A stretch of 64,000 nucleotides of DNA from Candidatus Omnitrophota bacterium (lineage in GTDB: Bacteria > Omnitrophota > Gorgyraeia > Velamenicoccales > JABMQK01). The position numbers and the translations under genes are program-made. Each line of letters begins with the position of its first letter. The first letter of the stretch is position 1. The notes beneath the pieces are model-generated. The model did not search any database. It had not been told where the DNA came from and saw only the letters and a program-made list of their open reading frames with translations. The stretch lies in NCBI GenBank assembly GCA_028711115.1, contig JAQTSV010000001.1, positions 710,032 to 774,031 of the forward strand, given 5' to 3'. This document shows positions 1 to 64,000 of the stretch, in pieces.

Positions 1-153
1 CTTAAATCTAATAATCCGCTTAATGTAATCAAGGCCACCATAGAGGGTTTGAGAAGTTTTAAGTCAGAAGCAAGAAATAGAAATTTAGAATTGGACAAAG
101 AATTGAAAGTAGACAAGGAGTTGACAGAAAGTGGTTCAGCAGACAAAGAATAA
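1..153 (+). CDS. rpsE: 30S ribosomal protein S5, C-terminal end (5' part lies outside the window)
   Basis: Frame 1 reads LKSNNPLNVIKATIEGLRSFKSEA...ADKE with TAA at 151-153. NPxNxxKAT is the conserved S5 C-terminus, and the fragment sits directly before rplO. Confidence 0.8.
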   Translation, partial: LKSNNPLNVIKATIEGLRSFKSEARNRNLELDKELKVDKELTESGSADKE

Positions 154-166
154 AAATCTTAGCAGT

Positions 167-619
167 ATGTATATAACCAATGTTCCTGCGCCGGTGGGTT
201 CTAACAAAAAGAAGAAATATTTAGGAAGAGGCGTAGGTTCCGGGCACGGCAAGACATCCACGCGCGGCCACAAAGGCCAGGGTGCGCGCGCAGGCAGGGA
301 TTTCAGACCGGGTTTTGAAGGCGGTTCCATGACTTTGCTCCGCCGTCTTCCCAAGAGAGGTTTTCGTTCGCGCTCAGATATAGATTATCAGATAGTAAAT
401 GTCGAACAGCTTAATCATTTCTCCAAAGGTTCCACTGTCACGGCGCTAAGTTTGAAAGAAGAAGGATTGATAAAAGATGAAAACGGGCTGGTCAAGTTAT
501 TAGGCGACGGAAAATTAAATAAAGCCCTTACTATAAAGGTAAATAAAGTTTCCCAGTCGGCAAAAAACAAGATAGCAGAATCCGGCTCGACATTGGAATT
601 AATTTCTGTAGATAAATAG
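167..619 (+). CDS. rplO: 50S ribosomal protein L15
   Basis: GRGVGSGHGKTSTRGHKGQ motif. The ORF-track start at 131 overlaps the S5 stop; ATG 167 (MYITNVPAP) gives the usual length. Confidence 0.93.
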   Translation: MYITNVPAPVGSNKKKKYLGRGVGSGHGKTSTRGHKGQGARAGRDFRPGFEGGSMTLLRRLPKRGFRSRSDIDYQIVNVEQLNHFSKGSTVTALSLKEEGLIKDENGLVKLLGDGKLNKALTIKVNKVSQSAKNKIAESGSTLELISVDK

Positions 620-1972
620 TTGTCTATGTTAACTGCGTTTTTAAATTCGTTTAAAATCCCCGACCTAAGAAAAAAGATCCTTTTTACGCTGGGGATGCTG
701 GTAATTTATAGGATAGGTTGTTATATCCCTACGCCCGGCATAGACGGTTCTGCCTTAAGTGATTTTTTTAACAGAATATCCCAGACGCAGGGCGGTACGC
801 TCTTTGGCATAATGAATATGTTTTCCGGTGGTGCTATGGAGAGACTTACTATTTTTGCCCTGGGAATTATGCCGTATATTTCCTGTTCCATTATTTTACA
901 GTTGCTTACTGCGGTAATTCCGGCGTTAGAGAAAATAGCCAAGGAAGGTAAGACCGGTCAGCAGAAGATAAATCAATATACCAGATACGGCACCGTCGGG
1001 CTTTCTATAATCCAGTCGTTCTTTATTGCATTATGGCTGGAAAATCCTGCGCGCTTTGAAGGTTTTCAAATAGTGACCAGCCCCGGATGGGGCTTTAGGA
1101 TAATCACCGTGCTGACGCTTACCACCGGAACAATCTTTATTATGTGGCTGGGGGAACAGATTCAGGAGCACGGCATAGGCAACGGCATTTCATTGGTTAT
1201 TACCGCGGGTATTATTTCGCGTATGCCGGCAGCCGGTTATCAGTTGTTTCTTTTGCTTTCGCCATTCTCGCCGGCAAAAAGCACATTAGAGCCGTATAAG
1301 ATAGCTATTATGGCGGTCTTGTTAGTGGGCGTGGTTTTAGCCGTTACCCTGGTGACACAGGCTCAGAGGAAAATTCCCGTGCAGTATGCGCGCCGTATTG
1401 TCGGCAGAAAGGTATACGGCGGACAGAGTACTTATCTGCCTCTTAAGGTAGATCAATCCGGAGTTATCGCCATTATTTTTGCACAGTCTTTAATTTTGTT
1501 TCCGGCGACTATAGCCTCTTTTATCCCGAATGCGGGTTTTCAGAGATTGGCTCAGTCTTTAATCCGGGGGCATTTTTTATACACTTTGGTTTATGCGCTT
1601 TTAATTATTTTCTTTTGTTATTTTTATACAGCCATAGTCTTTAATCCCGACGACATCTCGGAGAATATGAAGAAGTATGGAGGTTTTATTCCCGGCATTC
1701 GTCCCGGCATAAACACAGCGGAACACCTTGATTATGTAATGACGCGCATAACTTTGGCCGGGGCATTATTTATTGCCTTTATCGCCATATTTCCTGATTT
1801 TATTATGGCCTGGCTTAAGGTTCCTTATTTAGTGGCATCGTTTTTCGGAGGCACGGGTATTCTTATTATAGTCGGTGTTATGCTGGATACGATCAGACAG
1901 ATGGAGTCGCATCTTTTAATGCGCCACTATGAAGGTTTTATCAAGTCAGGAAAGATAAAAGGTCGCCGATGA
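620..1972 (+). CDS. secY: Preprotein translocase subunit SecY
   Basis: 450-aa polytopic protein with RIGCYIPTPGID and typical SecY helices, in spc-operon position. The start is TTG 620 or ATG 626. Confidence 0.95.
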   Translation: MSMLTAFLNSFKIPDLRKKILFTLGMLVIYRIGCYIPTPGIDGSALSDFFNRISQTQGGTLFGIMNMFSGGAMERLTIFALGIMPYISCSIILQLLTAVIPALEKIAKEGKTGQQKINQYTRYGTVGLSIIQSFFIALWLENPARFEGFQIVTSPGWGFRIITVLTLTTGTIFIMWLGEQIQEHGIGNGISLVITAGIISRMPAAGYQLFLLLSPFSPAKSTLEPYKIAIMAVLLVGVVLAVTLVTQAQRKIPVQYARRIVGRKVYGGQSTYLPLKVDQSGVIAIIFAQSLILFPATIASFIPNAGFQRLAQSLIRGHFLYTLVYALLIIFFCYFYTAIVFNPDDISENMKKYGGFIPGIRPGINTAEHLDYVMTRITLAGALFIAFIAIFPDFIMAWLKVPYLVASFFGGTGILIIVGVMLDTIRQMESHLLMRHYEGFIKSGKIKGRR

Positions 1973-2637
1973 TTTTAATTCTATTTGGACCTCCTGGTGC
2001 TGGTAAAGGAACGCAGGCAAAATTATTGAGCGATTATTTAAAGATTCCGCATATCTCCACAGGGGATATTTTGCGCCAGCACGTAAAAGACGGTTCTTTG
2101 TTAGGCAAAAAGGCAAAGGCTTATATGGATAAAGGAGAGCTGGTGCCCGATGCATTGGTAACGGATATGATTTTTGAGCGCATGCAGCGGCCGGATGCAA
2201 ACAAAGGTTTCATTTTAGACGGCTATCCGCGCAATCTCTCGCAGGCAGAGGCCCTCGACAAAAATATAAAAGATAAAAATAGCAGGATAGATTTGGCTTT
2301 ATATTTCCAGACCAGCAAAGACATAATCGTCAAGCGCCTTTCAGGAAGAAGGGTTTGCAGGAAGTGCGGCAGGAATTATCATCTGGTAAATATGCCGCCC
2401 AAAAAAGATATGATTTGCGATGATTGCGGCGCCGAGCTTTATCAAAGGGAAGACGACAAAGAAGAAACCGTAATCAACAGGTTAAATGTTTATTTGAAAC
2501 AGAGTACTCCTGTACTGGACTACTATAAAAAACAGAATAAATTACAGACAATAAACAGCGATTTTGCAGCAGAGGTGGTTTTTAAAGTCATAGAGGATAT
2601 TTTGGGAGCCAGAAAGAGCGCCGGTTCCAAGAAATAA
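1969..2637 (+). CDS. adk: Adenylate kinase with a zinc-lid
   Basis: P-loop GPPGAGKGTQ, lid CRKCG...CDDCG, and a 4-nt overlap with secY. Confidence 0.95.
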   Translation: MILILFGPPGAGKGTQAKLLSDYLKIPHISTGDILRQHVKDGSLLGKKAKAYMDKGELVPDALVTDMIFERMQRPDANKGFILDGYPRNLSQAEALDKNIKDKNSRIDLALYFQTSKDIIVKRLSGRRVCRKCGRNYHLVNMPPKKDMICDDCGAELYQREDDKEETVINRLNVYLKQSTPVLDYYKKQNKLQTINSDFAAEVVFKVIEDILGARKSAGSKK

Positions 2638-2641
2638 AGAT

Positions 2642-3388
2642 ATGATTAAGATAAAGACCAAAGAAGAGATTGATAAAATTGCCCAGGCAGGAAAAATCCT
2701 GGCTAAAATATCCAATACGTTAAAGAAGAGTATAAAACCCGGCATTACGACCGGCGAGTTAGACCAATTGGCGCAGAATGAATTTCAGAGATTTGATGTA
2801 GTTTCTGCTTTCAAGGGTTACCGCGGTTTTCCGGCGCATATTTGTTGCTCTGTAAATGAAGAAGTAGTGCACGGTATTCCCAACGGACGCAAATTGCAGG
2901 ACGGGGATTTATTAAGCATAGATTTAGGCATTAAATTAGATGGTTATTATGCCGACGCAGCATTTACTCAGGCAGTGGGCAACAAAATCAAACCCAACAT
3001 AAAAAAGCTTATAAATGTTACACGCCAGGCACTGTCTAAAGGAATTAATCAGGCCAGGATAAATAAGAGAATTTCCGATATCTCATCTGCCATACAGGGA
3101 TATGTGGAGTCGTCTGGTTTTTCGGTGGTGCGGGAATTTGTCGGCCACGGCATAGGCAGAGAGTTGCACGAAGAGCCGCAGATTCCTAATTTTGGCAAAC
3201 CCAATACCGGCGAATTAATTACAGAAGGAATGGTTTTTGCCATCGAGCCGATGGTAAATATGGGCTCCTGGCAGGTAGATATTCTGGAAAATGGATGGAC
3301 AGCAGTCACGAAAGATAAAATGCCTTCCTGTCATTTTGAGCATACTGTAGCCGTGCTTAAAGACGGGCCGGTTATTTTAACGCAATAG
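2642..3388 (+). CDS. map: Methionine aminopeptidase type I
   Basis: 248 aa with VVHGIP, DxGxxxDGYxxD and FVGHGIG motifs, in the operon position after adk. Confidence 0.94.
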   Translation: MIKIKTKEEIDKIAQAGKILAKISNTLKKSIKPGITTGELDQLAQNEFQRFDVVSAFKGYRGFPAHICCSVNEEVVHGIPNGRKLQDGDLLSIDLGIKLDGYYADAAFTQAVGNKIKPNIKKLINVTRQALSKGINQARINKRISDISSAIQGYVESSGFSVVREFVGHGIGRELHEEPQIPNFGKPNTGELITEGMVFAIEPMVNMGSWQVDILENGWTAVTKDKMPSCHFEHTVAVLKDGPVILTQ

Positions 3389-3406
3389 AGGTTTGCGGGT
3401 TTATTT

Positions 3407-3625
3407 ATGGCCAAAGAAGAAGCAATAGAGGTCGAAGGAGTAATAACAGAGACGTTGCCGAATGCGATGTTTCGGGTAGAACTGGATAACGGACACAAGG
3501 TATTGGCGCACGTATCAGGCAAGATGAGAATGAATTTTATCCGTATCCTTCCGGGGGACAGGGTAAAACTGGAATTATCTCCTTATGATTTAACCAGAGG
3601 TAGGATAACATACAGAAGCAAATAA
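3407..3625 (+). CDS. infA: Translation initiation factor IF-1
   Basis: 72 aa; [34 protein letters not shown] is canonical IF-1. Confidence 0.96.
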
Positions 3626-3678
3626 AATTTAAACGCGAATATAATTTTTTTGATTGAGAATTAAAAAAGGAATCAAAA

Positions 3679-3792
3679 GTGAAAGTAAAAACTTCAGTAA
3701 AAAGAATATGCAGCAGTTGCAAAATCATAAAACGCAAGGGAGTTGTGAGAGTAATCTGTTCTGATCCCAAGCATAAGCAGAGACAGGGTTAA
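3679..3792 (+). CDS. rpmJ: 50S ribosomal protein L36 (absent from the ORF track because it is short)
   Basis: A GTG start gives [37 protein letters not shown] (translated by hand), the canonical L36 zinc-ribbon sequence, between infA and rpsM. Confidence 0.9.
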
Positions 3793-3817
3793 TTTCCAAA
3801 AGAGAGGTTAAGTAAAT

Positions 3818-4204
3818 ATGCCAAGAATATTGGGTGTAGATCTTCCTAACGAGAAAAGAATAGATGTTTCTTTGACCTATCTGTACGGCATAGGAAAAAA
3901 AGTCGCTTTGGACATTTTAAAGGATGCCCAAGTGGATCCTAAAAAAAGAGCCAAGGACTTGAAAGAAGAAGAGGTTGCTCACATAACCAACGCTATCCAG
4001 AAAAGCGGCAAGCGTCTGGAAGGAGATTTAAGAAGAGAAATATCCGCTAATATAAAACGGCTTATGGAGATAGGCTGTTACAGGGGTTTAAGGCACAAAA
4101 AGAATCTTCCTACAAGAGGCCAGAGGACGCGCACCAATGCCAGAACACGCAAAGGCCCCAGAAAGAACGTCAGCATCATAAAGAAGGTTGAGGAAGCAAA
4201 ATAG
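3818..4204 (+). CDS. rpsM: 30S ribosomal protein S13
   Basis: [26 protein letters not shown] is a canonical S13 N-terminus. Confidence 0.96.
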
Positions 4205-4225
4205 TATTGGTAAGGAAAGGATATT

Positions 4226-4612
4226 ATGAATAAAAAGAAATCAAAGAAAAAGAAGGTATTTACCAATATCAGCAATGGTATAGTAAATATTTTAGCTACA
4301 TTTAATAATACCGTAGTTACAATTACCGATTTGAATGGGAATGTGGTTTGCTGGGCTACTCCGGGTATTGTGGGTTTCAGCGGATCAAAACGCTCCACGC
4401 CTTTTGCCGCGCAATTAGCAGCTACCAATGCCGCAAAAAAGGCTTTGGATTTAGGCATGCAGAATGTGGAGGTACGCGTCAAAGGTCCTGGCTCGGGGAG
4501 AGAATCGGCAATCCGGGCGATTCAGGCCGCAGGTTTGAATGTCAAGGTAATCAAAGATATAACTCCCATTCCTCATAATGGTTGCCGGCCTTCGAAGAGA
4601 CGAAGAGTGTAA
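4226..4612 (+). CDS. rpsK: 30S ribosomal protein S11
   Basis: [18 protein letters not shown]...[14 protein letters not shown] is the S11 signature. Confidence 0.96.
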
Positions 4613-4641
4613 CCATATGGGAAAGTGTTTAAGGAGGTTTA

Positions 4642-5268
4642 ATGGCTAGATATATAGGTTCAAGTTGCAGATTATGCCGTAGTGAAGGGATAAAAATGTT
4701 TTTAAAAGGCACGCGTTGTTATACCGATAAGTGCGCGCTCGCACGCCGGGCTTATTCTCCCGGCCAACATGGAAAAACCAAATCCAAGCTTTCCAACTAC
4801 GGTTTGCAGTTAAGGGAAAAGCAGAAAGTAAAACGCATGTACGGTGTTTTGGAAAGGCAGTTCCGCAGATACTTTGCCATTGCCTCAAAGTCCAAAGGCG
4901 TAACCGGCGAAATGTTATTGCAGCAATTAGAGCGCAGATTGGATAATGTGGTGTTGCGTTGCGGTTTTGCTGCTTCGCTTACCCAGGCAAGACAGATTGT
5001 GCGCCACGGTATGATCTCTGTAAATGATAAAAGGGTCAATATTCCTTCTTACAGCGTGGGCAAGGAAGAAATTATCACAGTAAAGAACAAAGAAAATATA
5101 CAGAAATTAATTAGGGCTAATGTGGAGATGACCAAAGATAGATCGGTGCCAAAATGGATAGAGGCAGATACGAGTAACTTGAAGGCAAAAATTCTGAGGC
5201 TTCCTGAAAGAGACGACATCGCCATGCCTGTCAAGGAACAGTTGATTGTAGAGTTATATTCCAAGTAA
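4642..5268 (+). CDS. rpsD: 30S ribosomal protein S4
   Basis: MARYIGSSCRLCRSEG zinc-type N-terminus followed by an S4 domain. Confidence 0.96.
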   Translation: MARYIGSSCRLCRSEGIKMFLKGTRCYTDKCALARRAYSPGQHGKTKSKLSNYGLQLREKQKVKRMYGVLERQFRRYFAIASKSKGVTGEMLLQQLERRLDNVVLRCGFAASLTQARQIVRHGMISVNDKRVNIPSYSVGKEEIITVKNKENIQKLIRANVEMTKDRSVPKWIEADTSNLKAKILRLPERDDIAMPVKEQLIVELYSK

Positions 5269-5409
5269 AGACAAGTGTTAATCCGGGATTTTCCGGATAT
5301 TCTCATAAATATTTAAGAAGTTTAACTTATGTTTATTTACCTGTGAGCTATACTTTAATACGATAAGTATAAGCGTCATGTGTAAGTAATTACTCATTGG
5401 AGGTAAAAG

Positions 5410-6402
5410 ATGGGAATTAAGTGGAGAGATTTTCAGCTTCCCAAGCGTTTGGAATGCGAGGAATCAACGCATACTCCTACCTATGCGAAGTTCATAGCTG
5501 AGCCGTTCGAAAGAGGTTTCGGCGTAACTTTGGGTAATTCTTTAAGGAGAGTGCTTTTGTCGTCTATCGAGGGAAGCGCGGTTACTTCTATAAAGATAGA
5601 AGGCGTTCTGCATGAGTTCTCTAGCCTGGACGGTGTTCTGGAAGATATGACTGATATCGTGCTTAATGTAAAGAATTTAGTCTTGCGCTCACATTCGCGC
5701 ACGCCCAAGACAATTTATATCAAAAAGGATAAACAGGGAGAAGTTACAGCAAGAGATATCATTACCGACGGGACAGTGGAAGTCTTAAATCCCGATTTGC
5801 ATATCCTGACAATCACCAAAAATAGAAAAATCAACATAGAGATGGAAGTCGGGCGAGGCAGGGGTTTTGTCCCCGCAGAAATGAATAAGAAAGAAGACCA
5901 GCCCATAGGGGCAATTCCCATAGATTCTATATTCTGTCCTGTCAAGAAAGTAAGTTTCCATGTGGAGAATACCAGGGTCGGCCAGCGCACAGATTACGAT
6001 AAACTGATTGTAGAGGTCTGGACCGCAGGAAGTATTGATCCCAAAGATGCCATGCTTTATTCGGCGAATATATTACAGAGGCACTTAGATGTATTCATGA
6101 ATTTAGGCCAGTTGCCTGAGGAGTACGAAGAAAAAGAAGAGATGTCACCTCAGGAAGAAGAGCTTTACGAAAAACTGAGACTGCCTATTTCAGAATTGGA
6201 GTTGTCTGTAAGAAGTTCAAACTGCTTAAGAGAAGCCAATATCAAGACAATCGCTGATTTGGTGAAGAGGACAGAAGCAGAAATGCTGGGTTTCCGTAAT
6301 TTCGGAAAGAAATCACTGACCGAAATAAAAGAACTGCTTGCAGGCATGAGTTTGTCTTTGGGAATGAAATTTGATTCCAAGAAACTTAAGAAAGAAGAAT
6401 AA
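5410..6402 (+). CDS. rpoA: DNA-directed RNA polymerase alpha subunit
   Basis: 330 aa; N-terminal domain FIAEPFERGFGVTLGNSLRRVLLSS and a C-terminal HhH domain LELSVRSSNCLREANI. Confidence 0.96.
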   Translation: MGIKWRDFQLPKRLECEESTHTPTYAKFIAEPFERGFGVTLGNSLRRVLLSSIEGSAVTSIKIEGVLHEFSSLDGVLEDMTDIVLNVKNLVLRSHSRTPKTIYIKKDKQGEVTARDIITDGTVEVLNPDLHILTITKNRKINIEMEVGRGRGFVPAEMNKKEDQPIGAIPIDSIFCPVKKVSFHVENTRVGQRTDYDKLIVEVWTAGSIDPKDAMLYSANILQRHLDVFMNLGQLPEEYEEKEEMSPQEEELYEKLRLPISELELSVRSSNCLREANIKTIADLVKRTEAEMLGFRNFGKKSLTEIKELLAGMSLSLGMKFDSKKLKKEE

Positions 6403-6438
6403 ACCAAGTTTAAAAGTCTGCAATTATAGAAAGGCAAC

Positions 6439-7140
6439 ATGAGACATAAAGTAAGGACAGACAGTTTTTCCCGTTTTTCTAGTTATCGCAAAGCCACTAT
6501 GAAGAGCATTGTGACTTCTGTCTTGGTTCACGAAAAAATTATTACTACTAAAGCCAAGGCAAAGAGCGCGCGCCGTTTAGTGGATAAGATGATAACTTTG
6601 GGTAAGAAGGCGACACTGGCTGCCAGGCGCAGGGCATTTTCTATATTATGCGACCACAGATTGGTAAAAACTCTTTTTGACCAGATTGCGCCGAAATTTG
6701 CCAATAGAGTCGGTGGTTATACCAGGATTATTCCTTATTATCATCAGCGTGGTGATAACGCCGAGATGGTAGTATTGGAATTAACTGAAAAGTATAAGGA
6801 GAAAAAGCCCGTAAAAGTGGTTAAGGAAGAGAAAGACAAACAGCCTGCCGCAGCAAAAAAAGAGCAGGGAGTTTCTAAAAAAGAAAAGCCAGCCAAAGCC
6901 AAAACAGAAATAAAAGAAGAAAAAAAGGCCCATGCCGAAATTAAAGAAACAGATAAGCCTAAAAAAGAAGATTTGGTTAAGTCTGAAACAGAAACAAAGC
7001 CGCAAGAGGAAGCCGTAAAGCCGGAACATCCGCATGCGCATCCCGAAGAAGAAAAGAAAAAGAAACCGGATGTAAAAGAACCCAAGAAATTTCTTAAAGG
7101 TTTCAAAGGTTTCTTCAGGAAAGAGAGAGAATCGTTATAG
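6439..7140 (+). CDS. rplQ: 50S ribosomal protein L17 with a ~115-aa Lys/Glu-rich C-terminal extension
   Basis: MRHKVRTDSFSRFSSYRKA...GGYTRII is the L17 core. The remainder is a low-complexity KE-rich tail. Confidence 0.9.
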   Translation: MRHKVRTDSFSRFSSYRKATMKSIVTSVLVHEKIITTKAKAKSARRLVDKMITLGKKATLAARRRAFSILCDHRLVKTLFDQIAPKFANRVGGYTRIIPYYHQRGDNAEMVVLELTEKYKEKKPVKVVKEEKDKQPAAAKKEQGVSKKEKPAKAKTEIKEEKKAHAEIKETDKPKKEDLVKSETETKPQEEAVKPEHPHAHPEEEKKKKPDVKEPKKFLKGFKGFFRKERESL

Positions 7141-7181
7141 TTAGTTAGATAATATTTATTCCCAAGCGGATAATAAATATA

Positions 7182-8375
7182 ATGGAAATAGCAAGTAGAG
7201 TCCAGGCAGTAAGTCCTTCCGCAACACTCCAGATTACCGCCCGTGCCAAGAGCATGCGAAAGTCCGGGATAGATGTAGTCAATTTTGGCGCTGGCGAGCC
7301 GGATTTTGATACTCCGCAACCCATCAAAGAAGCCGCAATAAAAGCCATAAACGAAGGTTTCACAAAATATACTCCTTCTTCTGGAATCTTGGAATTAAAG
7401 GAGAGAATCGCCCGCAAATTTAAAGAAGAAAATAAAATAGAATATTTGCCGGAGCAGATTATCATATCCTGCGGTGCAAAACACAGCATCTATAATTTAA
7501 TTCAGGTTTTAATCGACAAAGGCGATCAGGTAATCATTCCTTCTCCGTACTGGTTAAGCTATCCCGAGATGGTAAAGCTGGCACAGGGAAAACCCGTTAT
7601 TTTAGAAACCCGTCAGAAAGACGGCTTCAAGATAGATATTGAGAAATTAAAGAAAAAGATAAATGCGCATACAAAATTACTCATACTCAACAGCCCTTCC
7701 AATCCCGCGGGCATAGTTTATACTAAGGAAGAATTGCAGAAGATTGCCCAGGTTTGCGTAGAGAACAAACTGTTTGTGATTAGCGACGAGATATATGAAA
7801 AGATAATGTTCGATAATATAGAATTTAGTTCTTTGGCATCTCTGGGCAAAGAGATATACGATTTAACTTTGACAGTAAACGGGATGTCAAAATCTTTTTC
7901 CATGACGGGCTGGCGTATTGGTTACTTTGCCGGCCCCAAAGAAATAGTTTCCGCAGTCTCTAACTTCCAGGATCACTCTACATCATGCCCTTCTTCCATA
8001 AGCCAAAAGGCGGCTTTAGCAGCGTTTGATATGGACGCAGCTTATTATTCTTCGATAAGCGCCAAATTTCAGGAAAGAAGAGATTTCATCGTCTCTTATC
8101 TTAACGAGAAATTAAGCGAGTTCGTCAGTTTCGTCAAGCCCCAAGGCGCCTTTTATATTTTCATCAACGTCTCCAAGACAAAATTAAGTTCTTTGGATTT
8201 TGCAAAGAGGTTTCTTGAGGAATCCTACGTCGCTGTCATACCCGGCGAGCCATTCGGTTGTGATTCTTGGATACGCATAAGTTTTGCCACTTCCCTGGAA
8301 GAGATTAAAAAGGGTCTCCAGCGTCTGGAACTTTTTCTTATCAAATTAAAGACAGAAAGACTTACAAATTCCTAA
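7182..8375 (+). CDS. Class I/II PLP-dependent aminotransferase (aspartate aminotransferase-like)
   Basis: 397 aa; NSPSNPAG and the SKSFSMTGWRIGY PLP-lysine motif. Confidence 0.88.
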   Translation: MEIASRVQAVSPSATLQITARAKSMRKSGIDVVNFGAGEPDFDTPQPIKEAAIKAINEGFTKYTPSSGILELKERIARKFKEENKIEYLPEQIIISCGAKHSIYNLIQVLIDKGDQVIIPSPYWLSYPEMVKLAQGKPVILETRQKDGFKIDIEKLKKKINAHTKLLILNSPSNPAGIVYTKEELQKIAQVCVENKLFVISDEIYEKIMFDNIEFSSLASLGKEIYDLTLTVNGMSKSFSMTGWRIGYFAGPKEIVSAVSNFQDHSTSCPSSISQKAALAAFDMDAAYYSSISAKFQERRDFIVSYLNEKLSEFVSFVKPQGAFYIFINVSKTKLSSLDFAKRFLEESYVAVIPGEPFGCDSWIRISFATSLEEIKKGLQRLELFLIKLKTERLTNS

Positions 8376-8382
8376 ACTAGTT

Positions 8383-9633
8383 ATGTCAGCCAAGACAATT
8401 GCGGAAAAAATACTTTCTCTACACGCAGAGAAGGATTTAAAGGCAGGCGATTTTGCCATCTGCAGGATTGATTTTTGTTTTGGACAGGATGGCACCAGCG
8501 GAATTATTATCGACAGATTCAATCAGTTAGGCATTGATAAAGTTTTTGATAAAGATAAATTCGCCGTTGTCATAGACCATAATTCTCCCTCGCCAAACCA
8601 GGGCGTGGCCGCGGTCCATAAGAAACTCAGGGATTTCACAAAGAAATTAAATTTAAAACTATACGATATCGGTTGCGGCGTATGCCATCAGATTATTCCG
8701 GAGATGGGGCATGTACTTCCGGGTTACCTTGTGCTGGGAGCTGATTCCCATACCTGTACATACGGAGCCCTGGGCGCGTTATCTACCGGAGTCGGTTCAA
8801 CTGATTTAGCCATAAGTTTGGCCTGCGGCAAGAATTGGTTCAGGGTCCCCGAAAGCATTAAGATAATTGTAAAAGGAAAAATTCCCAAGGGAGTTTTTGC
8901 CAAAGATATTATCTTGTATATCATAAAAGATTTAAGAGCTGACGGCGCGACATATAAGTGCGTAGAATTTAGCGGTCCGGTAATTAGCGATTTAAATTTG
9001 GATGGAAGATTCACTATCTGTAATATGGCTGTTGAATTGGGTGCAAAATTCGGCGTTATGGAACCCGATGGAAAAGTCTACAATTTCTTAAAAGATAAGA
9101 CAAAGATTAAGTCCAAACCGCAGTTTTCCGACAAGAATGCAAGATACGCTCTTATAAAAGAATACGATATCTCCAAAATTTCTCCGCAGATTGCCAGGCC
9201 CCATACAGTGGATAATGTCTGTAACATAGAAGAGGTGGCCGGCACAACCATTAACCAGGCTTTTTTAGGCACCTGCACTAATGGCAGGCTGGAAGATTTA
9301 GAGATAGCAGCCAAAATGTTAAAAGGTAAGAGGATAAATCCTGACATTCGTTTTGTTATCGCCCCTGCATCAAAGAGTATTTATTTGCTTGCACTTAAAA
9401 AAGGATGGATTAGAATATTCATTGAAGCAGGCGCAGCCGTAGTGAACCCCGGATGCGGCCCTTGCGTAGGCACGCATCAGGGAATTCCCGCAGATAAAGA
9501 GGTTGTAATATCTACGGCCAACAGAAATTTCAAAGGCAGGATGGGAAATCCCAATGCCTTCATATATTTGGCATCTCCGGCTACAGTTGTGGCTTCGGCA
9601 TTGAAAGGTAAAATTGCTGATCCGAGAACTTAG
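8383..9633 (+). CDS. Aconitase-family dehydratase large subunit (LeuC/HacA type)
   Basis: 416 aa; DHNSP, GDSHT-like GADSHTC, GTCTNGR and CGPCVG cluster-ligand motifs. Confidence 0.88.
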   Translation: MSAKTIAEKILSLHAEKDLKAGDFAICRIDFCFGQDGTSGIIIDRFNQLGIDKVFDKDKFAVVIDHNSPSPNQGVAAVHKKLRDFTKKLNLKLYDIGCGVCHQIIPEMGHVLPGYLVLGADSHTCTYGALGALSTGVGSTDLAISLACGKNWFRVPESIKIIVKGKIPKGVFAKDIILYIIKDLRADGATYKCVEFSGPVISDLNLDGRFTICNMAVELGAKFGVMEPDGKVYNFLKDKTKIKSKPQFSDKNARYALIKEYDISKISPQIARPHTVDNVCNIEEVAGTTINQAFLGTCTNGRLEDLEIAAKMLKGKRINPDIRFVIAPASKSIYLLALKKGWIRIFIEAGAAVVNPGCGPCVGTHQGIPADKEVVISTANRNFKGRMGNPNAFIYLASPATVVASALKGKIADPRT

Positions 9634-9669
9634 CCAACGATCGTAGCCTTATTAAAAAAGGAGTTCAAT

Positions 9670-10716
9670 ATGGAATTAAGAGAATTATTATTACATACTA
9701 TTGAAAAGCAGGCTTCAGACCTGCATCTTACGGAAAATATGCCGCCGTTAATCCGTATAGACGGTAGGATTATTGCCACAAGTTCCCACAAACTTACACG
9801 CGATGATACCAAGAGGCTTATATATTCGGTTTTGAGCAGCGACCAGAAGGAGAAATTTGAGCAGGACTGGGAACTGGATTTATCTATTGCCCTGCCTGGG
9901 CTTGATCGTTTTCGTATGAATGTGCATATCCAGCGTGGTTGTGTGGAAGCTGCATTTCGCAGAATTCCGCTTTTAATTCCTTCATTGGATGAACTGGGCC
10001 TGCCGCGCATAGTATTGGAGCTTGCACGTAAACCCAATGGCTTAGTCTTGGTTACCGGTCCTACAGGCGTGGGTAAGACTACTACCTTAGCTGCGATGGT
10101 TGATTTGATCAATAGTGAAAGAGAAGATATTATTATTTCCATAGAAGATCCCATAGAATTTCTGCACTACAATAAGAAATGCGTAGTCAAGCAACGCGAA
10201 GTTTTTTCAGATACCAAGTCTTTTTCCGACGCATTAAAGCATGCCTTAAGGCAAGACCCCAACGTAATTATGGTGGGAGAGATGCGCGATTTGGAAACTA
10301 TATCTACTACGCTTACCGCAGCCGAGACAGGACATTTGGTTTTGGCAACTCTGCATACCCCGGATGCGCCACAGACCATAGAAAGAATCATAGATGTATT
10401 TCCTCCTAATCAGCAGCATCAGGTGAGATTGCAGCTCGCTGATTGCCTTCAGGGAGTTGTCTCGCAGCTGCTTTTACCCCGCGCAGACAACAAAGGAAGA
10501 GTCTTGGCAACAGAGGTAATGATTGCCACGCCGGCCATAAGAAATCTCATCAGAGAGCAGGAGATAGAACAGATTCCTACTTTGATGCAGACAGGCAGCC
10601 AATTCGGTATGCATACGATGGATAAATCCCTGAAGAAGCTTTATAAAGACGGAATCATCAGCATAGAGACTGCAACTTCAAAGGTCAAAAATCCCGAAGA
10701 ATTTAAATCGCTATGA
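9670..10716 (+). CDS. pilT: Type IV pilus retraction ATPase PilT family
   Basis: 348 aa; ASDLHL N-terminus, Walker A GPTGVGKTTT, Walker B VIMVGEMRD and the GHLVLATLHT His box. Confidence 0.9.
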   Translation: MELRELLLHTIEKQASDLHLTENMPPLIRIDGRIIATSSHKLTRDDTKRLIYSVLSSDQKEKFEQDWELDLSIALPGLDRFRMNVHIQRGCVEAAFRRIPLLIPSLDELGLPRIVLELARKPNGLVLVTGPTGVGKTTTLAAMVDLINSEREDIIISIEDPIEFLHYNKKCVVKQREVFSDTKSFSDALKHALRQDPNVIMVGEMRDLETISTTLTAAETGHLVLATLHTPDAPQTIERIIDVFPPNQQHQVRLQLADCLQGVVSQLLLPRADNKGRVLATEVMIATPAIRNLIREQEIEQIPTLMQTGSQFGMHTMDKSLKKLYKDGIISIETATSKVKNPEEFKSL

Positions 10717-11213
10717 TTTTAAAGGGTTTTTCTTATCTTTTGGGAGACGACGTAAATACCGACCTGATAATTTCCGGCCGGTATAAATTCTCGATTTCGG
10801 ACATAAAAGAATTATCCAAACATATTTTAGAGGATGTTGACCCTCAGTTTTATAGCCGTCTGAAACCAGGCGAATCTATACTGGTGGGAGGAAAAAACTT
10901 CGGCATGGGTTCTTCCCGTGAGCAGGCGCCGCTGGTTATAAAAGAAGCAGGCATTGTTTGCGTAGTGGCAAAGAGTTTCGCCAGGATTTTTTATCGCAAT
11001 GCCATAAATATCGGATTGCCGCTGGTGGAGGCAGATACATCAAATATTAAAGAGAAAGACCAGTTGAATATTGACTTGGAAAACGGAATCTTAAAGAATA
11101 TTACCCGCAATTACCAGGAAAAAATTTTACCTTTGCCGCAAGTAATGGTCAAACTTTTACTGGATGGCGGATTAGTCCAGCATTTTAAGAAATACGGAGA
11201 GATAAAGCTATAG
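10713..11213 (+). CDS. Aconitase-family dehydratase small subunit (LeuD/HacB type)
   Basis: 166 aa; [14 protein letters not shown] and [14 protein letters not shown] motifs. ATGA overlap with the pilT stop. Confidence 0.87.
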
Positions 11214-11216
11214 CCT

Positions 11217-12296
11217 ATGAAATATAAAATTACCTTAATTCCCGGAGACGGTACAGGCCCTGATGTTACTAAGGCAGCGGTGCGTTGCATTGAGGCAACC
11301 GGCGTTAACATAGAATGGGAAGAATTTCTGGCTGGCGAAGGCGCAATCGAAAAATACGGGACACCTTTGCCGCAAGATATAATAGCTTCTGTTAAAAAGA
11401 ATAAGATAGCCTTAAAAGGCCCCATCACGACTCCTATTGCCTCGGGTTTTCGTTCTGTGAATGTGGCTTTGCGCCAGAGTTTGGAATTATTTGCCTGCCT
11501 TCGTCCGGCAAAGTCGATAGAAGGCGTAATCTCACCGTATAAAAATATCGATTTGGTTATCATCCGTGAAAATAGTGAGGATTTATATGCGGGGATTGAA
11601 TTCGAAAAAGGCGCCAAAGATACAGAAAAATTGATATCTTTGATAAATAAATTAAGCGCAAAAAAAGTAAGAGAAGATTCGGGAATTTCCATAAAACCAA
11701 TTTCAGAATTTGCCTCCCGAAGGATTATAGATTTTGCTTTTAAATATGCAGCAGAAAATAACCGTAAGAAAGTTACGGTTGTGCATAAGGCAAACATAAT
11801 GAAATATACCGACGGATTATTCCTAAAAATCGCCAGAGACATCGCCTCAAAAAATAAAAATATCGGTTTTGAAGAGGCGATTGTGGATAATCTATGTATG
11901 CAGTTAGTGCTTCGGCCGCACAATTTTGATGTTTTGGTCCTGCCCAATCTTTACGGAGATATAATCTCGGATTTGTGCGCGGGCCTAATCGGCGGACTGG
12001 GTATTGCACCAGGCGCAAACATCGGTAAAGACTGCGCCTTGTTTGAACCGGTGCATGGCGCAGCACCGAAATACAAAGGCTTGAATAAAGTGAATCCCAC
12101 TGCCACCATACAGAGCGGTGTAATGATGTTACGCTATATAAATGAAGATAAGGCCGCAGATAAATTGGAGTCTGCTTTAAAAGAGGTAATCAAAGAAGGC
12201 AAGTTTGTGACATACGATTTAAAGAAAGACAGAAATGATCCTTCAGCCGTAGGCACGCAGCAAATGGCAGATGCAATTATAAAGAAGATGAAATAG
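11217..12296 (+). CDS. Isocitrate/isopropylmalate dehydrogenase family enzyme (IDH-like substrate loop)
   Basis: 359 aa; [28 protein letters not shown] and NLYGDIISD motifs. Confidence 0.88.
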
Positions 12297-12301
12297 CCAC
12301 C

Positions 12302-13228
12302 ATGAAAATATCCATAATCGGCGCTGGTAATGTTGGCGGTTTGACGGCGATGCGCATATTAGAACAAGGCATCGCCGAAGTTGTTTTGGTAGATGTTGTA
12401 AAAAACCTCTCCAGGGCAAAGGCATCTGATTTGGATGATGCCCGTTCTATTTCGGAACATAATAACGTAATTGAAGGCACAGAGGATTTTTCTCAGATAC
12501 GCGGCTCCGGTATAGTTGTAGTCACTGCAGGCCTGGCCAGAAAACCGGGAATGACCAGAGAAGACCTGCTTAAGAAAAATTACGAAATTGCCCAGTCAGT
12601 CAGCAAAAACATTAAGGAATTAGCTCCGGACTCCATAGTCATCGCCGTAAGCAATCCCGTGGATATTATGACTTATGTTTTATTAAAGGAGACGGGTTTT
12701 GATAAGAGGCGTGTTTTCGGCATGGGCGCAAATCTTGATGCATCGCGTTTTAATAATTTAATCAGCCAGAAATTAAATATCCCCAGCTCAAAAATAAATG
12801 CAATGGTTATAGGCACTCACGGCGAGGCAATGATTCCTCTGCCGAGGTTTAGCAAAATAAAAGGTAAGCCATTAGATAAAATATTAGGTAAAGATGAGGT
12901 CGATACATTGGTAAATTCAACAAAAAACAGAGGCGCTACCATTGTTTCTTTATACGGCTCGGGCAGCGCCTATTTTGCTCCCAGCGCCGCTATATTGGAA
13001 ATTTGCCGGGCAGTAATAAGAAATGAAAAAAGAATTATTCCTGTGTCAGCCTATCTGGACGGTGAATATGGCGTTTCTGATATTTGTATCGGCGTACCAG
13101 CAAGATTAGATAAAAATGGTATAAATCAGATTATAGAACTGGATTTAAATCCGCAGGAAAAGGAATTATTTTTACAGTCAGTTAATTCCGTAAAACAAAG
13201 CATCAATATAATTTATCCGGTTAAATAA
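12302..13228 (+). CDS. mdh: Malate dehydrogenase (LDH-like family)
   Basis: IIGAGNVGG Rossmann motif. GLARKPGMTRED has the Arg typical of MDH rather than LDH. Confidence 0.88.
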   Translation: MKISIIGAGNVGGLTAMRILEQGIAEVVLVDVVKNLSRAKASDLDDARSISEHNNVIEGTEDFSQIRGSGIVVVTAGLARKPGMTREDLLKKNYEIAQSVSKNIKELAPDSIVIAVSNPVDIMTYVLLKETGFDKRRVFGMGANLDASRFNNLISQKLNIPSSKINAMVIGTHGEAMIPLPRFSKIKGKPLDKILGKDEVDTLVNSTKNRGATIVSLYGSGSAYFAPSAAILEICRAVIRNEKRIIPVSAYLDGEYGVSDICIGVPARLDKNGINQIIELDLNPQEKELFLQSVNSVKQSINIIYPVK

Positions 13229-13229
13229 T

Positions 13230-14501
13230 ATGGAAACTTATGATTTAGTTATTATTGGCGGTGGTTGGGCAGGATTTAATGCTGCGCTGGAAGCAAAAAA
13301 ACTGGAAAAAAAAGTTTGCTTAATAGAATGCAGCCAAATCGGCGGCACCTGCCTTAATCAAGGTTGTATACCCACAAAGGTTCTGACAAATTTTGCAAAA
13401 AAGACTTCCGGCGGTTTATCGCAGGGCCTGTCTTTGTTCAAAAAAGAAAAAGAAAACACCGTATCCACGTTAAAAAATGGGATGGAATTTATGCTTAAGT
13501 CCCAGAAGATAGATTTTATCCGGGGGACGGCAAAGATTATTTCCCAGGATAAAGTACTTATTAAAGAAGAAAAAGAAGAAATCGGAGCAAAGTTTATTTT
13601 AATAGCCACAGGTTCAAGACCAAAAGACCTGCCGTTTTTAAAGTTCGACCACAAGCGCATTCTATCCAGCGATGATATTCTGGAATTGGATTCTTTGCCC
13701 GGCAATTTACTGATAGTGGGCGGCGGGGTTATCGGTTGTGAATTTGCCTGCGCCCTGAATAAATTGGGCAGCAAAGTTACCATCGCAGAAATTCTGGACA
13801 GACTGGTATTTATGTTTGACAAAGATATTTCGCAGAAATTAGAGCAGGTTTTCAAAAAACTAGCCATAACAGTAAACACCGGATATGATATTAAAGATAA
13901 AGATTTAAGTTCATATGATAAGATACTGCTTTGCGTGGGCAGAGAGGTAAATTTCAATGAGCTATTTGAATCAAAAGCTGGCGTAGAGACTGATAAAAAC
14001 GGTTTTATCAGAGTCGACGATAAATTAAAGACGTCAGTTTCCCGTATCTACGCAGCAGGCGATTGCACCGGCGGACTTCAGCTTGCCCATGTTGCCAGCT
14101 ATGAAGGAAGAATGGCGGTAAACAATATGTTTGGCAAGCCCAGAAGCGTTGATTATTCTGCGGTGCCGAGTTCTGTGTTTACCAATCCTGAATTGGCGCA
14201 GGTTGGTATGAACCAAGAAGAAGCCAGAAACAAAGTCAAAAATACAAAGATTATTAAGAAATTCTTTTTATCCGTCGGTATGGCGCACATAATTAAGGAG
14301 ACAGACGGTTTCCTTAAGCTGATTATAGACAGCGATAACAATACCATATTAGGAGCCGGTATTATAGGGCCGCAGGCCACTGAGCTGATCAATACTTTAA
14401 CTGTGGCTATAAAATATAAACTTACCTTAGATGATCTCAAGGATTTAATTTTCGCCCACCCCAGTATCTCTGAAATTTTTACAGAGACAATCCAATCTTA
14501 A
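13230..14501 (+). CDS. Dihydrolipoyl dehydrogenase-like pyridine nucleotide-disulfide oxidoreductase
   Basis: 423 aa; GGGWAG FAD motif, redox-active GGTCLNQGCIPTK and a C-terminal HPSISE. Confidence 0.82.
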   Translation: METYDLVIIGGGWAGFNAALEAKKLEKKVCLIECSQIGGTCLNQGCIPTKVLTNFAKKTSGGLSQGLSLFKKEKENTVSTLKNGMEFMLKSQKIDFIRGTAKIISQDKVLIKEEKEEIGAKFILIATGSRPKDLPFLKFDHKRILSSDDILELDSLPGNLLIVGGGVIGCEFACALNKLGSKVTIAEILDRLVFMFDKDISQKLEQVFKKLAITVNTGYDIKDKDLSSYDKILLCVGREVNFNELFESKAGVETDKNGFIRVDDKLKTSVSRIYAAGDCTGGLQLAHVASYEGRMAVNNMFGKPRSVDYSAVPSSVFTNPELAQVGMNQEEARNKVKNTKIIKKFFLSVGMAHIIKETDGFLKLIIDSDNNTILGAGIIGPQATELINTLTVAIKYKLTLDDLKDLIFAHPSISEIFTETIQS

Positions 14502-15164
14502 ATGTATTTATCCGTTATTGATTTAGGCAGGGTTTCCTTTAAAGAGGCATTTTGGAGACAAATCCAGCTTCACAGGGAAATTTTAGAGGACGATGCCTGC
14601 CGCAGCCACACAATTATTTTGTGTGAACATCCTCATACAATCACCACAGGCAAGAAAGTCAATGCAGAGAATCTCCTGGACTACAAATTTATTAAAGATA
14701 ATAATGTTGATTTTGTGGTGGGAATAAACAGAGGTGGCGATATAACCTATCACGGCCCGGGGCAACTCATGGGTTATTTGATATTCGATTTAAGAAAGCT
14801 CAACAGAAATCTGGGCGGCTTTTTAAATAAAATAGAAGATGTGATTATTAAAACCATTACTGCATTTAATATATCCACATACACCAAGAGCGGTTTTCGC
14901 GGCATCTGGGTAAATGAACAAAAAATAGCTTCCATAGGTATCGGCGTGGATAGATGGGTTAGCCTCCACGGATTTGGTTTAAACGTCAGTACTGATTTAA
15001 GTTTCTTTGATATAATCAAGCCTTGCGGAATGGATATAAAGATGACATCTATGAAAGAACAATTAGCCAGACAAGTCGACATAAATCTAGTTAAGGAAGA
15101 ATTAGTAAGGCAGGTATGCGATATTTTTAAATTAGAATCTTCAAGAGAGCATGCGTTTGTATGA
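14502..15164 (+). CDS. lipB: Octanoyltransferase (lipoyl(octanoyl) transferase)
   Basis: 220 aa; RGGDITYHGPGQL and the PCGM catalytic Cys region. Confidence 0.88.
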   Translation: MYLSVIDLGRVSFKEAFWRQIQLHREILEDDACRSHTIILCEHPHTITTGKKVNAENLLDYKFIKDNNVDFVVGINRGGDITYHGPGQLMGYLIFDLRKLNRNLGGFLNKIEDVIIKTITAFNISTYTKSGFRGIWVNEQKIASIGIGVDRWVSLHGFGLNVSTDLSFFDIIKPCGMDIKMTSMKEQLARQVDINLVKEELVRQVCDIFKLESSREHAFV

Positions 15165-15190
15165 TATCAGTATTTAGAAAGGGGTAAAAT

Positions 15191-15421
15191 ATGGCCAGTG
15201 TAGTTTTACCGGAATTAGGAGAAGGTATTGAAAAAGCAACAGTTTCATATTGGCATTTTGAAGTAGGCAAGGAAGTAAAAGAAGGAGACGAATTAGTGGA
15301 AATGGCCACTGATAAAGCAGTTTTCAATGTTCCGTCCCCAATTACAGGCATATTACAGGAAAAATTAGTAGAAGAGGGTAAAGAAGTAAAAGTAGGCGAA
15401 GCCCTGGCAGTTATTGAATAA
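15191..15421 (+). CDS. Stand-alone E2-type lipoyl-attachment domain protein (76 aa)
   Basis: PELGEGI and the MATDKA lipoyl-lysine motif. No catalytic E2 domain is attached. Confidence 0.8.
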   Translation: MASVVLPELGEGIEKATVSYWHFEVGKEVKEGDELVEMATDKAVFNVPSPITGILQEKLVEEGKEVKVGEALAVIE

Positions 15422-15571
15422 GAATAATCAATAAAACCTGCAATACAACTATATATTATCTTATATAATCATATCAAATAAATCTTACCTATATTTTTAG
15501 TCTCCTTCCAAGTTTTGTTCGTAATTCTAACCTTTTAATTCTGATCCGTATAAATCAAAAAAAGAATTTTC

Positions 15572-15600
15572 TTGACAATAGATACCTTTAGATATATATT
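15572..15600 (+). promoter_or_regulatory. Sigma70-like promoter TTGACA-17-TATATT, followed by three ATTGT repeats (15608, 15615, 15625)
   Basis: TTGACA at 15572-15577, a 17-nt spacer and TATATT at 15595-15600, about 55 nt upstream of ATG 15657. Confidence 0.55.
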
Positions 15601-15656
15601 TATAGATATTGTAGATTGTGTAGGATTGTATTTAATTTGAGCTGGGAGGGAAGTTT

Positions 15657-15896
15657 ATGGCCAAGAAAACCAAAGAAATTTTGAATGCAAAAGACGTAGC
15701 TGATTACCTGAATGTGCATCTATTTACAGTACATAAATATGCACGTGAAGGTAGGATTCCTGCATTCAAAATCGGGGCTGATTGGCGTTTCCACCGTAAA
15801 TCCATAGAAAAATGGATTAAGGAGAAAGAGCAGAGCAATGTGGAAACAGGCAATTCAGCCAAGCAGAAAAAAGAAGCCGGACTCTTTAAAAGTTAA
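15657..15896 (+). CDS. Excisionase-family (MerR-superfamily) helix-turn-helix DNA-binding protein
   Basis: LNAKDVADYLNVHLFTVHKYAREGRIPAFKIGADWRF resembles the excisionase-type HTH pattern. Confidence 0.7.
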   Translation: MAKKTKEILNAKDVADYLNVHLFTVHKYAREGRIPAFKIGADWRFHRKSIEKWIKEKEQSNVETGNSAKQKKEAGLFKS

Positions 15897-15921
15897 TCTT
15901 AGCTAGAGGCACTTACAATAT

Positions 15922-17172
15922 ATGAAACCAGCAAAAAAGAGAATCGTTATAACAGGCATAGGTATAATTACTTCCAACGGCATAGGTAAAGATGAATTCT
16001 GGAAGAATTTAGAGAAAGGCGTTTCCGGAATTAAACAAGTCAGCCTATTTGATACAGGCAATTTAAAAACACACACAACCGGCGAAATAAAGGATTTCGA
16101 TGCCGCAAAATACCTGGGGGAAAAAGGTTTACGTTTGTTGGATCGCACTACCAAAATTGTCAATGTGGCAGCAAAATTTGCTTTAGATGATGCAAATTTA
16201 AAAATAGATGAGTCCAACACAAATGAGGTAGGCGTGGTTTTAGGCACGACATTAGGAAGCGTCTGGAGTATAAGCGAATTTGATAAAACTTCTTTAAGGG
16301 AAGGCCCGCGCGGCGTAAATCCGGCGCTGTTTCCCAACACAGTAATCAATTCTCCGGCCAGCCAGATTTCAATCCGTTTTGTCATAAAGGGATTTAATAC
16401 TACCATCGCCACAGGTTTTACGGCAAGCCTGGATGCTTTACGCTATGCCTGTGATTTTATTCAGCTAAACCGCGCAAAGGCAGTAGTGGTTGGCGGCGTG
16501 GAAGAATTATGCATCCAGACATATCTGGGTTTTTATAAATTAAAATTTTTAGCCGGTTCCAAAGATTCGGATTTGGAGTTGTCTTGTCCTTTTGATAAAC
16601 GAAGAAATGGTATTATTTTTGGCGAAGGCGCTTCTATGGTTGTGATTGAGGATTTGGAGAGCGCCCAAGCCAGAGGCGCAAAAATATATGCAGAGATTTT
16701 GAGTTTCGGGTCTTATTTTGACCCGTACAGGATTAATAAATATAATCGCCTCGGCCCAGGCATACGCGCAGCCATGCGTTCAGCTTTGGAAAATGCACAG
16801 TTAACGCCACGGAATATTGATTATATCTGTGCAAATGCAAATTCCACAAAAGAGGCAGATTTGATTGAGGCCGAGGCGATTAAGGATGTTTTTGGCGACC
16901 AGGCAAAAAAGGTGCCTGTAAGCTCAATAAAGTCAATGGTTGGCGAATCATTCAGCGCCTGTGGCGCGTTGTCTTTAGCTGCTTCTCTGGGGGCGATAGA
17001 AAATAAATTTATTCCTCCTACGATAAATTATAAAGAGCCTGATGCAGAGTGCGACTTGGATATCGTGGCGAATAAATCCAGAAAGAAAGAATTAAAGAGC
17101 GTATTGATTAATACATTCGGCCCAAGCGGGACGAATACGTGTGCAATAATAGGAAAGTTCAGTAAAAATTGA
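15922..17172 (+). CDS. Beta-ketoacyl synthase-like protein lacking the Cys-His-His triad (chain-length-factor-like partner)
   Basis: Thiolase-fold KS of 416 aa. By hand alignment to FabF motifs, IATGFTAS replaces IATACTSG, CANANST replaces NAHGTST, and KSMVGES replaces KSMTGH. Confidence 0.85.
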   Translation: MKPAKKRIVITGIGIITSNGIGKDEFWKNLEKGVSGIKQVSLFDTGNLKTHTTGEIKDFDAAKYLGEKGLRLLDRTTKIVNVAAKFALDDANLKIDESNTNEVGVVLGTTLGSVWSISEFDKTSLREGPRGVNPALFPNTVINSPASQISIRFVIKGFNTTIATGFTASLDALRYACDFIQLNRAKAVVVGGVEELCIQTYLGFYKLKFLAGSKDSDLELSCPFDKRRNGIIFGEGASMVVIEDLESAQARGAKIYAEILSFGSYFDPYRINKYNRLGPGIRAAMRSALENAQLTPRNIDYICANANSTKEADLIEAEAIKDVFGDQAKKVPVSSIKSMVGESFSACGALSLAASLGAIENKFIPPTINYKEPDAECDLDIVANKSRKKELKSVLINTFGPSGTNTCAIIGKFSKN

Positions 17173-17184
17173 GCTTTTAATTTT

Positions 17185-17925
17185 ATGTTAAAAAATAAAA
17201 TCGCAATAGTCACTGGCGGAACACGCGGAATAGGCAGGGCAATTGTATTGGCTTTGGCAAAACAAGGTGTAAAGGTGGCATTTAATTATTTAAAGAGCGA
17301 TAAGGAGGCAAAAGAAGTTCTTAAAGAAGTCAGTGATTTGGGTTCCGAGGCATTGAGTTTTAAATTTGACGTGCGGGATTTTAATTTAGCCAAAGAGTTC
17401 GTCGAGAAAGTAAAAGAATATTTCGGAGGATTAGATATATTGGTTAATAATGCAGGTATAATCAAAGATAAGGCGCTTATGTTAATGGAAGAAAATGACT
17501 GGCGCGAGGTTATTGATACCGACCTTACGGGTTATTTTAATTTAACCCGGGCCTGTATCGTGGGATTATTGAAACAGAAATCAGGAAACATTGTAAATAT
17601 TACCTCAGATAGCGGTGTTAGTGGTACTTCCAGGCAGACAAATTATTCTGCTGCCAAGGCCGGGATAATCGGTTTTACCAAATCTCTGGCAAAAGAAGTG
17701 GCAGGTTACAATATCAGGGTAAATGCCGTGGCAGCAGGTTTTATTGATACACAGATGACACAGAATCTAAAACCAGATTATAAAGAAAAATTAAAATCCT
17801 TGATTCCTAAAGGTGAATTTGGCAAACCGCAGGATGTGGCTGGTGCGGTTTTATTTTTGCTTAGCGATGCAGCAGATTACATTACAGGCCAGGTATTACG
17901 TGTAGATGGCGGAATGGTAATGTAG
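17185..17925 (+). CDS. 3-oxoacyl-ACP reductase (SDR, FabG-like)
   Basis: TGGTRGIGRA, NNAG and YSAAKAG motifs. Confidence 0.9.
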   Translation: MLKNKIAIVTGGTRGIGRAIVLALAKQGVKVAFNYLKSDKEAKEVLKEVSDLGSEALSFKFDVRDFNLAKEFVEKVKEYFGGLDILVNNAGIIKDKALMLMEENDWREVIDTDLTGYFNLTRACIVGLLKQKSGNIVNITSDSGVSGTSRQTNYSAAKAGIIGFTKSLAKEVAGYNIRVNAVAAGFIDTQMTQNLKPDYKEKLKSLIPKGEFGKPQDVAGAVLFLLSDAADYITGQVLRVDGGMVM

Positions 17926-17937
17926 GAGGAGGAGACA

Positions 17938-18180
17938 ATGCCGAATATTGAACAGGAAATTCGTGAGATAATTGCAGAGATTATCGAGAAAAAGCCCGAA
18001 ACGATAACTGGCGACGCTAATTTGTTTGAAGATTTGGGTGCGGATTCAATGATGGCGCTGGAGATTCTGGCTGCGCTTGAGAAAAAATATAAAGTCGTTA
18101 TTCCCGAAGACAAACTTACGCAATTGACGTCATTACGTAAAATTATGGAGCTGGTGGAAACCTTAAAGAAAAAAAGGTAG
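17938..18180 (+). CDS. Acyl carrier protein (specialised, basic C-terminus)
   Basis: 80 aa; phosphopantetheine site LGADSM and a KKKR C-terminal end. Confidence 0.85.
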   Translation: MPNIEQEIREIIAEIIEKKPETITGDANLFEDLGADSMMALEILAALEKKYKVVIPEDKLTQLTSLRKIMELVETLKKKR

Positions 18181-18190
18181 GTGCCAATAT

Positions 18191-18652
18191 ATGGAAAATC
18201 AAATCTTGGAGATTGAAGATTTAAAAAGGATACTTCCTCAGAGGTATCCTTTTTTAATGATTGACAGAGTGATTTACTCGGGCCAGGACAAAGTTGTGGC
18301 CTTAAAGAACGTGAGTGTTAACGAAGGATTTTTCGAAGGGCACTTTCCCGACGAGAAAGTTATGCCGGGCGTATTGATTATTGAAGCAATAGCCCAAACA
18401 GGGATTGTTTTGGTCCATAACGTTAAGTCTAAGGAAAAGAAGATAGACAAAGATAAAAAGCGTATTTATTTTTTAGGCGGAATTAATAAAGTAAGATTTT
18501 TCCAGCCGGTCAAACCCGGCGATCAGCTAAAGATTGAGGTAAAACCCGTAAAGCTCATCTCAAATATTGGTATGATTTGCGGAGAGGTTTTTGTCAAAGA
18601 CAAGAAAGTCGCGCAAGCGGAATTGTCGTTTAGCATGAAAGAAATCGATTAA
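18191..18652 (+). CDS. 3-hydroxyacyl-ACP dehydratase (FabZ-like hotdog)
   Basis: RYPFLMIDRV, HFPDEKVMPGVL and IEAIAQ motifs. Confidence 0.9.
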   Translation: MENQILEIEDLKRILPQRYPFLMIDRVIYSGQDKVVALKNVSVNEGFFEGHFPDEKVMPGVLIIEAIAQTGIVLVHNVKSKEKKIDKDKKRIYFLGGINKVRFFQPVKPGDQLKIEVKPVKLISNIGMICGEVFVKDKKVAQAELSFSMKEID

Positions 18653-18679
18653 AAAGTTAATGGAAAGTCCGATTTAAAC

Positions 18680-18740
18680 GTAACCAAAAGTAACTTATGG
18701 TAACAAAAAATAGTTTTGCGAATTAGTAACCCATAGTAAT
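18680..18740. repeat. Helically phased GTAAC/GTAAT pentamer array in the fabZ-like/KS intergenic gap
   Basis: GTAAC at 18680, 18690, 18700 and 18726, and GTAAT at 18736 (indexed by hand). The spacing is 10 bp within each subgroup. Confidence 0.5.
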
Positions 18741-18750
18741 TTTTAAAACA

Positions 18751-19965
18751 ATGAAACGAGTTGTAATTACCGGCTTAGGCGTTGTGAGTTCAATCGGAAT
18801 AGGCAAAGACGAGTTCTGGTCGAATTTGATTAAAGGCAAATCCGGAATTTCCAAAATAGAGTCTTTTGATACCACTGGTTATCCTACGCAATACGGCGGG
18901 GAGATAAAGAATTTCAAATCAGAAGAATTTATCAATAGGCGCAAAGTTAAGTCGTTAGGACGAGCTTCTCAGCTCAGCATAGCCGCTGCTAAATTAGCCC
19001 TCCAGGATTCCCACACAGAGATAAAAGAAATTAAGAATAGAAATTTCGGTGTTTGTGTAGGTACAACTATGGGCGAGACTCAATTGATGGAGGAGATGGA
19101 TTCGACCTGGATTAAAAGCGGAGAAGACAAGGTAAAATTTTCTTTGGTATATTCTTTTCCCACCAATATTATATCCGCAAATTTAGCTTTAGAGCTAAAA
19201 GTCAATGGCGATAACTTTATGATGCCTACTGCCTGTGCTGCAGGTAATTATTGCATTGGTTATGGAGCAGATATAATAAGGAGCAGCAAAGAAACAAATA
19301 TTGTGTTAGCCGGAGGGACAGATGCTTTTTCTAAGGTTGCTTATACTGGTTTTAACCGCCTCTATGCTATGGCTCCGGAAAAATGCCAGCCATTTGATAA
19401 AAACAGAAAAGGAATGTTGCTTGGCGAAGGCGCGGCAATTTTGGTTTTAGAATCATTAGATAGCGCGTTACAAAGAAAAGCCAATATCTATGCAGAAATT
19501 TTAGGTTATGGTTTAAGTTGCGATGCTCATCATATGACTCAACCCTTAGAAGAGGGCATTGCAAAATGTATGTTAAAGGCAATGAATGAGGCAGGCATTG
19601 GTGCAGGTGATGTAGATTATATCAGCGCCCACGGAACAGGAACTCCGCAAAACGATAAAATAGAGGTTGCTGCTCTAAAGAAAGTCTTTGGTAAAAGATA
19701 TAAAAAGATTCCGGTATCATCCATTAAATCAATGCTCGGCCATACAATGGGTGCAGCTGCGGCAATGGAGGCAATTGCTTGTTGTTTGGTTTTAAAAGAA
19801 GGCATTCTTCCACCGACTATAAATTATGAAATCCCCGATCCGGAGTGTGATATTGATTGTGTGCCGAATAAGGCAAGGAAACAGAAGGTTAATATTGTGC
19901 TTAACAACTCTTATGCATTTGGTGGGAATAATGCGTGTTTGGTACTGAGGAAATACAATGTTTAA
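18751..19965 (+). CDS. Beta-ketoacyl-ACP synthase (FabF-like, catalytically complete)
   Basis: PTACAAG (Cys), SAHGTGT (His) and KSMLGHTMGAA (His) are all present. Confidence 0.92.
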   Translation: MKRVVITGLGVVSSIGIGKDEFWSNLIKGKSGISKIESFDTTGYPTQYGGEIKNFKSEEFINRRKVKSLGRASQLSIAAAKLALQDSHTEIKEIKNRNFGVCVGTTMGETQLMEEMDSTWIKSGEDKVKFSLVYSFPTNIISANLALELKVNGDNFMMPTACAAGNYCIGYGADIIRSSKETNIVLAGGTDAFSKVAYTGFNRLYAMAPEKCQPFDKNRKGMLLGEGAAILVLESLDSALQRKANIYAEILGYGLSCDAHHMTQPLEEGIAKCMLKAMNEAGIGAGDVDYISAHGTGTPQNDKIEVAALKKVFGKRYKKIPVSSIKSMLGHTMGAAAAMEAIACCLVLKEGILPPTINYEIPDPECDIDCVPNKARKQKVNIVLNNSYAFGGNNACLVLRKYNV

Positions 19966-21604
19966 TAATATTCATTTAAATCCATTTGCCATTTCTAATT
20001 TATTGATAGTTTTGACTTGTTTTCCACTGGCTATAGTAATATTCATTTACGGAAAAACAAAGTTAAGCAAAATATATTGCCTGCATGTTATTTCTCTTGG
20101 AGTATGGGGTTTCGGTGCTTTTTTTGCTTCCTCAATTATAGTTTCGAATATTTCTTATATTTGGTGGTTAATTGCTTATTCAGGCGTTATTATCATTCCT
20201 GTCTTTTTTCTGCATGTAGTTTGTATTTTATCTAATAGATTAAAAAATCCGCTTTTATTATTCAGCTATATTCAAGCAATAGTCTTCCTGGTATTAAATT
20301 TTATGGGTTTAATTTTTAAAGAAAATAAATTTATGTTTAATTCTTTTTATTATGCTCAAGGAAACTTTTTGCATTATGTTTCATTCTTTATTTGGAGCAT
20401 CATCGTTATTACTGAATATTATTTATTAATAAGACTAAATTTCAGAAATAAAAATAGATCTTTTATGATTTTATTTTTAATAGCTACCATAGGCTATGGC
20501 GGCGGATTAATGAATTTCTTTCCAGCTTTCGGTTTCAATATTTACCCTTGGGGCAATTTCACGGTTCCCATATATCTTATTGTAATAACTTGGGCAATAT
20601 TTAAGTATCAAGTTTTTGAAGTCAATGTAGCATTTCAAAAAAGTTTTATTTATTCAATTCTAATTGCTTTAATCACTGCTACTTATTTTATTTTCGTCTT
20701 TTTAGCCGAGAAACTTTTCCAAGGCATGGTTGGGTATACTTCGTTGTTTATCAGCATTATTTATGCTTTTGTAATTGCTTTATTTTTTAATCCTGTTAAG
20801 AACAAGATTCAGTATTTTGCGGATAAGATTTTCTTAGGTAAAACTCCTATTCAAATTGCCAAAGAAAATGAACTCTTGCGTCAGGAGCTTTTGCGTGCAG
20901 AAAAGTTAAAGACAATTGCAACCTTTGCTTCCGGAATGGCACACGAAATTAAAAATCCTTTAACAGCCATAAAGACATTTAGCGAATATTTACCACAAAA
21001 AATCGGCGATAAAGAATTTATGCAAAAGTTTTCCCATATTGTCAGTTCTGAGGTAGAGAAAATAGATGATTTAGTCCACCAATTACTTGATTTTTCCAAG
21101 CCAGCACCTTTACAATTAAAGGAAGCAGATATTCATAGGCTTATTGATGATACGCTTGAACTATTAAGCAGCCAGTTTATTAAATATAAAATTAATGTTA
21201 CAAAAGATTATTGTGATTACAAGATGATTGCAGTGATAGATACACAGAAAATGAAGCAGGTGTTCTTAAATCTCTTTCTCAACGCCATCGAAGCAATGCC
21301 TGCCGGCGGCAATCTTACGATTACCATCAGGGTTAACAGTGAGCAATTAACAGACAACAGTAAGCAGGTGACTGCACAGACTCGCAGAAATTTTATTGAA
21401 ATTTCTGTGAGCGACACTGGCTGCGGAATTTCAGACAAAGATATGCCGCACATCTTTGAGCCATTCCATACAACTAAGGAAAAAGGAAGTGGATTGGGTT
21501 TGTCTATAGTTTATAATATTATCAAAGAACATAAAGGAAGCATTAAAGTAAAAAGCAAGCTTAAAGAAGGCACAAAGTTTATTATTGAGTTACCAAAAGC
21601 GTAA
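19958..21604 (+). CDS. Sensor histidine kinase with a polytopic 7TM-type N-terminal domain
   Basis: About 290 aa of TM helices, then H-box SGMAHEIKNPL and an HATPase region (DTGCGI, GSGLGLS). The start overlaps the KS stop (ATGTTTAA). Confidence 0.88.
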   Translation: MFNNIHLNPFAISNLLIVLTCFPLAIVIFIYGKTKLSKIYCLHVISLGVWGFGAFFASSIIVSNISYIWWLIAYSGVIIIPVFFLHVVCILSNRLKNPLLLFSYIQAIVFLVLNFMGLIFKENKFMFNSFYYAQGNFLHYVSFFIWSIIVITEYYLLIRLNFRNKNRSFMILFLIATIGYGGGLMNFFPAFGFNIYPWGNFTVPIYLIVITWAIFKYQVFEVNVAFQKSFIYSILIALITATYFIFVFLAEKLFQGMVGYTSLFISIIYAFVIALFFNPVKNKIQYFADKIFLGKTPIQIAKENELLRQELLRAEKLKTIATFASGMAHEIKNPLTAIKTFSEYLPQKIGDKEFMQKFSHIVSSEVEKIDDLVHQLLDFSKPAPLQLKEADIHRLIDDTLELLSSQFIKYKINVTKDYCDYKMIAVIDTQKMKQVFLNLFLNAIEAMPAGGNLTITIRVNSEQLTDNSKQVTAQTRRNFIEISVSDTGCGISDKDMPHIFEPFHTTKEKGSGLGLSIVYNIIKEHKGSIKVKSKLKEGTKFIIELPKA

Positions 21605-21606
21605 AA

Positions 21607-22724
<1,118 letters not shown>

Positions 22725-22728
<4 letters not shown>

Positions 22729-24179
22729 AAGAAAAATACGATACGGTGATTATTGGAGCAGGGATTGGGGGATTGATTTGCGGTTGCTATTTATCCAAAG
22801 CAGGACTGGATGTTTTAATAATAGAGCAACAAAACAAACCTGGTGGATACTGCGTTTCATTTAAAAAAGGGGAGTTCAATTTCGATGCTGGCGGTCATTA
22901 TTTAGGAGGAGTACGAAGAGGAATTTTAGGAAAGATTTTGGAAGAATTAGATTTAAAGAGTCATATAAAATATAAACAATTCGATCCTTCAGAGAAAATC
23001 ATCTTGCCGAATAATATGCTTTATCTAAGAGCAGATCCACGCGATACAATAAGAGAATTTAGGAAGAACTTTTCAAAAGAAAAAATAAATATTGATAATT
23101 TCTTTAAATTTATCATGCAGAAAAATTTTCTAGATATTTACACAAAAGTAAAAAAAACTACCTTTAAAGAAGTAGTGGATAGTTTTTTTGAAAGTAATCA
23201 ATTAAAAGCAACTTTAGGAGCTTTTTTATTCAATAGTGGGACACCACCAGGCAAAGCAGCTGCGTCGCCGGCCATTGTTTTATTTCGCCAGTATTTATTA
23301 GATCCAGGCTATTATCCTTCCGGTGGCTTTCAAAAATTTCCTGATGTGTTAGCTGAGAATTTCGAAAATAATGGTGGGAAAATTATATTATCAAATAAAG
23401 TGAATAAGATTATAACCGATTCTAATAAAATTAAAGGAGTGATTATTGATGGCAATAGAGCAATTGGCGCCAATAATGTCATATCTAATGCTGATGCAAC
23501 TGAAACTTTTAAAAAAATGTTAGATATACCAAATAGAGAGGCAACTATTGTAGATAAAATGATTCCCTCTCCTTCCATGTTTATATTATATTTAGGACTT
23601 AATATAAATTTAAGAGAAAAATTGAGAGAGAGTTGTAATATTTATTATTTTTCTACCTATAATATAGACGAAATTTTCTCAAATCTAGATAAAATTTTAA
23701 TGATTGATAAAATACCAAGTATATTTTGTGTTCCTATTTCTTTGCATAATTACTCTAATGAATTTAAAAAAGGTTCGATGGTAATCTTGACTATTGCACC
23801 TTACAAATCTTGCAAATTTTGGGATAAAAATAAAGATAGTATCAGCGAGAGAATAGTAAGTCTTGCTAATAAATTAATACCTGGTTTATTGAGTTCTATA
23901 GAGTTGCAAATTTGTGCTACGCCTATCACTCTGTCAAAATATACCTTAAATAGAGAAGGAGCTTTTGCAGGATGGTTACCTATTTTATCACAAACAAAAG
24001 CTGATCTCTTACCGCAAAAAACTTCTATCGACAGACTTTATATTGTTGGACAATGGTGTACTTCCAGTTACCTTCCTTCTGGTGGAATAGCTAATGTAGC
24101 CCTTACAGGTAGAAGGGTTGCTAGATGGATTATAGAAGATTCAAACAGAATATGGAAATATCCTGAACTTTATTTATAA
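22725..24179 (+). CDS. FAD-dependent oxidoreductase of the phytoene desaturase / RetSat (CrtI-like) family
   Basis: 484 aa; the N-terminal VIIGAGIGGL dinucleotide motif with a GGY..S continuation and a C-terminal GQW...GGI region are typical of the family. Confidence 0.78.
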
Positions 24180-24187
24180 TAAATAAC

Positions 24188-26365
24188 ATGAATCTATATT
24201 CAATACCTTTATTTATTATCTCATTGGTTTTTATAGTGTTGGGAATCTTTGTTTATTTAAAAAATAATAAAAGGATTCTTAATAAACTATTTTTATATCT
24301 AAGTATCGCTGGTGGTATTTGGTTATTCTCTTACTCTATGGCATATAATAGTAGTCTTAATGAATTAGCACAATTATGGTTAAAAATTGGTTATAGCGGA
24401 GTGGTTTTTATTGCAATAACAGGATTTAATTACACTGTGGAATTTTTAAAAATAAAGAGAACCAAAAAACTTGTTTATATATGTTATTTTATAGGTTGGA
24501 TCTTTGTGGTTTTAATATGGATAAGCAGATGTTTAATACGCGGTATTCATAATTTCTTTTGGGGATATTATCCACAAGCAGGTAACATCCATCCAATTTT
24601 TTTAGTATTTTTTATAGGTATAGTGAGTTTTTCTCTCATGCTTTTATGCTATTCTTTGTGGTTTAAAAGTAAAAAATCTACTCCATTTGAAAGAGCTCAA
24701 ATTAAATATGTATTTCTAGCTTTTTTATTTTATAGTTTTGCCTCTGTCGATTTTCTCCCTAATTATGGAATAGAAATTTATCCTTTTGGTTATATCCCTA
24801 CATTAGTATTCATTCTGATTATAGCTTATACTATTATTAAATATAGGTTAATGGACATCACCATTGCAATTACCCGTACGGGAATTTTTATTGCTGTCTA
24901 TTCATTAGTTTTAGGTACTCCATTTATTATTGCCTATTCTTTACGACCTTATTTATTAGGTTTCTTTGGGGATAAATGGTGGTTCGTACCTATGGGATTG
25001 CTTACTGTTTTGGCAACCGTAGGTCCTTTTATATATATTTATATCAATACAAAAGCAGAGGATAGGTTACTTCGTGAGCAACGTCAGTATCAGAATACTC
25101 TAAGGCAGGCATCCAGTGGTATGATAAGGGTGAGAGAATTAAATAGATTGCTTAATTTAATAGTTCATGTTGTGACAAAAACTGTTAAACTTGAATTTGC
25201 AGCTATCTTTCTTCTAAATTCAGAGAACAATCAATACGTAATGGTAGCCAAGAGAGATTCTTCAGTCTTGTCTAAAAGTTTTAGTTTAGATATTAATTCT
25301 TCGCTTATAAAACAGCTGCATTCAAAAAGAGAGCCTCTGGTTTATGAGGAAATACAACTACAATCACAAGATAGTTCCTATGATGTAAAGTTAGCCTCTT
25401 TAGAAAAACAACTGAAAGAACTACAAGCTGCTGTGGTGGTTCCCAGTTTTGTAGGTAATAAATTATTAGGCCTTATTGTCTTGGGCAAGAAACTTTCCGG
25501 TAAGATTTATTCTCAAGATGACTTAAATGTATTTTCGGTTTTGGCTAATCAGGCAGCTTTAGCTATAGAAAATGCCCAGTTTTACGAGGATGTAAAAAAG
25601 ACACAGGAACAGTTATTCCAGGCAGAAAAAATGGCTACTGTCGGAACAATGGCTGACGGCCTTTCGCATCAGATAAATAATCGTTTTCAGGCTTTATCTT
25701 TGATTGCCGGAGATTCTCTGGATATTCTGCAGTCTCTGGATATGTCTAAAAGTTCTTCAGAATTTAAAGATGTCTTGGAGCAGTTAAAATATGCATTGCA
25801 AAGAATACAGACCAATGTTATGCAGGGCGGCGATATTGTCAAAGGGCTTTTGAAATATTCCCGTCCCGGGCCAAAAGGATTTGAGCCGGTAGATTTCAGT
25901 AAAATTGTCGAAGGTGCTTTGGAAATGGTGCAATATAAAGTGCGGCTGCAGGATTTAGATATAGAAAGGCAAATCCCCGGCGATCTGCCTCAGATAAAAT
26001 GCAACCTGACCCAGATGGAAGAGGTGTTTTTTAATCTCATCGATAATGCTTACGACGCCATTAAAGAGAGAAAAGAAGCCTTAAAAGACTCAAGCTTCAG
26101 AGGCAAGATTGCAATATCTGCAATACAAAAAGATGAAAGCGTCTGGATTGTTTTTCAGGATAACGGCATAGGTGTCAAAGACAGGGACAAGGCCAGTTTA
26201 TTTACTCCATTTTTTACTACCAAGGCCACCAGCAGAAAAGGCACAGGTTTGGGCCTATACGTTATACAAAAAATAATAGGTTTTCATAACGGCACAATTA
26301 GTGTAAACTCTACATATAACGTAGGCACGAAATTTGAAATACTATTACCGCTTGCTAATAAGTAA
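24188..26365 (+). CDS. Sensor histidine kinase: 7TM-type N-domain, GAF, HisKA and HATPase
   Basis: The N-terminal TM region is paralogous to 19958..21604. It also has a GAF-like segment (LLGLIVLGKK...ALAIENAQFYE), H-box DGLSHQINN, and DNGIGV/GTGLGL. Confidence 0.88.
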   Translation: MNLYSIPLFIISLVFIVLGIFVYLKNNKRILNKLFLYLSIAGGIWLFSYSMAYNSSLNELAQLWLKIGYSGVVFIAITGFNYTVEFLKIKRTKKLVYICYFIGWIFVVLIWISRCLIRGIHNFFWGYYPQAGNIHPIFLVFFIGIVSFSLMLLCYSLWFKSKKSTPFERAQIKYVFLAFLFYSFASVDFLPNYGIEIYPFGYIPTLVFILIIAYTIIKYRLMDITIAITRTGIFIAVYSLVLGTPFIIAYSLRPYLLGFFGDKWWFVPMGLLTVLATVGPFIYIYINTKAEDRLLREQRQYQNTLRQASSGMIRVRELNRLLNLIVHVVTKTVKLEFAAIFLLNSENNQYVMVAKRDSSVLSKSFSLDINSSLIKQLHSKREPLVYEEIQLQSQDSSYDVKLASLEKQLKELQAAVVVPSFVGNKLLGLIVLGKKLSGKIYSQDDLNVFSVLANQAALAIENAQFYEDVKKTQEQLFQAEKMATVGTMADGLSHQINNRFQALSLIAGDSLDILQSLDMSKSSSEFKDVLEQLKYALQRIQTNVMQGGDIVKGLLKYSRPGPKGFEPVDFSKIVEGALEMVQYKVRLQDLDIERQIPGDLPQIKCNLTQMEEVFFNLIDNAYDAIKERKEALKDSSFRGKIAISAIQKDESVWIVFQDNGIGVKDRDKASLFTPFFTTKATSRKGTGLGLYVIQKIIGFHNGTISVNSTYNVGTKFEILLPLANK

Positions 26366-26420
26366 TTTTTTGTCGTCAGCATTTATTACATAAATTAGGA
26401 AAACAAAGCGAGGTGAGAAG

Positions 26421-26789
26421 ATGCCAAAATTATTAATCGTTGATGATGAAATGGATGTGCGTGAATTCGCCAAGAGCTTTTTCAAAAGGAGAAAGATTGA
26501 CGTGGTGACAGCGGCCAGCGGAGAAGAAACTCTTTCCATGCTGGAGAAAGAAATGCCTGATTTGATAATTCTGGATATCCGCTTGGAAGGAATGGACGGC
26601 ATCGAAACCTTAAAGAGGATGCGCCAGATGGGAAATAAAACCGACGTAATTATGGTTACAGGAGTGGACGAAAAAGAAACTATGGATAAGGCAAAGGAAT
26701 TAGGCGCTATTGATTATATACACAAACCGCTTATTCTGGATGAATTGGAAAAGGTTGTTTTGAAACGTTTAATTAATCCAGGAAAATAA
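26421..26789 (+). CDS. Single-domain response regulator (CheY-like receiver)
   Basis: LLIVDDE, DLIILDIRLEGMDG and a conserved K in IHKP. Confidence 0.88.
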   Translation: MPKLLIVDDEMDVREFAKSFFKRRKIDVVTAASGEETLSMLEKEMPDLIILDIRLEGMDGIETLKRMRQMGNKTDVIMVTGVDEKETMDKAKELGAIDYIHKPLILDELEKVVLKRLINPGK

Positions 26790-26804
26790 AATAACCAGGA
26801 CGCC

Positions 26805-27980
26805 ATGAAGATTAATTACAAAAAAGAACTGGAAGATGCAGCGCGCAAGATGATTCTTGTGCACAGGCCAAAGACGTTGATTCAGTTAATTGTCAGGATG
26901 ATTGTGCACAAAGTCAAGGTGCGCCACGCAGGCATTCTTCTTTTTAACCAGAAATTAAACAGCTATATATTGACTGTTTCCCGGGGGAGGATGGGTTTAA
27001 AAATTCCTTCGGGTTTTATCCGCATTGATCCTGATAATGCCATGATAAGGTTCTTTACAAATAAACACAATTATCAATATATAGACGGCGGCGCCTTAGT
27101 CTATAGCAAAATAGGTAAAATTCTGAAAAACAGGCGTTCGCTCAGTAAACACAAGGATTTAAAAGAAACTCTTGTGGCTTTAAGAAATCAGATGAATTTA
27201 TTCGAGGCAGTTGTATGCATACCCAGTTATTTTCAGGATAAATTATTGGGGATTTTATTTTTAGGGAAAAAGATCTCCGGAAGGCATTTTCACCGCGACG
27301 AATTAGACTTTTTCATCGCCTTGGCCCATGATGTGGCTATGGCCATACGCAATGCCCAGCTGTTTGAGGAATTACAGGAACAAATCGAACGCAATAAGCG
27401 CATGTTTTTAGAAACCACCAAAGCCTTGGCTAGCACAATCGACGCCAAGGATCATTATACCCATGGCCATACGGAAAGGGTGACGCAGGTCAGCCTAGCC
27501 ATAACCAAGAAATTGATAATTACAAACCGCATAGATGTGGATTCTGCCTTTTTGGATGATTTAAATATCGCTGCCTTATTGCATGATATAGGAAAGATTG
27601 GCGTTCCGGAGAATATTTTAAATAAGAAGGGTGAGCTTAACGATGAAGAGAGAAGGAAGATAAATGAGCATCCTCTGATTGGAGCCGGAATTATTGAGCC
27701 CATTGAGGATTTGAAGAGAGCGATTGACGGCGTCAAGTATCACCACGAACATTTTGACGGGACAGGCTATCCCGAAGGCCTGAAAGGCAACCGTATCCCT
27801 CTGATTGCTGCGATTATTGCCGTGACGGATTCCTATGACGCCATGACTACCAATCGTCCTTATCGCCCAGCGCTGAATAAAAAAGAGGCGGTTGAGGAGA
27901 TACGTAAATTTAGTGGAGTTCAGTTTCATCCTTTAGTAGTTAAGGCTCTTGTGGAATTATACGAGGAGGGTGGCCTCTAG
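26805..27980 (+). CDS. GAF-domain HD-GYP phosphodiesterase (c-di-GMP turnover family)
   Basis: HGHTERV, LLHDIGKIGVP and HHEHFDGTGYPEGL motifs. The GAF segment resembles that of the upstream kinase. Confidence 0.86.
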   Translation: MKINYKKELEDAARKMILVHRPKTLIQLIVRMIVHKVKVRHAGILLFNQKLNSYILTVSRGRMGLKIPSGFIRIDPDNAMIRFFTNKHNYQYIDGGALVYSKIGKILKNRRSLSKHKDLKETLVALRNQMNLFEAVVCIPSYFQDKLLGILFLGKKISGRHFHRDELDFFIALAHDVAMAIRNAQLFEELQEQIERNKRMFLETTKALASTIDAKDHYTHGHTERVTQVSLAITKKLIITNRIDVDSAFLDDLNIAALLHDIGKIGVPENILNKKGELNDEERRKINEHPLIGAGIIEPIEDLKRAIDGVKYHHEHFDGTGYPEGLKGNRIPLIAAIIAVTDSYDAMTTNRPYRPALNKKEAVEEIRKFSGVQFHPLVVKALVELYEEGGL

Positions 27981-27992
27981 GATTTCTGAGGC

Positions 27993-28352
27993 CTAAATAT
28001 TTCTTTCCACGCTTTTGAGTATTTCTTTTGCCGCAAACGGTTTCACGATATAATCTACTGCCCCTGCATTTATCGCTTCCGTAGCAGTATCTACGCTCTT
28101 ATATCCGGTAATAATTATAACCTTTAAATCAGGTCTTTTTCCTTTAATCTTTTTTAAAATATCCAGGCCGCTCATTTTGGGCATCTTTATGTCTAATAAT
28201 GCAAGATCAAATTTTTCTCCACCTTCAAGAAGGCACAAACATCCCTGCCCATTGTCACAAAAAGATATATCATAATTATCTTTTAAAATTAAATTCAGTG
28301 ATTCCCGGATACCGACTTCATCATCACAAATTAAAATTCTTTTTTTAGACAT
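27993..28352 (-). CDS. Single-domain response regulator (receiver)
   Basis: ILICDDE, DLALLDIKMPKMSG and DYIVKPF motifs. Confidence 0.86.
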   Translation of the reverse strand: MSKKRILICDDEVGIRESLNLILKDNYDISFCDNGQGCLCLLEGGEKFDLALLDIKMPKMSGLDILKKIKGKRPDLKVIIITGYKSVDTATEAINAGAVDYIVKPFAAKEILKSVERNI

Positions 28353-28387
28353 TAGATACTCCTTTCTTTTGATTCAGAAGTTTTGTC

Positions 28388-28945
28388 CTATAAAGCTGCC
28401 GGGCTGCTTATTACCAAGCATTTTGCCGGTTTCTTACCTATATTTATAAAACGATGGGGGAGAGAAGACTTAAAATACAAACTAGTTCCTTTCTTTAATT
28501 CATACTGTTTGTCTTCAATATCTATATGAATCTGGCCTTCGGTGCAATAGACAAATTTCTCAGTGCCTGCGGTATTTTGTTCCAGATGAGTTTTGCCTTG
28601 AGGCTCGAGTATGAGGAGCTGAGGCAACATACTATTTCTTTGCGCATTCTTAGTCAATATTACGGATTTAGCCCTTTCATCATAAGAAAATATTTCCGTC
28701 TCATTGGTGGTTTTTTCACTCAACGTTGTTATTTCTTCTTTGGGAATGTCCAACCCTTCATACAAATCTTTCAGATTAAGATTCAAAGCTTCGCAGATTT
28801 TCATGTGTGTTTTTAGCGTTCCTTGAGTTATATCGTTTTCAATTCTGCTCAATGTGGCTTTGCCCACACCGGATTTTTTGGCAATGTCATCGAGTGTCAG
28901 ATCGCGAGATTTTCTTAATCTTTTAAGCTTTTCGCCGATATTCAT
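28388..28945 (-). CDS. XRE-family HTH plus cupin-domain transcriptional regulator
   Basis: An N-terminal LKRLRKSRDLTLDDIAKKSGVGKATLSRIEN region and a C-terminal cupin (GTSLYFKSSLPHRFIN). Confidence 0.85.
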   Translation of the reverse strand: MNIGEKLKRLRKSRDLTLDDIAKKSGVGKATLSRIENDITQGTLKTHMKICEALNLNLKDLYEGLDIPKEEITTLSEKTTNETEIFSYDERAKSVILTKNAQRNSMLPQLLILEPQGKTHLEQNTAGTEKFVYCTEGQIHIDIEDKQYELKKGTSLYFKSSLPHRFINIGKKPAKCLVISSPAAL

Positions 28946-29163
28946 TTAATCCCCCTTTATAAAACAGAAAAATTAATTAAGTTGTTAATTATAAGATAAC
29001 ATATTCCGAATAAGACGTCAAGAATTATTATTAAAAACGGAACTTTTGTTTACAAAAAGAGAAATTAAATACGGCTTAGATATTTTGTTTTACAGTCTTA
29101 CCGACGAGATTATGTTAAAAGAAACAGGGAAAAATTCCTGTTGTCGAAAACGGAAAAAATATG

Positions 29164-29192
29164 TTGACAATAACGGAACAAAATGGTATATA
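29164..29192 (+). promoter_or_regulatory. Sigma70-like promoter TTGACA-17-TATATA upstream of the RHS operon; the spacer contains the AACGGAACAAAAT motif
   Basis: TTGACA at 29164-29169 and TATATA at 29187-29192 (indexed by hand), 33 nt before ATG 29225. Confidence 0.5.
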
Positions 29193-29224
29193 TGTATTGA
29201 GGATAATAGATACAGTAATCCAAA

Positions 29225-30034
29225 ATGAAAGAGAAAAAAATATTCAGTAGACCGTTCAAAATAATCCTGCCGCCACTCAAAACCATTTTCCCGACATTCT
29301 TTATCTTTTTGTGTTTTACGGCTTTTGTCTATGCCGATCCTACAGTCCATCCAAGAAATTTAGTTATAACTAGCCCTAGGATAGAAAGGTTAAATTTAGG
29401 TACTACGGCTAATGCGATAAACATAGACATTGTTCCTCCTGTCGGCAGAATCACAATAAATAACGGAGAAGATTATACAGATTCTAGAGATGTAGTATTG
29501 ACTCTTGACGCGGTAGACAGCGGTGGCATTATGGGTAGGGTGACGCAGATGCAGTTTTCTAATGACGGAAGCCATTGGTCTACGGCTGAGCCATATGTAC
29601 ATAGCAAGAATTGGACATTATCCGAGGGCGAGGGGGAGAAAATAGTTTATGTCAAATTTAAGGATAGGGCCGGGAATTGGTCAGAAAGTTTTTCGGACGC
29701 AATTATTCTGGATACGACCCCACCAAATCAGCCCCCGCAAATTATGTCTTTATTCCCGCAAAATAATTCTAAATTTAGAGAAGGAGATATTGTTAGCATA
29801 GGAATTCAGGTACACGATCCGGATAATGATAACTTAGAATATCGTTATTTGGTGGATGGTAATGTTGTTCAGGATTGGATTTCTTCAGCCAGCTATCCCT
29901 GGCAGACGCAGATAGGCGACGTTAAATTAAAGACAATTACTATAGAGGTAAGAGACGGGCACGGCGCCACTGCCTCCGTAGAAACACATATATTTTTATT
30001 CAGAAAACCGCCCAAACCACAGAGCGAGGAATAA
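29225..30034 (+). CDS. Secreted protein with Ig-like/surface-protein repeat domains
   Basis: Signal peptide (FFIFLCFTAFVYA), then VVLTLDAVDSGG...MQFSNDGSHWS...KIVYVKFKDRAGNWS and a second beta-sandwich-like module. It ends 6 nt before the RHS gene. Confidence 0.65.
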   Translation: MKEKKIFSRPFKIILPPLKTIFPTFFIFLCFTAFVYADPTVHPRNLVITSPRIERLNLGTTANAINIDIVPPVGRITINNGEDYTDSRDVVLTLDAVDSGGIMGRVTQMQFSNDGSHWSTAEPYVHSKNWTLSEGEGEKIVYVKFKDRAGNWSESFSDAIILDTTPPNQPPQIMSLFPQNNSKFREGDIVSIGIQVHDPDNDNLEYRYLVDGNVVQDWISSASYPWQTQIGDVKLKTITIEVRDGHGATASVETHIFLFRKPPKPQSEE

Positions 30035-30039
30035 ACAAA

Positions 30040-33000
30040 ATGGAATACCGGCATTCAATGATATTTAGATTTATTTCTGTTTGTTTGGTTTTATTGCATA
30101 TTTGTGTTTTTTGCTTTAAGGACGCTGGTGTTGTTTTTGCTGAAGAAACAGCTAAAGGTGAAGTGGTTAACAGTAAAGCAAATGTGGATAGCCAGGCAAT
30201 TTCTGAAGCTGAAAAAGCCAATGATTCAGTTGCTTTGAAGCAACAAGCGGATTCTTCCGAAGAAACGGATTCGGCAAAAATAGAAGATGAGTCTGAATCA
30301 GGCCGGGGAGACCGCCAAACCTTAGACAGCACTTCTCAGGAGGGGCAAAACAGTTCTTTCGGTTTTAACCTGAATGCGTTACAGAATATTCAGCCCAGCC
30401 TTTTTACCGGCGCGTTGACTTATTCCGTGCCTATATCTGTTCCTGCCGGCAGAAAAGGCATACAGCCGAATATCGTTTTAGCTTATTCTTCCCAATCAGG
30501 AAATGGAATGCTGGGCATGGGATGGATTTTGGAATTAGGTTCAGTCGAACGCTCCACAAAAAACGGCGTACCAAATTATAATAATCAGGACACTTTTATA
30601 TTTAAAACCGGAGGTTCAGTCGTCGAATTAGTGAATATCGGCGGCAATGAATACCGCGCAAAAATAGAAGAAGCGTTTATGAAATTTACCTTTGACGGCT
30701 ATTCTTGGACTGTTAAAGATAAATCCGGCATAACATATTATTTTGGCCAGACGCAGGATTCACAGCAGCTTGATAGCGGGCACGTGTTTAAGTGGTGCCT
30801 GGATAAAGTAGAAGACCTTTCGGGCAATTATATGATTCTTACCTATATTAAAGACGCCAACCAGATTTATCCTGATACGGTAAATTATACAGGATGCGAC
30901 GGCCAGGAGAATCTGGCGTCTGCTTTTCAGGTTGATTTTGATTATGAGAGCGGAGAACGGGTCGATTATTTCTTTAGTTATCGCTCCAATTTTTTAATCA
31001 GGACAAATAAATTACTCCGGACAATTACCGTGAAACAAAATGGCTCGCGAATCAGAAAATATAACCTGTCTTACGAATACAGTTCCAGCACAAAAAGGGC
31101 GCTTCTGTCTTCGGTAACTCAATACGGGCTCGACGATAGCTCATCTTTGCCGCCGGTTGAATTTAATTATCAGGAAAAACCTTTTACTTTTTCGCAAGTT
31201 ACAAGCTGGAATAATATCCATAATTTTGGCAATAATGATTGGGCTGGCACAAGGTCAACTGGCGGAAGCGGTTCTGCCTACGTTGATATATTTGATATCA
31301 ATCGTGATGGTCTCCCAGACAGGATTTTTAGAGGTTACAACGATTCAGAATACAATAGACTTTGGGTGCAATTAAATAATGGGACTTCTTTTGATAATTT
31401 ACAGGCGTGGTCCAATATAGCTGCGCAATCCGGCCAGACTAACCGTGCTTCTGTACGATACGGCAGTTCCCACGGAGATACAAATACTTTTGATATTAAT
31501 GGTGATGGCCTGCCAGACAGAATTTACACTTATTACAATAATAATTATAACACCTGGGAAGTCCAGATAAATAATGGAAATGGTTTTGAAAATAGCATTG
31601 CCTGGAATAATATTGATGGTTTCAATTATCAGCCGGATTATACCAAACTTTGGGGATTTGCTTATGATCCACCTGTATGGGGATATATCGATTTATTTGA
31701 TATAAATGGCGACGGAAAACCGGACAGAGTTATCCGTGGGACGAACAGTGACCGTTGGTATGTTCAATTAAATAACGGCAACAATGGTTTTGATAATAGT
31801 ATTGAATGGCTCAATGTCCAGTATCATAGTCACAGTAGCGAAGGTTATATCAGGACAGGTGGCAGCAATACTTATTTTGCCACATTTGATATTAATGGAG
31901 ACGGCCTGCCAGATCATCTTATGGATAATACTACAAGCGATTATACTTGGCAGGTGCAGTTTAATAATGGCAAGAGCTTTGAGAACAGGCAGGAGTGGGG
32001 AATTCTTGGAAATAAATATGGTTCTTGGTCGTATATGGGCTACGGCGATCCTGCCTGCGTTACAACCATAGATATAAACGGCGACGGCTTGCCAGACAGG
32101 GTTACGCGAAATTACAATGATACTTACGGCAACTGGCAGGTACAGATAAATAATGGGCATGGCTTTGAACCGATTGCAGAGTGGGGACCGATTGTGCATA
32201 ATAACAATTCTAACCGCGCCCATATCAGGTCAGGATACAATCCTACAATAGTTGATTTCTTTGATATTAATGGCGACGGTCTGCCTGACAGGGTAATGCG
32301 ACCACTTAATACCCCATATGATCATTGGGATGTGCAGTTAAATAACGGCCCAATTCCTGATTTGCTGGCGGGAATTTCTAACGGCGTGGGAGGGGCGGCT
32401 GCGGTTACTTACCATACTTATGTCGGACACGATAATACAGAACAAGCCGACAAAGGCAAACTTGGTTTTCCTGTAAGCGTGGTGGCTGAAGTCGAAGTCT
32501 CCGACGGAAGATCAAACACTTATTCTACTCAATATAGCTATGACAAGGGAGAGTTCGATTACGCAAATCGCGAGTTCAGCGGTTTCGGCAAAGTAACCGT
32601 AACTGACGCCGAAGGCAATTATTCTGTCAGTTATTTTCATCAGGACGAATACAAAAAAGGCAGGCAATACAAACAGGAGGCTCGCAATTCTTCAGGTAAT
32701 CTCTACACAAAGTCAGAAAATACCTGGAATGTCCAGGGAGATATTTACGCCGGCTATCCGCAGGTTAAGTTTATCTATCTTTCGGAATCAAACGCTTATA
32801 CTTTCGACGGCGATGATTCAGCCAGAAGGATAAAGACTCAATATTTATATGATGAATCTCCTCAACACGGAAATCCTACCCAGGTAATTGAATACGGAGA
32901 AGTAGATGCCGACAGCGGTTCCGATATAAGCCAGGATAGAAAAACTGCCTCTATGGAATATAATTACAATACAACGGATTGGATATTGTCATTACCCAAA

Positions 33001-36000
33001 CATATCCAGGTTGCAGATATCAATGGAAATAATATTTCCGAAAAAAGATTTTATTATGACAATAATCAAAATATCGATGATGAACCAACGCAGGGATTGC
33101 TTACCAAAGAAGAAGTGCGTTGCTATAATCCCATAACGCAAAACGAAACCTGGCTTTCAACGCAATACGCTTATGACAGCTTCGGCAATCTGACATCTGC
33201 CACGGACGCAAACAGCCACACATCCGCAACCACATACGATTCTGTTTATCATATCTATCCGCTTACAATCACCAACGCCTTGGGCCACACTGTTACGACG
33301 CAATATTACGGTATAAACGGTGTTCCTCTAAATGACGGCCAGGGATTAAAAGGTTTATTTGGCCAGGTAAAATCAACTCGTGACCCCAACGCAGTCACAG
33401 CCTATACATCATACGATGATTTGGGAAGGCAGGAAAAAGTTATCGGTCCCAATGATTCTATTTCATATCCGTCTACAATTTATGAATATGATTTGAATGT
33501 AACAAATCCCGTAACCGATCCGGTTAAAATTACACAAAAAGTCAAGGCAGTTAATTCGCCCAGTTCAACTAATTATCCGAGCTACTACACAAGCTATTCT
33601 TTTTATGACGGAATGGGCAGGCTTATAGAAAGCAAATCTCCGGCAGAGCCGAATCCCCAAGGCGGGGCTTTGCGCCAGATTGTTTCCGGGCTTGTGGAAT
33701 ACAACAACAGAGGTTTAACCGCCAAGAAATATTTTCCTTATTATGTGGATTCAAGCCCTGATTTTATTTCTCCGGATTACAACAGGCCTTATTTTAGTTT
33801 TCAATACGATTGCTTGGGCAGAGTTATTCAGACAACCAATCCGGATAATACTTATTCCTCAGTGAATTATGATGATTGGACTGTTACAGCCACCGACGAG
33901 AGTAATCACACCAAAACCCATTACTATGACGCTCTCCAAAGGCTGATTCGCGTCGACGAACACAATAACGGCGAGACTTACACCACAACCTACGCATACG
34001 ATATTTCAGGAAATTTAACAAGCGTTACAGATTCGCAAAATAATACCACAACCATTGCTTACGATTCTTTGGGAAGAAAAATCAGGATGAATGACCCGGA
34101 TATGGGCGTCTGGAATTATGAATATGATAATATAGGTAATCTCACAAGACAAGTTGACGCCGCCGGACAAGAACTTACATTTACTTATGATGTTTTAAAC
34201 AGGCTAACCCAAAAGACTATACAAAATGATCAGACCGTTACTTATACATATGATGGCTCCGCAGAAAATTATTATGTGGGCAGGCTGCGCCAGGTAAATT
34301 ACGAGGCAGGCCAGGCGCAATTTTTCTACGATAATTTAGGCAGGGAAATCCGTTCCGTAAAAACAGTGGATGGCCAGGATTATACTGTGCAGCGTACTTA
34401 TGATCCGTTAGACAGATTAATTACTTTAACTTATCCCGACAACGAAATCGTTACCTATACTTATAATCCCCAGGGCATAGAAACTGTCAGAAGCATTCAG
34501 GAGGTCGATTCTTATACAAAATTGCTTTTGCACAATGACGGCCAGGATGGTTCAACTAACTTTACGGATAGCTCATTGTCTAACTATAACATTACTGCAA
34601 ATGGCAGTGCCCAGATAGATACTGCTCAGAGTAAATTTGGCGGGGGAAGCGTATTACTCGGCGGAAACGGCGATTATTTATCAACTTCCGATTCGGATGA
34701 CTGGCATTTCGGCACAGGAGATTTCACTATAGATTTCTGGGTAAGATTCAATGATTATCAGCCGTTTCAGACATTTGTTTCGCAATATGTAGACGCTAAT
34801 AATTATTGGTATATTATGAAAGAAGCCAGGGTTGGCGGAAATAAATTATGGATAAAGTTTAGATCCGGTGGCGTTAATAAAGGTTGGTATTATATGACTA
34901 CTGCCTGGTCAGGAATTGCCAACGATACCTGGTATCATTTGGCATTTGTAAGAAACGGGGCGAGCGCTTTGATATTTATAAACGGAGTATCCCAGGCTTT
35001 AAGCGAACATGATACTTTCGGGGCTAATGATGTCGGAGACACAGATTCTTCATTATATATCGGTCAGGATGGGAATAGCACAAATTATGTAAACGGCTGG
35101 GTAGATGAATTAAGGATTTCCAAAGGAATTGCCCGCTGGACTTCTGATTTTACTCCTCCGGAGAATAGCTATGCTTCGGGTAGCCAAGACTATGTTACAA
35201 ATATTAATTACTCTCCTGCAGGGCAGATTACAAAAATCCAATACGGAAACGGAACAACTACGGAATACGCTTATAATCCGCAGACTATGCGTTTGACTGA
35301 TTTAGTTACTCAAAATAGCAGCGGTTCGCAGATCCAGAATTTAGAATATACATTTGATAATTCAGGCAATGTCACGGCCATTACCGATAATGTCAACAAT
35401 GCCTCGCAGCAATTCCAATATGATGATTTGAGCCGGCTCACCAACGCCAACGGTACATATTACGGAAATGTTAATTATTCTTACGATTCCATAGGAAATA
35501 TTTTAAGCAAAGGAAACCTTGCCTTAAATTATAACGGAACCCGGCCGCATGCGGTCTCATCATGTACAAATTCGCAAACCGGCCAGGCTGTGAATTTTAC
35601 TTATGATACAAATGGCAATATGTCCAATCGCATTAACCAGCAAACCAACGAGCAGACTAATTATTACTACGATTTTGAATCGCATTTAACCCGGGCAGAG
35701 CAGATTTATCCGCAAGGCCAAGCCGCGACGGTTACATTGAATTTCCAGCCCGGCTGGAACTTTTTCTCTTTGCCGGTGGTTCCGCAGGATTCTCAAATTT
35801 CGCAAATTTTCTCCGGTTTGCAGATTGGAACTGATTACGACCAGATTTCAAGATATAGCCCGGAGACAGATTCATTCCAAAATTACGTGGGAAACCCTGA
35901 TTTTGATGAGTTCAATACATTGGAATATAATAAAGGTTATGCTATTTATGTAAATAATCCGCAGGGATTTAGTATTGCGATTAGCGGAGTAACGCCTGAG

Positions 36001-37614
36001 CCGCAGGGTATTAGCTTGGCGCAAGGCTGGAATTTAATTCCATATCCGTATTTATCCAATCGCTCCACGCAGCAGGCGCTGGGAAATTTGGAATTGAATG
36101 TTGACTACGATTTGGTTCTAAGTTATAATCAAACCACAGGACAATTTGAGCAATATCCCGGTTCTTTGGAGAATTTGGAGCCGAATAAATCTTACTACAT
36201 CCATTGTTTGCAGAATACCAGTTGGAATATTGAGCCGCTTTCGCGCGCGACAAATTTTTATTATGATGGTGACGGCGGCAGGGTAAAGAAAGTTTCGCAG
36301 ATTGACCAGGCTGAGACGACCATTTACATTGGCTCGCTCTTTGAGAAGGTGGTTCCCGACGAGGGAGAAGAGACCACCAAAAAGCATATTTATGCCGGCG
36401 CAAATCGGGTTTGCGTGGTGGAAAACAGCAGCCGGAAGTTTTTCCATGGTGATCATCTTGGTTCATCAAATGTTATTACCGACGAAAACGGCAGCCAAAT
36501 TTCCCACTACGAATATTCGCCATTTGGCGAAGTTTCATTCCAGGATGGTTCTTATTCAACCGATATAAAATACACCGGCAAAATCCAGGACGACACAGGT
36601 CTTTATTACTACGGCGCCCGATATTATGATCCGGTGATTGGGAGATTTATCTCGCCGGACCCGACAATACAGCATCCAAATGACCCGCAAGATTTAAATC
36701 GTTACGCTTATTGTAGGAATAACCCCATAAATCTAATTGATCCCACGGGGTTCGGATTTAAAAAATGGTTTAAAGAATTCTTTAGTGAAAATGCAGGCGT
36801 AGTTGGCCTATTGTTTGGCTTCGTTGGTCTTATTGCCGCAAGTATCTATACAGGTAATTGGCAACCTACGAGAAATATGGCTATTGCAACAGCTACTGGC
36901 TTTATATTAGGAGGTTCGACAGGTGCAGTTGCTGCGTTTGTGTCGACAAATATATTAGAAACCCAGCCGGGGCAACAAGTCGTGAACTGGGCTGCTAATG
37001 AAATTTTTGACGATGCCTTTGGTATGCGGCCCAGAGCTGCTTATTTTTGGTCATACCTAATAACTGATGCGCTCCTAACTGCTGGTGTAAGTCATGGAAT
37101 AGAGTCAGCATCAAATCCCAATAAGGTTGAAATACGTAAACCGAATTCTGAAGAAAAAAGTTATTTGAGAGATATACAGAATAAAATAAAGGCCGGAGAA
37201 ATTGATTCAAGAACAATAACGAGGACTAATGGTAGTAATTTATTTGAGATGCCAGAAAGTAGTTGGCGTGCTCTTACGGTAAATGGAGAAGTTAAGGCAT
37301 ATATTGCTAGAGCGCCAATTTTCAACATACCCTTTATGCCTCTTCAACATACAACTGCCTATTTACCTGATGTAGGAAATATGAGTTTTGGTTTGAAGAG
37401 TTATCTTTGGAATGTAGGAGTATGTCATCAAAGCGTGATAAGGGCTTTAGAAAAAGGCGGAATTCATGGTGTAACACCTTTAAATATAAGCTGGAATAAT
37501 TCTGTTTGGTTGAGTTATGGTGTATATGGAAGAGAAGGTCAAATGGGAGCAACAATCGATAATCTTTCTAAAGCAGCTTATTATACTAATCAGAATCTAA
37601 GGGATGGTAATTAA
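30040..37614 (+). CDS. Giant TcB/TcC-like RHS fusion protein (2524 aa). It comprises an SpvB-like N-domain, six FG-GAP-like blades, a YD/RHS shell with LamG-like and tandem GWN inserts, an Rhs core and an unknown C-terminal toxin.
   Basis: TGALTYSVPISVPAGRKGIQPNIVLAYSSQSGNGMLGMGW (SpvB-like). Six FDINGDGLPDR...W.VQLNNG units. Many YxYDxxGNL YD repeats. YYGARYYDPVIGRFISPDP...LIDPTGF core terminus. Confidence 0.92.
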   Translation: MEYRHSMIFRFISVCLVLLHICVFCFKDAGVVFAEETAKGEVVNSKANVDSQAISEAEKANDSVALKQQADSSEETDSAKIEDESESGRGDRQTLDSTSQEGQNSSFGFNLNALQNIQPSLFTGALTYSVPISVPAGRKGIQPNIVLAYSSQSGNGMLGMGWILELGSVERSTKNGVPNYNNQDTFIFKTGGSVVELVNIGGNEYRAKIEEAFMKFTFDGYSWTVKDKSGITYYFGQTQDSQQLDSGHVFKWCLDKVEDLSGNYMILTYIKDANQIYPDTVNYTGCDGQENLASAFQVDFDYESGERVDYFFSYRSNFLIRTNKLLRTITVKQNGSRIRKYNLSYEYSSSTKRALLSSVTQYGLDDSSSLPPVEFNYQEKPFTFSQVTSWNNIHNFGNNDWAGTRSTGGSGSAYVDIFDINRDGLPDRIFRGYNDSEYNRLWVQLNNGTSFDNLQAWSNIAAQSGQTNRASVRYGSSHGDTNTFDINGDGLPDRIYTYYNNNYNTWEVQINNGNGFENSIAWNNIDGFNYQPDYTKLWGFAYDPPVWGYIDLFDINGDGKPDRVIRGTNSDRWYVQLNNGNNGFDNSIEWLNVQYHSHSSEGYIRTGGSNTYFATFDINGDGLPDHLMDNTTSDYTWQVQFNNGKSFENRQEWGILGNKYGSWSYMGYGDPACVTTIDINGDGLPDRVTRNYNDTYGNWQVQINNGHGFEPIAEWGPIVHNNNSNRAHIRSGYNPTIVDFFDINGDGLPDRVMRPLNTPYDHWDVQLNNGPIPDLLAGISNGVGGAAAVTYHTYVGHDNTEQADKGKLGFPVSVVAEVEVSDGRSNTYSTQYSYDKGEFDYANREFSGFGKVTVTDAEGNYSVSYFHQDEYKKGRQYKQEARNSSGNLYTKSENTWNVQGDIYAGYPQVKFIYLSESNAYTFDGDDSARRIKTQYLYDESPQHGNPTQVIEYGEVDADSGSDISQDRKTASMEYNYNTTDWILSLPKHIQVADINGNNISEKRFYYDNNQNIDDEPTQGLLTKEEVRCYNPITQNETWLSTQYAYDSFGNLTSATDANSHTSATTYDSVYHIYPLTITNALGHTVTTQYYGINGVPLNDGQGLKGLFGQVKSTRDPNAVTAYTSYDDLGRQEKVIGPNDSISYPSTIYEYDLNVTNPVTDPVKITQKVKAVNSPSSTNYPSYYTSYSFYDGMGRLIESKSPAEPNPQGGALRQIVSGLVEYNNRGLTAKKYFPYYVDSSPDFISPDYNRPYFSFQYDCLGRVIQTTNPDNTYSSVNYDDWTVTATDESNHTKTHYYDALQRLIRVDEHNNGETYTTTYAYDISGNLTSVTDSQNNTTTIAYDSLGRKIRMNDPDMGVWNYEYDNIGNLTRQVDAAGQELTFTYDVLNRLTQKTIQNDQTVTYTYDGSAENYYVGRLRQVNYEAGQAQFFYDNLGREIRSVKTVDGQDYTVQRTYDPLDRLITLTYPDNEIVTYTYNPQGIETVRSIQEVDSYTKLLLHNDGQDGSTNFTDSSLSNYNITANGSAQIDTAQSKFGGGSVLLGGNGDYLSTSDSDDWHFGTGDFTIDFWVRFNDYQPFQTFVSQYVDANNYWYIMKEARVGGNKLWIKFRSGGVNKGWYYMTTAWSGIANDTWYHLAFVRNGASALIFINGVSQALSEHDTFGANDVGDTDSSLYIGQDGNSTNYVNGWVDELRISKGIARWTSDFTPPENSYASGSQDYVTNINYSPAGQITKIQYGNGTTTEYAYNPQTMRLTDLVTQNSSGSQIQNLEYTFDNSGNVTAITDNVNNASQQFQYDDLSRLTNANGTYYGNVNYSYDSIGNILSKGNLALNYNGTRPHAVSSCTNSQTGQAVNFTYDTNGNMSNRINQQTNEQTNYYYDFESHLTRAEQIYPQGQAATVTLNFQPGWNFFSLPVVPQDSQISQIFSGLQIGTDYDQISRYSPETDSFQNYVGNPDFDEFNTLEYNKGYAIYVNNPQGFSIAISGVTPEPQGISLAQGWNLIPYPYLSNRSTQQALGNLELNVDYDLVLSYNQTTGQFEQYPGSLENLEPNKSYYIHCLQNTSWNIEPLSRATNFYYDGDGGRVKKVSQIDQAETTIYIGSLFEKVVPDEGEETTKKHIYAGANRVCVVENSSRKFFHGDHLGSSNVITDENGSQISHYEYSPFGEVSFQDGSYSTDIKYTGKIQDDTGLYYYGARYYDPVIGRFISPDPTIQHPNDPQDLNRYAYCRNNPINLIDPTGFGFKKWFKEFFSENAGVVGLLFGFVGLIAASIYTGNWQPTRNMAIATATGFILGGSTGAVAAFVSTNILETQPGQQVVNWAANEIFDDAFGMRPRAAYFWSYLITDALLTAGVSHGIESASNPNKVEIRKPNSEEKSYLRDIQNKIKAGEIDSRTITRTNGSNLFEMPESSWRALTVNGEVKAYIARAPIFNIPFMPLQHTTAYLPDVGNMSFGLKSYLWNVGVCHQSVIRALEKGGIHGVTPLNISWNNSVWLSYGVYGREGQMGATIDNLSKAAYYTNQNLRDGN

Positions 37615-37616
37615 TA

Positions 37617-37976
37617 ATGCAAATTTATAGAATTAAAATTTTTTTGATGTTAGTTTTATTAATGACCATTATTGGATGCACAACAATGGGTAATCTTGCT
37701 CCACTTAAAACAACTAAAATTGCCATAGGCATGACTAAGGAACAGGTAAAAGGATTATGGGGCGAACCAAATATAACTTGGTATCCGAACCACAAATTAA
37801 CAGAATATGAAAAGGCTTTGTTTAAGAATCCCTCTAATCCACAATACTATAACGATGAGACTAATCCTGATGAAGCTTGGTATTATGCGCCAACCTATTT
37901 TTCGATTTTTCCCAAAAAAGGCTGGGATATTCTTTTTAAAGAAGGTATAGTTGTAAAGGTTTTACAAAGCAAATAA
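37617..37976 (+). CDS. BamE/SmpA-OmlA-like lipoprotein, candidate immunity protein 1
   Basis: Signal peptide plus IIGC lipobox and an IGMTKEQVKGLWGEP motif. It starts 2 nt after the RHS stop. Confidence 0.7.
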   Translation: MQIYRIKIFLMLVLLMTIIGCTTMGNLAPLKTTKIAIGMTKEQVKGLWGEPNITWYPNHKLTEYEKALFKNPSNPQYYNDETNPDEAWYYAPTYFSIFPKKGWDILFKEGIVVKVLQSK

Positions 37977-37980
37977 CGGT

Positions 37981-38055
37981 ATGGGATATACTATTGATAA
38001 TATTAGTAAAGCGGCTTATTATACACAAACAGAATTTAGAACAGATAGAAAATAA
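37981..38055 (+). pseudogene. Orphan 24-codon remnant homologous to the extreme C-terminus of the RHS toxin
   Basis: MGYTIDNISKAAYYTQTEFRTDRK versus the RHS tail MGATIDNLSKAAYYTNQNLRDGN (aligned by hand). Its stop overlaps the next ATG (TAATG). Confidence 0.7.
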
Positions 38056-38384
38056 TGAGAAGGATTGTATATCTAACGCTACTATTTACTTTTTTAACAT
38101 CGAATATGGGATGTATCTCGATTCCTACTTGGCATAAATATGACAGCGCTGTTATATATCCTGTAGGTCATAGAGGCCCTGGTGAAGGTAAAGGCCGAGA
38201 AATACACATAGGTATGACTAAAGAAGAAGTAGTATCTTTAGTGGGTAGTCCTCAAAAAAGTTATTTTCAAAGAAAGAATGAAGAGATATTAATTTATCCT
38301 TATGTTGGTGGAAAATTTACTTTAACCTTTATCGAGAATAAGTTAAAAGAAATATCTGAGTTTTATTGGGATTTTTATTCTTAG
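38055..38384 (+). CDS. BamE/SmpA-OmlA-like lipoprotein, candidate immunity protein 2 (paralog of 37617..37976)
   Basis: Signal peptide plus NMGC and an IGMTKEEVVSLVGSPQ motif. Confidence 0.68.
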   Translation: MRRIVYLTLLFTFLTSNMGCISIPTWHKYDSAVIYPVGHRGPGEGKGREIHIGMTKEEVVSLVGSPQKSYFQRKNEEILIYPYVGGKFTLTFIENKLKEISEFYWDFYS

Positions 38385-38447
38385 TTGGATAAATTAGGCG
38401 TGTCTATAATAAAAATAGCTAACTGTTACTAGAAGGAGGGAAATTCA

Positions 38448-38945
38448 GTGAAACTGAAATCGATGATTATAGCTTTATTATTACCACTGTTATCTTTGAC
38501 AGGATGTGCCACGATTGTAGGCAAAGATGCGTTTCCGCTGACAATCAATAGCAACCCGGATGGAGCAAATATTATTATTGTAGATGAAAGCGGAAAAAAG
38601 ATGTTTTCAGGAACAACGCCAACTACTGTTTCATTGACTGCTGGTCGGTCTTATTTTCACGCAAAGTCATACCACATTACTTTTTCAAAACCAGGATATG
38701 CAGATCAATATGCTGATGTCAAAGCGACATTAAGTGGTTGGTATTTTGGCAATATTCTTTTTGGAGGTCTAATCGGCATACTTATCGTTGATCCCATATC
38801 GGGTAAAATGTGGAAATTACAATCTGATATTACCGCTAATCTCTCTCAAAAATTAGCCATGAATACAGACCAACCGACGTTAAAGATCATGACATTGAGC
38901 CAAATTCCTGAAAGACTTAGAAAGCATTTAATCAGGATCAACTAA
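38448..38945 (+). CDS. PEGA-like lipoprotein with a C-terminal membrane segment
   Basis: LTGC lipobox, the PEGA-like stretch LTINSNPDGANIIIVDESGK...GTTPTTVSL, and the hydrophobic segment GWYFGNILFGGLIGILIV. Confidence 0.65.
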   Translation: MKLKSMIIALLLPLLSLTGCATIVGKDAFPLTINSNPDGANIIIVDESGKKMFSGTTPTTVSLTAGRSYFHAKSYHITFSKPGYADQYADVKATLSGWYFGNILFGGLIGILIVDPISGKMWKLQSDITANLSQKLAMNTDQPTLKIMTLSQIPERLRKHLIRIN

Positions 38946-38961
38946 TTAAGAGAAGAAATTT

Positions 38962-38999
38962 AGGGATGTCCTTTGAATCAAGCACAAGGCTGTCCCTTT
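38962..38999 (+). terminator. Putative rho-independent terminator after the PEGA-like gene
   Basis: AGGGA..CCTT / AAGG..TCCCT bipartite hairpin followed by TTT. Confidence 0.4.
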
Positions 39000-39092
39000 C
39001 ATAATGCTTCTATAAATCCCCGCCACCACCCGCATTAATTGATTGAAAATCTCAGCCATAAGTAGTATTATTTAGCAATAGGTCACAAAAAT

Positions 39093-39896
39093 ATGAGAAA
39101 AGTTCTTTTATTGCTATTTATGGTGTGGTTTATTTCCGGTTGTGCCACTGCACCTATCAGCCAGTCGGATTTTGGCGAGAAGACAAAATTGCTGAACGAA
39201 AAAGATGAAATTCAGTTCGGCAATTATGTGGATGCATATATTCTCGGAGAGCAGACTCTTCTGGAAAATGAACAGATTACCAAGGCAGTCTCAGACATCG
39301 GCAATAAGATTGTCGCCGTATCTTACAGGCCTAATCTTAAGTTTACATTCCGTGTTTTAAACGAGCATCAGGTAAATGCCTTTGCCGGGCCAGGCGGTTA
39401 TGTTTATGTCACCAGAGGATTGTTAGATCATCTAAAAAGCAAAGATGAATTAGCCGCTGTATTGGCTCATGAAGTATCGCATGTCTGCGCCCGCCATCAG
39501 GTCAAGGCTTTATATAATGCCCAGACAGCCCAGACTTTTATGGCGCTGGGCCAGATTTTGGCTATTGCGGCAGGCACATATACCGGCTCATCTACAGTTG
39601 CAGATTTAGGCAACACAGTAGCCCAGATGGCGACAATTATGGTATATCAAGGATACAGCCGGAGCTTTGAGGCAGAAGCCGATAAGTTAGGCGATTTTTA
39701 TATGTATGAATCAGGATATAATCCAGAGGCAATGGCAGATGTTTTTGATATGATGCTTGCATTAGCAAAAGAAAAAGGCGAAAAAAAAGATTTAGGCATT
39801 TTTGCCACGCATCCATCTTTAGAGTGGCGGGCCAAACGCATCAGAGAAATAGCTCCTCAAATCAAAAAAGGGGTGAAGTATGAAGAAATCGAATAG
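39093..39896 (+). CDS. M48-family zinc metalloprotease lipoprotein
   Basis: ISGC lipobox, HEVSHV (HExxH) and a downstream EAEADK. Confidence 0.82.
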   Translation: MRKVLLLLFMVWFISGCATAPISQSDFGEKTKLLNEKDEIQFGNYVDAYILGEQTLLENEQITKAVSDIGNKIVAVSYRPNLKFTFRVLNEHQVNAFAGPGGYVYVTRGLLDHLKSKDELAAVLAHEVSHVCARHQVKALYNAQTAQTFMALGQILAIAAGTYTGSSTVADLGNTVAQMATIMVYQGYSRSFEAEADKLGDFYMYESGYNPEAMADVFDMMLALAKEKGEKKDLGIFATHPSLEWRAKRIREIAPQIKKGVKYEEIE

Positions 39897-40389
39897 TATT
39901 TTTTTATTTTTATTGTTTGTTATTTCCGGGTGCATGACGATTACGCCGCCAATGATGGAAAGGCCTATAGAAAAAGAGAAAGTATATAACAAATCTTACG
40001 ATGAAGTCTGGAAGGCGGCAATGTCGGTCTTTGTCAAATCCGCAGGAATTGCTTCTACCGTGGATAAACAATCCGGGATAATCGGATTTACGAATAATCT
40101 GAGCAAAGAAGATATGGATGATTTTGTTGCCGAAAAAGCGCCTACCATTCCTTTGGGCAGCCAGTTTGGACAAGGCCAGTTATATGTAAATATTATTGTT
40201 TCACCAATAGACAGAGAGACAACCAGAGTTTTCCTGAAGACAAAGGTTACTGGTTCATTGTTAAATGCCTATGGTTATCCTGTCCAATACAATATTTCTC
40301 TTACTTCCAATGGTAAACTGGAAGAGGAGTTTTTTAAGAAAATGTCAGCGGAATTAGGTTTGCTGCAATATGATTATCTGCAGTCGTAG
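39880..40389 (+). CDS. Lipoprotein of unknown function
   Basis: ISGC lipobox and a 17-nt overlap with the M48 gene. I recognised no family. Confidence 0.6.
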   Translation: MKKSNSIFLFLLFVISGCMTITPPMMERPIEKEKVYNKSYDEVWKAAMSVFVKSAGIASTVDKQSGIIGFTNNLSKEDMDDFVAEKAPTIPLGSQFGQGQLYVNIIVSPIDRETTRVFLKTKVTGSLLNAYGYPVQYNISLTSNGKLEEEFFKKMSAELGLLQYDYLQS

Positions 40390-40426
40390 TAAAAATTAGA
40401 AGGGATTCCACACAGAAGAAGTCGGA

Positions 40427-40912
40427 TTAATTAAGGGGTGGTTGTGATACGCTTTCAGCACCCTTCCCAGTTTCTGGAGGAGGCTCAGGTTCAGGCGAAG
40501 AGACTGGATTTTCTGATATATCATCGCCTACGGGTATAGGAGTCAGTTCTATTATAGAGGCATTTTCTCCATTTCCACCTGGGCCATTAGGTCCTGGAGG
40601 AGGTGGATAGCTAGGAGTAATAGTCATAGCATCAGGGGCAGTTATAGCATCATCATTTTGAGAGTTTTCATTGATAACGCCTTTTGTGCCTTGGGTGGTC
40701 AAGAATTCCGTTACAGGGCGATAGAGAAGATTCTGTTCTATATACTTTGAGGAATCCTGGCTTCCTTTTATCTTCTCTATGCGCATAAGGTGGGCTGCTT
40801 CATCTTCTAAAGTGGCCTTCTCAGAATCCTCTTCCCAGCCGGCAAGGCATAGGCTGGTAAATACCATAATACTCACACATATTACTAATGTTATAAGGAA
40901 TATTTTCTTCAT
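40427..40912 (-). CDS. Secreted Pro/Gly-rich protein, tandem paralog B
   Basis: The start is reassigned to MKKIFLITLV (ATG at 40912) by homology with paralog A and because a terminator hairpin lies in the ORF-track extension. It has a signal peptide ending CLA-GWEED. Confidence 0.65.
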   Translation of the reverse strand: MKKIFLITLVICVSIMVFTSLCLAGWEEDSEKATLEDEAAHLMRIEKIKGSQDSSKYIEQNLLYRPVTEFLTTQGTKGVINENSQNDDAITAPDAMTITPSYPPPPGPNGPGGNGENASIIELTPIPVGDDISENPVSSPEPEPPPETGKGAESVSQPPLN

Positions 40913-40945
40913 ATTAACCCCCTGGTTTATTCCTAGTGTAAGTAT

Positions 40946-40991
40946 AACATAAAAATACCCCTGTTTCCACGCTGGGAAAAGAGGGGTATTT
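40946..40991 (-). terminator. Rho-independent terminator between the tandem paralogs
   Basis: A 10-bp stem, AAATACCCCT (40953-40962) / AGGGGTATTT (40982-40991), followed on the minus strand by a T-run. Confidence 0.6.
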
Positions 40992-41024
40992 TGACAGTTT
41001 TTATATAGAACTACAGAAGCTGAA

Positions 41025-41558
41025 TTAATTAGCAAGTTCTGACAAGTCGTTACTTTCTTCCTTGCTAGTTGTCGTTATCTCAACTTCAGGTAAGGAGATT
41101 ACTTCTCCTTCCATAGGCATATCGTTATTAGATATTTCTTGTGAATTTTCAATTGTAGGTCTAGATCCTTCTGATACTGATAATGGTCCTTCCAAAGGAG
41201 TTATCGTGGCGCCACCACCACCTGGCTCAGGAGGAGGCTCAGGAGGTAGACAGGGACTTCCAGGAGGAGCAGTAGTAGCATCAGGAGCAGTTATAGCGTC
41301 ATTTTGAGCGCTTCCATTAATAACGCCTTTTGTATCCCGGGTAATTAAGAATTCAGTTATAGGACGATAAAGAACATCCGGCCCTGTATTTTTGGCAGAA
41401 TTCTGGTTTTCTTTTATCATCTCTATGCGCATAAGGTGGGCTGCTTCATCTTCTAATGTAGCCTTCTCAGAATCCTCTTCCCAGCCGGCAAGACATAGGC
41501 TGGTAAATACCATAATGCCTACACATATTCCTAATATTATAAGGACTATTTTCTTCAT
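41025..41558 (-). CDS. Secreted Pro/Gly-rich protein, tandem paralog A
   Basis: MKKIVLIILGICVGIMVFTSLCLAGWEEDSEKATLEDEAAHLMRIE is nearly identical to paralog B. The C-terminal half has diverged. Confidence 0.68.
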   Translation of the reverse strand: MKKIVLIILGICVGIMVFTSLCLAGWEEDSEKATLEDEAAHLMRIEMIKENQNSAKNTGPDVLYRPITEFLITRDTKGVINGSAQNDAITAPDATTAPPGSPCLPPEPPPEPGGGGATITPLEGPLSVSEGSRPTIENSQEISNNDMPMEGEVISLPEVEITTTSKEESNDLSELAN

Positions 41559-41649
41559 ATTAACCCCCTGGTTTATTCCTAGTGTAAGTATAACATAGAA
41601 ATACTCCTGTTTTCAAGCTGGGGCAAGAGGGTGTTTTGGCAGGTTTTTA

Positions 41650-43107
41650 TCAGAATGTAACAGTTAATCCGGTATAGAAATACTTTGTATCTGTTTGCGT
41701 GGCAACGGGATAGGATTTTCCAGGGAAGAAGATACCATAGCGGCAGGACCAGTATTTGTTTTTTGCGATTTTCCAATAAAAATATAAGTTAAGTTCTTGC
41801 CCGATATCCTTATGCGGCAGGGTGGCATCCGTATCATAAATACCACCGCTTGCTTTGTCTTTTCGGTAAAACCAATATTTTATCCCCACTACGAGATCTT
41901 TTAAGAATTTATATCCGTTAAAGGGAACCACCGAACTTTCTATTTTCCAGGCCTTAAGATTGGATAATTTGGGAGAGAGGGCGTAGCCTCCATAGAAATT
42001 GCCGAAATACAGGAAGTTTTTATCGTCTCCATATCTATTGCCGCCGCCCCTGGTATAATCAACCATAGTTCTATCGTTGTCACCAGAACCATAGGCATAT
42101 TCGAATTCGAATTTAGGCTTAAATCTATTCCGAAAATAATACTTAAGGCCCAAATCCAATGCCAGGGCGTTTATGTTTCTTTTATCCAATTTGACTGCTT
42201 GTGCATCGGTAAAATCCTTTCCTGTTTCTTTTATTATTTCTGCCCAATATCCGAAATTTCTTTCGATGCCACCTTCCAGGCCTATTCCAAAATACCGGGA
42301 ATTATAGTCATAATTCTGAGTATTGGTATTTTGGTTATTCCTGTCCTTTTGGATTAAGCCATAAATGTAGATAATGGTATGAGGGATGTCGAGATAGGAG
42401 ATTTCAGTCCCCATAAATGTCCTTTCACCGTTTTTCTCATAATTCGGCACACTGATATCAATATTGTCTTCGTTAGGTTTAGTCAGAGTAAAGAAAGATT
42501 TTATAAAAAGATGGCTTGGTTTCCAGGTAATTTTAACACCGTCATGTGTAGCACTATAGGCTATGCCTCTGCCAATATATACATATTGCCTGCCCAGGGT
42601 GGCTGTAATTGGTGATTCTTTCTCATTAAAATTTAATGTAATATAACCCATATCCAAATGCGGACCGTCGTAGTCATCGCCTATGCCTGTGTAACCCGTG
42701 TCTGTGCTTCTTGAGACGTAATAATTTTTTATCCTGAAATACGCAGCATATTTATCGAAAAGAGTAAACTTAAACCACAGGCGCATATCGTTGAGCCAGC
42801 TGTTGTGGATTGTATCCACGGTAGATTTATCGTTATCCAGGTTTTCATAAGACCTGTATATGCTATTAAACCAGCCGCCGTATCTGAAAGCTATGGTTTC
42901 GCCTTTTTTGGCAGGTTTGATTGCTATTCTTTCCAATTCTTTTGTGGTTTCTGATTCTAATAGTTTTTGTTCCTCCTTGACTTTTTCCTCGTCGTTCTGT
43001 GCATCTGCCCAGAGCCTATTATCAATAGATAGAATATGCAGAAGGAAGGAGACAAGGATAAATATAAGAATAAGAAACCTTATAAAAATTACTTTTTTCT
43101 TCTGCAA
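41650..43107 (-). CDS. Outer-membrane beta-barrel protein (porin/export-channel-like)
   Basis: Signal peptide, alternating aromatic/Gly-rich beta-strand pattern, and the C-terminal ...YTGLTVTF ending in Phe. Confidence 0.7.
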   Translation of the reverse strand: MQKKKVIFIRFLILIFILVSFLLHILSIDNRLWADAQNDEEKVKEEQKLLESETTKELERIAIKPAKKGETIAFRYGGWFNSIYRSYENLDNDKSTVDTIHNSWLNDMRLWFKFTLFDKYAAYFRIKNYYVSRSTDTGYTGIGDDYDGPHLDMGYITLNFNEKESPITATLGRQYVYIGRGIAYSATHDGVKITWKPSHLFIKSFFTLTKPNEDNIDISVPNYEKNGERTFMGTEISYLDIPHTIIYIYGLIQKDRNNQNTNTQNYDYNSRYFGIGLEGGIERNFGYWAEIIKETGKDFTDAQAVKLDKRNINALALDLGLKYYFRNRFKPKFEFEYAYGSGDNDRTMVDYTRGGGNRYGDDKNFLYFGNFYGGYALSPKLSNLKAWKIESSVVPFNGYKFLKDLVVGIKYWFYRKDKASGGIYDTDATLPHKDIGQELNLYFYWKIAKNKYWSCRYGIFFPGKSYPVATQTDTKYFYTGLTVTF

Positions 43108-43251
43108 AGTATTTTCTCCCGAAATTGTTTAATTTTTTATATTCTAACCGCATAGATAAACCCTGTCAACCCTTTAAATATTAGTAAAAAATACAGGGAT
43201 AAGATTAAATTATTCCTTGAAAAACCAAAATTGAGCATATAGAATAAGGTT

Positions 43252-44952
43252 ATGTTTAGATTGCGTTGGGATACAAATTTTATAAGAATAATTCTTATTG
43301 TTATTATAACCGTTCTGATTTATTCTTCTTTCCTTTCCGGGCGGGGGATATTTGCGGTTGCGAAATTAAAGGCCATTGATTTGTTTTATGGCATATCCCA
43401 CCTTATTAAACCCCGGCAGGCGAATCTCGATAAAATAGTGATAATCTCTATCGACGAGCTCTCCCTTAAAACTATGAATAAGAACTGGCCCTGGGAAAGG
43501 TATATGTTCGGGCTGTTGATTGATAAGCTGCAGAAATATAAACCAAAATTGATTTGCTTTGATTTTGCTTTTATCGGCCAGAGCGAAAATAAACAAAATG
43601 ATTTATTGTTTGCCAAATCCATGAAGGAGGCCGGTAACGCTATCATTGCCTCTAATTTTGACTCCAGGGCAAGATATATCCTTCCGGCTAAGGTCCTTTC
43701 CGACGCAGCCTTGGCTTACGGATTTGTAAATAAACCAAGAGACAGAGATTATTATGTAAGAAGAGCCAGGGTATTTTTCTTTTCTAAAGAGAGAAGGATA
43801 ATAGACCTTTCCTTCGAGTTAAAAACAATCTGTAATTACTTCGATATTGGCCTGAGTAATATTCTGTATAATCCCGCAACCAACGCTATCCGTATACCTC
43901 ATAATAAAAGAATACAGGGCGACATAAATTTTTCCATAAGGCAGGACGGGACAATACCCATTAATTATCATGCTAAATACAGGGAATTTAACGTTATCCC
44001 ATTCGGAAAGGTGCTTAAAGACGAATTCAGGGAAGATGCATTTAAAGATAAAATTGTGCTGGTCAGTTTAACCAGCGAAATTTCTCATGACGCCTATAAT
44101 ACGCCCATAGGTGTATTGCCGGGCGTAGTCATTATTGCCAACGAACTTCTGATGTTTTTAAATAATGATTTTATTAGAGAAATTCCCTTTTGGATAGACT
44201 TTTTAATCTTGATGTTTATAATTCTTCTCGTTGCGATTGTTGTGTATAGAGTCAGTGCGCTTAAAGGTTTTATTTTCAGCGTAATTATCATTCTTTTATT
44301 CATAGGCACGAGCATTTATTTATCTTTTAGAAATTATTGGGCGGATTATTTTAGCGTAATTTTGTTTACTTCTATAACCTACTTAGGCATCAGCATTAAG
44401 AAATATATACAATTAATGATTGAGAGTGTACAGCTTAAGACTCAGGCTGTAACCGATGGCTTAACAGGCTTATTTGTTCAGAGATATTTCCAGATTAGGA
44501 TTGCCAGTGAATTTACCAGGGCAGTCAGGTATAGTTTAGACCTTTCGTTAATAATGATAGATGTGGATCATTTCAAAAATATAAATGATACTTACGGGCA
44601 TCAGCAGGGTGATCTGGTATTAAAATCATTGGGAGAAATTTTACAGAAAAACTCCAGAAGGTCGGATGTTTTGGTAAGGTATGGCGGAGAAGAATTCTGC
44701 GTAATCTTACTTCATGCATCCCAGGAGCATACTCTTGTCTATGCAGAAAAACTAAGGAAGGCTGTTGAAGATTTCGATTTTAAACTTATCAATGACCCGC
44801 AGAAGACGTTAAGAGTTACAATAAGCGTAGGCGTGGCAAGCCTTGCTGAAACTCAGGCTAAAACAGCCGAGGAATTAATTAAATTCGCTGATACGGCATT
44901 ATACGAATCTAAGGAAACCGGCCGCAATCGCATATCTGTGTATAAATCATAA
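43252..44952 (+). CDS. CHASE2-domain membrane diguanylate cyclase (GGDEF)
   Basis: An N-terminal periplasmic region is followed by 3 TM helices. The C-terminus has DGLTGL...IMIDVDHFKNINDTYGH...RYGGEEF. Confidence 0.85.
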   Translation: MFRLRWDTNFIRIILIVIITVLIYSSFLSGRGIFAVAKLKAIDLFYGISHLIKPRQANLDKIVIISIDELSLKTMNKNWPWERYMFGLLIDKLQKYKPKLICFDFAFIGQSENKQNDLLFAKSMKEAGNAIIASNFDSRARYILPAKVLSDAALAYGFVNKPRDRDYYVRRARVFFFSKERRIIDLSFELKTICNYFDIGLSNILYNPATNAIRIPHNKRIQGDINFSIRQDGTIPINYHAKYREFNVIPFGKVLKDEFREDAFKDKIVLVSLTSEISHDAYNTPIGVLPGVVIIANELLMFLNNDFIREIPFWIDFLILMFIILLVAIVVYRVSALKGFIFSVIIILLFIGTSIYLSFRNYWADYFSVILFTSITYLGISIKKYIQLMIESVQLKTQAVTDGLTGLFVQRYFQIRIASEFTRAVRYSLDLSLIMIDVDHFKNINDTYGHQQGDLVLKSLGEILQKNSRRSDVLVRYGGEEFCVILLHASQEHTLVYAEKLRKAVEDFDFKLINDPQKTLRVTISVGVASLAETQAKTAEELIKFADTALYESKETGRNRISVYKS

Positions 44953-45071
44953 ATTTGATTTCTACAGAAAAACCGCCGTTGAGTATTTTTCCCACCTTTA
45001 AGTTTCTAGAATCAATCATTTGAGCAGGTTTTTTGTTTCGTTATGTTTGTTCCTCAAATGGAAGAAAATAC

Positions 45072-45100
45072 TTGACAAATCCCCAGGTTCATTATATAAT
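45072..45100 (+). promoter_or_regulatory. Sigma70-like promoter TTGACA-17-TATAAT with a ~150-nt leader before spoVG
   Basis: TTGACA at 45072-45077 and TATAAT at 45095-45100 (indexed by hand). Confidence 0.55.
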
Positions 45101-45249
45101 TCTTTCGAAAATATAGAGGGCTTAAGCAGACGACACGTCGATATAATCCTGATTAATGTTATATAAGGAATATATTTTTTTGCTTGCTATGTTTCCAAAA
45201 CGGAACAAAATAATATATAAAATTAAGTCACGGGATAGGAGGTGGGAAA

Positions 45250-45510
45250 ATGATTAGTGAGTTAAAATTCAAGGTCACAAGACTACATCGCATAGAGGGA
45301 AAGAGTAACATACGGGCTTTTGTAGATATTGCGCTCAATGAATCTTTGCTTCTCAAGGGATTGCGTATAGTTGAAGGTAAGAATGGGCTTTTTGTTTCTA
45401 TGCCGCGAGAAAAAGGAAAAGATAATAAATGGTACGAAACTATTCATCCATTGTCAAATCAAGTAAAGGAAGACATATCGAACGTTGTTCTCTCCGCATA
45501 CAATGTTTAA
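45250..45510 (+). CDS. spoVG: SpoVG family protein
   Basis: KVTRLHRIEGKSNIRAFVDIALNESLLLKGLRIVEGKNGLFVSMP matches the SpoVG fold signature. Confidence 0.88.
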   Translation: MISELKFKVTRLHRIEGKSNIRAFVDIALNESLLLKGLRIVEGKNGLFVSMPREKGKDNKWYETIHPLSNQVKEDISNVVLSAYNV

Positions 45511-45596
45511 CTTAATTAATTTTTCTTCAATATATAATTCAGCATGTCTATTAGATATAGTTAATTAAATCAATTTATCGGAAAGGAGGTGTAGAG

Positions 45597-45860
45597 ATGC
45601 TTAAGTTTAAAAGAAATATGATAGCTGTTGTTGCTTTTTGTATTTCTTTTTTACTTGGTAATCTGGGTTTTTCTATTGCTCAGGCAAATAATGATAAAGT
45701 CAGCGGTGATGAAAGTGAAATCACAGAGCAGAAGCAATCAGATGAAAACCAGAAAGAACCAGAGGTAAAGAAGAAAAAGAAAAGAAAGAAATCCCGTAAA
45801 TCCCGGAAGAACAAGAGCAAGAAGGCAGCCGAGAAAGTTGAAGAATCAAAACAAGAATAG
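45597..45860 (+). CDS. Small secreted Lys-rich protein
   Basis: Signal peptide and a KKKKKRKKSRKSRKNKSKK tract. Low complexity, with a good RBS (GGAGG). Confidence 0.5.
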   Translation: MLKFKRNMIAVVAFCISFLLGNLGFSIAQANNDKVSGDESEITEQKQSDENQKEPEVKKKKKRKKSRKSRKNKSKKAAEKVEESKQE

Positions 45861-45993
45861 TAATAGGTTGTTTTGATAATTGTCGATGAAGCATGCGGGG
45901 AATGCCGGTTTACGATGGGATATGCTTTTGCCGGTTGGTTCTGCTGCGGCTTCATCGATGATTTAATAATATTATCAGCAGAAAGGTTATGTT

Positions 45994-47538
45994 ATGAATA
46001 TGCTAAAAAATATAAGTATATTTATTTTTATTTTATTTTTTTCATCTGCTCTTAGTTTTGCTTTGCAAGAAAAAACGCAGACATTATCTGATGATAATAT
46101 AGTTTCTTTTGTTAAAGATAGAAATATTATTTATGCTGCTTCTCGGAGTTGTGTCTATAAACAACAGAGTGGCAATAATGAATGGCAGAAAGTTTATGAT
46201 ATCGCCAAGGCAAATAAACAAATCAATAGATTATATATTGATCTTTTAGCTGATAATATTTATGTAGCGACTCAGGATGGACTTTATATGAGCCAGAATC
46301 AAGGTCTTGATTGGCAGAGGATTTTTAGGGGGAGTTCAGATTTAGAGAATGATTGTATTAGTATAGATAAATCGAATAAGGCCATATATCTAGGAACAAA
46401 ACAAGGACTATTTATTAGTTATGATAAAGGTATTAAGTGGCATAAGTCCTTTGAACAATTTTCTGATAGCATTATTTCTTCACTCATAGTTGATCCTCAA
46501 GATGACAATATAGTTTATGCGGCTTGTGAAAAAGGAGTTTTTATCACAGAAGATAATGGTAAATCTTGGAAGAGGATATATGTAGTTTACTGCTCAGAAA
46601 TTCCCTCGGAAGATTATGGTGATTATGACAGTGAAGTTACAGAACAGATTAGCAGTATTAAAAGCATGGCGATTTCACCTAATGGATTCAATAGGCTCTA
46701 TATAGCAACTGCTAAAGGGATATTTTTTACAGATAATAAGGGAAATAAATGGCAGAAACTAACCAATTCCGGCTTACTTTCTTTTAATATACGTTCCCTT
46801 AAAGTTTCCCCCCTGGAGAAACAATTGTTTGTAGCTATGGATAAAGGTGTTTTTAAATTAACTGGAAATTCTTGGCAAAAAGTCGATAGCGATTTGGCTA
46901 ATAGCGATTTCAATGATTTGGAAATAGATGAAGATGGTAGAATATGGCTGGCAGGCAAAGGTGGTATATTTTTGATTGGTAACGATGGCACTAAGAACAT
47001 AACCAAAAATAATAAGCAGGTGAAAGGAATAGACAATACAGAGTTCGATATCAATGAGTTATGTAAGGGAGAGCCTAGCATAGAAGAGATTCAGAAAGCT
47101 GCTATAGAGTATGCAGAGGTTAATATTGACAAAATAAAGAAGTGGAGAAATGAGGCGAGATGGAAGGCACTTTGTCCGACAATCAGCGTAGGTTATGATA
47201 AAAATGTCTATGGCTCTTCAACAGGAGCGATGGCTGTTGGCCCGCGGGGCTGGGATATGGATTTTTCTTGGGATATTTCAGAATTAATTTGGAATGCAGA
47301 CCAGACTTCCATAGATTCCCGTTCTCGTCTAACTGTCCAATTAAGGCAAGATGTTTTGGATCAGGTAACTCGTCTTTATTATGAAAGGCTGAGGATGAAA
47401 ACAGAGATTTTGCTAATTCCTGCCCAAGACGAAATAGAAAAACTGCATAAGGAACTCGAGTTTCAAGAAATAACCGCCAATTTAGATGGTTTGACTAATG
47501 GCTATTTCTCCAAAATACTCCGCAATAAAAAACAATAA
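45994..47538 (+). CDS. Secreted BNR/Ycf48-like beta-propeller protein with an unknown C-terminal domain
   Basis: Signal peptide and repeated GLxxSxDxGxxW units (SQNQGLDWQRI, SYDKGIKWHKS, TEDNGKSWKRI, TDNKGNKWQKL). Confidence 0.72.
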   Translation: MNMLKNISIFIFILFFSSALSFALQEKTQTLSDDNIVSFVKDRNIIYAASRSCVYKQQSGNNEWQKVYDIAKANKQINRLYIDLLADNIYVATQDGLYMSQNQGLDWQRIFRGSSDLENDCISIDKSNKAIYLGTKQGLFISYDKGIKWHKSFEQFSDSIISSLIVDPQDDNIVYAACEKGVFITEDNGKSWKRIYVVYCSEIPSEDYGDYDSEVTEQISSIKSMAISPNGFNRLYIATAKGIFFTDNKGNKWQKLTNSGLLSFNIRSLKVSPLEKQLFVAMDKGVFKLTGNSWQKVDSDLANSDFNDLEIDEDGRIWLAGKGGIFLIGNDGTKNITKNNKQVKGIDNTEFDINELCKGEPSIEEIQKAAIEYAEVNIDKIKKWRNEARWKALCPTISVGYDKNVYGSSTGAMAVGPRGWDMDFSWDISELIWNADQTSIDSRSRLTVQLRQDVLDQVTRLYYERLRMKTEILLIPAQDEIEKLHKELEFQEITANLDGLTNGYFSKILRNKKQ

Positions 47539-47586
47539 CTCTCTGCCAGGCAGTACCTTACTTTAAATAATCCCGCTTTTTAATAC

Positions 47587-47650
47587 TTGACATTTGCCTT
47601 AAAATATCATATACTTAACACTGATGATAGTTAATATAGTTAAATATTAA
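47587..47650 (+). promoter_or_regulatory. Promoter TTGACA-17-TATACT plus inverted repeat TTAATAT-N6-ATATTAA (candidate MarR operator)
   Basis: TTGACA at 47587-47592, TATACT at 47610-47615 and the inverted repeat at 47631-47650, immediately before the RBS of the MarR gene. Confidence 0.5.
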
Positions 47651-47661
47651 GGGGGTTAGAT

Positions 47662-48117
47662 ATGGCTGAGATTTCCTTATCGGAGTTTACTGACAGGCTA
47701 ACAGAAATTATGCCTGTGCTTATGAAGGAATTTATGAGGCGCCATGCAGACGAATTATTCAAAACCAATATTACTCCGGCGCAGTTTTTGATACTGAATT
47801 TTCTGCATCATTCGGATGAATCGAGAATGACAGAGCTGGCGAAGTTTATGAAAGTTAGTACGGCAGCCATGACGGGTATAGTAAATAGGTTGGTGAGAGA
47901 TGGTTATGTGGTGAGGAATTACCAACCTGACGACAGGCGTGTAATCAATATAAAGCTTACAAAAAAAGGCAATAATTTAATCAATAAAGCCAATCAGCAA
48001 AGGCGAGATATGGTAATCAATGTATTTGGAAAAGTTTCCGATGAAGATAGGCAGGATTACCTGAGAGTGCTTACGCGCATATATGAAATCCTGACCAAAG
48101 AACAAAAAGAAGAATAA
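47662..48117 (+). CDS. MarR-family transcriptional regulator
   Basis: 151-aa winged HTH (MTELAKFMKVSTAAMTGIVNRLVRDGYVVR...DRRV). Confidence 0.88.
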   Translation: MAEISLSEFTDRLTEIMPVLMKEFMRRHADELFKTNITPAQFLILNFLHHSDESRMTELAKFMKVSTAAMTGIVNRLVRDGYVVRNYQPDDRRVINIKLTKKGNNLINKANQQRRDMVINVFGKVSDEDRQDYLRVLTRIYEILTKEQKEE

Positions 48118-48119
48118 TT

Positions 48120-49391
48120 ATGAAATTAAAAAGAACAATTGTAATATCAACTTTACTTACCTTTATATTAACCTTAAGCGTATGGGCGCAGGATATATCC
48201 TTGACTTTGGGCGAGGCTTTGTCAATAGGTTTAAGAGATAACCACGATATTCTTCTTAAGCAGGATGACGTTAAAAAAGCAAAGGCAAAGATTAAAGAGG
48301 CCGAAAGCGGGCTTTTACCGACTTTGACTTTTAGTGCAGGAGTCAACAAAAGCAGGGGCTATCTTACTAAAGATTTAACCCAGACTACCACCCAAACTAC
48401 CCTAAAACAATATTTGTATAAGGGCGGTAAGACAATAAATACAATCAAGAAGAATGAATACGATATGGAAGTTTCAGAGGCCATTTTAGATGAAACTAAG
48501 CTGGATGTAATATCCGGTATCGAAAAGGCATTTTATACTCTTCTTTTAGCCAAAGAATACTCTCAATTAAATAAAGGTATAGTAGAAAATATCCAGGAAC
48601 ACCTGGATTCTCTGAAAGAACGTTATAGGGATGGTTTGGTTTCCGGATCGGATATTTTAAATATAGAGTCATCTTTAGAGAATGCAAAGGAAGCTTATGA
48701 AAATTCATTAAATCAGCTTGAGGCCAGCCGCGCGTTATTAAATAATTTATTATATTTAGACAATGATACCAAAATATCCGCGAATGCGGAATTTGCCTAC
48801 GATACAAATGATATTGCCTATGAAGAGTCTTTGCTGGAGGCGATTAAGAATAGGCCGGAGATAAAACAATACGAGGCTCAGATAAAATCAGATAAAAAGA
48901 ACGTAGAAATAACCAAGGCCGATAACAGGCCTAGTATTTACGCTTCCTGGGATTATTACAGCCGTTCACATGCCGTTACAGGCACAAACAGGAATTGGAA
49001 TGATTATAACATCATAGGTTTGACTCTTTCCTGGCCGGTATTCGACGGCTGGCTGACTAAGGCAAAAGTGGAGCAGGCGATAATAGATTTGAAAGAAACA
49101 CAGATAATGAAAGAAAAAACAGTAAAAGATATCGCCTTAGAATTAAAAAATGCCTATTTGTCCTTAAAGGATGCCATTGCCAAGATTAAAAGTTCCGACT
49201 CAGATATAAAGGTTTATGATGACAACCTTTCAACTGTCAGCGAGAAATATAAGAGCGGATTAAGCAGTTTTATAGATGTGGATGATGCAAGTTTAAAATA
49301 TGATGTAGCTATGTTTAATAAGAAACAGGCAATTTACGATCATATCATTGCCAAAATAGATTTTGAAAAGGCAACAGGAGGGCTGCGATGA
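48120..49391 (+). CDS. TolC-family outer-membrane efflux protein
   Basis: 423 aa with a signal peptide and two OEP-type repeats (LTLGEALSIGLRDNHDIL...). Confidence 0.85.
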   Translation: MKLKRTIVISTLLTFILTLSVWAQDISLTLGEALSIGLRDNHDILLKQDDVKKAKAKIKEAESGLLPTLTFSAGVNKSRGYLTKDLTQTTTQTTLKQYLYKGGKTINTIKKNEYDMEVSEAILDETKLDVISGIEKAFYTLLLAKEYSQLNKGIVENIQEHLDSLKERYRDGLVSGSDILNIESSLENAKEAYENSLNQLEASRALLNNLLYLDNDTKISANAEFAYDTNDIAYEESLLEAIKNRPEIKQYEAQIKSDKKNVEITKADNRPSIYASWDYYSRSHAVTGTNRNWNDYNIIGLTLSWPVFDGWLTKAKVEQAIIDLKETQIMKEKTVKDIALELKNAYLSLKDAIAKIKSSDSDIKVYDDNLSTVSEKYKSGLSSFIDVDDASLKYDVAMFNKKQAIYDHIIAKIDFEKATGGLR

Positions 49392-50299
49392 ACTATAAAA
49401 TAAAAAATTACGGAATTGTTTTATTACTTATTTTATTTGCGGCACCGTTATTTGGCTGCCAGGTTAAAGAAAAAGCAAAGGTTGAAAACTTGCAGTCTAT
49501 CCCGGTTAAGGTTATGAAGGTACAACGGATGGATTTATACAACAAACTGGAATACACAGGCGATATAAAAGCAGAAGATGAGGTAGATGTTTATCCTAAG
49601 GTTTCGGGAAAGATTATTGAGAAGGTTAAGCAAGACGGTGAAAGCGTCAATAAAGGCGATGTAATTGCCTATATTGATCGCGATGAGGTAGGATTAAAAT
49701 TCGAAAAAGCGCCGGTGGAGAGCCCCTTAACCGGAACAGTCGGCAGAATCTATGTTGATATCGGTTCCAATGTTTCTTCCCAGACGCCGGTAGCCTTGGT
49801 GGTCAATATGGATAGGGTAAAGATTAATCTTGATATACCAGAGATATATCTACCAAAAATATTCTTGGGTCAGGAAGCAAAGGTTGCTACAGATGCATAT
49901 CCAGAGAAGGAATTTATAGGTAAAGTAACCAAGGTAAGTCCCGTGGTGAATTTGGAGAATCGCGCAGCACCTATCGAGATTACCATAGATAATCCAGAAC
50001 ATTTTCTGAAGTCAGGCATGTTTGTTAAAGTTACATTAGCCTTAGAGAAGCATACTAATGTGCCACAGATTATAAAAGAGGCAATTATAGGCAGAGAACC
50101 TGATACATATGTATACTTGGTTGAAAATAATAAAGCAAAAATGCGTAAAGTTTCTTTAGGTATACACGATGGTCCTTTTTATGAGGTAACACAGGGCTTA
50201 GAGGAAGGCGAGATGGTTGTTATTATGGGACAACAGCGGCTATATGAGGATGCGCCAACAGTTGTAGAAATAGGTAATGGGCAAGGAGAAACCAGATGA
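49388..50299 (+). CDS. RND efflux periplasmic adaptor (MFP/HlyD family)
   Basis: FGC lipobox-like N-terminus and lipoyl/beta-barrel MFP motifs. It overlaps both neighbours by 4 nt. Confidence 0.86.
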   Translation: MNYKIKNYGIVLLLILFAAPLFGCQVKEKAKVENLQSIPVKVMKVQRMDLYNKLEYTGDIKAEDEVDVYPKVSGKIIEKVKQDGESVNKGDVIAYIDRDEVGLKFEKAPVESPLTGTVGRIYVDIGSNVSSQTPVALVVNMDRVKINLDIPEIYLPKIFLGQEAKVATDAYPEKEFIGKVTKVSPVVNLENRAAPIEITIDNPEHFLKSGMFVKVTLALEKHTNVPQIIKEAIIGREPDTYVYLVENNKAKMRKVSLGIHDGPFYEVTQGLEEGEMVVIMGQQRLYEDAPTVVEIGNGQGETR

Positions 50300-53200
50300 A
50301 ACTTCCGGAATTTGGCGTAAAAAGACCGGTAACTAACTTAATGATATTCTCTTCGATTATTATTATCGCTATGTATAGTCTAATGCGTATCGGCATAGAC
50401 AGCATGCCTAAGATTGAACCGCCGATTATCACAGTAATTTCCACCTATCCTGGTGCCAGCCCCGAAGAAGTAGAAATTAAAGTTACTGAACCGTTGGAAA
50501 ACCAGCTAGCTACTACTCCTGGTCTTGAGAAAATGACCTCTCGTTCTTCTGAAGGAGCTTCTTTGATTACGCTCAAATTTATCTGGGGTACAAATCTTGA
50601 TGCCGCCTCCAACGACGTACGCGACCGCATTGAACTGGCAAAGCGTGAATTACCCGATATTCCCGACGAGATGGATAATCCTTATATCTTTAAATTTAAC
50701 ACCTCCAACATTCCGATTCTATTTTTGGGCGTTACTGCCAAAGAGTCATACAAAGATTTGTACGATTTAATAGATAAAAGAGTAGGAGATGCATTAAGGC
50801 AGCTGCCGGGTGTAGGAACAGTGCAGCTTTTTGGAGGTCTGGAACGCCAGATTAATGTCTGGTTAGACAGGCATCGTTTAGAGGGCTATGGTTTTTCAAT
50901 TCTAGATATACAAAATGCTCTTAAACAGGAGAATATCTCCCAGCCGGTAGGTAAATTAAAAAGCGGATTAACGGATTACTTGGTACGTTTACCGGGTGAA
51001 TTTGCGACTCCCGAAGAAATAAATTTAGTCATTTTAGGAGCACGTAACGGTAAATTTGTTTATCTTAAGGATGTCGCCAGAGTAGAAGATAGTTTTAAAG
51101 AAGTTACCTTGAACGTACGTATCAATGAACAGCCTGGGTTGATGATGATGATCCAGAAACAGAATGACACCAACACCGTAGAAGTGGCTACACGGGTAAA
51201 GAATAAACTTAAAGAATTAGAGAAGGTTTTGCCTAGCGATGTAGAGATGCATGCCATTTTTGATACTTCTCAGGATATTATTGATTCGCTGAATTCGCTT
51301 AAATCTTCAGTATATATAAGTATTGTATTGGTGGTATTTGTAGTATGGTTCTTTCTGCGTAGATTTTTGCCCAGTTTGATTATTGCTTTGACCATTCCAT
51401 TTTCGCTACTCATTGCTTTTATTTATCTATTCTTAAGCGGCCGTACCATCAATACGATCAGCCTTTCGTCATTAGCTATTGCCACCGGTATGGTTGTAGA
51501 TAATGCCATTGTTGTCGTAGATAATATATATAGAAAGCTGGAGAGGGGTAACAGGCCTATGGAAGCGGCAATCTTCGGAGCGCAAGAGATGTTTTTGGCA
51601 ATCGCCGCCTCGACACTTACCACTGTAGTTGTATTTTTACCCATGCTTTTTATTCCCGGCGTAATCGGTATTTTCTTTAGCGAGTTGGCAGTTATTGTAA
51701 TGGTTACGCTCGTAGGCTCTTTATTTACCGCATCCACCTTCAGCCCGATGCTGTGTTCCAAATGGATGACGAGTGTTTATAATTCAGTAAGAAGATCAAA
51801 ATTGTTTTTTAAATTTTATATGTTTTCTGAGAATATGTTTAAATCGTGGGAAGAATTTTATTCGCGCGTTCTTGGCTGGTGTCTGCGTCACAAAAAGCTA
51901 GTGCTTATAGGGTTTACGGCTGCATTTTTTGCCACCATGGCACTAACGCCTTTTGTAGAGAATGAATTTATGCCTGAAGAAGATACTGGAGACGTACGCC
52001 TGACAATCAATCTGCCTTTAGGCACGCGTTTGGAAGAGACTGATAAAGTAGCAAAGAGAATCGAGGCAATGCTTAAAAATGATGTTCCGGAAGCATTATT
52101 TTATTTCTCCCGTTCCGGTGACGTACCCAGCAGAGGCAGGGCTATGGGTCAGACTGCCGGAGAAAATATTATTACAGCCGGCGCAAAACTTGTGCCTAAG
52201 ACCGAACGCAAACGTCCAGTTTGGGAAGTAGCTCAGTTACTGCGCAATAAAATAAAACAAATCCCGGGTGTCTTAAAGATTGATGTTCAGACCGGCAACC
52301 CCATTGGTCGAATGATTACAGGGTTGGGCGGAAAGGCAGTGCAGGTGGAGATTGTTGGTCATTCTTTTGAGGACACAGATATGATTGCCAATAAGATAAA
52401 AAATATTATGGAAAAGACACAAGGCGCAGTTGATGCATCAATTTCCCGTGAATTGCATCTGCCTGAGCTGAATATAGAGATCAATAGAGAAAAAGCCGCA
52501 AGTTTAGGTTTGAATATGAATATAATTGCCAATAGCTTGAATACTTATATTCAAGGTTCAACCGCAACAAAGTATCGTGAAAAGGGGGAGACTTATGATA
52601 TATACGTAAGACTTGAAGAATCCTCGCGGCAAAAGATAGAGGATATCGAAAATTTATCCTTTGTTTCTCCTGTGACTAAAAGTCAGATCAAGCTTTCCAA
52701 TATCGCCAAAATTCATGAAGCAGCCGGTCCTTTAGAAATTGAGCGACAGAATCGTGAAAGGATAGTGAGGGTTGAATGTAATACTTATCAGCGTTCTTCA
52801 GGAAAAGTAGTGGAAGATTTAAAAAGAGAAGTTCAGAAAATAGCTCTGCCTTCGGGCATAACTGTAAATTTTGGCGGTGAAGCAGAAGAGCAGAAGAAGG
52901 CGTTTAGTGACCTTGCGCTTTTGTTATCGCTGGGCATTATCTTGGTATACATGGTTATGGCGGCACAGTTTGAATCACTGGTAGACCCATTTATTATAAT
53001 GTTTGCCATACCGTTTACTTTTATAGGTGTTATTTTAGGTTTTCTCTTTACGCACACTTCTTTAAACATCGTAAGCTATTTGGGTGCTATAATGCTTATA
53101 GGTATTGTAGTTAACAACGCCATAGTGTTGATTAGTTATATTATTATTCTGCGCGCGCGCGGACAATCTATGCATGAAGCGGTAACTAATGCCGGTAAAG

Positions 53201-53421
53201 ACAGGTTGAGGCCGGTTTTAATGACTACTATTACTACTTTGGCGGGATTGTTGCCATTAGCCATATCAAACGGCGTTGGTTCGGAGACATGGCGTCCTCT
53301 GGGTATTACGATGTTCGGAGGCCTCACAGTTTCCACTGTAATTACTATGCTTTTTGTACCTACATTGTACGCAGTATTCCACAGAAAAGCGGAGGTTAAG
53401 ACGGAGGTTAAGAAACAATGA
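50296..53421 (+). CDS. RND efflux permease (AcrB/HAE family)
   Basis: 1041 aa with 12-TM RND architecture and two large periplasmic loops. Confidence 0.93.
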   Translation: MKLPEFGVKRPVTNLMIFSSIIIIAMYSLMRIGIDSMPKIEPPIITVISTYPGASPEEVEIKVTEPLENQLATTPGLEKMTSRSSEGASLITLKFIWGTNLDAASNDVRDRIELAKRELPDIPDEMDNPYIFKFNTSNIPILFLGVTAKESYKDLYDLIDKRVGDALRQLPGVGTVQLFGGLERQINVWLDRHRLEGYGFSILDIQNALKQENISQPVGKLKSGLTDYLVRLPGEFATPEEINLVILGARNGKFVYLKDVARVEDSFKEVTLNVRINEQPGLMMMIQKQNDTNTVEVATRVKNKLKELEKVLPSDVEMHAIFDTSQDIIDSLNSLKSSVYISIVLVVFVVWFFLRRFLPSLIIALTIPFSLLIAFIYLFLSGRTINTISLSSLAIATGMVVDNAIVVVDNIYRKLERGNRPMEAAIFGAQEMFLAIAASTLTTVVVFLPMLFIPGVIGIFFSELAVIVMVTLVGSLFTASTFSPMLCSKWMTSVYNSVRRSKLFFKFYMFSENMFKSWEEFYSRVLGWCLRHKKLVLIGFTAAFFATMALTPFVENEFMPEEDTGDVRLTINLPLGTRLEETDKVAKRIEAMLKNDVPEALFYFSRSGDVPSRGRAMGQTAGENIITAGAKLVPKTERKRPVWEVAQLLRNKIKQIPGVLKIDVQTGNPIGRMITGLGGKAVQVEIVGHSFEDTDMIANKIKNIMEKTQGAVDASISRELHLPELNIEINREKAASLGLNMNIIANSLNTYIQGSTATKYREKGETYDIYVRLEESSRQKIEDIENLSFVSPVTKSQIKLSNIAKIHEAAGPLEIERQNRERIVRVECNTYQRSSGKVVEDLKREVQKIALPSGITVNFGGEAEEQKKAFSDLALLLSLGIILVYMVMAAQFESLVDPFIIMFAIPFTFIGVILGFLFTHTSLNIVSYLGAIMLIGIVVNNAIVLISYIIILRARGQSMHEAVTNAGKDRLRPVLMTTITTLAGLLPLAISNGVGSETWRPLGITMFGGLTVSTVITMLFVPTLYAVFHRKAEVKTEVKKQ

Positions 53422-53711
53422 CAAAAATGGTGATGATTACCTATAACGAAGCAATAGATTTGGAAGTAACTGAGGTTTTGAACAGCTGCGGAGTTAAAAA
53501 TTATACCAAGGTTACGGCGGTGTTCGGCAAAGGCGAAACTTCCGGCACTCATTTAGGCAATGACATCTGGCCGGGCAGAAATAACATTTTATACGTTGCT
53601 TGCGATGAAAAACAGGCAAAACAGACCATTTCCTGCATAAAGGAGTTAAGAAAGAAGTTAGGGCGGGAGGGCGTAAAGGCCTTTGTTTTACCCATAGAAG
53701 AATTGACTTAA
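53418..53711 (+). CDS. Small PII-like (GlnB-fold-like) protein translationally coupled to the RND pump
   Basis: 97 aa with a beta-alpha-beta pattern (MVMITYNEAIDLEVTEVL...). ATGA overlap with the RND stop. The family assignment is tentative. Confidence 0.55.
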   Translation: MTKMVMITYNEAIDLEVTEVLNSCGVKNYTKVTAVFGKGETSGTHLGNDIWPGRNNILYVACDEKQAKQTISCIKELRKKLGREGVKAFVLPIEELT

Positions 53712-53767
53712 TTTGAACCTGGGGTTCTTTGTGTTTTCATATAAAATATGTTATAATTTGTCTGCTC

Positions 53768-53801
53768 AAACCACACAGTCAGTTATTAAGTGGTTTTTTT
53801 G
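53768..53801 (+). terminator. Weak rho-independent terminator after the RND operon
   Basis: AAACCAC (53768-53774) / GTGGTTT (53790-53796) followed by a T7 run. Confidence 0.4.
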
Positions 53802-53842
53802 TTCGGAGCTTAATTAAGAGTTTTGAAAAGGTGTTTTTCAAT

Positions 53843-54010
53843 ATGAAAAAGATAATATTTATATTAGTTTTGTGGGGTTTTTGTATGGTTTTGGCAGGGT
53901 GCCATACTGTGGATAGATTGTCAAGATTTCACACAGGTAATGTAGGTTTGAAGGATATTTGTGGATCCGTAGTAGCTGATGACAAGGATTTTCAAGAGAC
54001 TTTTTGGTAA
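53843..54010 (+). CDS. Small lipoprotein (55 aa)
   Basis: The start is moved to MKKIIFILVLWGFCMVLAGC (LAGC lipobox). The ORF-track extension crosses the terminator. Confidence 0.5.
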   Translation: MKKIIFILVLWGFCMVLAGCHTVDRLSRFHTGNVGLKDICGSVVADDKDFQETFW

Positions 54011-54040
54011 TTTAAACTTTCGTTTTTTAAGTATCTAAAA

Positions 54041-54083
54041 AACCATTTTGTGCCATGTTTTGATAGCGCAAAGTGGTTTTTTT
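54041..54083 (+). terminator. Rho-independent terminator
   Basis: A 10-bp stem, AACCATTTTG (54041-54050) / CAAAGTGGTT (54069-54078), with one G-U pair, followed by a T-run and preceded by an A-run. Confidence 0.6.
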
Positions 54084-54133
54084 ATTCTCCTAAAAATCAG
54101 ATTTTTTGTTAAAATAAAAATATGCTTTCTTAC

Positions 54134-54188
54134 TTGACAAAAGATAATAATAACTGTATATTTATTATGAGCATATGCTCATAATAAA
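54134..54188 (+). promoter_or_regulatory. Promoter TTGACA-17-TATATT overlapped by a perfect 28-bp palindrome (operator candidate)
   Basis: TTGACA at 54134-54139 and TATATT at 54157-54162. The palindrome TTTATTATGAGCATATGCTCATAATAAA spans 54161-54188 (reverse complement checked by hand). A GGAGG RBS follows. Confidence 0.6.
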
Positions 54189-54199
54189 TAGGAGGTTAT

Positions 54200-54529
54200 A
54201 TGGAGCCAAAAGGAAGGCCTAAGAAGTTAAGATTAGTTGAAAATACACCTAAAATAACCCAATTTAGCCCACGCGGAAAACCAGGTAGGCCGGATGAGGT
54301 AGAACTCGGCATTGATCAGTTTGAGGTGCTTAGATTGGTGGATTATTTAGGCCTAAACCAAACCCAGGCAGCTGAGCAGATAGGATTATCCAGACAGACA
54401 GTTGGTAGAATACTAAGGCGGGCACGAAAGACAATTTCCGATGCCTTGATAACCGGAAAGATTATTAGAATAAGCGGTGGAGATATAAAGCTCAAGAAAG
54501 CCAGCCCAGAAGGTCCAAGCAAGTCATAA
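54200..54529 (+). CDS. DUF134 (UPF0251) family DNA-binding protein
   Basis: MEPKGRPKKLRLVENTPKITQFSPRGKPG... and LSRQTVGRILRRARKTISDALITGKIIRI match the DUF134 pattern. Confidence 0.8.
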   Translation: MEPKGRPKKLRLVENTPKITQFSPRGKPGRPDEVELGIDQFEVLRLVDYLGLNQTQAAEQIGLSRQTVGRILRRARKTISDALITGKIIRISGGDIKLKKASPEGPSKS

Positions 54530-55256
54530 CAGAGCCCACAGAAGTATATAGCTTGCCTTAAAAACTTCAATAAAAAGCCCAAAAGGGATTGTGAGGTAAG
54601 TTCCTATAATATATCTTATGTTAACTTTTGTATATGTAAGATATTGATGCCTTATCGTTGTGCGCCAATGAGTTACGAAACTTTGTTATTTGCCTGTGGA
54701 TTATGGATTCCAAACTTACTTTTATTATAATTGTTTATTCCGTAGTGGTCTTTCTTTACCAATTTGTTCGGGAGCTAAAAATCGCTAAAATTTACCCTAC
54801 ATTACCTATTTTATTGTTTTTTTACTTTATGAGGAATTAACAATGGATAGCTATGGGTGTTTGCTTACCTTCTTGTGGTCAGGGTCGATTATGGCTATCG
54901 CCAATAGACAAAATTGACTGGTTTATCCATGAACTCACAATAAATTATAGGGTTCTTATGCTTGGTCAGTTTTTCTCAGTAATTATCAGAATTAAGGTTG
55001 ATTGGAGGGTCAATTCTTGCCTGTTTTTGAGCCGAGGATGGCCTTTTAAGCGTAGTTATCTTTTTAGGAGGATATTTCTATTAAGTGTAAGATTTAGTCT
55101 GCGAAAACCCCGTATTTAATCCTGTTAATCTATGGTGATAATACGGTGATCTTTTTATGCTGATTTACCGGTCAATTTCACAATTCATGGCTTAGAATTA
55201 GTCCTGAATTAGTCTTGGATTGAGGCTTATTTTTGGGGGTTTTAAGGGCAGGCAGA

Positions 55257-55856
55257 TTAATCGTGCCTTCTTATGGTAGCAATAACCTTGCCCAGTACGT
55301 GGAATTCTTTAGATATTGCGGGATATTTCTTATTTGCTGGCTCAAGGTGCACCGTATCATTTTTTTTGCGAAAAGTCATTACTGTGATTGCCTCGTTTAG
55401 CCAGGCAGCTATAATGTCTCCATCATCAGCCAAGGACTGCCTTCTTATGATAGCTATGTCGCCATCCAATAGGTTCTTTTCAATCATATTGTCACCTTTG
55501 ATGCGTAAGGCAAAGGTATCCTTTTCGGAACTGGATAAAAAGTCTTCCAAATTAAGATAATCACGTATTTCTTCGCAGTCTATAAGCGGCATTTTTGAGT
55601 TGATTTTGTCGATTATAGGTATTCTGAAGGCAATGTTTTTGACAAGTCCGATAGAGCGCGACTTTTTCGGGGTTGATTTGAGGTATCCCTTTTTAATTAA
55701 GGCGCACAGATAATCTCTTACTGTACCGGTTGACTTGAAGCCAAACCAGGTAGCTATTTCTCTAATTGTGGGTGGCCGGCCATCATGGGATATTTTATTC
55801 TGGATAAACCTCAAGATTTTTCTTTGTTTCGGAGTGATATCTTTGTAGATACCCAT
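55257..55856 (-). CDS. LexA-like repressor with a degenerate S24 peptidase domain
   Basis: The LexA DNA-binding N-domain is present (PPTIREIATWFGFKSTGTVRDYLCALIKKGYL). The C-domain has GDNM in place of G(D/M)SM and TVMTF in place of TVKRL. Confidence 0.8.
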   Translation of the reverse strand: MGIYKDITPKQRKILRFIQNKISHDGRPPTIREIATWFGFKSTGTVRDYLCALIKKGYLKSTPKKSRSIGLVKNIAFRIPIIDKINSKMPLIDCEEIRDYLNLEDFLSSSEKDTFALRIKGDNMIEKNLLDGDIAIIRRQSLADDGDIIAAWLNEAITVMTFRKKNDTVHLEPANKKYPAISKEFHVLGKVIATIRRHD

Positions 55857-55864
55857 AAACTAGG

Positions 55865-55893
55865 TTTATACCACACACATGAGTGGGCGTCAA
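55865..55893 (-). promoter_or_regulatory. Promoter TTGACG-17-TATAAA (minus strand) for the LexA-like gene
   Basis: CGTCAA at 55888-55893 and TTTATA at 55865-55870 on the plus strand. The spacer holds the imperfect palindrome ACTCATGTGT. Confidence 0.45.
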
Positions 55894-55952
55894 ACTAAAA
55901 ATTAAGCGTCTTGGTTACCGTATGAGAATTTGAGGTTTTTCTAGTTTCTTGG

Positions 55953-56186
55953 TTATTTAGGTGTACTTACGATGAGGTAGTTATCCTGATCAAGAGGATA
56001 GATATTAACCATATCCCCTGCTTTCAGGTTTAACCTCTCCACTTCCTCTTTTGGCAGTTCGCAAGAGGCAGTGCTGCCTTCTTTGAAGGCTTTGGCGTGA
56101 ATAACAGATATATCACCGTTTGTTTCTATGTCTGTTATTATCCCCCTTAATGCTTTTCGTCTTAGAGTCTCTAATACCGTGGCCAT
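55953..56186 (-). CDS. Hypothetical 77-aa protein
   Basis: An ORF with a GGAGGGG RBS upstream. I recognised no family. Confidence 0.5.
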   Translation of the reverse strand: MATVLETLRRKALRGIITDIETNGDISVIHAKAFKEGSTASCELPKEEVERLNLKAGDMVNIYPLDQDNYLIVSTPK

Positions 56187-56433
56187 AGATTCCCCTCCTT
56201 TCTATGATTTATCCTTAAATACTTTTTAAAACTATTACGTTAAACATTAAAAAACTTCTTATTTTGTGGAGAAAAAAATAAAACCTCTACCTTCCTCCTG
56301 TTTTAGGTTTATTTGATGAGTTTGTTACAGTGAAGAGCTGAAATCGTGGGTGCCGTGGCTACTGGTATATTCTATTAAAAAATCCTATTTTGTCAACTAT
56401 TTTTTGCTGATATTTAGAATAAAAGGCATGATG

Positions 56434-56718
56434 TCATTGGTTGAGCTTCTTCTCGATCTGGTAGAATATAGAGGCTACTTTTGCTGGCGTGATATCCATC
56501 TTTTTTGCTATTTCTTTTTGAGAAAATCCCGTCTTGTACAATTCGCAGACTTCTTTTTCTTGTTCATTTAGTTTTGCCAGATTTGAATCCAATATTTTAG
56601 CTACTTCTTTATCAAATTTCGACAATTCTCCGCCTTTGCCATTGCACGTAGGGCATGTCTGCGTCAGGAATTTACCTTTACCGCCACACACCGGGCACAG
56701 ATTAATGATTTTTGTCAT
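56434..56718 (-). CDS. Small fusion of a DnaJ-type CxxCxGxG zinc finger and a sigma-70 region-4/LuxR-like HTH
   Basis: CPVCGGKG...CPTCNGKG, then LNEQEKEVCELYKTGFSQKEIAKKMDITPAKVASI. Confidence 0.7.
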   Translation of the reverse strand: MTKIINLCPVCGGKGKFLTQTCPTCNGKGGELSKFDKEVAKILDSNLAKLNEQEKEVCELYKTGFSQKEIAKKMDITPAKVASIFYQIEKKLNQ

Positions 56719-56951
56719 CTTAAGCTATGGATTATTAAGATTATAGATAGGATCAGGCTGATTAATCCCATGATGCGGGTATTCCTTAACTCTTTGATTA
56801 GATTTATCGGTTCAATCTTCCAGTTGATTTTTTCATAGAATTTCTGTTGTATCCTAATGGCTAAGCCAGGATTTAAGAGGCAAATGGCTCCGTTTAAGAA
56901 AGCCAATACAGCGGTGGCGTTTTCTATTAATTCTATTAACGTTAATTTCAT
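56715..56951 (-). CDS. Small two-TM membrane protein
   Basis: The start is set at MKLTLIELIEN (ATGA overlap with the radical SAM stop). Its stop overlaps the next start (ATGA). Confidence 0.5.
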   Translation of the reverse strand: MKLTLIELIENATAVLAFLNGAICLLNPGLAIRIQQKFYEKINWKIEPINLIKELRNTRIMGLISLILSIILIIHSLR

Positions 56952-57910
56952 ACGTTCTTTTTTATATTGACGCCGGCAAAACGCTCTAGGCCACAAGAAT
57001 CCTGTGTCCAGCCATTATCTAAGCCGCATTGTTTTAAGCATTCCACAGCCTTTTCGTATTCTTCTTTGGTCACGCGCCTGGAGATTTCCGGATATTTATA
57101 TGCTTGGTAATACGGATGATATTGGCTCATTAAGCTGATGCAGACTTTATTGGATAGTTCCTTACTTATAAATTGCATTACTTTTTCGGTTCCGGAGATA
57201 TTATTTGGCAGAACCAGATGGCGGATTATCAGGCCTTTTGTGATGATATCGTTTTCATCGAATTCGGCATCGCCGACCTGCCTGTGCATTTCCTTTACTG
57301 ACTCTTGATTGAAATTTGGGTAATCTTCTGCCTGCGAATATTTTTTACTATACTTTTTATCTGCGTAACGCATATCCACCAGATAAATATCCATAATACC
57401 TTTCAGAATTTTAATCATTTCCGGTAACTCATAACCAGAGCTATTGTATATCAGAGGTATATTCAGCCCCATTTCTATAGCAATATCGAGTGCCTTTAAT
57501 ATTTGCGGCATTACGTGTGTAGGCGTGACCAAGTTGATATTATGGCAGCCCAGTTCCTGCAGATAGAGCATCATATCGCCAAGCCTTTCAGGCGAAACAA
57601 TTCTTCCCTCTCCTTCTTGGCTAAATCTGTAATTCTGGCAGTATGCGCATTTTAGATTACAGAAAGAAAAGAATATTGTGCCAGAACCTTTGGTGCCGGA
57701 TATGGGCGGTTCTTCTCCGTGGTGAGGCATATAGCTGCAGACAACAGGATTTAAGCCGACTCCGCAGAATCCTTTTTCGTCTTTAGTGCGATTTACTCCG
57801 CACCGGCGGGGACAGATTGTACAGCTTTCCAATATTTTGTATGTTTCTTTAATCTTCGTTTTTAAAGCAGACCTATTGGAAGGTTTAAGATAACTGGGGT
57901 AATTTTCCAT
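56948..57910 (-). CDS. Radical SAM enzyme of the PflX (PFL-activase-like) type
   Basis: N-terminal CTICPRRCGVNR...GFCGV and the radical SAM motif CNLKCAYCQN. Confidence 0.82.
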   Translation of the reverse strand: MENYPSYLKPSNRSALKTKIKETYKILESCTICPRRCGVNRTKDEKGFCGVGLNPVVCSYMPHHGEEPPISGTKGSGTIFFSFCNLKCAYCQNYRFSQEGEGRIVSPERLGDMMLYLQELGCHNINLVTPTHVMPQILKALDIAIEMGLNIPLIYNSSGYELPEMIKILKGIMDIYLVDMRYADKKYSKKYSQAEDYPNFNQESVKEMHRQVGDAEFDENDIITKGLIIRHLVLPNNISGTEKVMQFISKELSNKVCISLMSQYHPYYQAYKYPEISRRVTKEEYEKAVECLKQCGLDNGWTQDSCGLERFAGVNIKKNV

Positions 57911-58440
57911 TATTTATTAGCCTGTAACTGAGAGTTTAGCATATTACGAATTTTAATAAATATTTCTATGGATTCTTTTTTTTGATAGTCAGGATAGGTC
58001 CAAGGCAGAGGCCAGAATGTTTTTTCCTTAAATATCAATGTCAGTTCTTGATAAATCCCGCCCTTTATATAAATCCTGTGAGAATAATCCTTGGTAGAGG
58101 CCAAGATAAGATTGGCCTGGGTAATATATCCGGGGTCGAGATTTACTTGTCTTTTATTGTCTTTAGTGAACTTCTTTTCTAATTTATTGGTGATAGTCTT
58201 TATTTTCCATAAATCGTCAGCTTTAATTAGTTTCTTGAAAGAAATAAATTTTCTTTTTAAATCAGCGCCGAATTCTTTCTCGTAGTAATCGGTTTGGTTA
58301 AAATCAAGCATTCCGCTTTCAAAATCTATGGGTCCGAATTTTCTGGATAGGACATTTTCTATAGCTTCAAAAAGATTATTATTCTGCGTAAATATGCTAA
58401 TGATTAATTTTACCGGCAAGGTTTCTCTGATTTCTCCCAC
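57910..58440 (-). CDS. DUF4416-like protein
   Basis: 176 aa; GPIDFES..FNQTDYYEKEFG, VNLDPGYI and WTYPDY motifs as I recall them for DUF4416. TAATG overlap with the radical SAM start. Confidence 0.6.
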   Translation of the reverse strand: MGEIRETLPVKLIISIFTQNNNLFEAIENVLSRKFGPIDFESGMLDFNQTDYYEKEFGADLKRKFISFKKLIKADDLWKIKTITNKLEKKFTKDNKRQVNLDPGYITQANLILASTKDYSHRIYIKGGIYQELTLIFKEKTFWPLPWTYPDYQKKESIEIFIKIRNMLNSQLQANK

Positions 58441-58587
58441 GGTATTAATTTTTATAACCTATCGGCATAACAAGCAAGACAGGATATCCGATGCCCAATA
58501 ATTAGTTTGTTTTACCATCCTTAAAAAACCGAGACAATAATGATTTTACAGAGACGGGGCATTCAGTTTATAGATATGGTTGACTAT

Positions 58588-58953
58588 TTATAAAGTTGGT
58601 TGGCTTTTGACAAAGCGGTCAATCTTTAGCATGTTTATTTTGCTGATTTCGTTGAAATACACGGCTATATTATATTGTATTTCTAGGTTGTTTCCTTTTT
58701 TTTCTACACGCACCACCACGCCTTCACAATTGATATAGCTGGAGTTGTTTTTCATTTTAGACGGAAGAAGGATCGTAGCTTTGATTTTGGTAAATGGCGG
58801 GATGTATCTGTCAACTTGGCAGTATGTCCCGGTACAGCTAATATTTTTTGTTTCGGTGACGATATCGAAATCTTCGTTTTTTATCTTAATGGGCAGATTT
58901 CTTTCAGCCCTGGGATAGCGTCGTTTTTCAATTTTATTTTTGTCTTCAGACAT
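58588..58953 (-). CDS. PilZ-domain protein
   Basis: RRYPRAERN (RxxxR) and TKNISCTG (D/NxSxxG) motifs. Confidence 0.78.
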   Translation of the reverse strand: MSEDKNKIEKRRYPRAERNLPIKIKNEDFDIVTETKNISCTGTYCQVDRYIPPFTKIKATILLPSKMKNNSSYINCEGVVVRVEKKGNNLEIQYNIAVYFNEISKINMLKIDRFVKSQPTL

Positions 58954-58956
58954 AAG

Positions 58957-59145
58957 TTATTTCTTTTCCTGTTTTTCTTTTTCTTGTTTTTCCTTTTCCT
59001 GTTTTTCTTCAGTTTGCTTTTTTAAAAAAGCCTTATAGCAGTTTTTGTTGCAGAAGTATTTTCCGTCACGATAATATCTTTTTACTATTTTTAGTGCCTT
59101 GTTGCATGCTACACAATTGACTTTCTTTGAAGATTCTTGAGCCAC
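58957..59145 (-). CDS. TRASH/MYM-like zinc-ribbon protein with an (EKQEK)n tail
   Basis: C-x2-C-x17-C-x3-C (CVACNK...FCNKNC). The tail EEKQEKEKQEKEKQEKK is encoded by a short tandem DNA repeat. Confidence 0.6.
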   Translation of the reverse strand: MAQESSKKVNCVACNKALKIVKRYYRDGKYFCNKNCYKAFLKKQTEEKQEKEKQEKEKQEKK

Positions 59146-59172
59146 AGTTTTATCCTTTCTTTATAATATGCT

Positions 59173-59523
59173 TTATTGTTCAGTGAGTTCTCTTACAGCA
59201 ATATATTCTCTTAGTATATTTTGGTCTCGCGTATCCAGGTTTATAAAACGCAATCCATTGTGATAGGTATTAGCAAAACGCATATTATATGACCAGACCG
59301 TCTCGGCCATGGCCTCGATGACCTTGTTTATCCCTTCAAGGCTGATTTTAAGCAAGAGTTTGGTTTTTGGAGGGTAAAATTTCTTCAGTACTAGTCTTAT
59401 GCCACCTTCGCTTATATCTTTGCAGACAGTAGTATTGTATTCTTTTTTTTCTGTCTCTAAAACTTCGTAATTTATTGGTAAGGATAAACTTATACGTTTA
59501 TGCAAACGTTTTTCTTCGTTCAT
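59173..59523 (-). CDS. PilZ-domain protein
   Basis: KRLHKRISL (RxxxR-like) and CKDISEGG (DxSxxG) motifs. Confidence 0.78.
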   Translation of the reverse strand: MNEEKRLHKRISLSLPINYEVLETEKKEYNTTVCKDISEGGIRLVLKKFYPPKTKLLLKISLEGINKVIEAMAETVWSYNMRFANTYHNGLRFINLDTRDQNILREYIAVRELTEQ

Positions 59524-59615
59524 TATTTGTAAGATATCACATATTATTTATAGTGTCAAACACTTTGTATTCTCGGAAAACAAAGAAATCGGGATTGGTT
59601 TAATTGCCTGGTTAT

Positions 59616-60704
59616 CTAAATGAGGTGTCTGAGGATAGTTTTTCTTATAATGATTTCGGGTATGTTATTTTTTATAGTTACCCTTCCGATAGCTGCTGGT
59701 AAGACAAATTTATTCCTTACTTGGATGAATTTTTTGTCTCTTACCAACGAATTCATAATTTTATTCAAAGCTATTCCTTTAAATTGCGTGGGTAATTTAT
59801 ATAATCTAATCAGATTGATTATTTGTTTGAGTTTATTTTCTTTAATCAGCTTCAAATTGTAGGATATTTCTGTAGCGCAGGCCATTCCTATGCTGATAGC
59901 TTCGCCATGGCTGTATTTATGATAACCTGCAGCAGCTTCAATGGCATGGCCAATAGTATGTCCGAAATTGAGTATAGTCCGTATCCCCTTCTTTTCCTGT
60001 TCGTCTCTTTCTACTACCTGAGCCTTGATGGCTATACACCTTTCTTCTATCAGTTCAACAGCTTTTTTATTTAAACAAAAGACTTTCTTATAATTATTCT
60101 TCAGAAAATTGAATAGAAATTTATCTTTTATTATCGCGTATTTGATTACTTCGGCGAGCCCGGATCTTAATTGTCTTTCAGAAAGACTTTTTAATAATCC
60201 CGGATCGACGATAACTGCCTTGGGCTGGTGAAATGCGCCCACTAAATTCTTTGCCACTTTTAGATCGATAGCAGTCTTTCCTCCTATTGAGGAATCGACC
60301 TGCGCCAAAAGTGTCGTGGGTATCTGTATGTACGGCACGCCGCGTTTATATATTGAGGCGATAAATCCTGTAAGGTCGCCTACCACACCGCCGCCCAAGG
60401 CCACGAGGAAGATTTGTTTTTTATTGTCATATTTGGATATTTTATCAATGAGGTTTAAACAATATTGGATAGATTTTGCCTTTTCCGAATCAGGCGCGGT
60501 ATAGAATTTAGAAGAAATGCCGCATCTAGTGAGGCTATTTTGAATCTGGATACCAAATTTCCTTTTAAGATAGCTGTTGGTAATTATGACAGCATCTTTA
60601 CCGATTTTCAGCCTGGCCAAGAGATTGCCGGCCTTAGTAATGCTGCCTTGTTGGATATATATAGGATAACTTTTGGATTTTAATTTCAATTTGATAATTT
60701 TCAT
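59616..60704 (-). CDS. aroB: 3-dehydroquinate synthase
   Basis: GGGVVGDLTGF, VDSSIGGKT, FGHTIGHAIE and HGEAISIGM motifs. Confidence 0.92.
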   Translation of the reverse strand: MKIIKLKLKSKSYPIYIQQGSITKAGNLLARLKIGKDAVIITNSYLKRKFGIQIQNSLTRCGISSKFYTAPDSEKAKSIQYCLNLIDKISKYDNKKQIFLVALGGGVVGDLTGFIASIYKRGVPYIQIPTTLLAQVDSSIGGKTAIDLKVAKNLVGAFHQPKAVIVDPGLLKSLSERQLRSGLAEVIKYAIIKDKFLFNFLKNNYKKVFCLNKKAVELIEERCIAIKAQVVERDEQEKKGIRTILNFGHTIGHAIEAAAGYHKYSHGEAISIGMACATEISYNLKLIKENKLKQIINLIRLYKLPTQFKGIALNKIMNSLVRDKKFIQVRNKFVLPAAIGRVTIKNNIPEIIIRKTILRHLI

Positions 60705-61294
60705 ATTAGAAATCCTGTTAAGGTTGAGACAACTGTATTAATAATCGAATCCAACAGCCCCATATACAAAAGTATAAATATTATTATAAAACCAAATGGT
60801 TCAATTTGCATATAACGATAAGTTAGCTTTGGCGGCAATAACCCCATCAGAACTCTTGAGCCGTCCAATGGCGGGATGGGGATCAGGTTCAATACTGCCA
60901 AAACAAGATTTATAATTATAAAATATTTTAATATAGCCGCAGCAAACAAGATGATTTTTAATTTTATGATCAGGCTGAGTATGATTGCCAGCAGGATATT
61001 TGCGCACGGACCAGCAAGACCTACCCAGATTATATCTTTTTTAGGATTGTGAAGTCCGCTGAAATTAACTGGTATGGGTTTTGCCCAGCCGAATAATATA
61101 GGCGCACCTGTTAAAATAAGAAACGCAGGAAGAATTATTGTGCCTATGGGATCAATATGTGCGAGTGGGTTTAGGGTTAATCTGCCCGAATACTTTGCTG
61201 TAGGATCGCCCAGTTTATATGCTATCCATCCATGGGCAAATTCATGAACTACTACAGCCAGAAAGAATAAGATTATAGCAAATAATATACTCAT
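60701..61294 (-). CDS. M50/site-2-protease family membrane metalloprotease
   Basis: HEFAHG (HExxH) in TM1, LNLIPIPPLDG, and a polytopic topology. Confidence 0.82.
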   Translation of the reverse strand: MSILFAIILFFLAVVVHEFAHGWIAYKLGDPTAKYSGRLTLNPLAHIDPIGTIILPAFLILTGAPILFGWAKPIPVNFSGLHNPKKDIIWVGLAGPCANILLAIILSLIIKLKIILFAAAILKYFIIINLVLAVLNLIPIPPLDGSRVLMGLLPPKLTYRYMQIEPFGFIIIFILLYMGLLDSIINTVVSTLTGFLI

Positions 61295-61400
61295 TTATAT
61301 TTGTTGTTCGGCAACTAAATATATATCCGCTTTGCATAAAGACAGTAAATCTTTATTTGCAAAGAAGCGGCAAATTCTTTTAGAATCGCCGAAAATCACT

Positions 61401-61730
61401 CTAGGATTTTTCTTTAGATTTCGCCTGTTTTTCAGCAGCTGGAGCAGCCTTAGCCGGTGTAGCCTTAGCCGGTGCAGCTTTAGCTGAACTAGCTTTGGCT
61501 TCTGTGGTAGCTGCAGTAGCTTCTGTTGTAGCTTCAGCTTCAGGTTTTTCAGCAGCTTTTTCCTTTTTGATCTTTAGTCTGACAATTTTTAACTTAGGCA
61601 AACCAAATATCTTGGAAGACTCAGTCCATTTACCTTCTTTCATTAGTTGTTTGATTCTCTCGGAACGTTTCAGGACTGTGCGCTGCTGTTTTCCTTTTAA
61701 GGCAGAACTTAATGAAGGGTGTATTGACAT
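61401..61730 (-). CDS. Small basic protein with an Ala/Lys-rich (histone H1-like) tail
   Basis: 109 aa. The N-terminal part is conserved-looking (KWTESSKIFGLPK); the tail is AKAAPAKATPAKAAPAAEK. Confidence 0.6.
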   Translation of the reverse strand: MSIHPSLSSALKGKQQRTVLKRSERIKQLMKEGKWTESSKIFGLPKLKIVRLKIKKEKAAEKPEAEATTEATAATTEAKASSAKAAPAKATPAKAAPAAEKQAKSKEKS

Positions 61731-61731
61731 T

Positions 61732-62319
61732 TTAGATTTTCCTTATAAAGCAGTCTTTGTATGTTTGTTTTAGTTTATTCAGATGCTCTGTGGCATCTTT
61801 TTTGTTTGTAAATTTTCCTGCGCAGACTTGCATATATTCGCCGCTTCCTATTAGAACGGTATTGTAGCCCTTTTGTTGCAACTTAGAAGCCTCTTTCTTT
61901 ATAAACGAGGAATTCTTTTTATATGTGGCTACCTGAATGATATAATTCGAACTCATCAGATTGCCATCTTTTACTTTTTTCGCAGTATTTTCAACAGGGG
62001 GATTTAAGACGGGTTGTTTTACTACCTCTTCTCTCTTTATGGCAGTTTCTTTGGTGGTTTCTTGTGTTTTAGTAGTGACAATAAGACGTGGCATGACTTG
62101 ATTTTTTGCAAGTATCTTTCCACGCTCTATCCCCAGGGCAAAGCTGATTATGAGGAGAATCATTAAACAGGCAATCTTTATACAGAGCTGTGTAGGAAAC
62201 TTAAGCGTTGTCGTCTGTTCCGAAGTTTCCCGAGGAGAAAATGGCTCTCTTTTCGCCTTAGTACCCAGATTAAATATTTCTAATTGAATTTGTTTCTGCG
62301 ACATGAGAGTATTATACAC
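61732..62319 (-). CDS. SPOR-domain membrane protein
   Basis: A single TM, then the C-terminal YIIQVATYKKNSSFIKKEASKLQQKGY...VCAGKFTNKKDA SPOR pattern. Confidence 0.75.
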   Translation of the reverse strand: MYNTLMSQKQIQLEIFNLGTKAKREPFSPRETSEQTTTLKFPTQLCIKIACLMILLIISFALGIERGKILAKNQVMPRLIVTTKTQETTKETAIKREEVVKQPVLNPPVENTAKKVKDGNLMSSNYIIQVATYKKNSSFIKKEASKLQQKGYNTVLIGSGEYMQVCAGKFTNKKDATEHLNKLKQTYKDCFIRKI

Positions 62320-62325
62320 TCTTAT

Positions 62326-63378
62326 TTAAATTTTCTTCAAGCTTTTTTTTATTTTTTTGCTGGAAATAGCCTTTAAGAATTCATTTACTACTTTAGGATC
62401 AAATTGCGAACCGCTATTTCTTTTGATTTCTTTTACGGCGGTATCGATACTTATCTTCTGACGATACGGTCTGCCAAATACCATGGCATCAAATGCATCT
62501 GCCACGGCCATAATTCTCGAACCCAAGGGTATTCTGTTGCCTTTTAACTGCGAGGGATATCCTTTTCCGTCGTATCTTTCATGGTGGTGCAGTATGATAG
62601 GCACAGCAGGTTTTAGAATTTTCAGATGTTTGATTATTTCAGCTCCCTTTGTGGGGTGTTGTTTGATGACCTTGAATTCTTCCCCTGTAAGCGTTGTGGA
62701 TTTTACAAGGATTTCATAAGGAACATCAATTTTACCCATATCGTGCAACATGCTCGCATATTTTAAACTCTGCCTGCTTTCTTCATCTAGGTGCATTCTG
62801 TCCGCTATTTCGTCGACAATCTTTAAGAAACACCCTGAATGCGTGGATGTGGGGAAACGGGAATTAATAAGCGTTAATATTGATTTTATAGTGCCCGTTA
62901 TAATTCTTTGCTGTTCCTGATAAAGCTCCAGATTCTTTAAGGCCAGTACTGCCTGGGCGCTGATAGTCATTATTATTTCGTGGTCAAAATCGTTAAACTC
63001 ATCTTCTTTTTTCTTTAAGATGACGATACCAATAAGGTCTTCAGCTATTAAAGGAACGGCCAGGAGATTTTTCATGTGCAGGAAACTGCTTTTTTTAATA
63101 ATTCTTTTCTCCAGCCTATTCTTAATCTTTGTTTTCTTTTCTATGATGATACTGTGTTTTTTGTCTACCTTTGTTCTGTAGAGCGCATAATCTTTATTCG
63201 GTTCAATAATGACTATACTGCCGCTGTCTGCCTTTATAATCTGACAGAATAACTTTGTAAGCCTGACCAGAAAATCTTTTATCTCGAATGTAGAGTTGAT
63301 TAAACGATATATGGTATGAAGCGATGAAATGATAGCTTTATACTTTTTCGTATGGGTCAAATAGTTTTTTGTGTTCAT
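62326..63378 (-). CDS. GAF-domain HD-GYP protein (second copy in the window)
   Basis: MLHDMGKIDVP and HHHERYDGKGYPSQL motifs. The first His-containing motif is atypical (THSGCFLKI). Confidence 0.8.
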   Translation of the reverse strand: MNTKNYLTHTKKYKAIISSLHTIYRLINSTFEIKDFLVRLTKLFCQIIKADSGSIVIIEPNKDYALYRTKVDKKHSIIIEKKTKIKNRLEKRIIKKSSFLHMKNLLAVPLIAEDLIGIVILKKKEDEFNDFDHEIIMTISAQAVLALKNLELYQEQQRIITGTIKSILTLINSRFPTSTHSGCFLKIVDEIADRMHLDEESRQSLKYASMLHDMGKIDVPYEILVKSTTLTGEEFKVIKQHPTKGAEIIKHLKILKPAVPIILHHHERYDGKGYPSQLKGNRIPLGSRIMAVADAFDAMVFGRPYRQKISIDTAVKEIKRNSGSQFDPKVVNEFLKAISSKKIKKSLKKI

Positions 63379-64000
63379 CTAGTGCGCACCTGTCTGTCAT
63401 TCCTGCAATATAATCGCATACCACGCGATATTTATTTTCTCTTTCCAGCTTTAGCCGAAATTCTTGCGGTAATGCCTGCGGTTTTCTAATATATATTTTG
63501 AATAATTCATCGATAAAGCGTTTTGCTTTGTCGGCCATCCTTATTACCCGGTAGTGTTTGTAGAGATTGTCCAAAAGAAAGGTCCTCAGCTGAATACGTT
63601 TCCGGGCTATTTCTTTGCTAAAGGTAATTAGTTTTTTCTTTGCGTTCCTTACATCTTTTACGCCGGATATTCTATGTGCCGATATATTTTTTTGGGATTC
63701 TTTGATTAAATCACTGACCAATATATTTATCAACAGTCTGATTACCTGATATTTCTGTATAGTAGGACTTATTTTACCGACTTCTTTTTGGAGATATAAA
63801 TTTGTCTCTTTCCATAAGGTGAGGTCTTTTAGGGCTTCTTCGTTGATTAAGCCCGAGGTGATTCCATCGTCTAAATCGTGGTTGTCATAGGCGATTTCGT
63901 CAGCGATGTCTACGACTTGGGCTTCCAGCGTAGGCATTTTATTGGAATGGAATTCTTTTGTTTGTGTTGCTGTGTCATATTTTGTGGAGTGTTTAGCAAT
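63338..64000 (-). CDS. dgt: dGTP triphosphohydrolase-like protein (N-terminal part lies beyond the window edge)
   Basis: TLEAQVVDIADEIAYDNHDLDDG motif. The frame stays open upstream of the ORF-track Met to position 64000 (IAKHSTKYDT..., translated by hand). Confidence 0.82.
   Translation of the reverse strand: MAKHSTKYDTATQTKEFHSNKMPTLEAQVVDIADEIAYDNHDLDDGITSGLINEEALKDLTLWKETNLYLQKEVGKISPTIQKYQVIRLLINILVSDLIKESQKNISAHRISGVKDVRNAKKKLITFSKEIARKRIQLRTFLLDNLYKHYRVIRMADKAKRFIDELFKIYIRKPQALPQEFRLKLERENKYRVVCDYIAGMTDRCALDEHKKLFDPYEKV

Follow-up and report, generated by a model that had tools for sequence, protein, structure and literature searches.

An Omnitrophota gene block related to anammox Cluster I joins a probable main fatty acid synthase core to a variable accessory island

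Close relatives of enzymes encoded by the gene block analysed here belong to Cluster I of anammox bacteria, whose amxACP, amxFabZ and amxFabF2/amxFabFmut heterodimer have been characterised structurally and biochemically (PMC10139942; preprint 10.64898/2026.05.19.726425). The anammox enzymes concerned are thought to serve the synthesis of ladderane lipids, which have not been reported outside anammox bacteria (PMC10139942); antiSMASH "ladderane" calls in Omnitrophota MAGs have been reported previously. In vitro, amxFabFhet and amxFabZ favour C6–C8 substrates (preprint 10.64898/2026.05.19.726425; PMC10139942), and the modelled amxFabFhet tunnel holds a C16 chain (preprint 10.64898/2026.05.19.726425). 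The same preprint defines the tunnel and gate residues F135, T138, V139, F394, F203, M337 and A164 and likens Val139 of the dead subunit to a chain-length-restricting residue of the human mitochondrial ketosynthase (KS). Canonical FabZ has Gly at position 69 and Arg or Lys at position 115, and the amxFabZ signatures are Ile69 and a hydrophobic residue at 115 (PMC10139942). In K. stuttgartiensis, the Cluster I homolog coexists with a canonical fatty acid synthase (FAS), kustd1386-1391 (PMC2649909).

We analysed a window of 64,000 nucleotides (64 kb) from a Candidatus Omnitrophota contig, assigning domains to its ORFs by Pfam and NCBIfam profile searches and comparing them by BLAST with Brocadia, Kuenenia, Scalinduaceae and deeper Brocadiia loci. 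The twelve same-strand ORFs of the original prediction were all found (12/12) on the plus strand, with coordinates and domains in agreement; the gene inventory is confirmed, and the interpretation attached to it is partly supported. Of the six Cluster I genes, five have full-length homologs in the block: amxFabFmut (the dead KS), amxFabF2 (the active KS), amxACP (the acyl carrier protein, ACP), amxFabZ (the dehydratase, DH) and PDH (the flavoenzyme). The B12 radical-SAM gene is missing. The block had been called an orphan without a characterised pathway of this gene set, and close homologs of the whole block in a characterised cluster had been named as evidence against that view; clear homologs of five of the genes lie in a characterised cluster, which provides part of that evidence, and the orphan label does not hold.

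The block consists of two parts with differing histories, a FAS core (15572–19965) and an accessory island (19958–27980); all features described below lie on the plus strand unless stated otherwise. It is bounded by genes for a receiver (27993–28352) and an XRE-cupin regulator (28388–28945), both on the minus strand and assigned by Pfam, which form a syntenic boundary and also end the locus in the related loci L005 and L008. The arrangement is seen again in many related contigs and is therefore not due to chance. Between relatives, the reductase, flavoenzyme and 7TM kinase genes vary in order and content. The predicted intergenic gaps of 98 nt and, before the receiver gene, 55 nt are correct, but the range of 3–13 nt given for the others is not universal, with 25 nt between the HTH and KS1 genes, 15 nt between the receiver and GAF-HD genes and 2 nt between the first kinase and reductase genes.

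A sigma-70-like consensus match, TTGACA-17-TATATT, occupies 15572–15600, with 11 of 12 consensus positions matched; it is the best site within the 14 kb scanned, and the start coordinate originally given for the block, 15572, coincides with it. Each of the five related loci examined (5/5) has an equivalent TTGACAA...TATAxT upstream of its HTH_17 gene. This predicted promoter probably marks the start of the transcription unit. Between it and the HTH start, Tandem Repeats Finder and sequence inspection identified two direct repeats, TGTAGATTG and TGTAGGATTG (15610–15629), which possibly constitute an operator; different, lineage-specific direct repeats occupy the equivalent position in related loci. 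The HTH_17 gene (15657–15896; Pfam HTH_17 5.6e-15) has homologs of 49–73% identity directly upstream of KS1 or KS2 in L001, L004, L005, L008, L011 and L012, a placement that holds regardless of the remaining operon content. Its MerR/excisionase-type product is likely a dedicated regulator of the fab operon and not the excisionase of a mobile element. Further upstream lie lipB, encoding an octanoyltransferase (14502–15164; TIGR00214 145, cut-off 83.55), and a gene for a stand-alone lipoyl domain of 76 aa with the lipoyl-lysine motif TDKA (15191–15421). Both proteins are consumers of octanoyl-ACP. Among the related loci compared, the lipB/lipoyl-domain adjacency is kept in L001, L004 and L005 only, and the order Lpd-LipB-lipoyl domain-HTH-KS1 is found in the window, L004 and L005.

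Aligned with E. coli FabF, whose active-site positions read C-H-K-H, KS1 (15922–17172) has F-N-K-E and is, by Pfam, NCBIfam and the alignment, a KS without the catalytic triad; KS2 (18751–19965) keeps C-H-K-H, and the predicted pair of an inactive and an active KS resembling a KS and its chain-length factor (CLF) is borne out. The F-N-K-E triad loss is seen in KS1 and 102 of 121 aligned family sequences. The top PDB match of KS1 is chain C of 9s5h (409 bits, against at most 287 for any FabF) and that of KS2 is chain B of the same entry (504 bits; Iga11 reaches 351 and FabF 333); KS2 also scores 432.9 with NF005589 (cut-off 387). Full-length BLAST identities are 46–51% between KS1 and anammox FabFmut and 54–56% between KS2 and anammox FabF2. 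In the KS tree, each protein falls with its anammox counterparts, in separate dead and active clades that both contain Omnitrophota and anammox sequences, with KS1 in the dead-KS clade; the original prediction had named FabF/FabB, type II PKS and aryl-polyene KSs as the relatives to compare. The dead KSs of both phyla share derived His-to-Asn and His-to-Glu changes. KS1 has the tunnel residues F135, T138 and V139; F135 and T138 each occur in 118/118 and V139 in 117/118 Omnitrophota orthologs, and all three occur in 5/5 anammox orthologs. In KS2 the gate residue F394 is conserved together with F203, M337 and A164. Both KS families show 60–88% identity across the phylum. We assign KS1 as a predicted catalytically dead FabF homolog, orthologous to amxFabFmut and acting as a CLF-like partner, and KS2 as a predicted active FabF-type ketosynthase, orthologous to amxFabF2 and representing the FabF of the phylum. 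By homology with the amxFabF2/amxFabFmut complex, the two should form a KS/CLF-like heterodimer.

The FabG protein, a 3-oxoacyl-ACP reductase (17185–17925), scores 302 bits with TIGR01830 (cut-off 297.75), is also matched by the FlxB model (262 bits, cut-off 340) and is encoded directly after the dead KS in every Omnitrophota locus examined. The ACP (17938–18180; PP-binding 2.3e-16) has DSM at its phosphopantetheine site, ends in the basic residues KKKR and stays below the NCBIfam AcpP cut-offs (57.9 versus 70.45). Its best PDB matches are the anammox ACPs 7qv0_D, 7auf_A and 9s5i_E, with E. coli AcpP ranking lower, and it is 39–47% identical over its full length to Cluster I ACPs; we classify it as a putative amxACP-like carrier protein. 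The DH (18191–18652) exceeds the NF000582 FabZ cut-off (151.6 versus 113), has amxFabZ (7qv0_A) as its top PDB match, shares 42–48% full-length identity with anammox amxFabZ and carries both amxFabZ signatures, Ile at 69 and Ile at 115; weak precomputed ApeP/ApeI-like Pfam matches are also present. It is predicted to be an amxFabZ-type 3-hydroxyacyl-ACP dehydratase.

The island's reductase, flavoenzyme and 7TM kinase share 38–48% identity with their counterparts in L004, the closest relative, versus 73–86% for the FAS core except the DH (55%), and GC3 is 0.17–0.30 in the island versus 0.35–0.46 in the core. The low-GC island opens with a 7TM histidine kinase (19958–21604; HisKA, HATPase_c and weak HisKA_7TM in Pfam; GC3 0.30; 48% identical to the L004 kinase), and one to four such 7TM kinases follow KS2 in L004, L005, L008 and L010–L012. 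The reductase (21607–22728; NAD_binding_4 6.3e-55; GC3 0.17; 38% identical to that of L004) shows TGxxGxxG and YxxxK motifs in its translation, stays under the TIGR01746 cut-off (157 versus 213), has the MxaA reductase domain (4u7w) as its top PDB match and ends in a 13-Asn tail encoded by an (AAT)13 microsatellite (22681–22719). We class it as a predicted stand-alone SDR of the NAD_binding_4/thioester-reductase type. The flavoenzyme (22725–24179; Amino_oxidase and NAD_binding_8 in Pfam; GC3 0.23; 40% identical to that of L004) is under the crtI_fam cut-off (113.9 versus 238.1) and is 32–35% identical over its full length to anammox PDH (215–253 bits, against 81 bits for the CrtI structure 4dgk), while its family profile matches CrtI and CrtD structures along the full length. 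It is a putative CrtI-superfamily homolog of the Cluster I "phytoene dehydrogenase" (PDH, Kuste3607), which fails to complement CrtI (PMC4790861). Downstream are a 7TM-GAF kinase (24188–26365; HisKA_7TM 2.7e-16, GAF, HATPase_c), whose architecture recurs in a protein of about 724 aa in L004, L005 and L010–L012; a stand-alone response-regulator receiver (26421–26789; Response_reg 9.4e-30), also found 3' of the 7TM-GAF kinase in L012; and a GAF-HD_5 protein of HD-GYP type (26805–27980; HD_5 5.3e-37, GAF), probably a c-di-GMP phosphodiesterase output. In L008, a single protein of 680 aa at the equivalent position combines 7TM, GAF and HD_5 by fusion.

Turnover is fast in the slot that holds the reductase, the flavoenzyme and the 7TM kinases. 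The order of reductase and flavoenzyme is swapped in L004; L010 and L012 lack the reductase and have an extra KS beside the flavoenzyme instead; a nitroreductase is added in L011; and both enzymes are absent from L009 and from L005, where a methyltransferase fills the slot. The two are compositionally foreign. Because of this composition, the 38–40% identity, the swapped order and their replacement or absence in relatives, they are a variable add-on and not an obligatory release step, and reductive release as part of the pathway, as originally proposed, is not upheld.

We consider it probable that the FAS core is the elongation operon of the organism's main type II FAS, with a presumed housekeeping role, because of its fabF-position synteny, its housekeeping contexts and the single-copy FAS KOs; the original prediction had argued against housekeeping FAS II. 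KS2 orthologs follow coaD-yceD-rpmF-plsX-fabH-fabD-HTH in L008, L011 and L012, and in L006, L007 and L056 the neighbours of KS1-FabG-DH are riboflavin, DNA ligase or ATP synthase genes. FabG, DH and KS2 exceed the NCBIfam FabG, FabZ and FabF-subfamily cut-offs. Among the KO rows that Seymour et al. 2023 list in their sheet "KO counts per genome", where counts depend on KO thresholds and concern three other Omnitrophota genomes only (58, 231 and 221), fabG, fabD, acpP and fabZ count 1 each in all three, fabF counts 1 in two (58 and 231), plsX counts 1 in two and fabH counts 1 in 221 only. The listed rows also include plsC, and they contain no fabB and no known enoyl reductase (fabI, fabK, fabL, fabV or K00459). 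An LpxC-FabZ fusion is listed for two of the three genomes, and the DH of the block is therefore not the sole dehydratase. As predicted, the block lacks FabH, FabD and FabI, and no fabH, fabD, fabI, acc or plsX is present among the annotated ORFs of the 64-kb window; the source genome's own fabH locus was not among the matches of a FabH probe search. None of the loci examined yielded an enoyl-ACP reductase, and the cycle as described is therefore incomplete.

The C6–C8 preference of the anammox module would fit poorly with C14–C18 membrane acyl chains, and its coexistence with a canonical FAS in K. stuttgartiensis likewise counts against a main-FAS role. Both observations favour a second, specialised FAS/PKS-like system that stands beside a canonical FAS and makes a dedicated lipid, as in anammox bacteria and much as originally predicted: the KS/CLF pair, KR and DH would assemble an acyl-ACP of short or medium length or with partial unsaturation, which the reductase would release as an aldehyde or alcohol for modification by the flavoenzyme. 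The tunnel-restricting Ile69 of the DH, the divergent ACP and a thioester-type reductase codirectional with the core, with no terminator between them, point the same way, and the two dead/active KS pairs of L010 show that the module can duplicate for specialised use. Such a system nevertheless appears rather unlikely: in three lineages, the plsX-fabH-fabD operon has KS2 in its fabF slot and contains no further fabF, fabG or acpP; the listed FAS KOs are single-copy (fabG, acpP and fabZ in 3/3 genomes, fabF in 2/3); neither the reductase nor the flavoenzyme is a conserved companion of the core; and the phylum-wide conservation of the core resembles that of a housekeeping function. A short-chain FAS dedicated to octanoyl-ACP for lipoate, feeding LipB and the lipoyl domain like mitochondrial FAS II, is quite improbable. 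The Lpd-LipB-lipoyl domain-HTH-KS1 adjacency, the C6–C8 preference of the anammox orthologs, the parallel between Val139 and the human mitochondrial KS (preprint 10.64898/2026.05.19.726425) and Ile69 are consistent with it, but lipB is adjacent in a single clade only, with plsX-fabH-fabD, riboflavin or ATP synthase genes elsewhere; a sole FAS would also have to supply membrane acyl chains, plsX and plsC being among the listed KOs; and the modelled amxFabFhet tunnel accepts a C16 chain.

That a bacterium outside the anammox group has a true pathway to ladderanes or similar cyclised lipids is hardly credible, even though all but one of the six Cluster I genes have homologs here and antiSMASH labels such Omnitrophota MAG clusters "ladderane". 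No homolog of the B12 radical-SAM enzyme, the one Cluster I protein that could plausibly carry out cyclisation, was seen in the window or in any Omnitrophota locus examined; ladderanes are unpredicted for the block because this enzyme is missing, and they are known from anammox bacteria only (PMC10139942). The sole radical-SAM ORF of the window (56948–57910, minus strand) lies about 29 kb away, beside a DUF4416 gene. We give just as little credence to production of a polyene pigment by a type II PKS cluster of the aryl-polyene, flexirubin or another highly reducing kind. A KS/CLF-like pair, KR, DH and ACP without ER follow Ape/Iga gene logic, the ishigamide KS Iga11 is the second-best PDB match of KS2, and the weak ApeP/ApeI-like matches of the DH and the FlxB match of FabG fit this gene logic. 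However, the PKS, Ape and Flx models stay under their cut-offs, whereas the FabG, FabZ and FabF-subfamily models exceed theirs; the setting with plsX, fabH and fabD is a housekeeping one; and the block lacks an ammonia-lyase, an adenylation/aryl-loading enzyme, a thioesterase, an acyltransferase, LolA and an MMPL export gene, in line with the earlier view that it is not an aryl-polyene cluster.

The conserved predicted promoter and the HTH_17 gene precede those for KS1, FabG, ACP, DH and KS2. If the FAS core is the elongation operon of the main FAS, KS2 would decarboxylate malonyl-ACP and catalyse the condensation, KS1 would supply the helix-loop-helix wall of the acyl tunnel (F135, T138, V139), and FabG and DH would finish the cycle except for enoyl reduction, with FabH, FabD, PlsX and the enoyl reductase presumably encoded elsewhere. 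The module would then be the main, and probably the only, FAS in Omnitrophota, from which PlsX/PlsY/PlsC would draw acyl-ACP and the adjacent LipB octanoyl-ACP. The presence of relatives of the presumed ladderane enzymes in the main FAS of Omnitrophota would mean that these enzymes are not ladderane-specific. The island most likely tailors part of the acyl-ACP pool by reduction to aldehyde or alcohol and by a flavin-dependent change in saturation, under the presumed control of the membrane-embedded sensors. A fatty aldehyde or alcohol is thus a possible product of the accessory branch only.

Scanning of the 98-nt gap between the DH and KS2 genes (18653–18750, no strand assigned) gave no convincing promoter or terminator. 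In L004, genes for a nucleotidyltransferase, a 23S-rRNA-IVP protein and others, together about 1.8 kb, are inserted between the same two genes, and the junction therefore tolerates insertions.

All twelve same-strand open reading frames of the original prediction (15572–27980, plus strand) are real and correctly placed, and their domains were reproduced by Pfam and NCBIfam searches. Both large intergenic gaps had been sized correctly, and three small ones, which actually measure 25, 15 and 2 nt, slightly incorrectly. The observation is confirmed, whereas its interpretation as an orphan FAS/PKS-like lipid cassette with reductive release finds partial support: the description that fits the locus best is an anammox-type (amx-type) KS/CLF fatty acid synthase (FAS) in its Omnitrophota form, with a variable accessory island. 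FabH, FabD and FabI are missing from the block, as predicted, and are likewise absent, together with acc and plsX, from the annotated ORFs of the whole 64 kb window.

Of the promoter-like sites in the region, the strongest (TTGACA-17-TATATT, 15572–15600) coincides with the start of the block, and no convincing terminator was found inside the block in a sequence scan. A near-consensus TTGACAA...TATAxT precedes the HTH_17 gene in the window (15592–15629) and in the related Omnitrophota loci L004 (the closest relative), L005, L008, L011 and L012. Short direct repeats specific to each lineage follow the promoter, two copies of TGTAGNATTG in the window and the pair TTAGGCTCA / TTTGGCTCA in L012, and may act as autoregulatory operators. 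A role of the HTH_17 protein as a mobile-element excisionase was considered and rejected, because in six loci its gene invariably opens the fab operon in a syntenic position. Just upstream of the block, directly after lipB and Lpd, lies a 76-aa stand-alone lipoyl domain with a TDKA motif (15191–15421, plus strand), which may be a lipoyl relay or carrier protein and not part of an E2 subunit.

The prediction that the first ketosynthase is inactive and the second competent held. When aligned to E. coli FabF, KS1 (15922–17172) has Phe, Asn, Lys and Glu at the positions of Cys163, His303, Lys335 and His340 (F-N-K-E), and KS2 (18751–19965) keeps all four residues (C-H-K-H). F-N-K-E is present in 102 of 121 aligned sequences, comprising the KS1 family matches and three references; apart from KS2 and E. 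coli FabF, the two references that are active, none of the 121 has the catalytic Cys or either His. Because the dead pattern is conserved across the family, we regard KS1 as a selected, catalytically dead subunit and not a decaying gene. KS1 and KS2 are each represented by well over a hundred orthologous clusters at 60–88% identity, and the labelled clusters are almost all from Omnitrophota.

The closest structural counterparts of both proteins belong to Cluster I, the putative ladderane cluster of anammox bacteria (KustE3603–3608 and its Brocadia and Scalindua equivalents), which encodes amxACP, amxFabZ, amxFabF2, amxFabFmut, a phytoene-dehydrogenase homolog (PDH) and a B12 radical-SAM enzyme. 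Structures have been reported for the anammox ACP, FabZ and FabF heterodimer (9s5h/9s5i, 7qv0 and 7auf; PMC10139942; preprint 10.64898/2026.05.19.726425). AmxFabF2 and amxFabFmut form a KS/CLF-like heterodimer, amxFabFhet; malonyl-amxACP is decarboxylated only by the complex, which favours C6–C8 probes, and according to the authors no chain-length factor had been found before in fatty acid synthesis (preprint 10.64898/2026.05.19.726425). Against the PDB, KS1 scores 409 bits with chain C of 9s5h/9s5i; its next-best matches are FabFs, none above 287 bits, and it is 35% identical to E. coli FabF. KS2 scores 504 bits with chain B of the same structures, followed by Iga11 (351 bits) and FabF (333 bits).

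The chain C sequence, rebuilt from the PDB search alignment and used as a query, retrieved 42 Brocadiia loci. Window proteins were compared by BLAST with the ORFs of Brocadia pituitae, Kuenenia hertensis, a Scalinduaceae MAG, Loosdrechtia and a deep Brocadiia MAG, giving full-length identities of 46–51% between KS1 and amxFabFmut and of 54–56% between KS2 and amxFabF2. In a neighbour-joining tree the ketosynthases split into an active and a dead clade, each containing both Omnitrophota and anammox sequences, with KS2 in the FabF2 clade. The derived His-to-Asn and His-to-Glu changes are common to the dead subunits of both phyla and the Lys is kept, the anammox KS1 orthologs reading V-N-K-E, V-C-K-E or E-N-K-D. 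At the lost Cys the window protein has Phe, whereas Cluster I has Val or Thr.

In amxFabFmut, Phe135, Thr138 and Val139 line the tunnel, and mutation of Phe135 and Val139 alters chain-length preference (preprint 10.64898/2026.05.19.726425). KS1 has the same residue at all three positions, which are conserved in 118/118, 118/118 and 117/118 Omnitrophota orthologs, respectively, and in 5/5 anammox orthologs. KS2 keeps the Phe394 gate, which is invariant in 119/119 Omnitrophota orthologs, as well as Phe203, Met337 and Ala164. The active subunits differ from those of anammox bacteria at two tunnel positions, with Met in place of Ala/Gly at 110 and a small residue (Ser, Thr or Ala) in place of Ile at 113. 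A dead KS partner that looks obligatory implies that KS1 and KS2 would assemble into a KS/CLF-like heterodimer rather than a FabF homodimer. A crude net-charge proxy for the asymmetric interface failed to recover the published picture of amxFabFmut and was discarded.

Representatives at 50% identity, searched exhaustively, include a large family of dead ketosynthases with the x-x-K-E pattern, many of them fused active plus dead didomain proteins of ~800 aa. Proteins P0363, P0365, P0367, P0370 and others (~800–830 aa) join an active C-H-K-H ketosynthase to a dead one with varied "triads", a single-chain version of the KS/CLF-like pair. Among the ten closest representatives checked, one close stand-alone dead-KS relative comes from Ca. 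Poribacteria. In the Acidobacteria MAG RIFCSPLOWO2_02_FULL_61_28 (locus L055, 6633–9073), an active KS 52% identical to KS2 adjoins a dead KS with G-A-K-E that is 38% identical to KS1; the active/dead pair is thus not confined to the PVC group.

The ACP and dehydratase also resemble anammox proteins. The best PDB matches of the window ACP are the anammox chains 7qv0_D, 7auf_A and 9s5i_E (58, 55 and 54 bits; 45 for E. coli AcpP), and it is 39–47% identical to amxACP over the full length by BLAST. The defining feature of amxACP is a structural trait, a long 3-10 helix, and the likeness of the window ACP is one of sequence. The dehydratase (DH, 18191–18652) finds amxFabZ (7qv0_A) as its best PDB match and is 42–48% identical to amxFabZ over the full length. 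Canonical FabZ has Gly at position 69 and Arg or Lys at position 115, whereas amxFabZ is distinguished by Ile69 and a hydrophobic Val or Ile at 115 (PMC10139942). The window DH carries both, as Ile69 and Ile115; among seven other Omnitrophota DHs, Ile69 is found in five and a hydrophobic residue at 115 in six. In NCBIfam comparisons, FabG passed the cut-off of TIGR01830 (302 versus 297.75), DH that of NF000582 (151.6 versus 113) and KS2 that of the FabF-subfamily model NF005589 (432.9 versus 387), whereas neither ketosynthase reached the cut-off of the strict model TIGR03150, nor the ACP that of TIGR00517.

With five genes being full-length homologs of Cluster I proteins, out of six in the anammox cluster, the gene set is not an orphan one as had been predicted. 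Shared features further include the dead and active KS clades, the tunnel-lining residues on both subunits, the amxFabZ signatures, the ACP–DH–active KS sub-order and a CrtI-superfamily flavoenzyme that scores under the crtI_fam cut-off in both systems. The arrangements nevertheless differ. The anammox order by Pfam is ACP-FabZ-FabF2-FabFmut-PDH-B12 rSAM, with the dead KS downstream of the active one, whereas in the window the dead KS lies upstream with FabG. FabG belongs only to the window block, and BLAST matched neither FabG nor the reductase to any gene lying up to 10 kb from the anammox clusters. The HTH_17 regulator, 7TM kinases and thioester reductase are likewise attached only in the window, and the B12 radical-SAM gene only in Cluster I. 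The anammox module is additional to a canonical FAS, whereas the Omnitrophota module lies in or beside plsX-fabH-fabD and is probably the primary FAS.

The radical-SAM gene bears on whether the block could make ladderanes. The Brocadia pituitae enzyme (locus L014, 12705–14165) carries B12-binding and Radical_SAM domains by Pfam, and used as a tblastn query it had no match in the 64 kb window; nor was a B12 radical-SAM gene seen in the Omnitrophota loci examined (L001 and L004–L012). Ladderanes are therefore not predicted, and the host is a Ca. Omnitrophota bacterium, not an anammox member of the Brocadiia, the hosts of complete Cluster I. K. stuttgartiensis itself encodes a second dead KS with exactly F-N-K-E, Kuste2805, which adjoins the FabF Kuste2804 and another B12 radical-SAM gene, and other anammox FAS clusters show synteny with Deltaproteobacteria (Rattray et al., PMC2649909). 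Just downstream of the Cluster I radical-SAM gene, B. pituitae has a Pyr_redox_2/dihydrolipoyl-dehydrogenase-like gene (L014, 14358–15791) that is 34% identical to the Lpd encoded upstream of the window block (13230–14501), a likeness that is probably a coincidence of a large family.

The anammox structural papers treat Cluster I as unique or exclusive to ladderane producers, and antiSMASH "ladderane" clusters have already been reported in MAGs of several non-anammox phyla, including Omnitrophota (bioRxiv 10.1101/2022.12.20.521206; PMC11968836). The Omnitrophota calls are very likely the same kind of locus as the window block. Those reports give a rule-based label only, whereas the present comparison covers orthology, signature residues, plsX-fabH-fabD synteny, the missing radical-SAM gene and the accessory island; for Omnitrophota, we found no analysis of orthology, signature residues or operon context in the structural, Rattray et al. 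or genome-mining papers examined. The anammox oddities read as ladderane-linked (a pair of FabFs of which one is dead, an unusual ACP and a FabZ whose tunnel is blocked) are not ladderane-specific: the same five proteins, with the residues singled out by mutagenesis and structures, occur throughout a non-anammox phylum, where they probably sit at the centre of ordinary lipid synthesis. The truly ladderane-specific part of Cluster I narrows to the B12 radical-SAM enzyme, and antiSMASH "ladderane" calls outside Brocadiia are better taken as an amx-type FAS, not as ladderane potential. The in vitro C6–C8 preference may not mirror a physiological limit, and hundreds of natural sequence variants of the heterodimer are available for comparison.

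The gene neighbourhoods of relatives show how the core is embedded. In L004 (KS1 86% identical) the block is complete but interrupted by selfish genes, and the flavoenzyme gene precedes that of the reductase. L005 (75%) reads lipB-lipoyl-HTH-KS1-FabG-ACP-DH-KS2, followed by a methyltransferase and kinases, with no reductase or flavoenzyme. Only KS1-FabG-DH remain in L006 and L007 (63–67%), where they adjoin riboflavin genes and a DNA ligase; KS1-FabG adjoins ATP synthase in L056, and KS1-FabG-DH-KS2 is followed by pilin genes in L009. The most informative of the examined loci are L008, L011 and L012, which run coaD-yceD-rpmF-plsX-fabH-fabD-HTH_17-KS2. One or more 7TM kinases come next, followed by either a reductase or an extra KS, and by the flavoenzyme. 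A 7TM-GAF kinase follows, replaced in L008 by a fused 7TM-GAF-HD protein and accompanied in L012 by a receiver and an HD_5 protein. In these three loci KS2 occupies the fabF slot after fabD, there is no other fabG, acpP or fabF, and KS2 is accompanied by both the HTH_17 gene and the downstream sensor/enzyme module. L010 is expanded, with two dead/active KS pairs, two DHs, two ACPs, the flavoenzyme and a further divergent KS; within 3792–14199 its KS-pair triads are Y-C-K-E and F-N-K-E, the further divergent KS is active, and this version looks more like a specialised pathway.

Selfish-looking genes, namely a GIY-YIG nuclease, a 23S_rRNA_IVP four-helix-bundle protein and nucleotidyltransferase pairs, recur inside Omnitrophota fab operons: L004 12073–14837; L008 5892–6272 and 9583–9975; L010 5878–6123; L011 8686–9018 and 12287–12643; and L012 12307–12663. 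Their insertion junctions are often the same, HTH/KS2 and DH/KS2.

Whether the core serves primary or specialised metabolism was weighed against several known systems. A classical FAS II operon has the order rpmF-plsX-fabH-fabD-fabG-acpP-fabF, plus fabZ and fabI. The locus resembles canonical FAS II in that KS2 stands at the fabF position after plsX-fabH-fabD in three lineages, that the NCBIfam cut-offs for FabG, FabZ and the FabF subfamily are exceeded by FabG, DH and KS2, respectively, and that KS1 and KS2 are conserved across the phylum at a housekeeping level. It departs from canonical FAS II in its dead KS partner, its divergent ACP, a dehydratase with a bulky tunnel Ile and without the basic ACP-patch residue, and the lack of a recognisable enoyl-ACP reductase: FabI, FabK, FabL and FabV were found neither in the window nor in any related locus. 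The plsX-fabH-fabD linkage itself is absent from the window and direct for the KS2 orthologs of L008, L011 and L012; with the L008 FabH as query, a FabH of the window's own genome was not among the 120 matches listed. Type II PKS systems, both aromatic (actinorhodin ActI) and highly reducing (ishigamide Iga11/Iga12, aryl-polyene ApeO/ApeC), likewise combine an active KS with a dead, tunnel-shaping paralog and have no enoyl reductase, and Iga11 is the second-best structural-sequence match of KS2. KS1, however, is of the FabF lineage, has Phe where an aromatic CLF has Gln at the active-site Cys position, and lies in a primary-metabolism context without loading or release genes; Pfam found no cyclase or aromatase domain in the block. 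An aryl-polyene identity had been denied at the outset, correctly, as Pfam detected in the block no aryl starter activation, thioesterase, acyl or glycosyl transferase, or LolA/MMPL export gene; FabG scores 262 against the FlxB model, under the cut-off of 340.

Copy numbers bear on the same question. In the sheet "KO counts per genome" (Seymour et al. 2023, Source Data Figs 3–5), those FAS KOs that are listed in the rows for Omnitrophota genomes 58, 231 and 221 all have a count of 1, a single-copy state shared with canonical FAS II. In these rows K00059 (fabG), K02078 (acpP), K02372 (fabZ) and K00645 (fabD) each occur three times, K09458 (fabF) and K03621 (plsX) twice (genomes 58 and 231), K00648 (fabH) once (genome 221) and an LpxC-FabZ fusion in two of the three genomes. 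K00647 is absent from the same rows, as are K00208, K00209, K02371, K10780 and K00459 (fabI, fabK, fabL, fabV and FabK-like K00459). As far as the rows for these three genomes extend, Omnitrophota apparently have none of the known enoyl reductases. Taken together, we consider it reasonably probable that the core is the organism's main FAS II elongation operon. The findings suggest that Omnitrophota have an unusual primary FAS, with a heterodimeric KS and no recognisable enoyl reductase.

The accessory island (19958–27980) behaves differently from the core. Identity to L004 is 86% for KS1, 82% for FabG, 75% for ACP, 73% for KS2 and 55% for DH, and falls to 48% for the first kinase, 40% for the flavoenzyme and 38% for the reductase. 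GC3 is 0.35–0.46 in the core and 0.30, 0.17, 0.23 and 0.29 in four island genes. The reductase and flavoenzyme are swapped in order between L004 and the window. In L010 and L012 the reductase is missing and a further, divergent and active KS lies beside the flavoenzyme; a nitroreductase is added in L011, L005 has a methyltransferase and neither enzyme, and L009 also has neither enzyme. Because of this low identity, low GC3, swapped order and differing content, we take the island to be a variable slot and not an obligatory release step. We read it as a fast-turnover lipid-tailoring and signalling slot at the end of a fab operon, probably laterally exchanged. Such a hypervariable, sensor-linked slot may matter for the surface biology of ultra-small, possibly host-dependent cells.

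The reductase (21607–22728) scores 186.5 against Pfam NAD_binding_4 (cut-off 20.1) and 157.4 against TIGR01746, under its cut-off of 213.35. Its translation contains the TGxxGxxG Rossmann and YxxxK motifs, and its top PDB matches are PKS/NRPS terminal reductases. A perfect (AAT)13 microsatellite at 22681–22719 gives it a 13-Asn C-terminal tail; the tract could be slippage-prone and is consistent with the very low GC3 of this gene, 0.17.

The flavoenzyme (22725–24179) is 32–35% identical to anammox PDH over the full length (215–253 bits), a protein encoded 3' of FabFmut in five anammox loci, and reaches only 81 bits with the CrtI structure 4dgk. A joint alignment of the flavoenzyme and anammox PDH has 45 invariant columns. 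The flavoenzyme scores 113.9 against crtI_fam TIGR02734, under the cut-off of 238.1, as does every family member examined, anammox PDH and other Omnitrophota proteins included; the family is a distinct branch of the CrtI superfamily. Its anammox homolog Kuste3607 did not complement crtI in E. coli (PMC4790861). We considered the flavoenzyme as the essential enoyl reductase and down-weighted this role, the gene being absent beside the fab genes of L005 and L009 and evolving far faster than the core. A broader reading would have the sole, essential FAS of Omnitrophota run on an anammox-type heterodimer, ACP and Ile69 DH, in a phylum that has no known enoyl-ACP reductase. The flavoenzyme or another oxidoreductase of the slot would then belong to a new enzyme class, either reducing enoyl-ACP or saturating or desaturating acyl-ACP, and the ladderane cluster would be an ordinary PVC-type FAS with a single B12 radical-SAM enzyme added; as a whole, we judge this improbable.

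In Bacillus subtilis, DesK/DesR provides membrane-sensing control of an acyl-chain-modifying enzyme. The island could be analogous, since the lipid synthesis operon closes with genes for multi-TM histidine kinases and, next to them, a flavoenzyme that may modify acyl chains. Unlike DesK/DesR, however, the window sensors are of the HisKA_7TM and GAF types, the receiver lacks a DNA-binding domain, and an HD-GYP domain appears to provide the output. Elsewhere in the window lie a second GAF-HD_5 protein (62326–63378, minus strand) and a CHASE2-GGDEF diguanylate cyclase (43252–44952, plus strand); the two GAF-HD_5 proteins and the cyclase suggest dense c-di-GMP signalling in a small genome.

Two further arrangements were observed outside the block. 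At 8383–11213 (plus strand), a PilT-family type IV pilus ATPase gene (9670–10716) lies between the genes for the large (8383–9633) and small (10713–11213) subunits of an aconitase/homoaconitase/IPM-isomerase-family enzyme and overlaps the small-subunit gene by 4 nt, an arrangement also found in L005, in L004 and in the related locus L001. Downstream of the block, a Big_7 protein (29225–30034) precedes a giant protein of 2524 aa (30040–37614, plus strand) with SpvB, TcdB_toxin_midN, FG-GAP, RHS-repeat and Laminin_G_3 domains, an architecture typical of Tc-toxin/Rhs-type polymorphic toxins; Omnitrophota are noted for giant ORFs (source data of Seymour et al. 2023).

Follow-up and report, generated by a model that had tools for sequence, protein, structure and literature searches.

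What role can be assigned to a ketosynthase (KS) homolog that lacks the catalytic residues of its family and is encoded four genes upstream of an intact KS? The gene that raises this question lies in a 64,000 nt stretch of a Candidatus Omnitrophota MAG (hereafter, the window), where the ORF at 15922..17172 on the forward strand encodes a 416 aa catalytically dead FabF paralog (hereafter, the dead KS) whose public annotation is "beta-ketoacyl-ACP synthase family protein". An earlier, sequence-only reading of this DNA had proposed that the protein has lost the Cys/His/His triad while the KS at 18751-19965 keeps it, that it is a non-condensing partner of that downstream KS in the manner of a chain-length factor (CLF), and that it belongs to a distinct and more degenerate class than the classical CLFs.

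Direct translation of the dead KS gives IATGFTAS, CANANST, and KSMVGES as its three active-site motifs. The register of these motifs relative to the FabF catalytic residues was determined with HMMER pairwise alignments to solved FabFs, with a MAFFT alignment including FabF and the anammox pair, and with full-length Pfam matches to both the N- and C-terminal KS domains. All three alignments agree in placing Phe166 (codon 16417-16419) at the Cys position, Asn305 (codon 16834-16836) at the first His position, and Glu342 (codon 16945-16947) at the second. The catalytic Lys is retained as Lys337, and the position of the gating Phe is occupied by Pro401. A triad located elsewhere in register, which the sequence-only reading had named as its own refutation, is excluded by these alignments and by the fact that the sole His of the protein, His51, is not conserved, with Lys found there in most homologs. 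The ORF bounds are also correct, as the N-terminus aligns with residue 2 of the anammox chain 9S5H_C. The loss of the triad therefore stands as proposed, and so does its retention downstream: the 404 aa product of 18751..19965, also on the forward strand (hereafter, the active KS), reads TACAAG, AHGTGT, and LGHTMG, with Cys162, His294, Lys326, His331, and the gating Phe390 all intact.

Despite the loss of its catalytic residues, the dead KS retains the fold of its family. Its AlphaFold2 monomer model adopts a FabF fold with a pTM of 0.87 and superimposes on the Bacillus subtilis FabF structure 4LS5 with a TM-score of 0.89-0.90 at 38% identity. 9S5H was absent from the matches of the Foldseek search behind this comparison, whose PDB library runs to April 2026, so the search bears on the FabF fold only. 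The dead KS is a non-catalytic, full-length FabF-fold protein.

To place the two proteins within known families, we compared both with solved structures. The best PDB match of the dead KS is 9S5H_C (E 1.9e-121, 409 bits, 49% identity), far above the best FabF at 287 bits, and the best match of the active KS is 9S5H_B (E 1.8e-150, 504 bits, 56% identity), followed by the ishigamide KS Iga11 at 351 bits and FabF at 333 bits. 9S5H_C and 9S5H_B are chains of one heteromeric entry, and for both queries the next matches score far below. That entry and 9S5I hold the anammox heterodimer amxFabFhet (KustE3606/KustE3605, Broful02170/02171), which is composed of the dead subunit amxFabFmut and the active subunit amxFabF2 (bioRxiv 10.64898/2026.05.19.726425). 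Against the Brocadia proteins, the dead KS is 49.6% identical to amxFabFmut, its closest relative, and the active KS is 55.6% identical to amxFabF2. Bootstrapped neighbor-joining trees agree with these assignments, in that the Omnitrophota active KS and amxFabF2 form a clade in 198/200 replicates, and all Omnitrophota dead KS are split off together with amxFabFmut, with no triad-bearing sequence among them, in 199/200. Within the dead KS clade, exact-set bootstrap support is low and the branching order is unresolved.

The dead KS is conserved across the phylum. A scan matched more than 560 genomes, and 80 species-level Omnitrophota genome loci served as the conservation set. The dead KS is present in 80/80, with an intact frame in every species, 54-88% identity, and about 65 invariant columns. 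None of these proteins has a Cys at the active-site position, which is occupied by Phe in 75/80 species and otherwise by Tyr, Leu, or Met, while the 120 closest database homologs have Phe in 116 cases, Tyr in 4, and Cys in 0. Because the Cys is absent from both sets, neither sequencing error nor a strain peculiarity accounts for its loss. The position of Asn305 varies across species among Asn, Ser, Thr, Ala, Gly, Cys, and Asp; Lys337 and Glu/Asp342 show full conservation, with Cys197, Cys222, and Cys377 close to it. When the window is compared with its closest relative, dN is 0.095 for the dead KS, 0.133 for FabG, and 0.143 for the active KS. As dS is saturated (>2) and makes dN/dS ratios unreliable, only dN was compared. 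The dead KS is under purifying selection, with a constraint at least equal to that on the active KS. One of the loci belongs to Ca. Velamenicoccus archaeovorus, an enriched organism with a complete genome, in which the cluster is present.

Several lines of evidence indicate that the dead KS most likely pairs with the active KS encoded four genes downstream. In 40/60 informative loci, an active KS gene lies no more than 4.4 kb from the dead KS gene on the same strand. Natural fusions also exist, with about 45 of the best 150 family representatives consisting of an active-KS half followed by a dead-KS half, and the active half of one of them (P0137) falls inside the amxFabF2/Omnitrophota clade. 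For the anammox relatives such pairing is established: amxFabFmut and amxFabF2 co-purify and are active only together, and their crystal structure is a heterodimer resembling a KS/chain-length factor pair, with the substrate tunnel lined by the dead subunit (bioRxiv 10.64898/2026.05.19.726425). The proposal of a non-condensing, CLF-like partner thus holds for the closest relative of the dead KS, with whose pair the window pair groups; for the Omnitrophota pair itself, homology, synteny, and conserved tunnel residues point to the same arrangement.

Those tunnel residues belong to a helix-loop-helix at residues 113-142 of the dead KS (16258..16347, forward strand), identified by alignment with the anammox tunnel-lining segment and closed by the motif F137-P-N-T140-V141 (16330-16344). 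In B. fulgida amxFabFmut, the equivalent residues Phe135, Thr138, and Val139 line the acyl tunnel of the active subunit and affect chain-length preference (bioRxiv 10.64898/2026.05.19.726425). Phe137, Thr140, and Val141 have invariant equivalents in 80/80, 80/80, and 78/80 Omnitrophota dead KS, respectively. The helix-loop-helix as a whole is rich in invariant columns and is the most conserved part of these proteins; it is also the only long low-confidence stretch of the monomer model, with a pLDDT of about 40. Such high conservation fits a partner-dependent interface. In the anammox proteins, electrostatic asymmetry of the helix-loop-helix interfaces is reported to disfavour homodimers (bioRxiv 10.64898/2026.05.19.726425). 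We counted net charges of 0 and +2 for the helix-loop-helix (110-140) and contact helix (196-206) of the dead KS and -3 and +2 for those of the active KS, a count that misses the published asymmetry in the Brocadia control too and was discarded as an invalid proxy.

The two KS genes sit in a cluster of genes that all lie on the forward strand. A promoter-like site at 15572..15600, inside a 235-bp AT-rich gap 5' of the first gene, is the best sigma-70-type match of the region (11 of 12) and a possible operon start; it is a consensus match only, and sites of this kind are no more frequent in the region than expected from shuffling. The first gene (15657..15896) encodes a small HTH_17 (excisionase/MerR-like) DNA-binding protein (PF12728, E 5.6e-15), a candidate operon regulator with a homolog directly upstream of the dead KS in 34/40 loci that have the active KS. 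Between the dead and active KS lie genes for the 3-oxoacyl-ACP reductase FabG (17185..17925; TIGR01830 302 bits, cut-off 297.75; adh_short_C2 E 3e-67), an acyl carrier protein (ACP; 17938..18180; PF00550, E 2e-16) with its phosphopantetheine Ser37 in a DSM motif (codon 18046-18048), and a FabZ-type 3-hydroxyacyl-ACP dehydratase (18191..18652; NF000582 151.6 bits, cut-off 113). The three best PDB matches of the ACP are the anammox amxACPs 7qv0_D, 7auf_A, and 9s5i_E at 54-58 bits, against 45 for Escherichia coli ACP, and the five best of FabZ are anammox amxFabZ (7qv0_A, 8ay*), by a small margin of 117.6 vs 107.5 bits. Identities to the Brocadia Cluster I ACP and FabZ are 46.7% and 44.4%, respectively.

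Downstream of the active KS, and overlapping the end of its gene by 8 nt, is a gene for a seven-transmembrane sensor histidine kinase (19958..21604; HisKA_7TM, HisKA, HATPase_c) whose homologs recur in related loci. It is followed by a stand-alone thioester reductase of the NAD_binding_4/fatty-acyl reductase type (21607..22728; PF07993 E 6e-55; TIGR01746 157 bits, below cut-off), present in 13/40 related loci with the active KS and a candidate for freeing the ACP-bound product reductively, as an aldehyde or alcohol. Next is a CrtI/phytoene-desaturase-like FAD oxidoreductase (22725..24179; PF01593, crtI family), found in 21/40 related loci and homologous to the anammox Cluster I 'PDH', the Brocadia gene product adjoining amxFabFmut (31.3% identity over 492 aa, E 6e-75). 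A second seven-transmembrane sensor histidine kinase, this one with a GAF domain (24188..26365; HisKA_7TM, GAF, HATPase_c), has counterparts in 25/40 related loci.

Taking the anammox structure as a guide, we consider it quite probable that the dead KS is an obligate structural partner of the active KS, a non-catalytic FabF paralog shaping the acyl tunnel of an anammox-like 1:1 heterodimer. Catalysis in such a heterodimer would fall to one active site only, the Cys162/His294/His331 triad of the active subunit, which would decarboxylate malonyl-ACP and condense the product with a growing acyl chain borne by the cluster-encoded ACP. With Phe166 in place of the Cys, the dead subunit cannot be acylated, and with Asn305 and Glu342 in place of both His, it cannot decarboxylate. 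Instead, its helix-loop-helix would cross the dimer interface so that Phe137, Thr140, and Val141 wall part of the acyl tunnel of the active subunit, and this wall would set the accepted chain lengths. Part of the ACP docking surface would probably also come from the dead subunit. The cluster FabG and FabZ would process each beta-keto product, and the CrtI-like oxidoreductase and thioester reductase would probably desaturate the product and release it reductively. We infer both the nature of this product and the likeness in behavior of the Omnitrophota and anammox pairs. In vitro, the anammox heterodimer carried out only decarboxylation and acetoacetyl-ACP formation, with no sustained elongation (bioRxiv 10.64898/2026.05.19.726425).

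The loss of all three catalytic residues at once could also suggest a decaying duplicate, a pseudo-enzyme relic without function. The conservation data contradict this: the frame is intact in every one of the 80 species, dN is below the values of the active KS and FabG, and the FabF fold is confidently predicted. As such, we give this explanation almost no weight. An enzyme of some other chemistry, acting through Lys337, Glu342, or the conserved cysteines as an acyltransferase, a decarboxylase, or a coupler of two preformed chains, would account for the invariance or near-invariance of those residues. It could draw as well on a weak, below-cut-off NCBIfam similarity to AmcF, the KS-like acyltransferase subunit of cispentacin synthesis, and on the chain coupling once proposed for Kuste3606 by Rattray et al., 2009 (as described in bioRxiv 10.64898/2026.05.19.726425). 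However, the active-site position holds no nucleophile in any of the species, being filled in most by a bulky Phe, and the range of small residues tolerated at position 305 argues against a catalytic role there. The AmcF score is far below those of the FabF matches. On its own, amxFabFmut showed no activity, and chain coupling is expressly dismissed in the preprint (bioRxiv 10.64898/2026.05.19.726425). We therefore regard a different chemistry as very unlikely.

More can be said for a role without the neighboring active KS, in which the dead KS would act as a homodimer or with FabG/FabZ, for example in binding or sequestering acyl-ACP or as a scaffold. In 20/60 informative loci, no active KS or ACP is encoded within 5-10 kb of the dead KS, which is accompanied by FabG and FabZ alone in a housekeeping setting of riboflavin genes, nusB, and ligA. 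Moreover, a homodimer was seen in crystals of S. brodae amxFabFmut, and the dead subunit of the Brocadia heterodimer keeps a tunnel of its own with a PEG molecule inside (bioRxiv 10.64898/2026.05.19.726425). Nevertheless, the helix-loop-helix is disordered in that homodimer crystal, and isolated amxFabFmut has no detectable activity (bioRxiv 10.64898/2026.05.19.726425). That this same segment is the best conserved of the Omnitrophota protein also speaks for a partner, which in those 20 genomes may be encoded elsewhere. A stand-alone role is thus improbable, though less so than a different chemistry, and pairing with the active KS remains the preferred reading.

[quoted passage not shown] The Omnitrophota members considered here are ultra-small bacteria that belong to a little-known phylum without known isolates, which is not known to make ladderanes. 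A tblastn search with the Brocadia B12 radical-SAM enzyme found no such gene in the 64-kb window, whose sole radical-SAM ORF, 35 kb away at 56948-57910, has no B12 domain. In six of the 80 Omnitrophota loci, the same search gave only weak matches (about 20-23% identity), none adjoining the KS pair. With no B12 radical-SAM gene, a ladderane product is unlikely. In the literature on Omnitrophota fatty-acid synthesis or the dead KS, we found nothing beyond antiSMASH 'ladderane' cluster calls in Omnitrophota MAGs (PMC9902471).

We tentatively suggest, as a possibility that we do not hold to be the likelier one, that the KS pair together with the ACP, FabZ, and CrtI-like oxidoreductase is an older lipid-synthesis module common to Omnitrophota and anammox Planctomycetota and not specific to ladderanes. 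In Omnitrophota, such a module would be phylum-wide, vertically inherited, and situated among housekeeping genes, and it may be the main or only fatty-acid condensing system. If so, control of the chain-length-factor type would operate in primary lipid synthesis, and the ladderane-specific chemistry would lie with the radical-SAM enzymes rather than the KS pair. The at least 80 species-level Omnitrophota genomes that have the KS pair with ACP, FabZ, and desaturase-like companions and no B12 radical-SAM gene form a natural comparison set, since features common to both phyla cannot be what makes ladderanes. The cluster also draws attention to an unstudied lipid pathway of Omnitrophota, and metabolic reconstructions that count the dead KS as a working FabF would be wrong.

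Among known systems, the dead KS equals canonical homodimeric FabF (KAS II) in fold and length, but the triad is absent and its scores fall below the cut-offs of the corresponding models (TIGR03150 386.6, cut-off 493.75; NF005589 373.6, cut-off 387). Matches to cispentacin AmcF/AmcB/AmcE are likewise far below their cut-offs and below the FabF, ACP, and FabZ scores. In sequence, the dead KS is also far nearer to FabF than to any solved classical CLF (KS-beta). As in the actinorhodin CLF (1TQY_B) and in the highly reducing type II PKS pairs of ishigamide (Iga11/Iga12) and aryl polyene (ApeO/ApeC), an inactive KS homolog would heterodimerise with an active KS and shape its tunnel, and the active KS is second-closest to ishigamide Iga11 among solved structures. 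Classical CLFs typically have Gln at the Cys position. In contrast, the dead KS has no Gln there and both His are gone, so its loss of activity looks independent, from a FabF-like ancestor. No CLF chain, whether 1TQY_B or any other solved one, is among its 60 best PDB matches, which are FabFs, and a related family member scores 149 bits against 1TQY_B versus 337 bits against 9S5H_C. The distinctness from classical CLFs claimed in the sequence-only reading is thus upheld, but the class is not new, as its mutated KS sites were tabulated in 2009 by Rattray et al. (PMC2649909) and the anammox protein was characterised in 2026.

Anammox bacteria offer dead KS proteins for comparison. Kuste2805, the 'non-canonical FabB', is paired with the FabF Kuste2804 and the radical-SAM enzyme Kuste2803 (PMC2649909, PMC4790861). 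Like it, the dead KS is encoded near an active KS and has Phe at the Cys position and Asn at the equivalents of 298 and 300 (signature F/N/N/./K/E). A representative of that type (L083, with the order B12-rSAM - KS - dead KS) is, however, only 38% identical to the dead KS, and its partner 44% to the active KS, compared with 49.6% and 55.6% for the Kuste3606/3605 type, and we therefore rejected an assignment to the Kuste2805 type. With amxFabFmut, the dead KS shares the FabF fold, the replacement of both His by Asn and Glu, the retained Lys, the Phe-Pro-Asn-Thr-Val tunnel motif, and an active partner from the same clade as amxFabF2. The two differ at the Cys position, which is Phe here and Val or Thr in anammox, and at the gate position, which is Pro here and Arg in anammox. 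Homologs of the Cluster I ACP, FabZ, active KS, dead KS, and phytoene-desaturase-like protein all lie within 15922-24179. Their order is dead KS-FabG-ACP-FabZ-active KS in the window and ACP-FabZ-active KS-dead KS in anammox, and the window cluster adds FabG, the thioester reductase, and two sensor kinases. The dead KS is therefore of a kind already known from anammox bacteria, and what is new is its Omnitrophota setting.

The ORF at 15922-17172 of the window (forward strand) translates to a 416-aa protein that matches both ketoacyl-synthase Pfam domains over their full length, and in it the FabF active-site motifs TACxxx, NAHGTxT and KSMxGH appear as TGFTAS, CANANST and KSMVGES, respectively. 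The register with the FabF catalytic residues was taken from HMMER alignments to solved FabFs, from a MAFFT alignment with FabF and the anammox pair introduced below, and from the Pfam profile. The FabF Cys position is occupied by Phe166 (codon 16417-16419), the first His by Asn305 (16834-16836), the second His by Glu342 (16945-16947) and the gating Phe by Pro401 (17122-17124), while the Lys is kept as Lys337 (16930-16932). The protein's sole histidine, His51, lies at an unconserved position, so no triad is hidden elsewhere in it. The downstream KS (18751-19965, forward strand) keeps Cys162, His294, Lys326, His331 and Phe390. The sequence-only reading, which had Cys and both His lost from the first protein (hereafter the dead KS) and an intact triad in the second (the active KS), is thus borne out in every detail by three alignments, none of which places a Cys, His and His elsewhere in register.

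The best solved relatives of both proteins come from one PDB entry, 9S5H: chain C for the dead KS (E = 1.9e-121, 409 bits; best FabF, 287 bits) and chain B for the active KS (E = 1.8e-150, 504 bits; ishigamide KS Iga11, 351 bits). The entry stems from a May 2026 preprint in which the Barends group studied amxFabF2 and amxFabFmut, two FabF homologs encoded in anammox "Cluster I", a putative ladderane cluster; amxFabFmut lacks the triad (bioRxiv 10.64898/2026.05.19.726425). According to that work, the two co-purify, each is inactive by itself, and the pair decarboxylates malonyl-ACP and yields acetoacetyl-ACP. Their crystal is a heterodimer in which the active site is reached by the amxFabF2 tunnel only; this tunnel is lined by Phe135, Thr138 and Val139 of amxFabFmut, and crosslinking assays with Phe135 or Val139 mutants show an altered preference for chain length. 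The mutated sites of the anammox protein Kuste3606 (Val/Asn/Lys/Glu) were already tabulated in 2009 (PMC2649909) and were termed "non-canonical FabF" in 2016 (PMC4790861). Identity to the Brocadia proteins is 49.6% for the dead KS (amxFabFmut), which differs in its Phe variant at the Cys position, and 55.6% for the active KS (amxFabF2).

In neighbour-joining trees (200 bootstraps) that combined the Omnitrophota pairs and the Brocadia pair with canonical FabFs and representatives of 50%-identity clusters, the Omnitrophota active KSs and amxFabF2 formed a clade in 198/200 replicates. A split holding all Omnitrophota dead KSs with amxFabFmut, and no triad-bearing sequence, was recovered in 199/200, with low support for the branching order inside it. 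The Phe/Asn/Asn signature of the window protein is common to a second anammox dead KS, Kuste2805; however, a Kuste2805-type representative, from the expected arrangement of B12 radical-SAM enzyme, KS and dead KS, shares only 38% identity with it, and we therefore assign the window protein to the Kuste3606/amxFabFmut type. This second, Kuste2805-like pair type is seen at locus L083 (5078-11496), in the order B12 radical-SAM enzyme, active KS, dead KS and an Old-Yellow-Enzyme/pyridine-nucleotide-disulphide oxidoreductase fusion. A classical chain length factor (CLF) is also rejected, as the 60 best PDB matches of the dead KS include no CLF chain; even a Gln-bearing relative of the family matches the actinorhodin CLF only distantly. 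The "distinct class" of the sequence-only reading therefore stands as far as separation from classical CLFs goes but not as a new kind, since this kind is already described and recently characterised, here in another phylum.

Scanning one genome per species returned at least 561 matching stretches. The best 80 of these are labelled nearly all as Omnitrophota or, in one automated MAG series, as "uncultured Planctomycetia/Planctomycetales"; among them are Ca. Velamenicoccus archaeovorus, with a complete genome, and two MAGs labelled Thermodesulfovibrionales. The dead KS is present in all 80, with Phe (75), Tyr (3), Leu (1) or Met (1) at the Cys position, Glu or Asp at the second His and the Lys always retained; the first His position varies among Asn, Ser, Thr, Ala, Gly, Cys and Asp. 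In comparison with the window's nearest relative, the dead KS has a dN of 0.095, lower than that of the active KS (0.143) or FabG (0.133), with dS saturated; it is thus at least as constrained as the surrounding enzymes. The dead KS belongs to the amxFabFmut lineage, has lost its triad, and is conserved and constrained. Its exact match in public annotation, on a 1.57-Mb contig of a Candidatus Omnitrophota MAG, is called merely "beta-ketoacyl-ACP synthase family protein", and we found no paper describing the protein in Omnitrophota; for MAGs of the phylum, antiSMASH "ladderane" calls are on record but were not analysed further there (PMC9902471).

By analogy with the anammox heterodimer, the proposed role as a non-condensing, CLF-like partner appears essentially right. 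An amxFabF2-type partner is encoded four genes downstream, and the residues lining the partner tunnel in the anammox structure are as good as invariant in the best 80 loci (Phe137 and Thr140 in 80/80, Val141 in 78/80). The two Omnitrophota proteins would accordingly form a heterodimer active only when paired, with the dead subunit lining the tunnel and probably tuning chain length. Natural fusions of an active and a dead KS half fit such pairing; they account for about 45 of the top 150 representatives of the family, and the active half of one falls inside the amxFabF2/Omnitrophota clade. These are single polypeptides of ~800-830 aa (P0123, P0125, P0127, P0130, P0131, P0137 and ~40 others), with an active N-terminal half (Cys-His-Lys-His-Phe) and a triad-less C-terminal half that mostly keeps an FPNTV motif. 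The AlphaFold monomer model of the dead KS, of high confidence as a whole (pTM 0.87; TM 0.9 to B. subtilis FabF), falls to a pLDDT of ~40 at exactly residues 113-142, a highly conserved helix-loop-helix; in the anammox crystals this segment lacks order when amxFabFmut pairs with itself and is ordered in the heterodimer only (bioRxiv 10.64898/2026.05.19.726425). Coming from the dead KS modelled alone, this is only suggestive of such pairing.

In 20 of the 60 loci with enough flank, the dead KS stands with FabG and FabZ alone (L013, L014, L016, L018, L024, L026 and 14 others), among riboflavin genes, nusB and ligA (NAD-dependent DNA ligase), and no active KS or ACP lies within 5-10 kb. Unless the dead KS can work without a partner, those genomes would carry the partner gene at another site. 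Directly upstream of the window cluster (12302-15421) are genes for malate dehydrogenase, a dihydrolipoamide-dehydrogenase-like protein, lipoate-protein ligase and a 76-aa lipoyl carrier. At least 12 Omnitrophota loci share this malate dehydrogenase/lipoylation synteny, and in Brocadia, too, a dihydrolipoamide-dehydrogenase-like gene (32% identical) comes after Cluster I; the stretch 14405-15838 of L082 was considered together with that of the window. Given this synteny, conserved in the loci other than the 20, and the housekeeping setting, the dead-KS cluster may be the phylum's main fatty-acid system and not a specialised cluster.

Elsewhere in the window, the genes for the large (8383-9633) and small (10713-11213) subunits of an aconitase-family dehydratase flank a PilT/T2SSE-type ATPase gene (9670-10716) and are followed by an isocitrate/isopropylmalate dehydrogenase gene. 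A 2524-aa ORF at 30040-37614, with SpvB, TcdB-middle, FG-GAP, RHS-repeat and laminin-G domains, resembles Tc-toxin/RHS-type proteins; the small ORFs after it have no family match.

The cluster itself (15657-26365) comprises ten close-packed genes on a single strand, encoding an HTH_17 regulator, the dead KS, FabG, ACP, FabZ, the active KS, a seven-transmembrane histidine kinase, a thioester reductase, a CrtI-like oxidoreductase and a second seven-transmembrane kinase. Its tail looks like a swappable module, since GC falls to 0.29-0.33 over 19958-26365 (the two kinases, the reductase and the CrtI-like gene) against ~0.40 around it, and since the closest relative, L001 (dead KS 85% identical), has a third KS (430 aa, triad intact, 31% identical to the active KS) in place of the reductase and CrtI-like genes. 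Accessory genes inside Omnitrophota clusters differ by species (L050 11257-12378 and 14589-15176, L070 11239-12342, L061 11966-13641, L039 10967-11839); one product is a 370-aa Shikimate_DH/semialdehyde-DH-like NAD-binding protein, encoded between the dead KS and FabG, and others are an ICMT/PEMT-like membrane methyltransferase, SAM methyltransferases and a nitroreductase.

Brocadia Cluster I runs ACP, FabZ, amxFabF2, amxFabFmut, CrtI-like oxidoreductase and B12 radical-SAM enzyme. Homologs of five of these six genes are present in the window cluster, whose ACP and FabZ have anammox amxACP and amxFabZ as best solved relatives. However, the gene order differs and no homolog of the radical-SAM enzyme occurs in the window; six of the Omnitrophota loci give only weak matches to it (~20-23% identity), none adjacent. 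With this candidate cyclising enzyme missing and FabG and a reductive release enzyme added, a ladderane is unlikely to be the product. The new comparative point is that this KS pair, characterised from a putative ladderane cluster of anammox bacteria, is not confined to ladderane producers.
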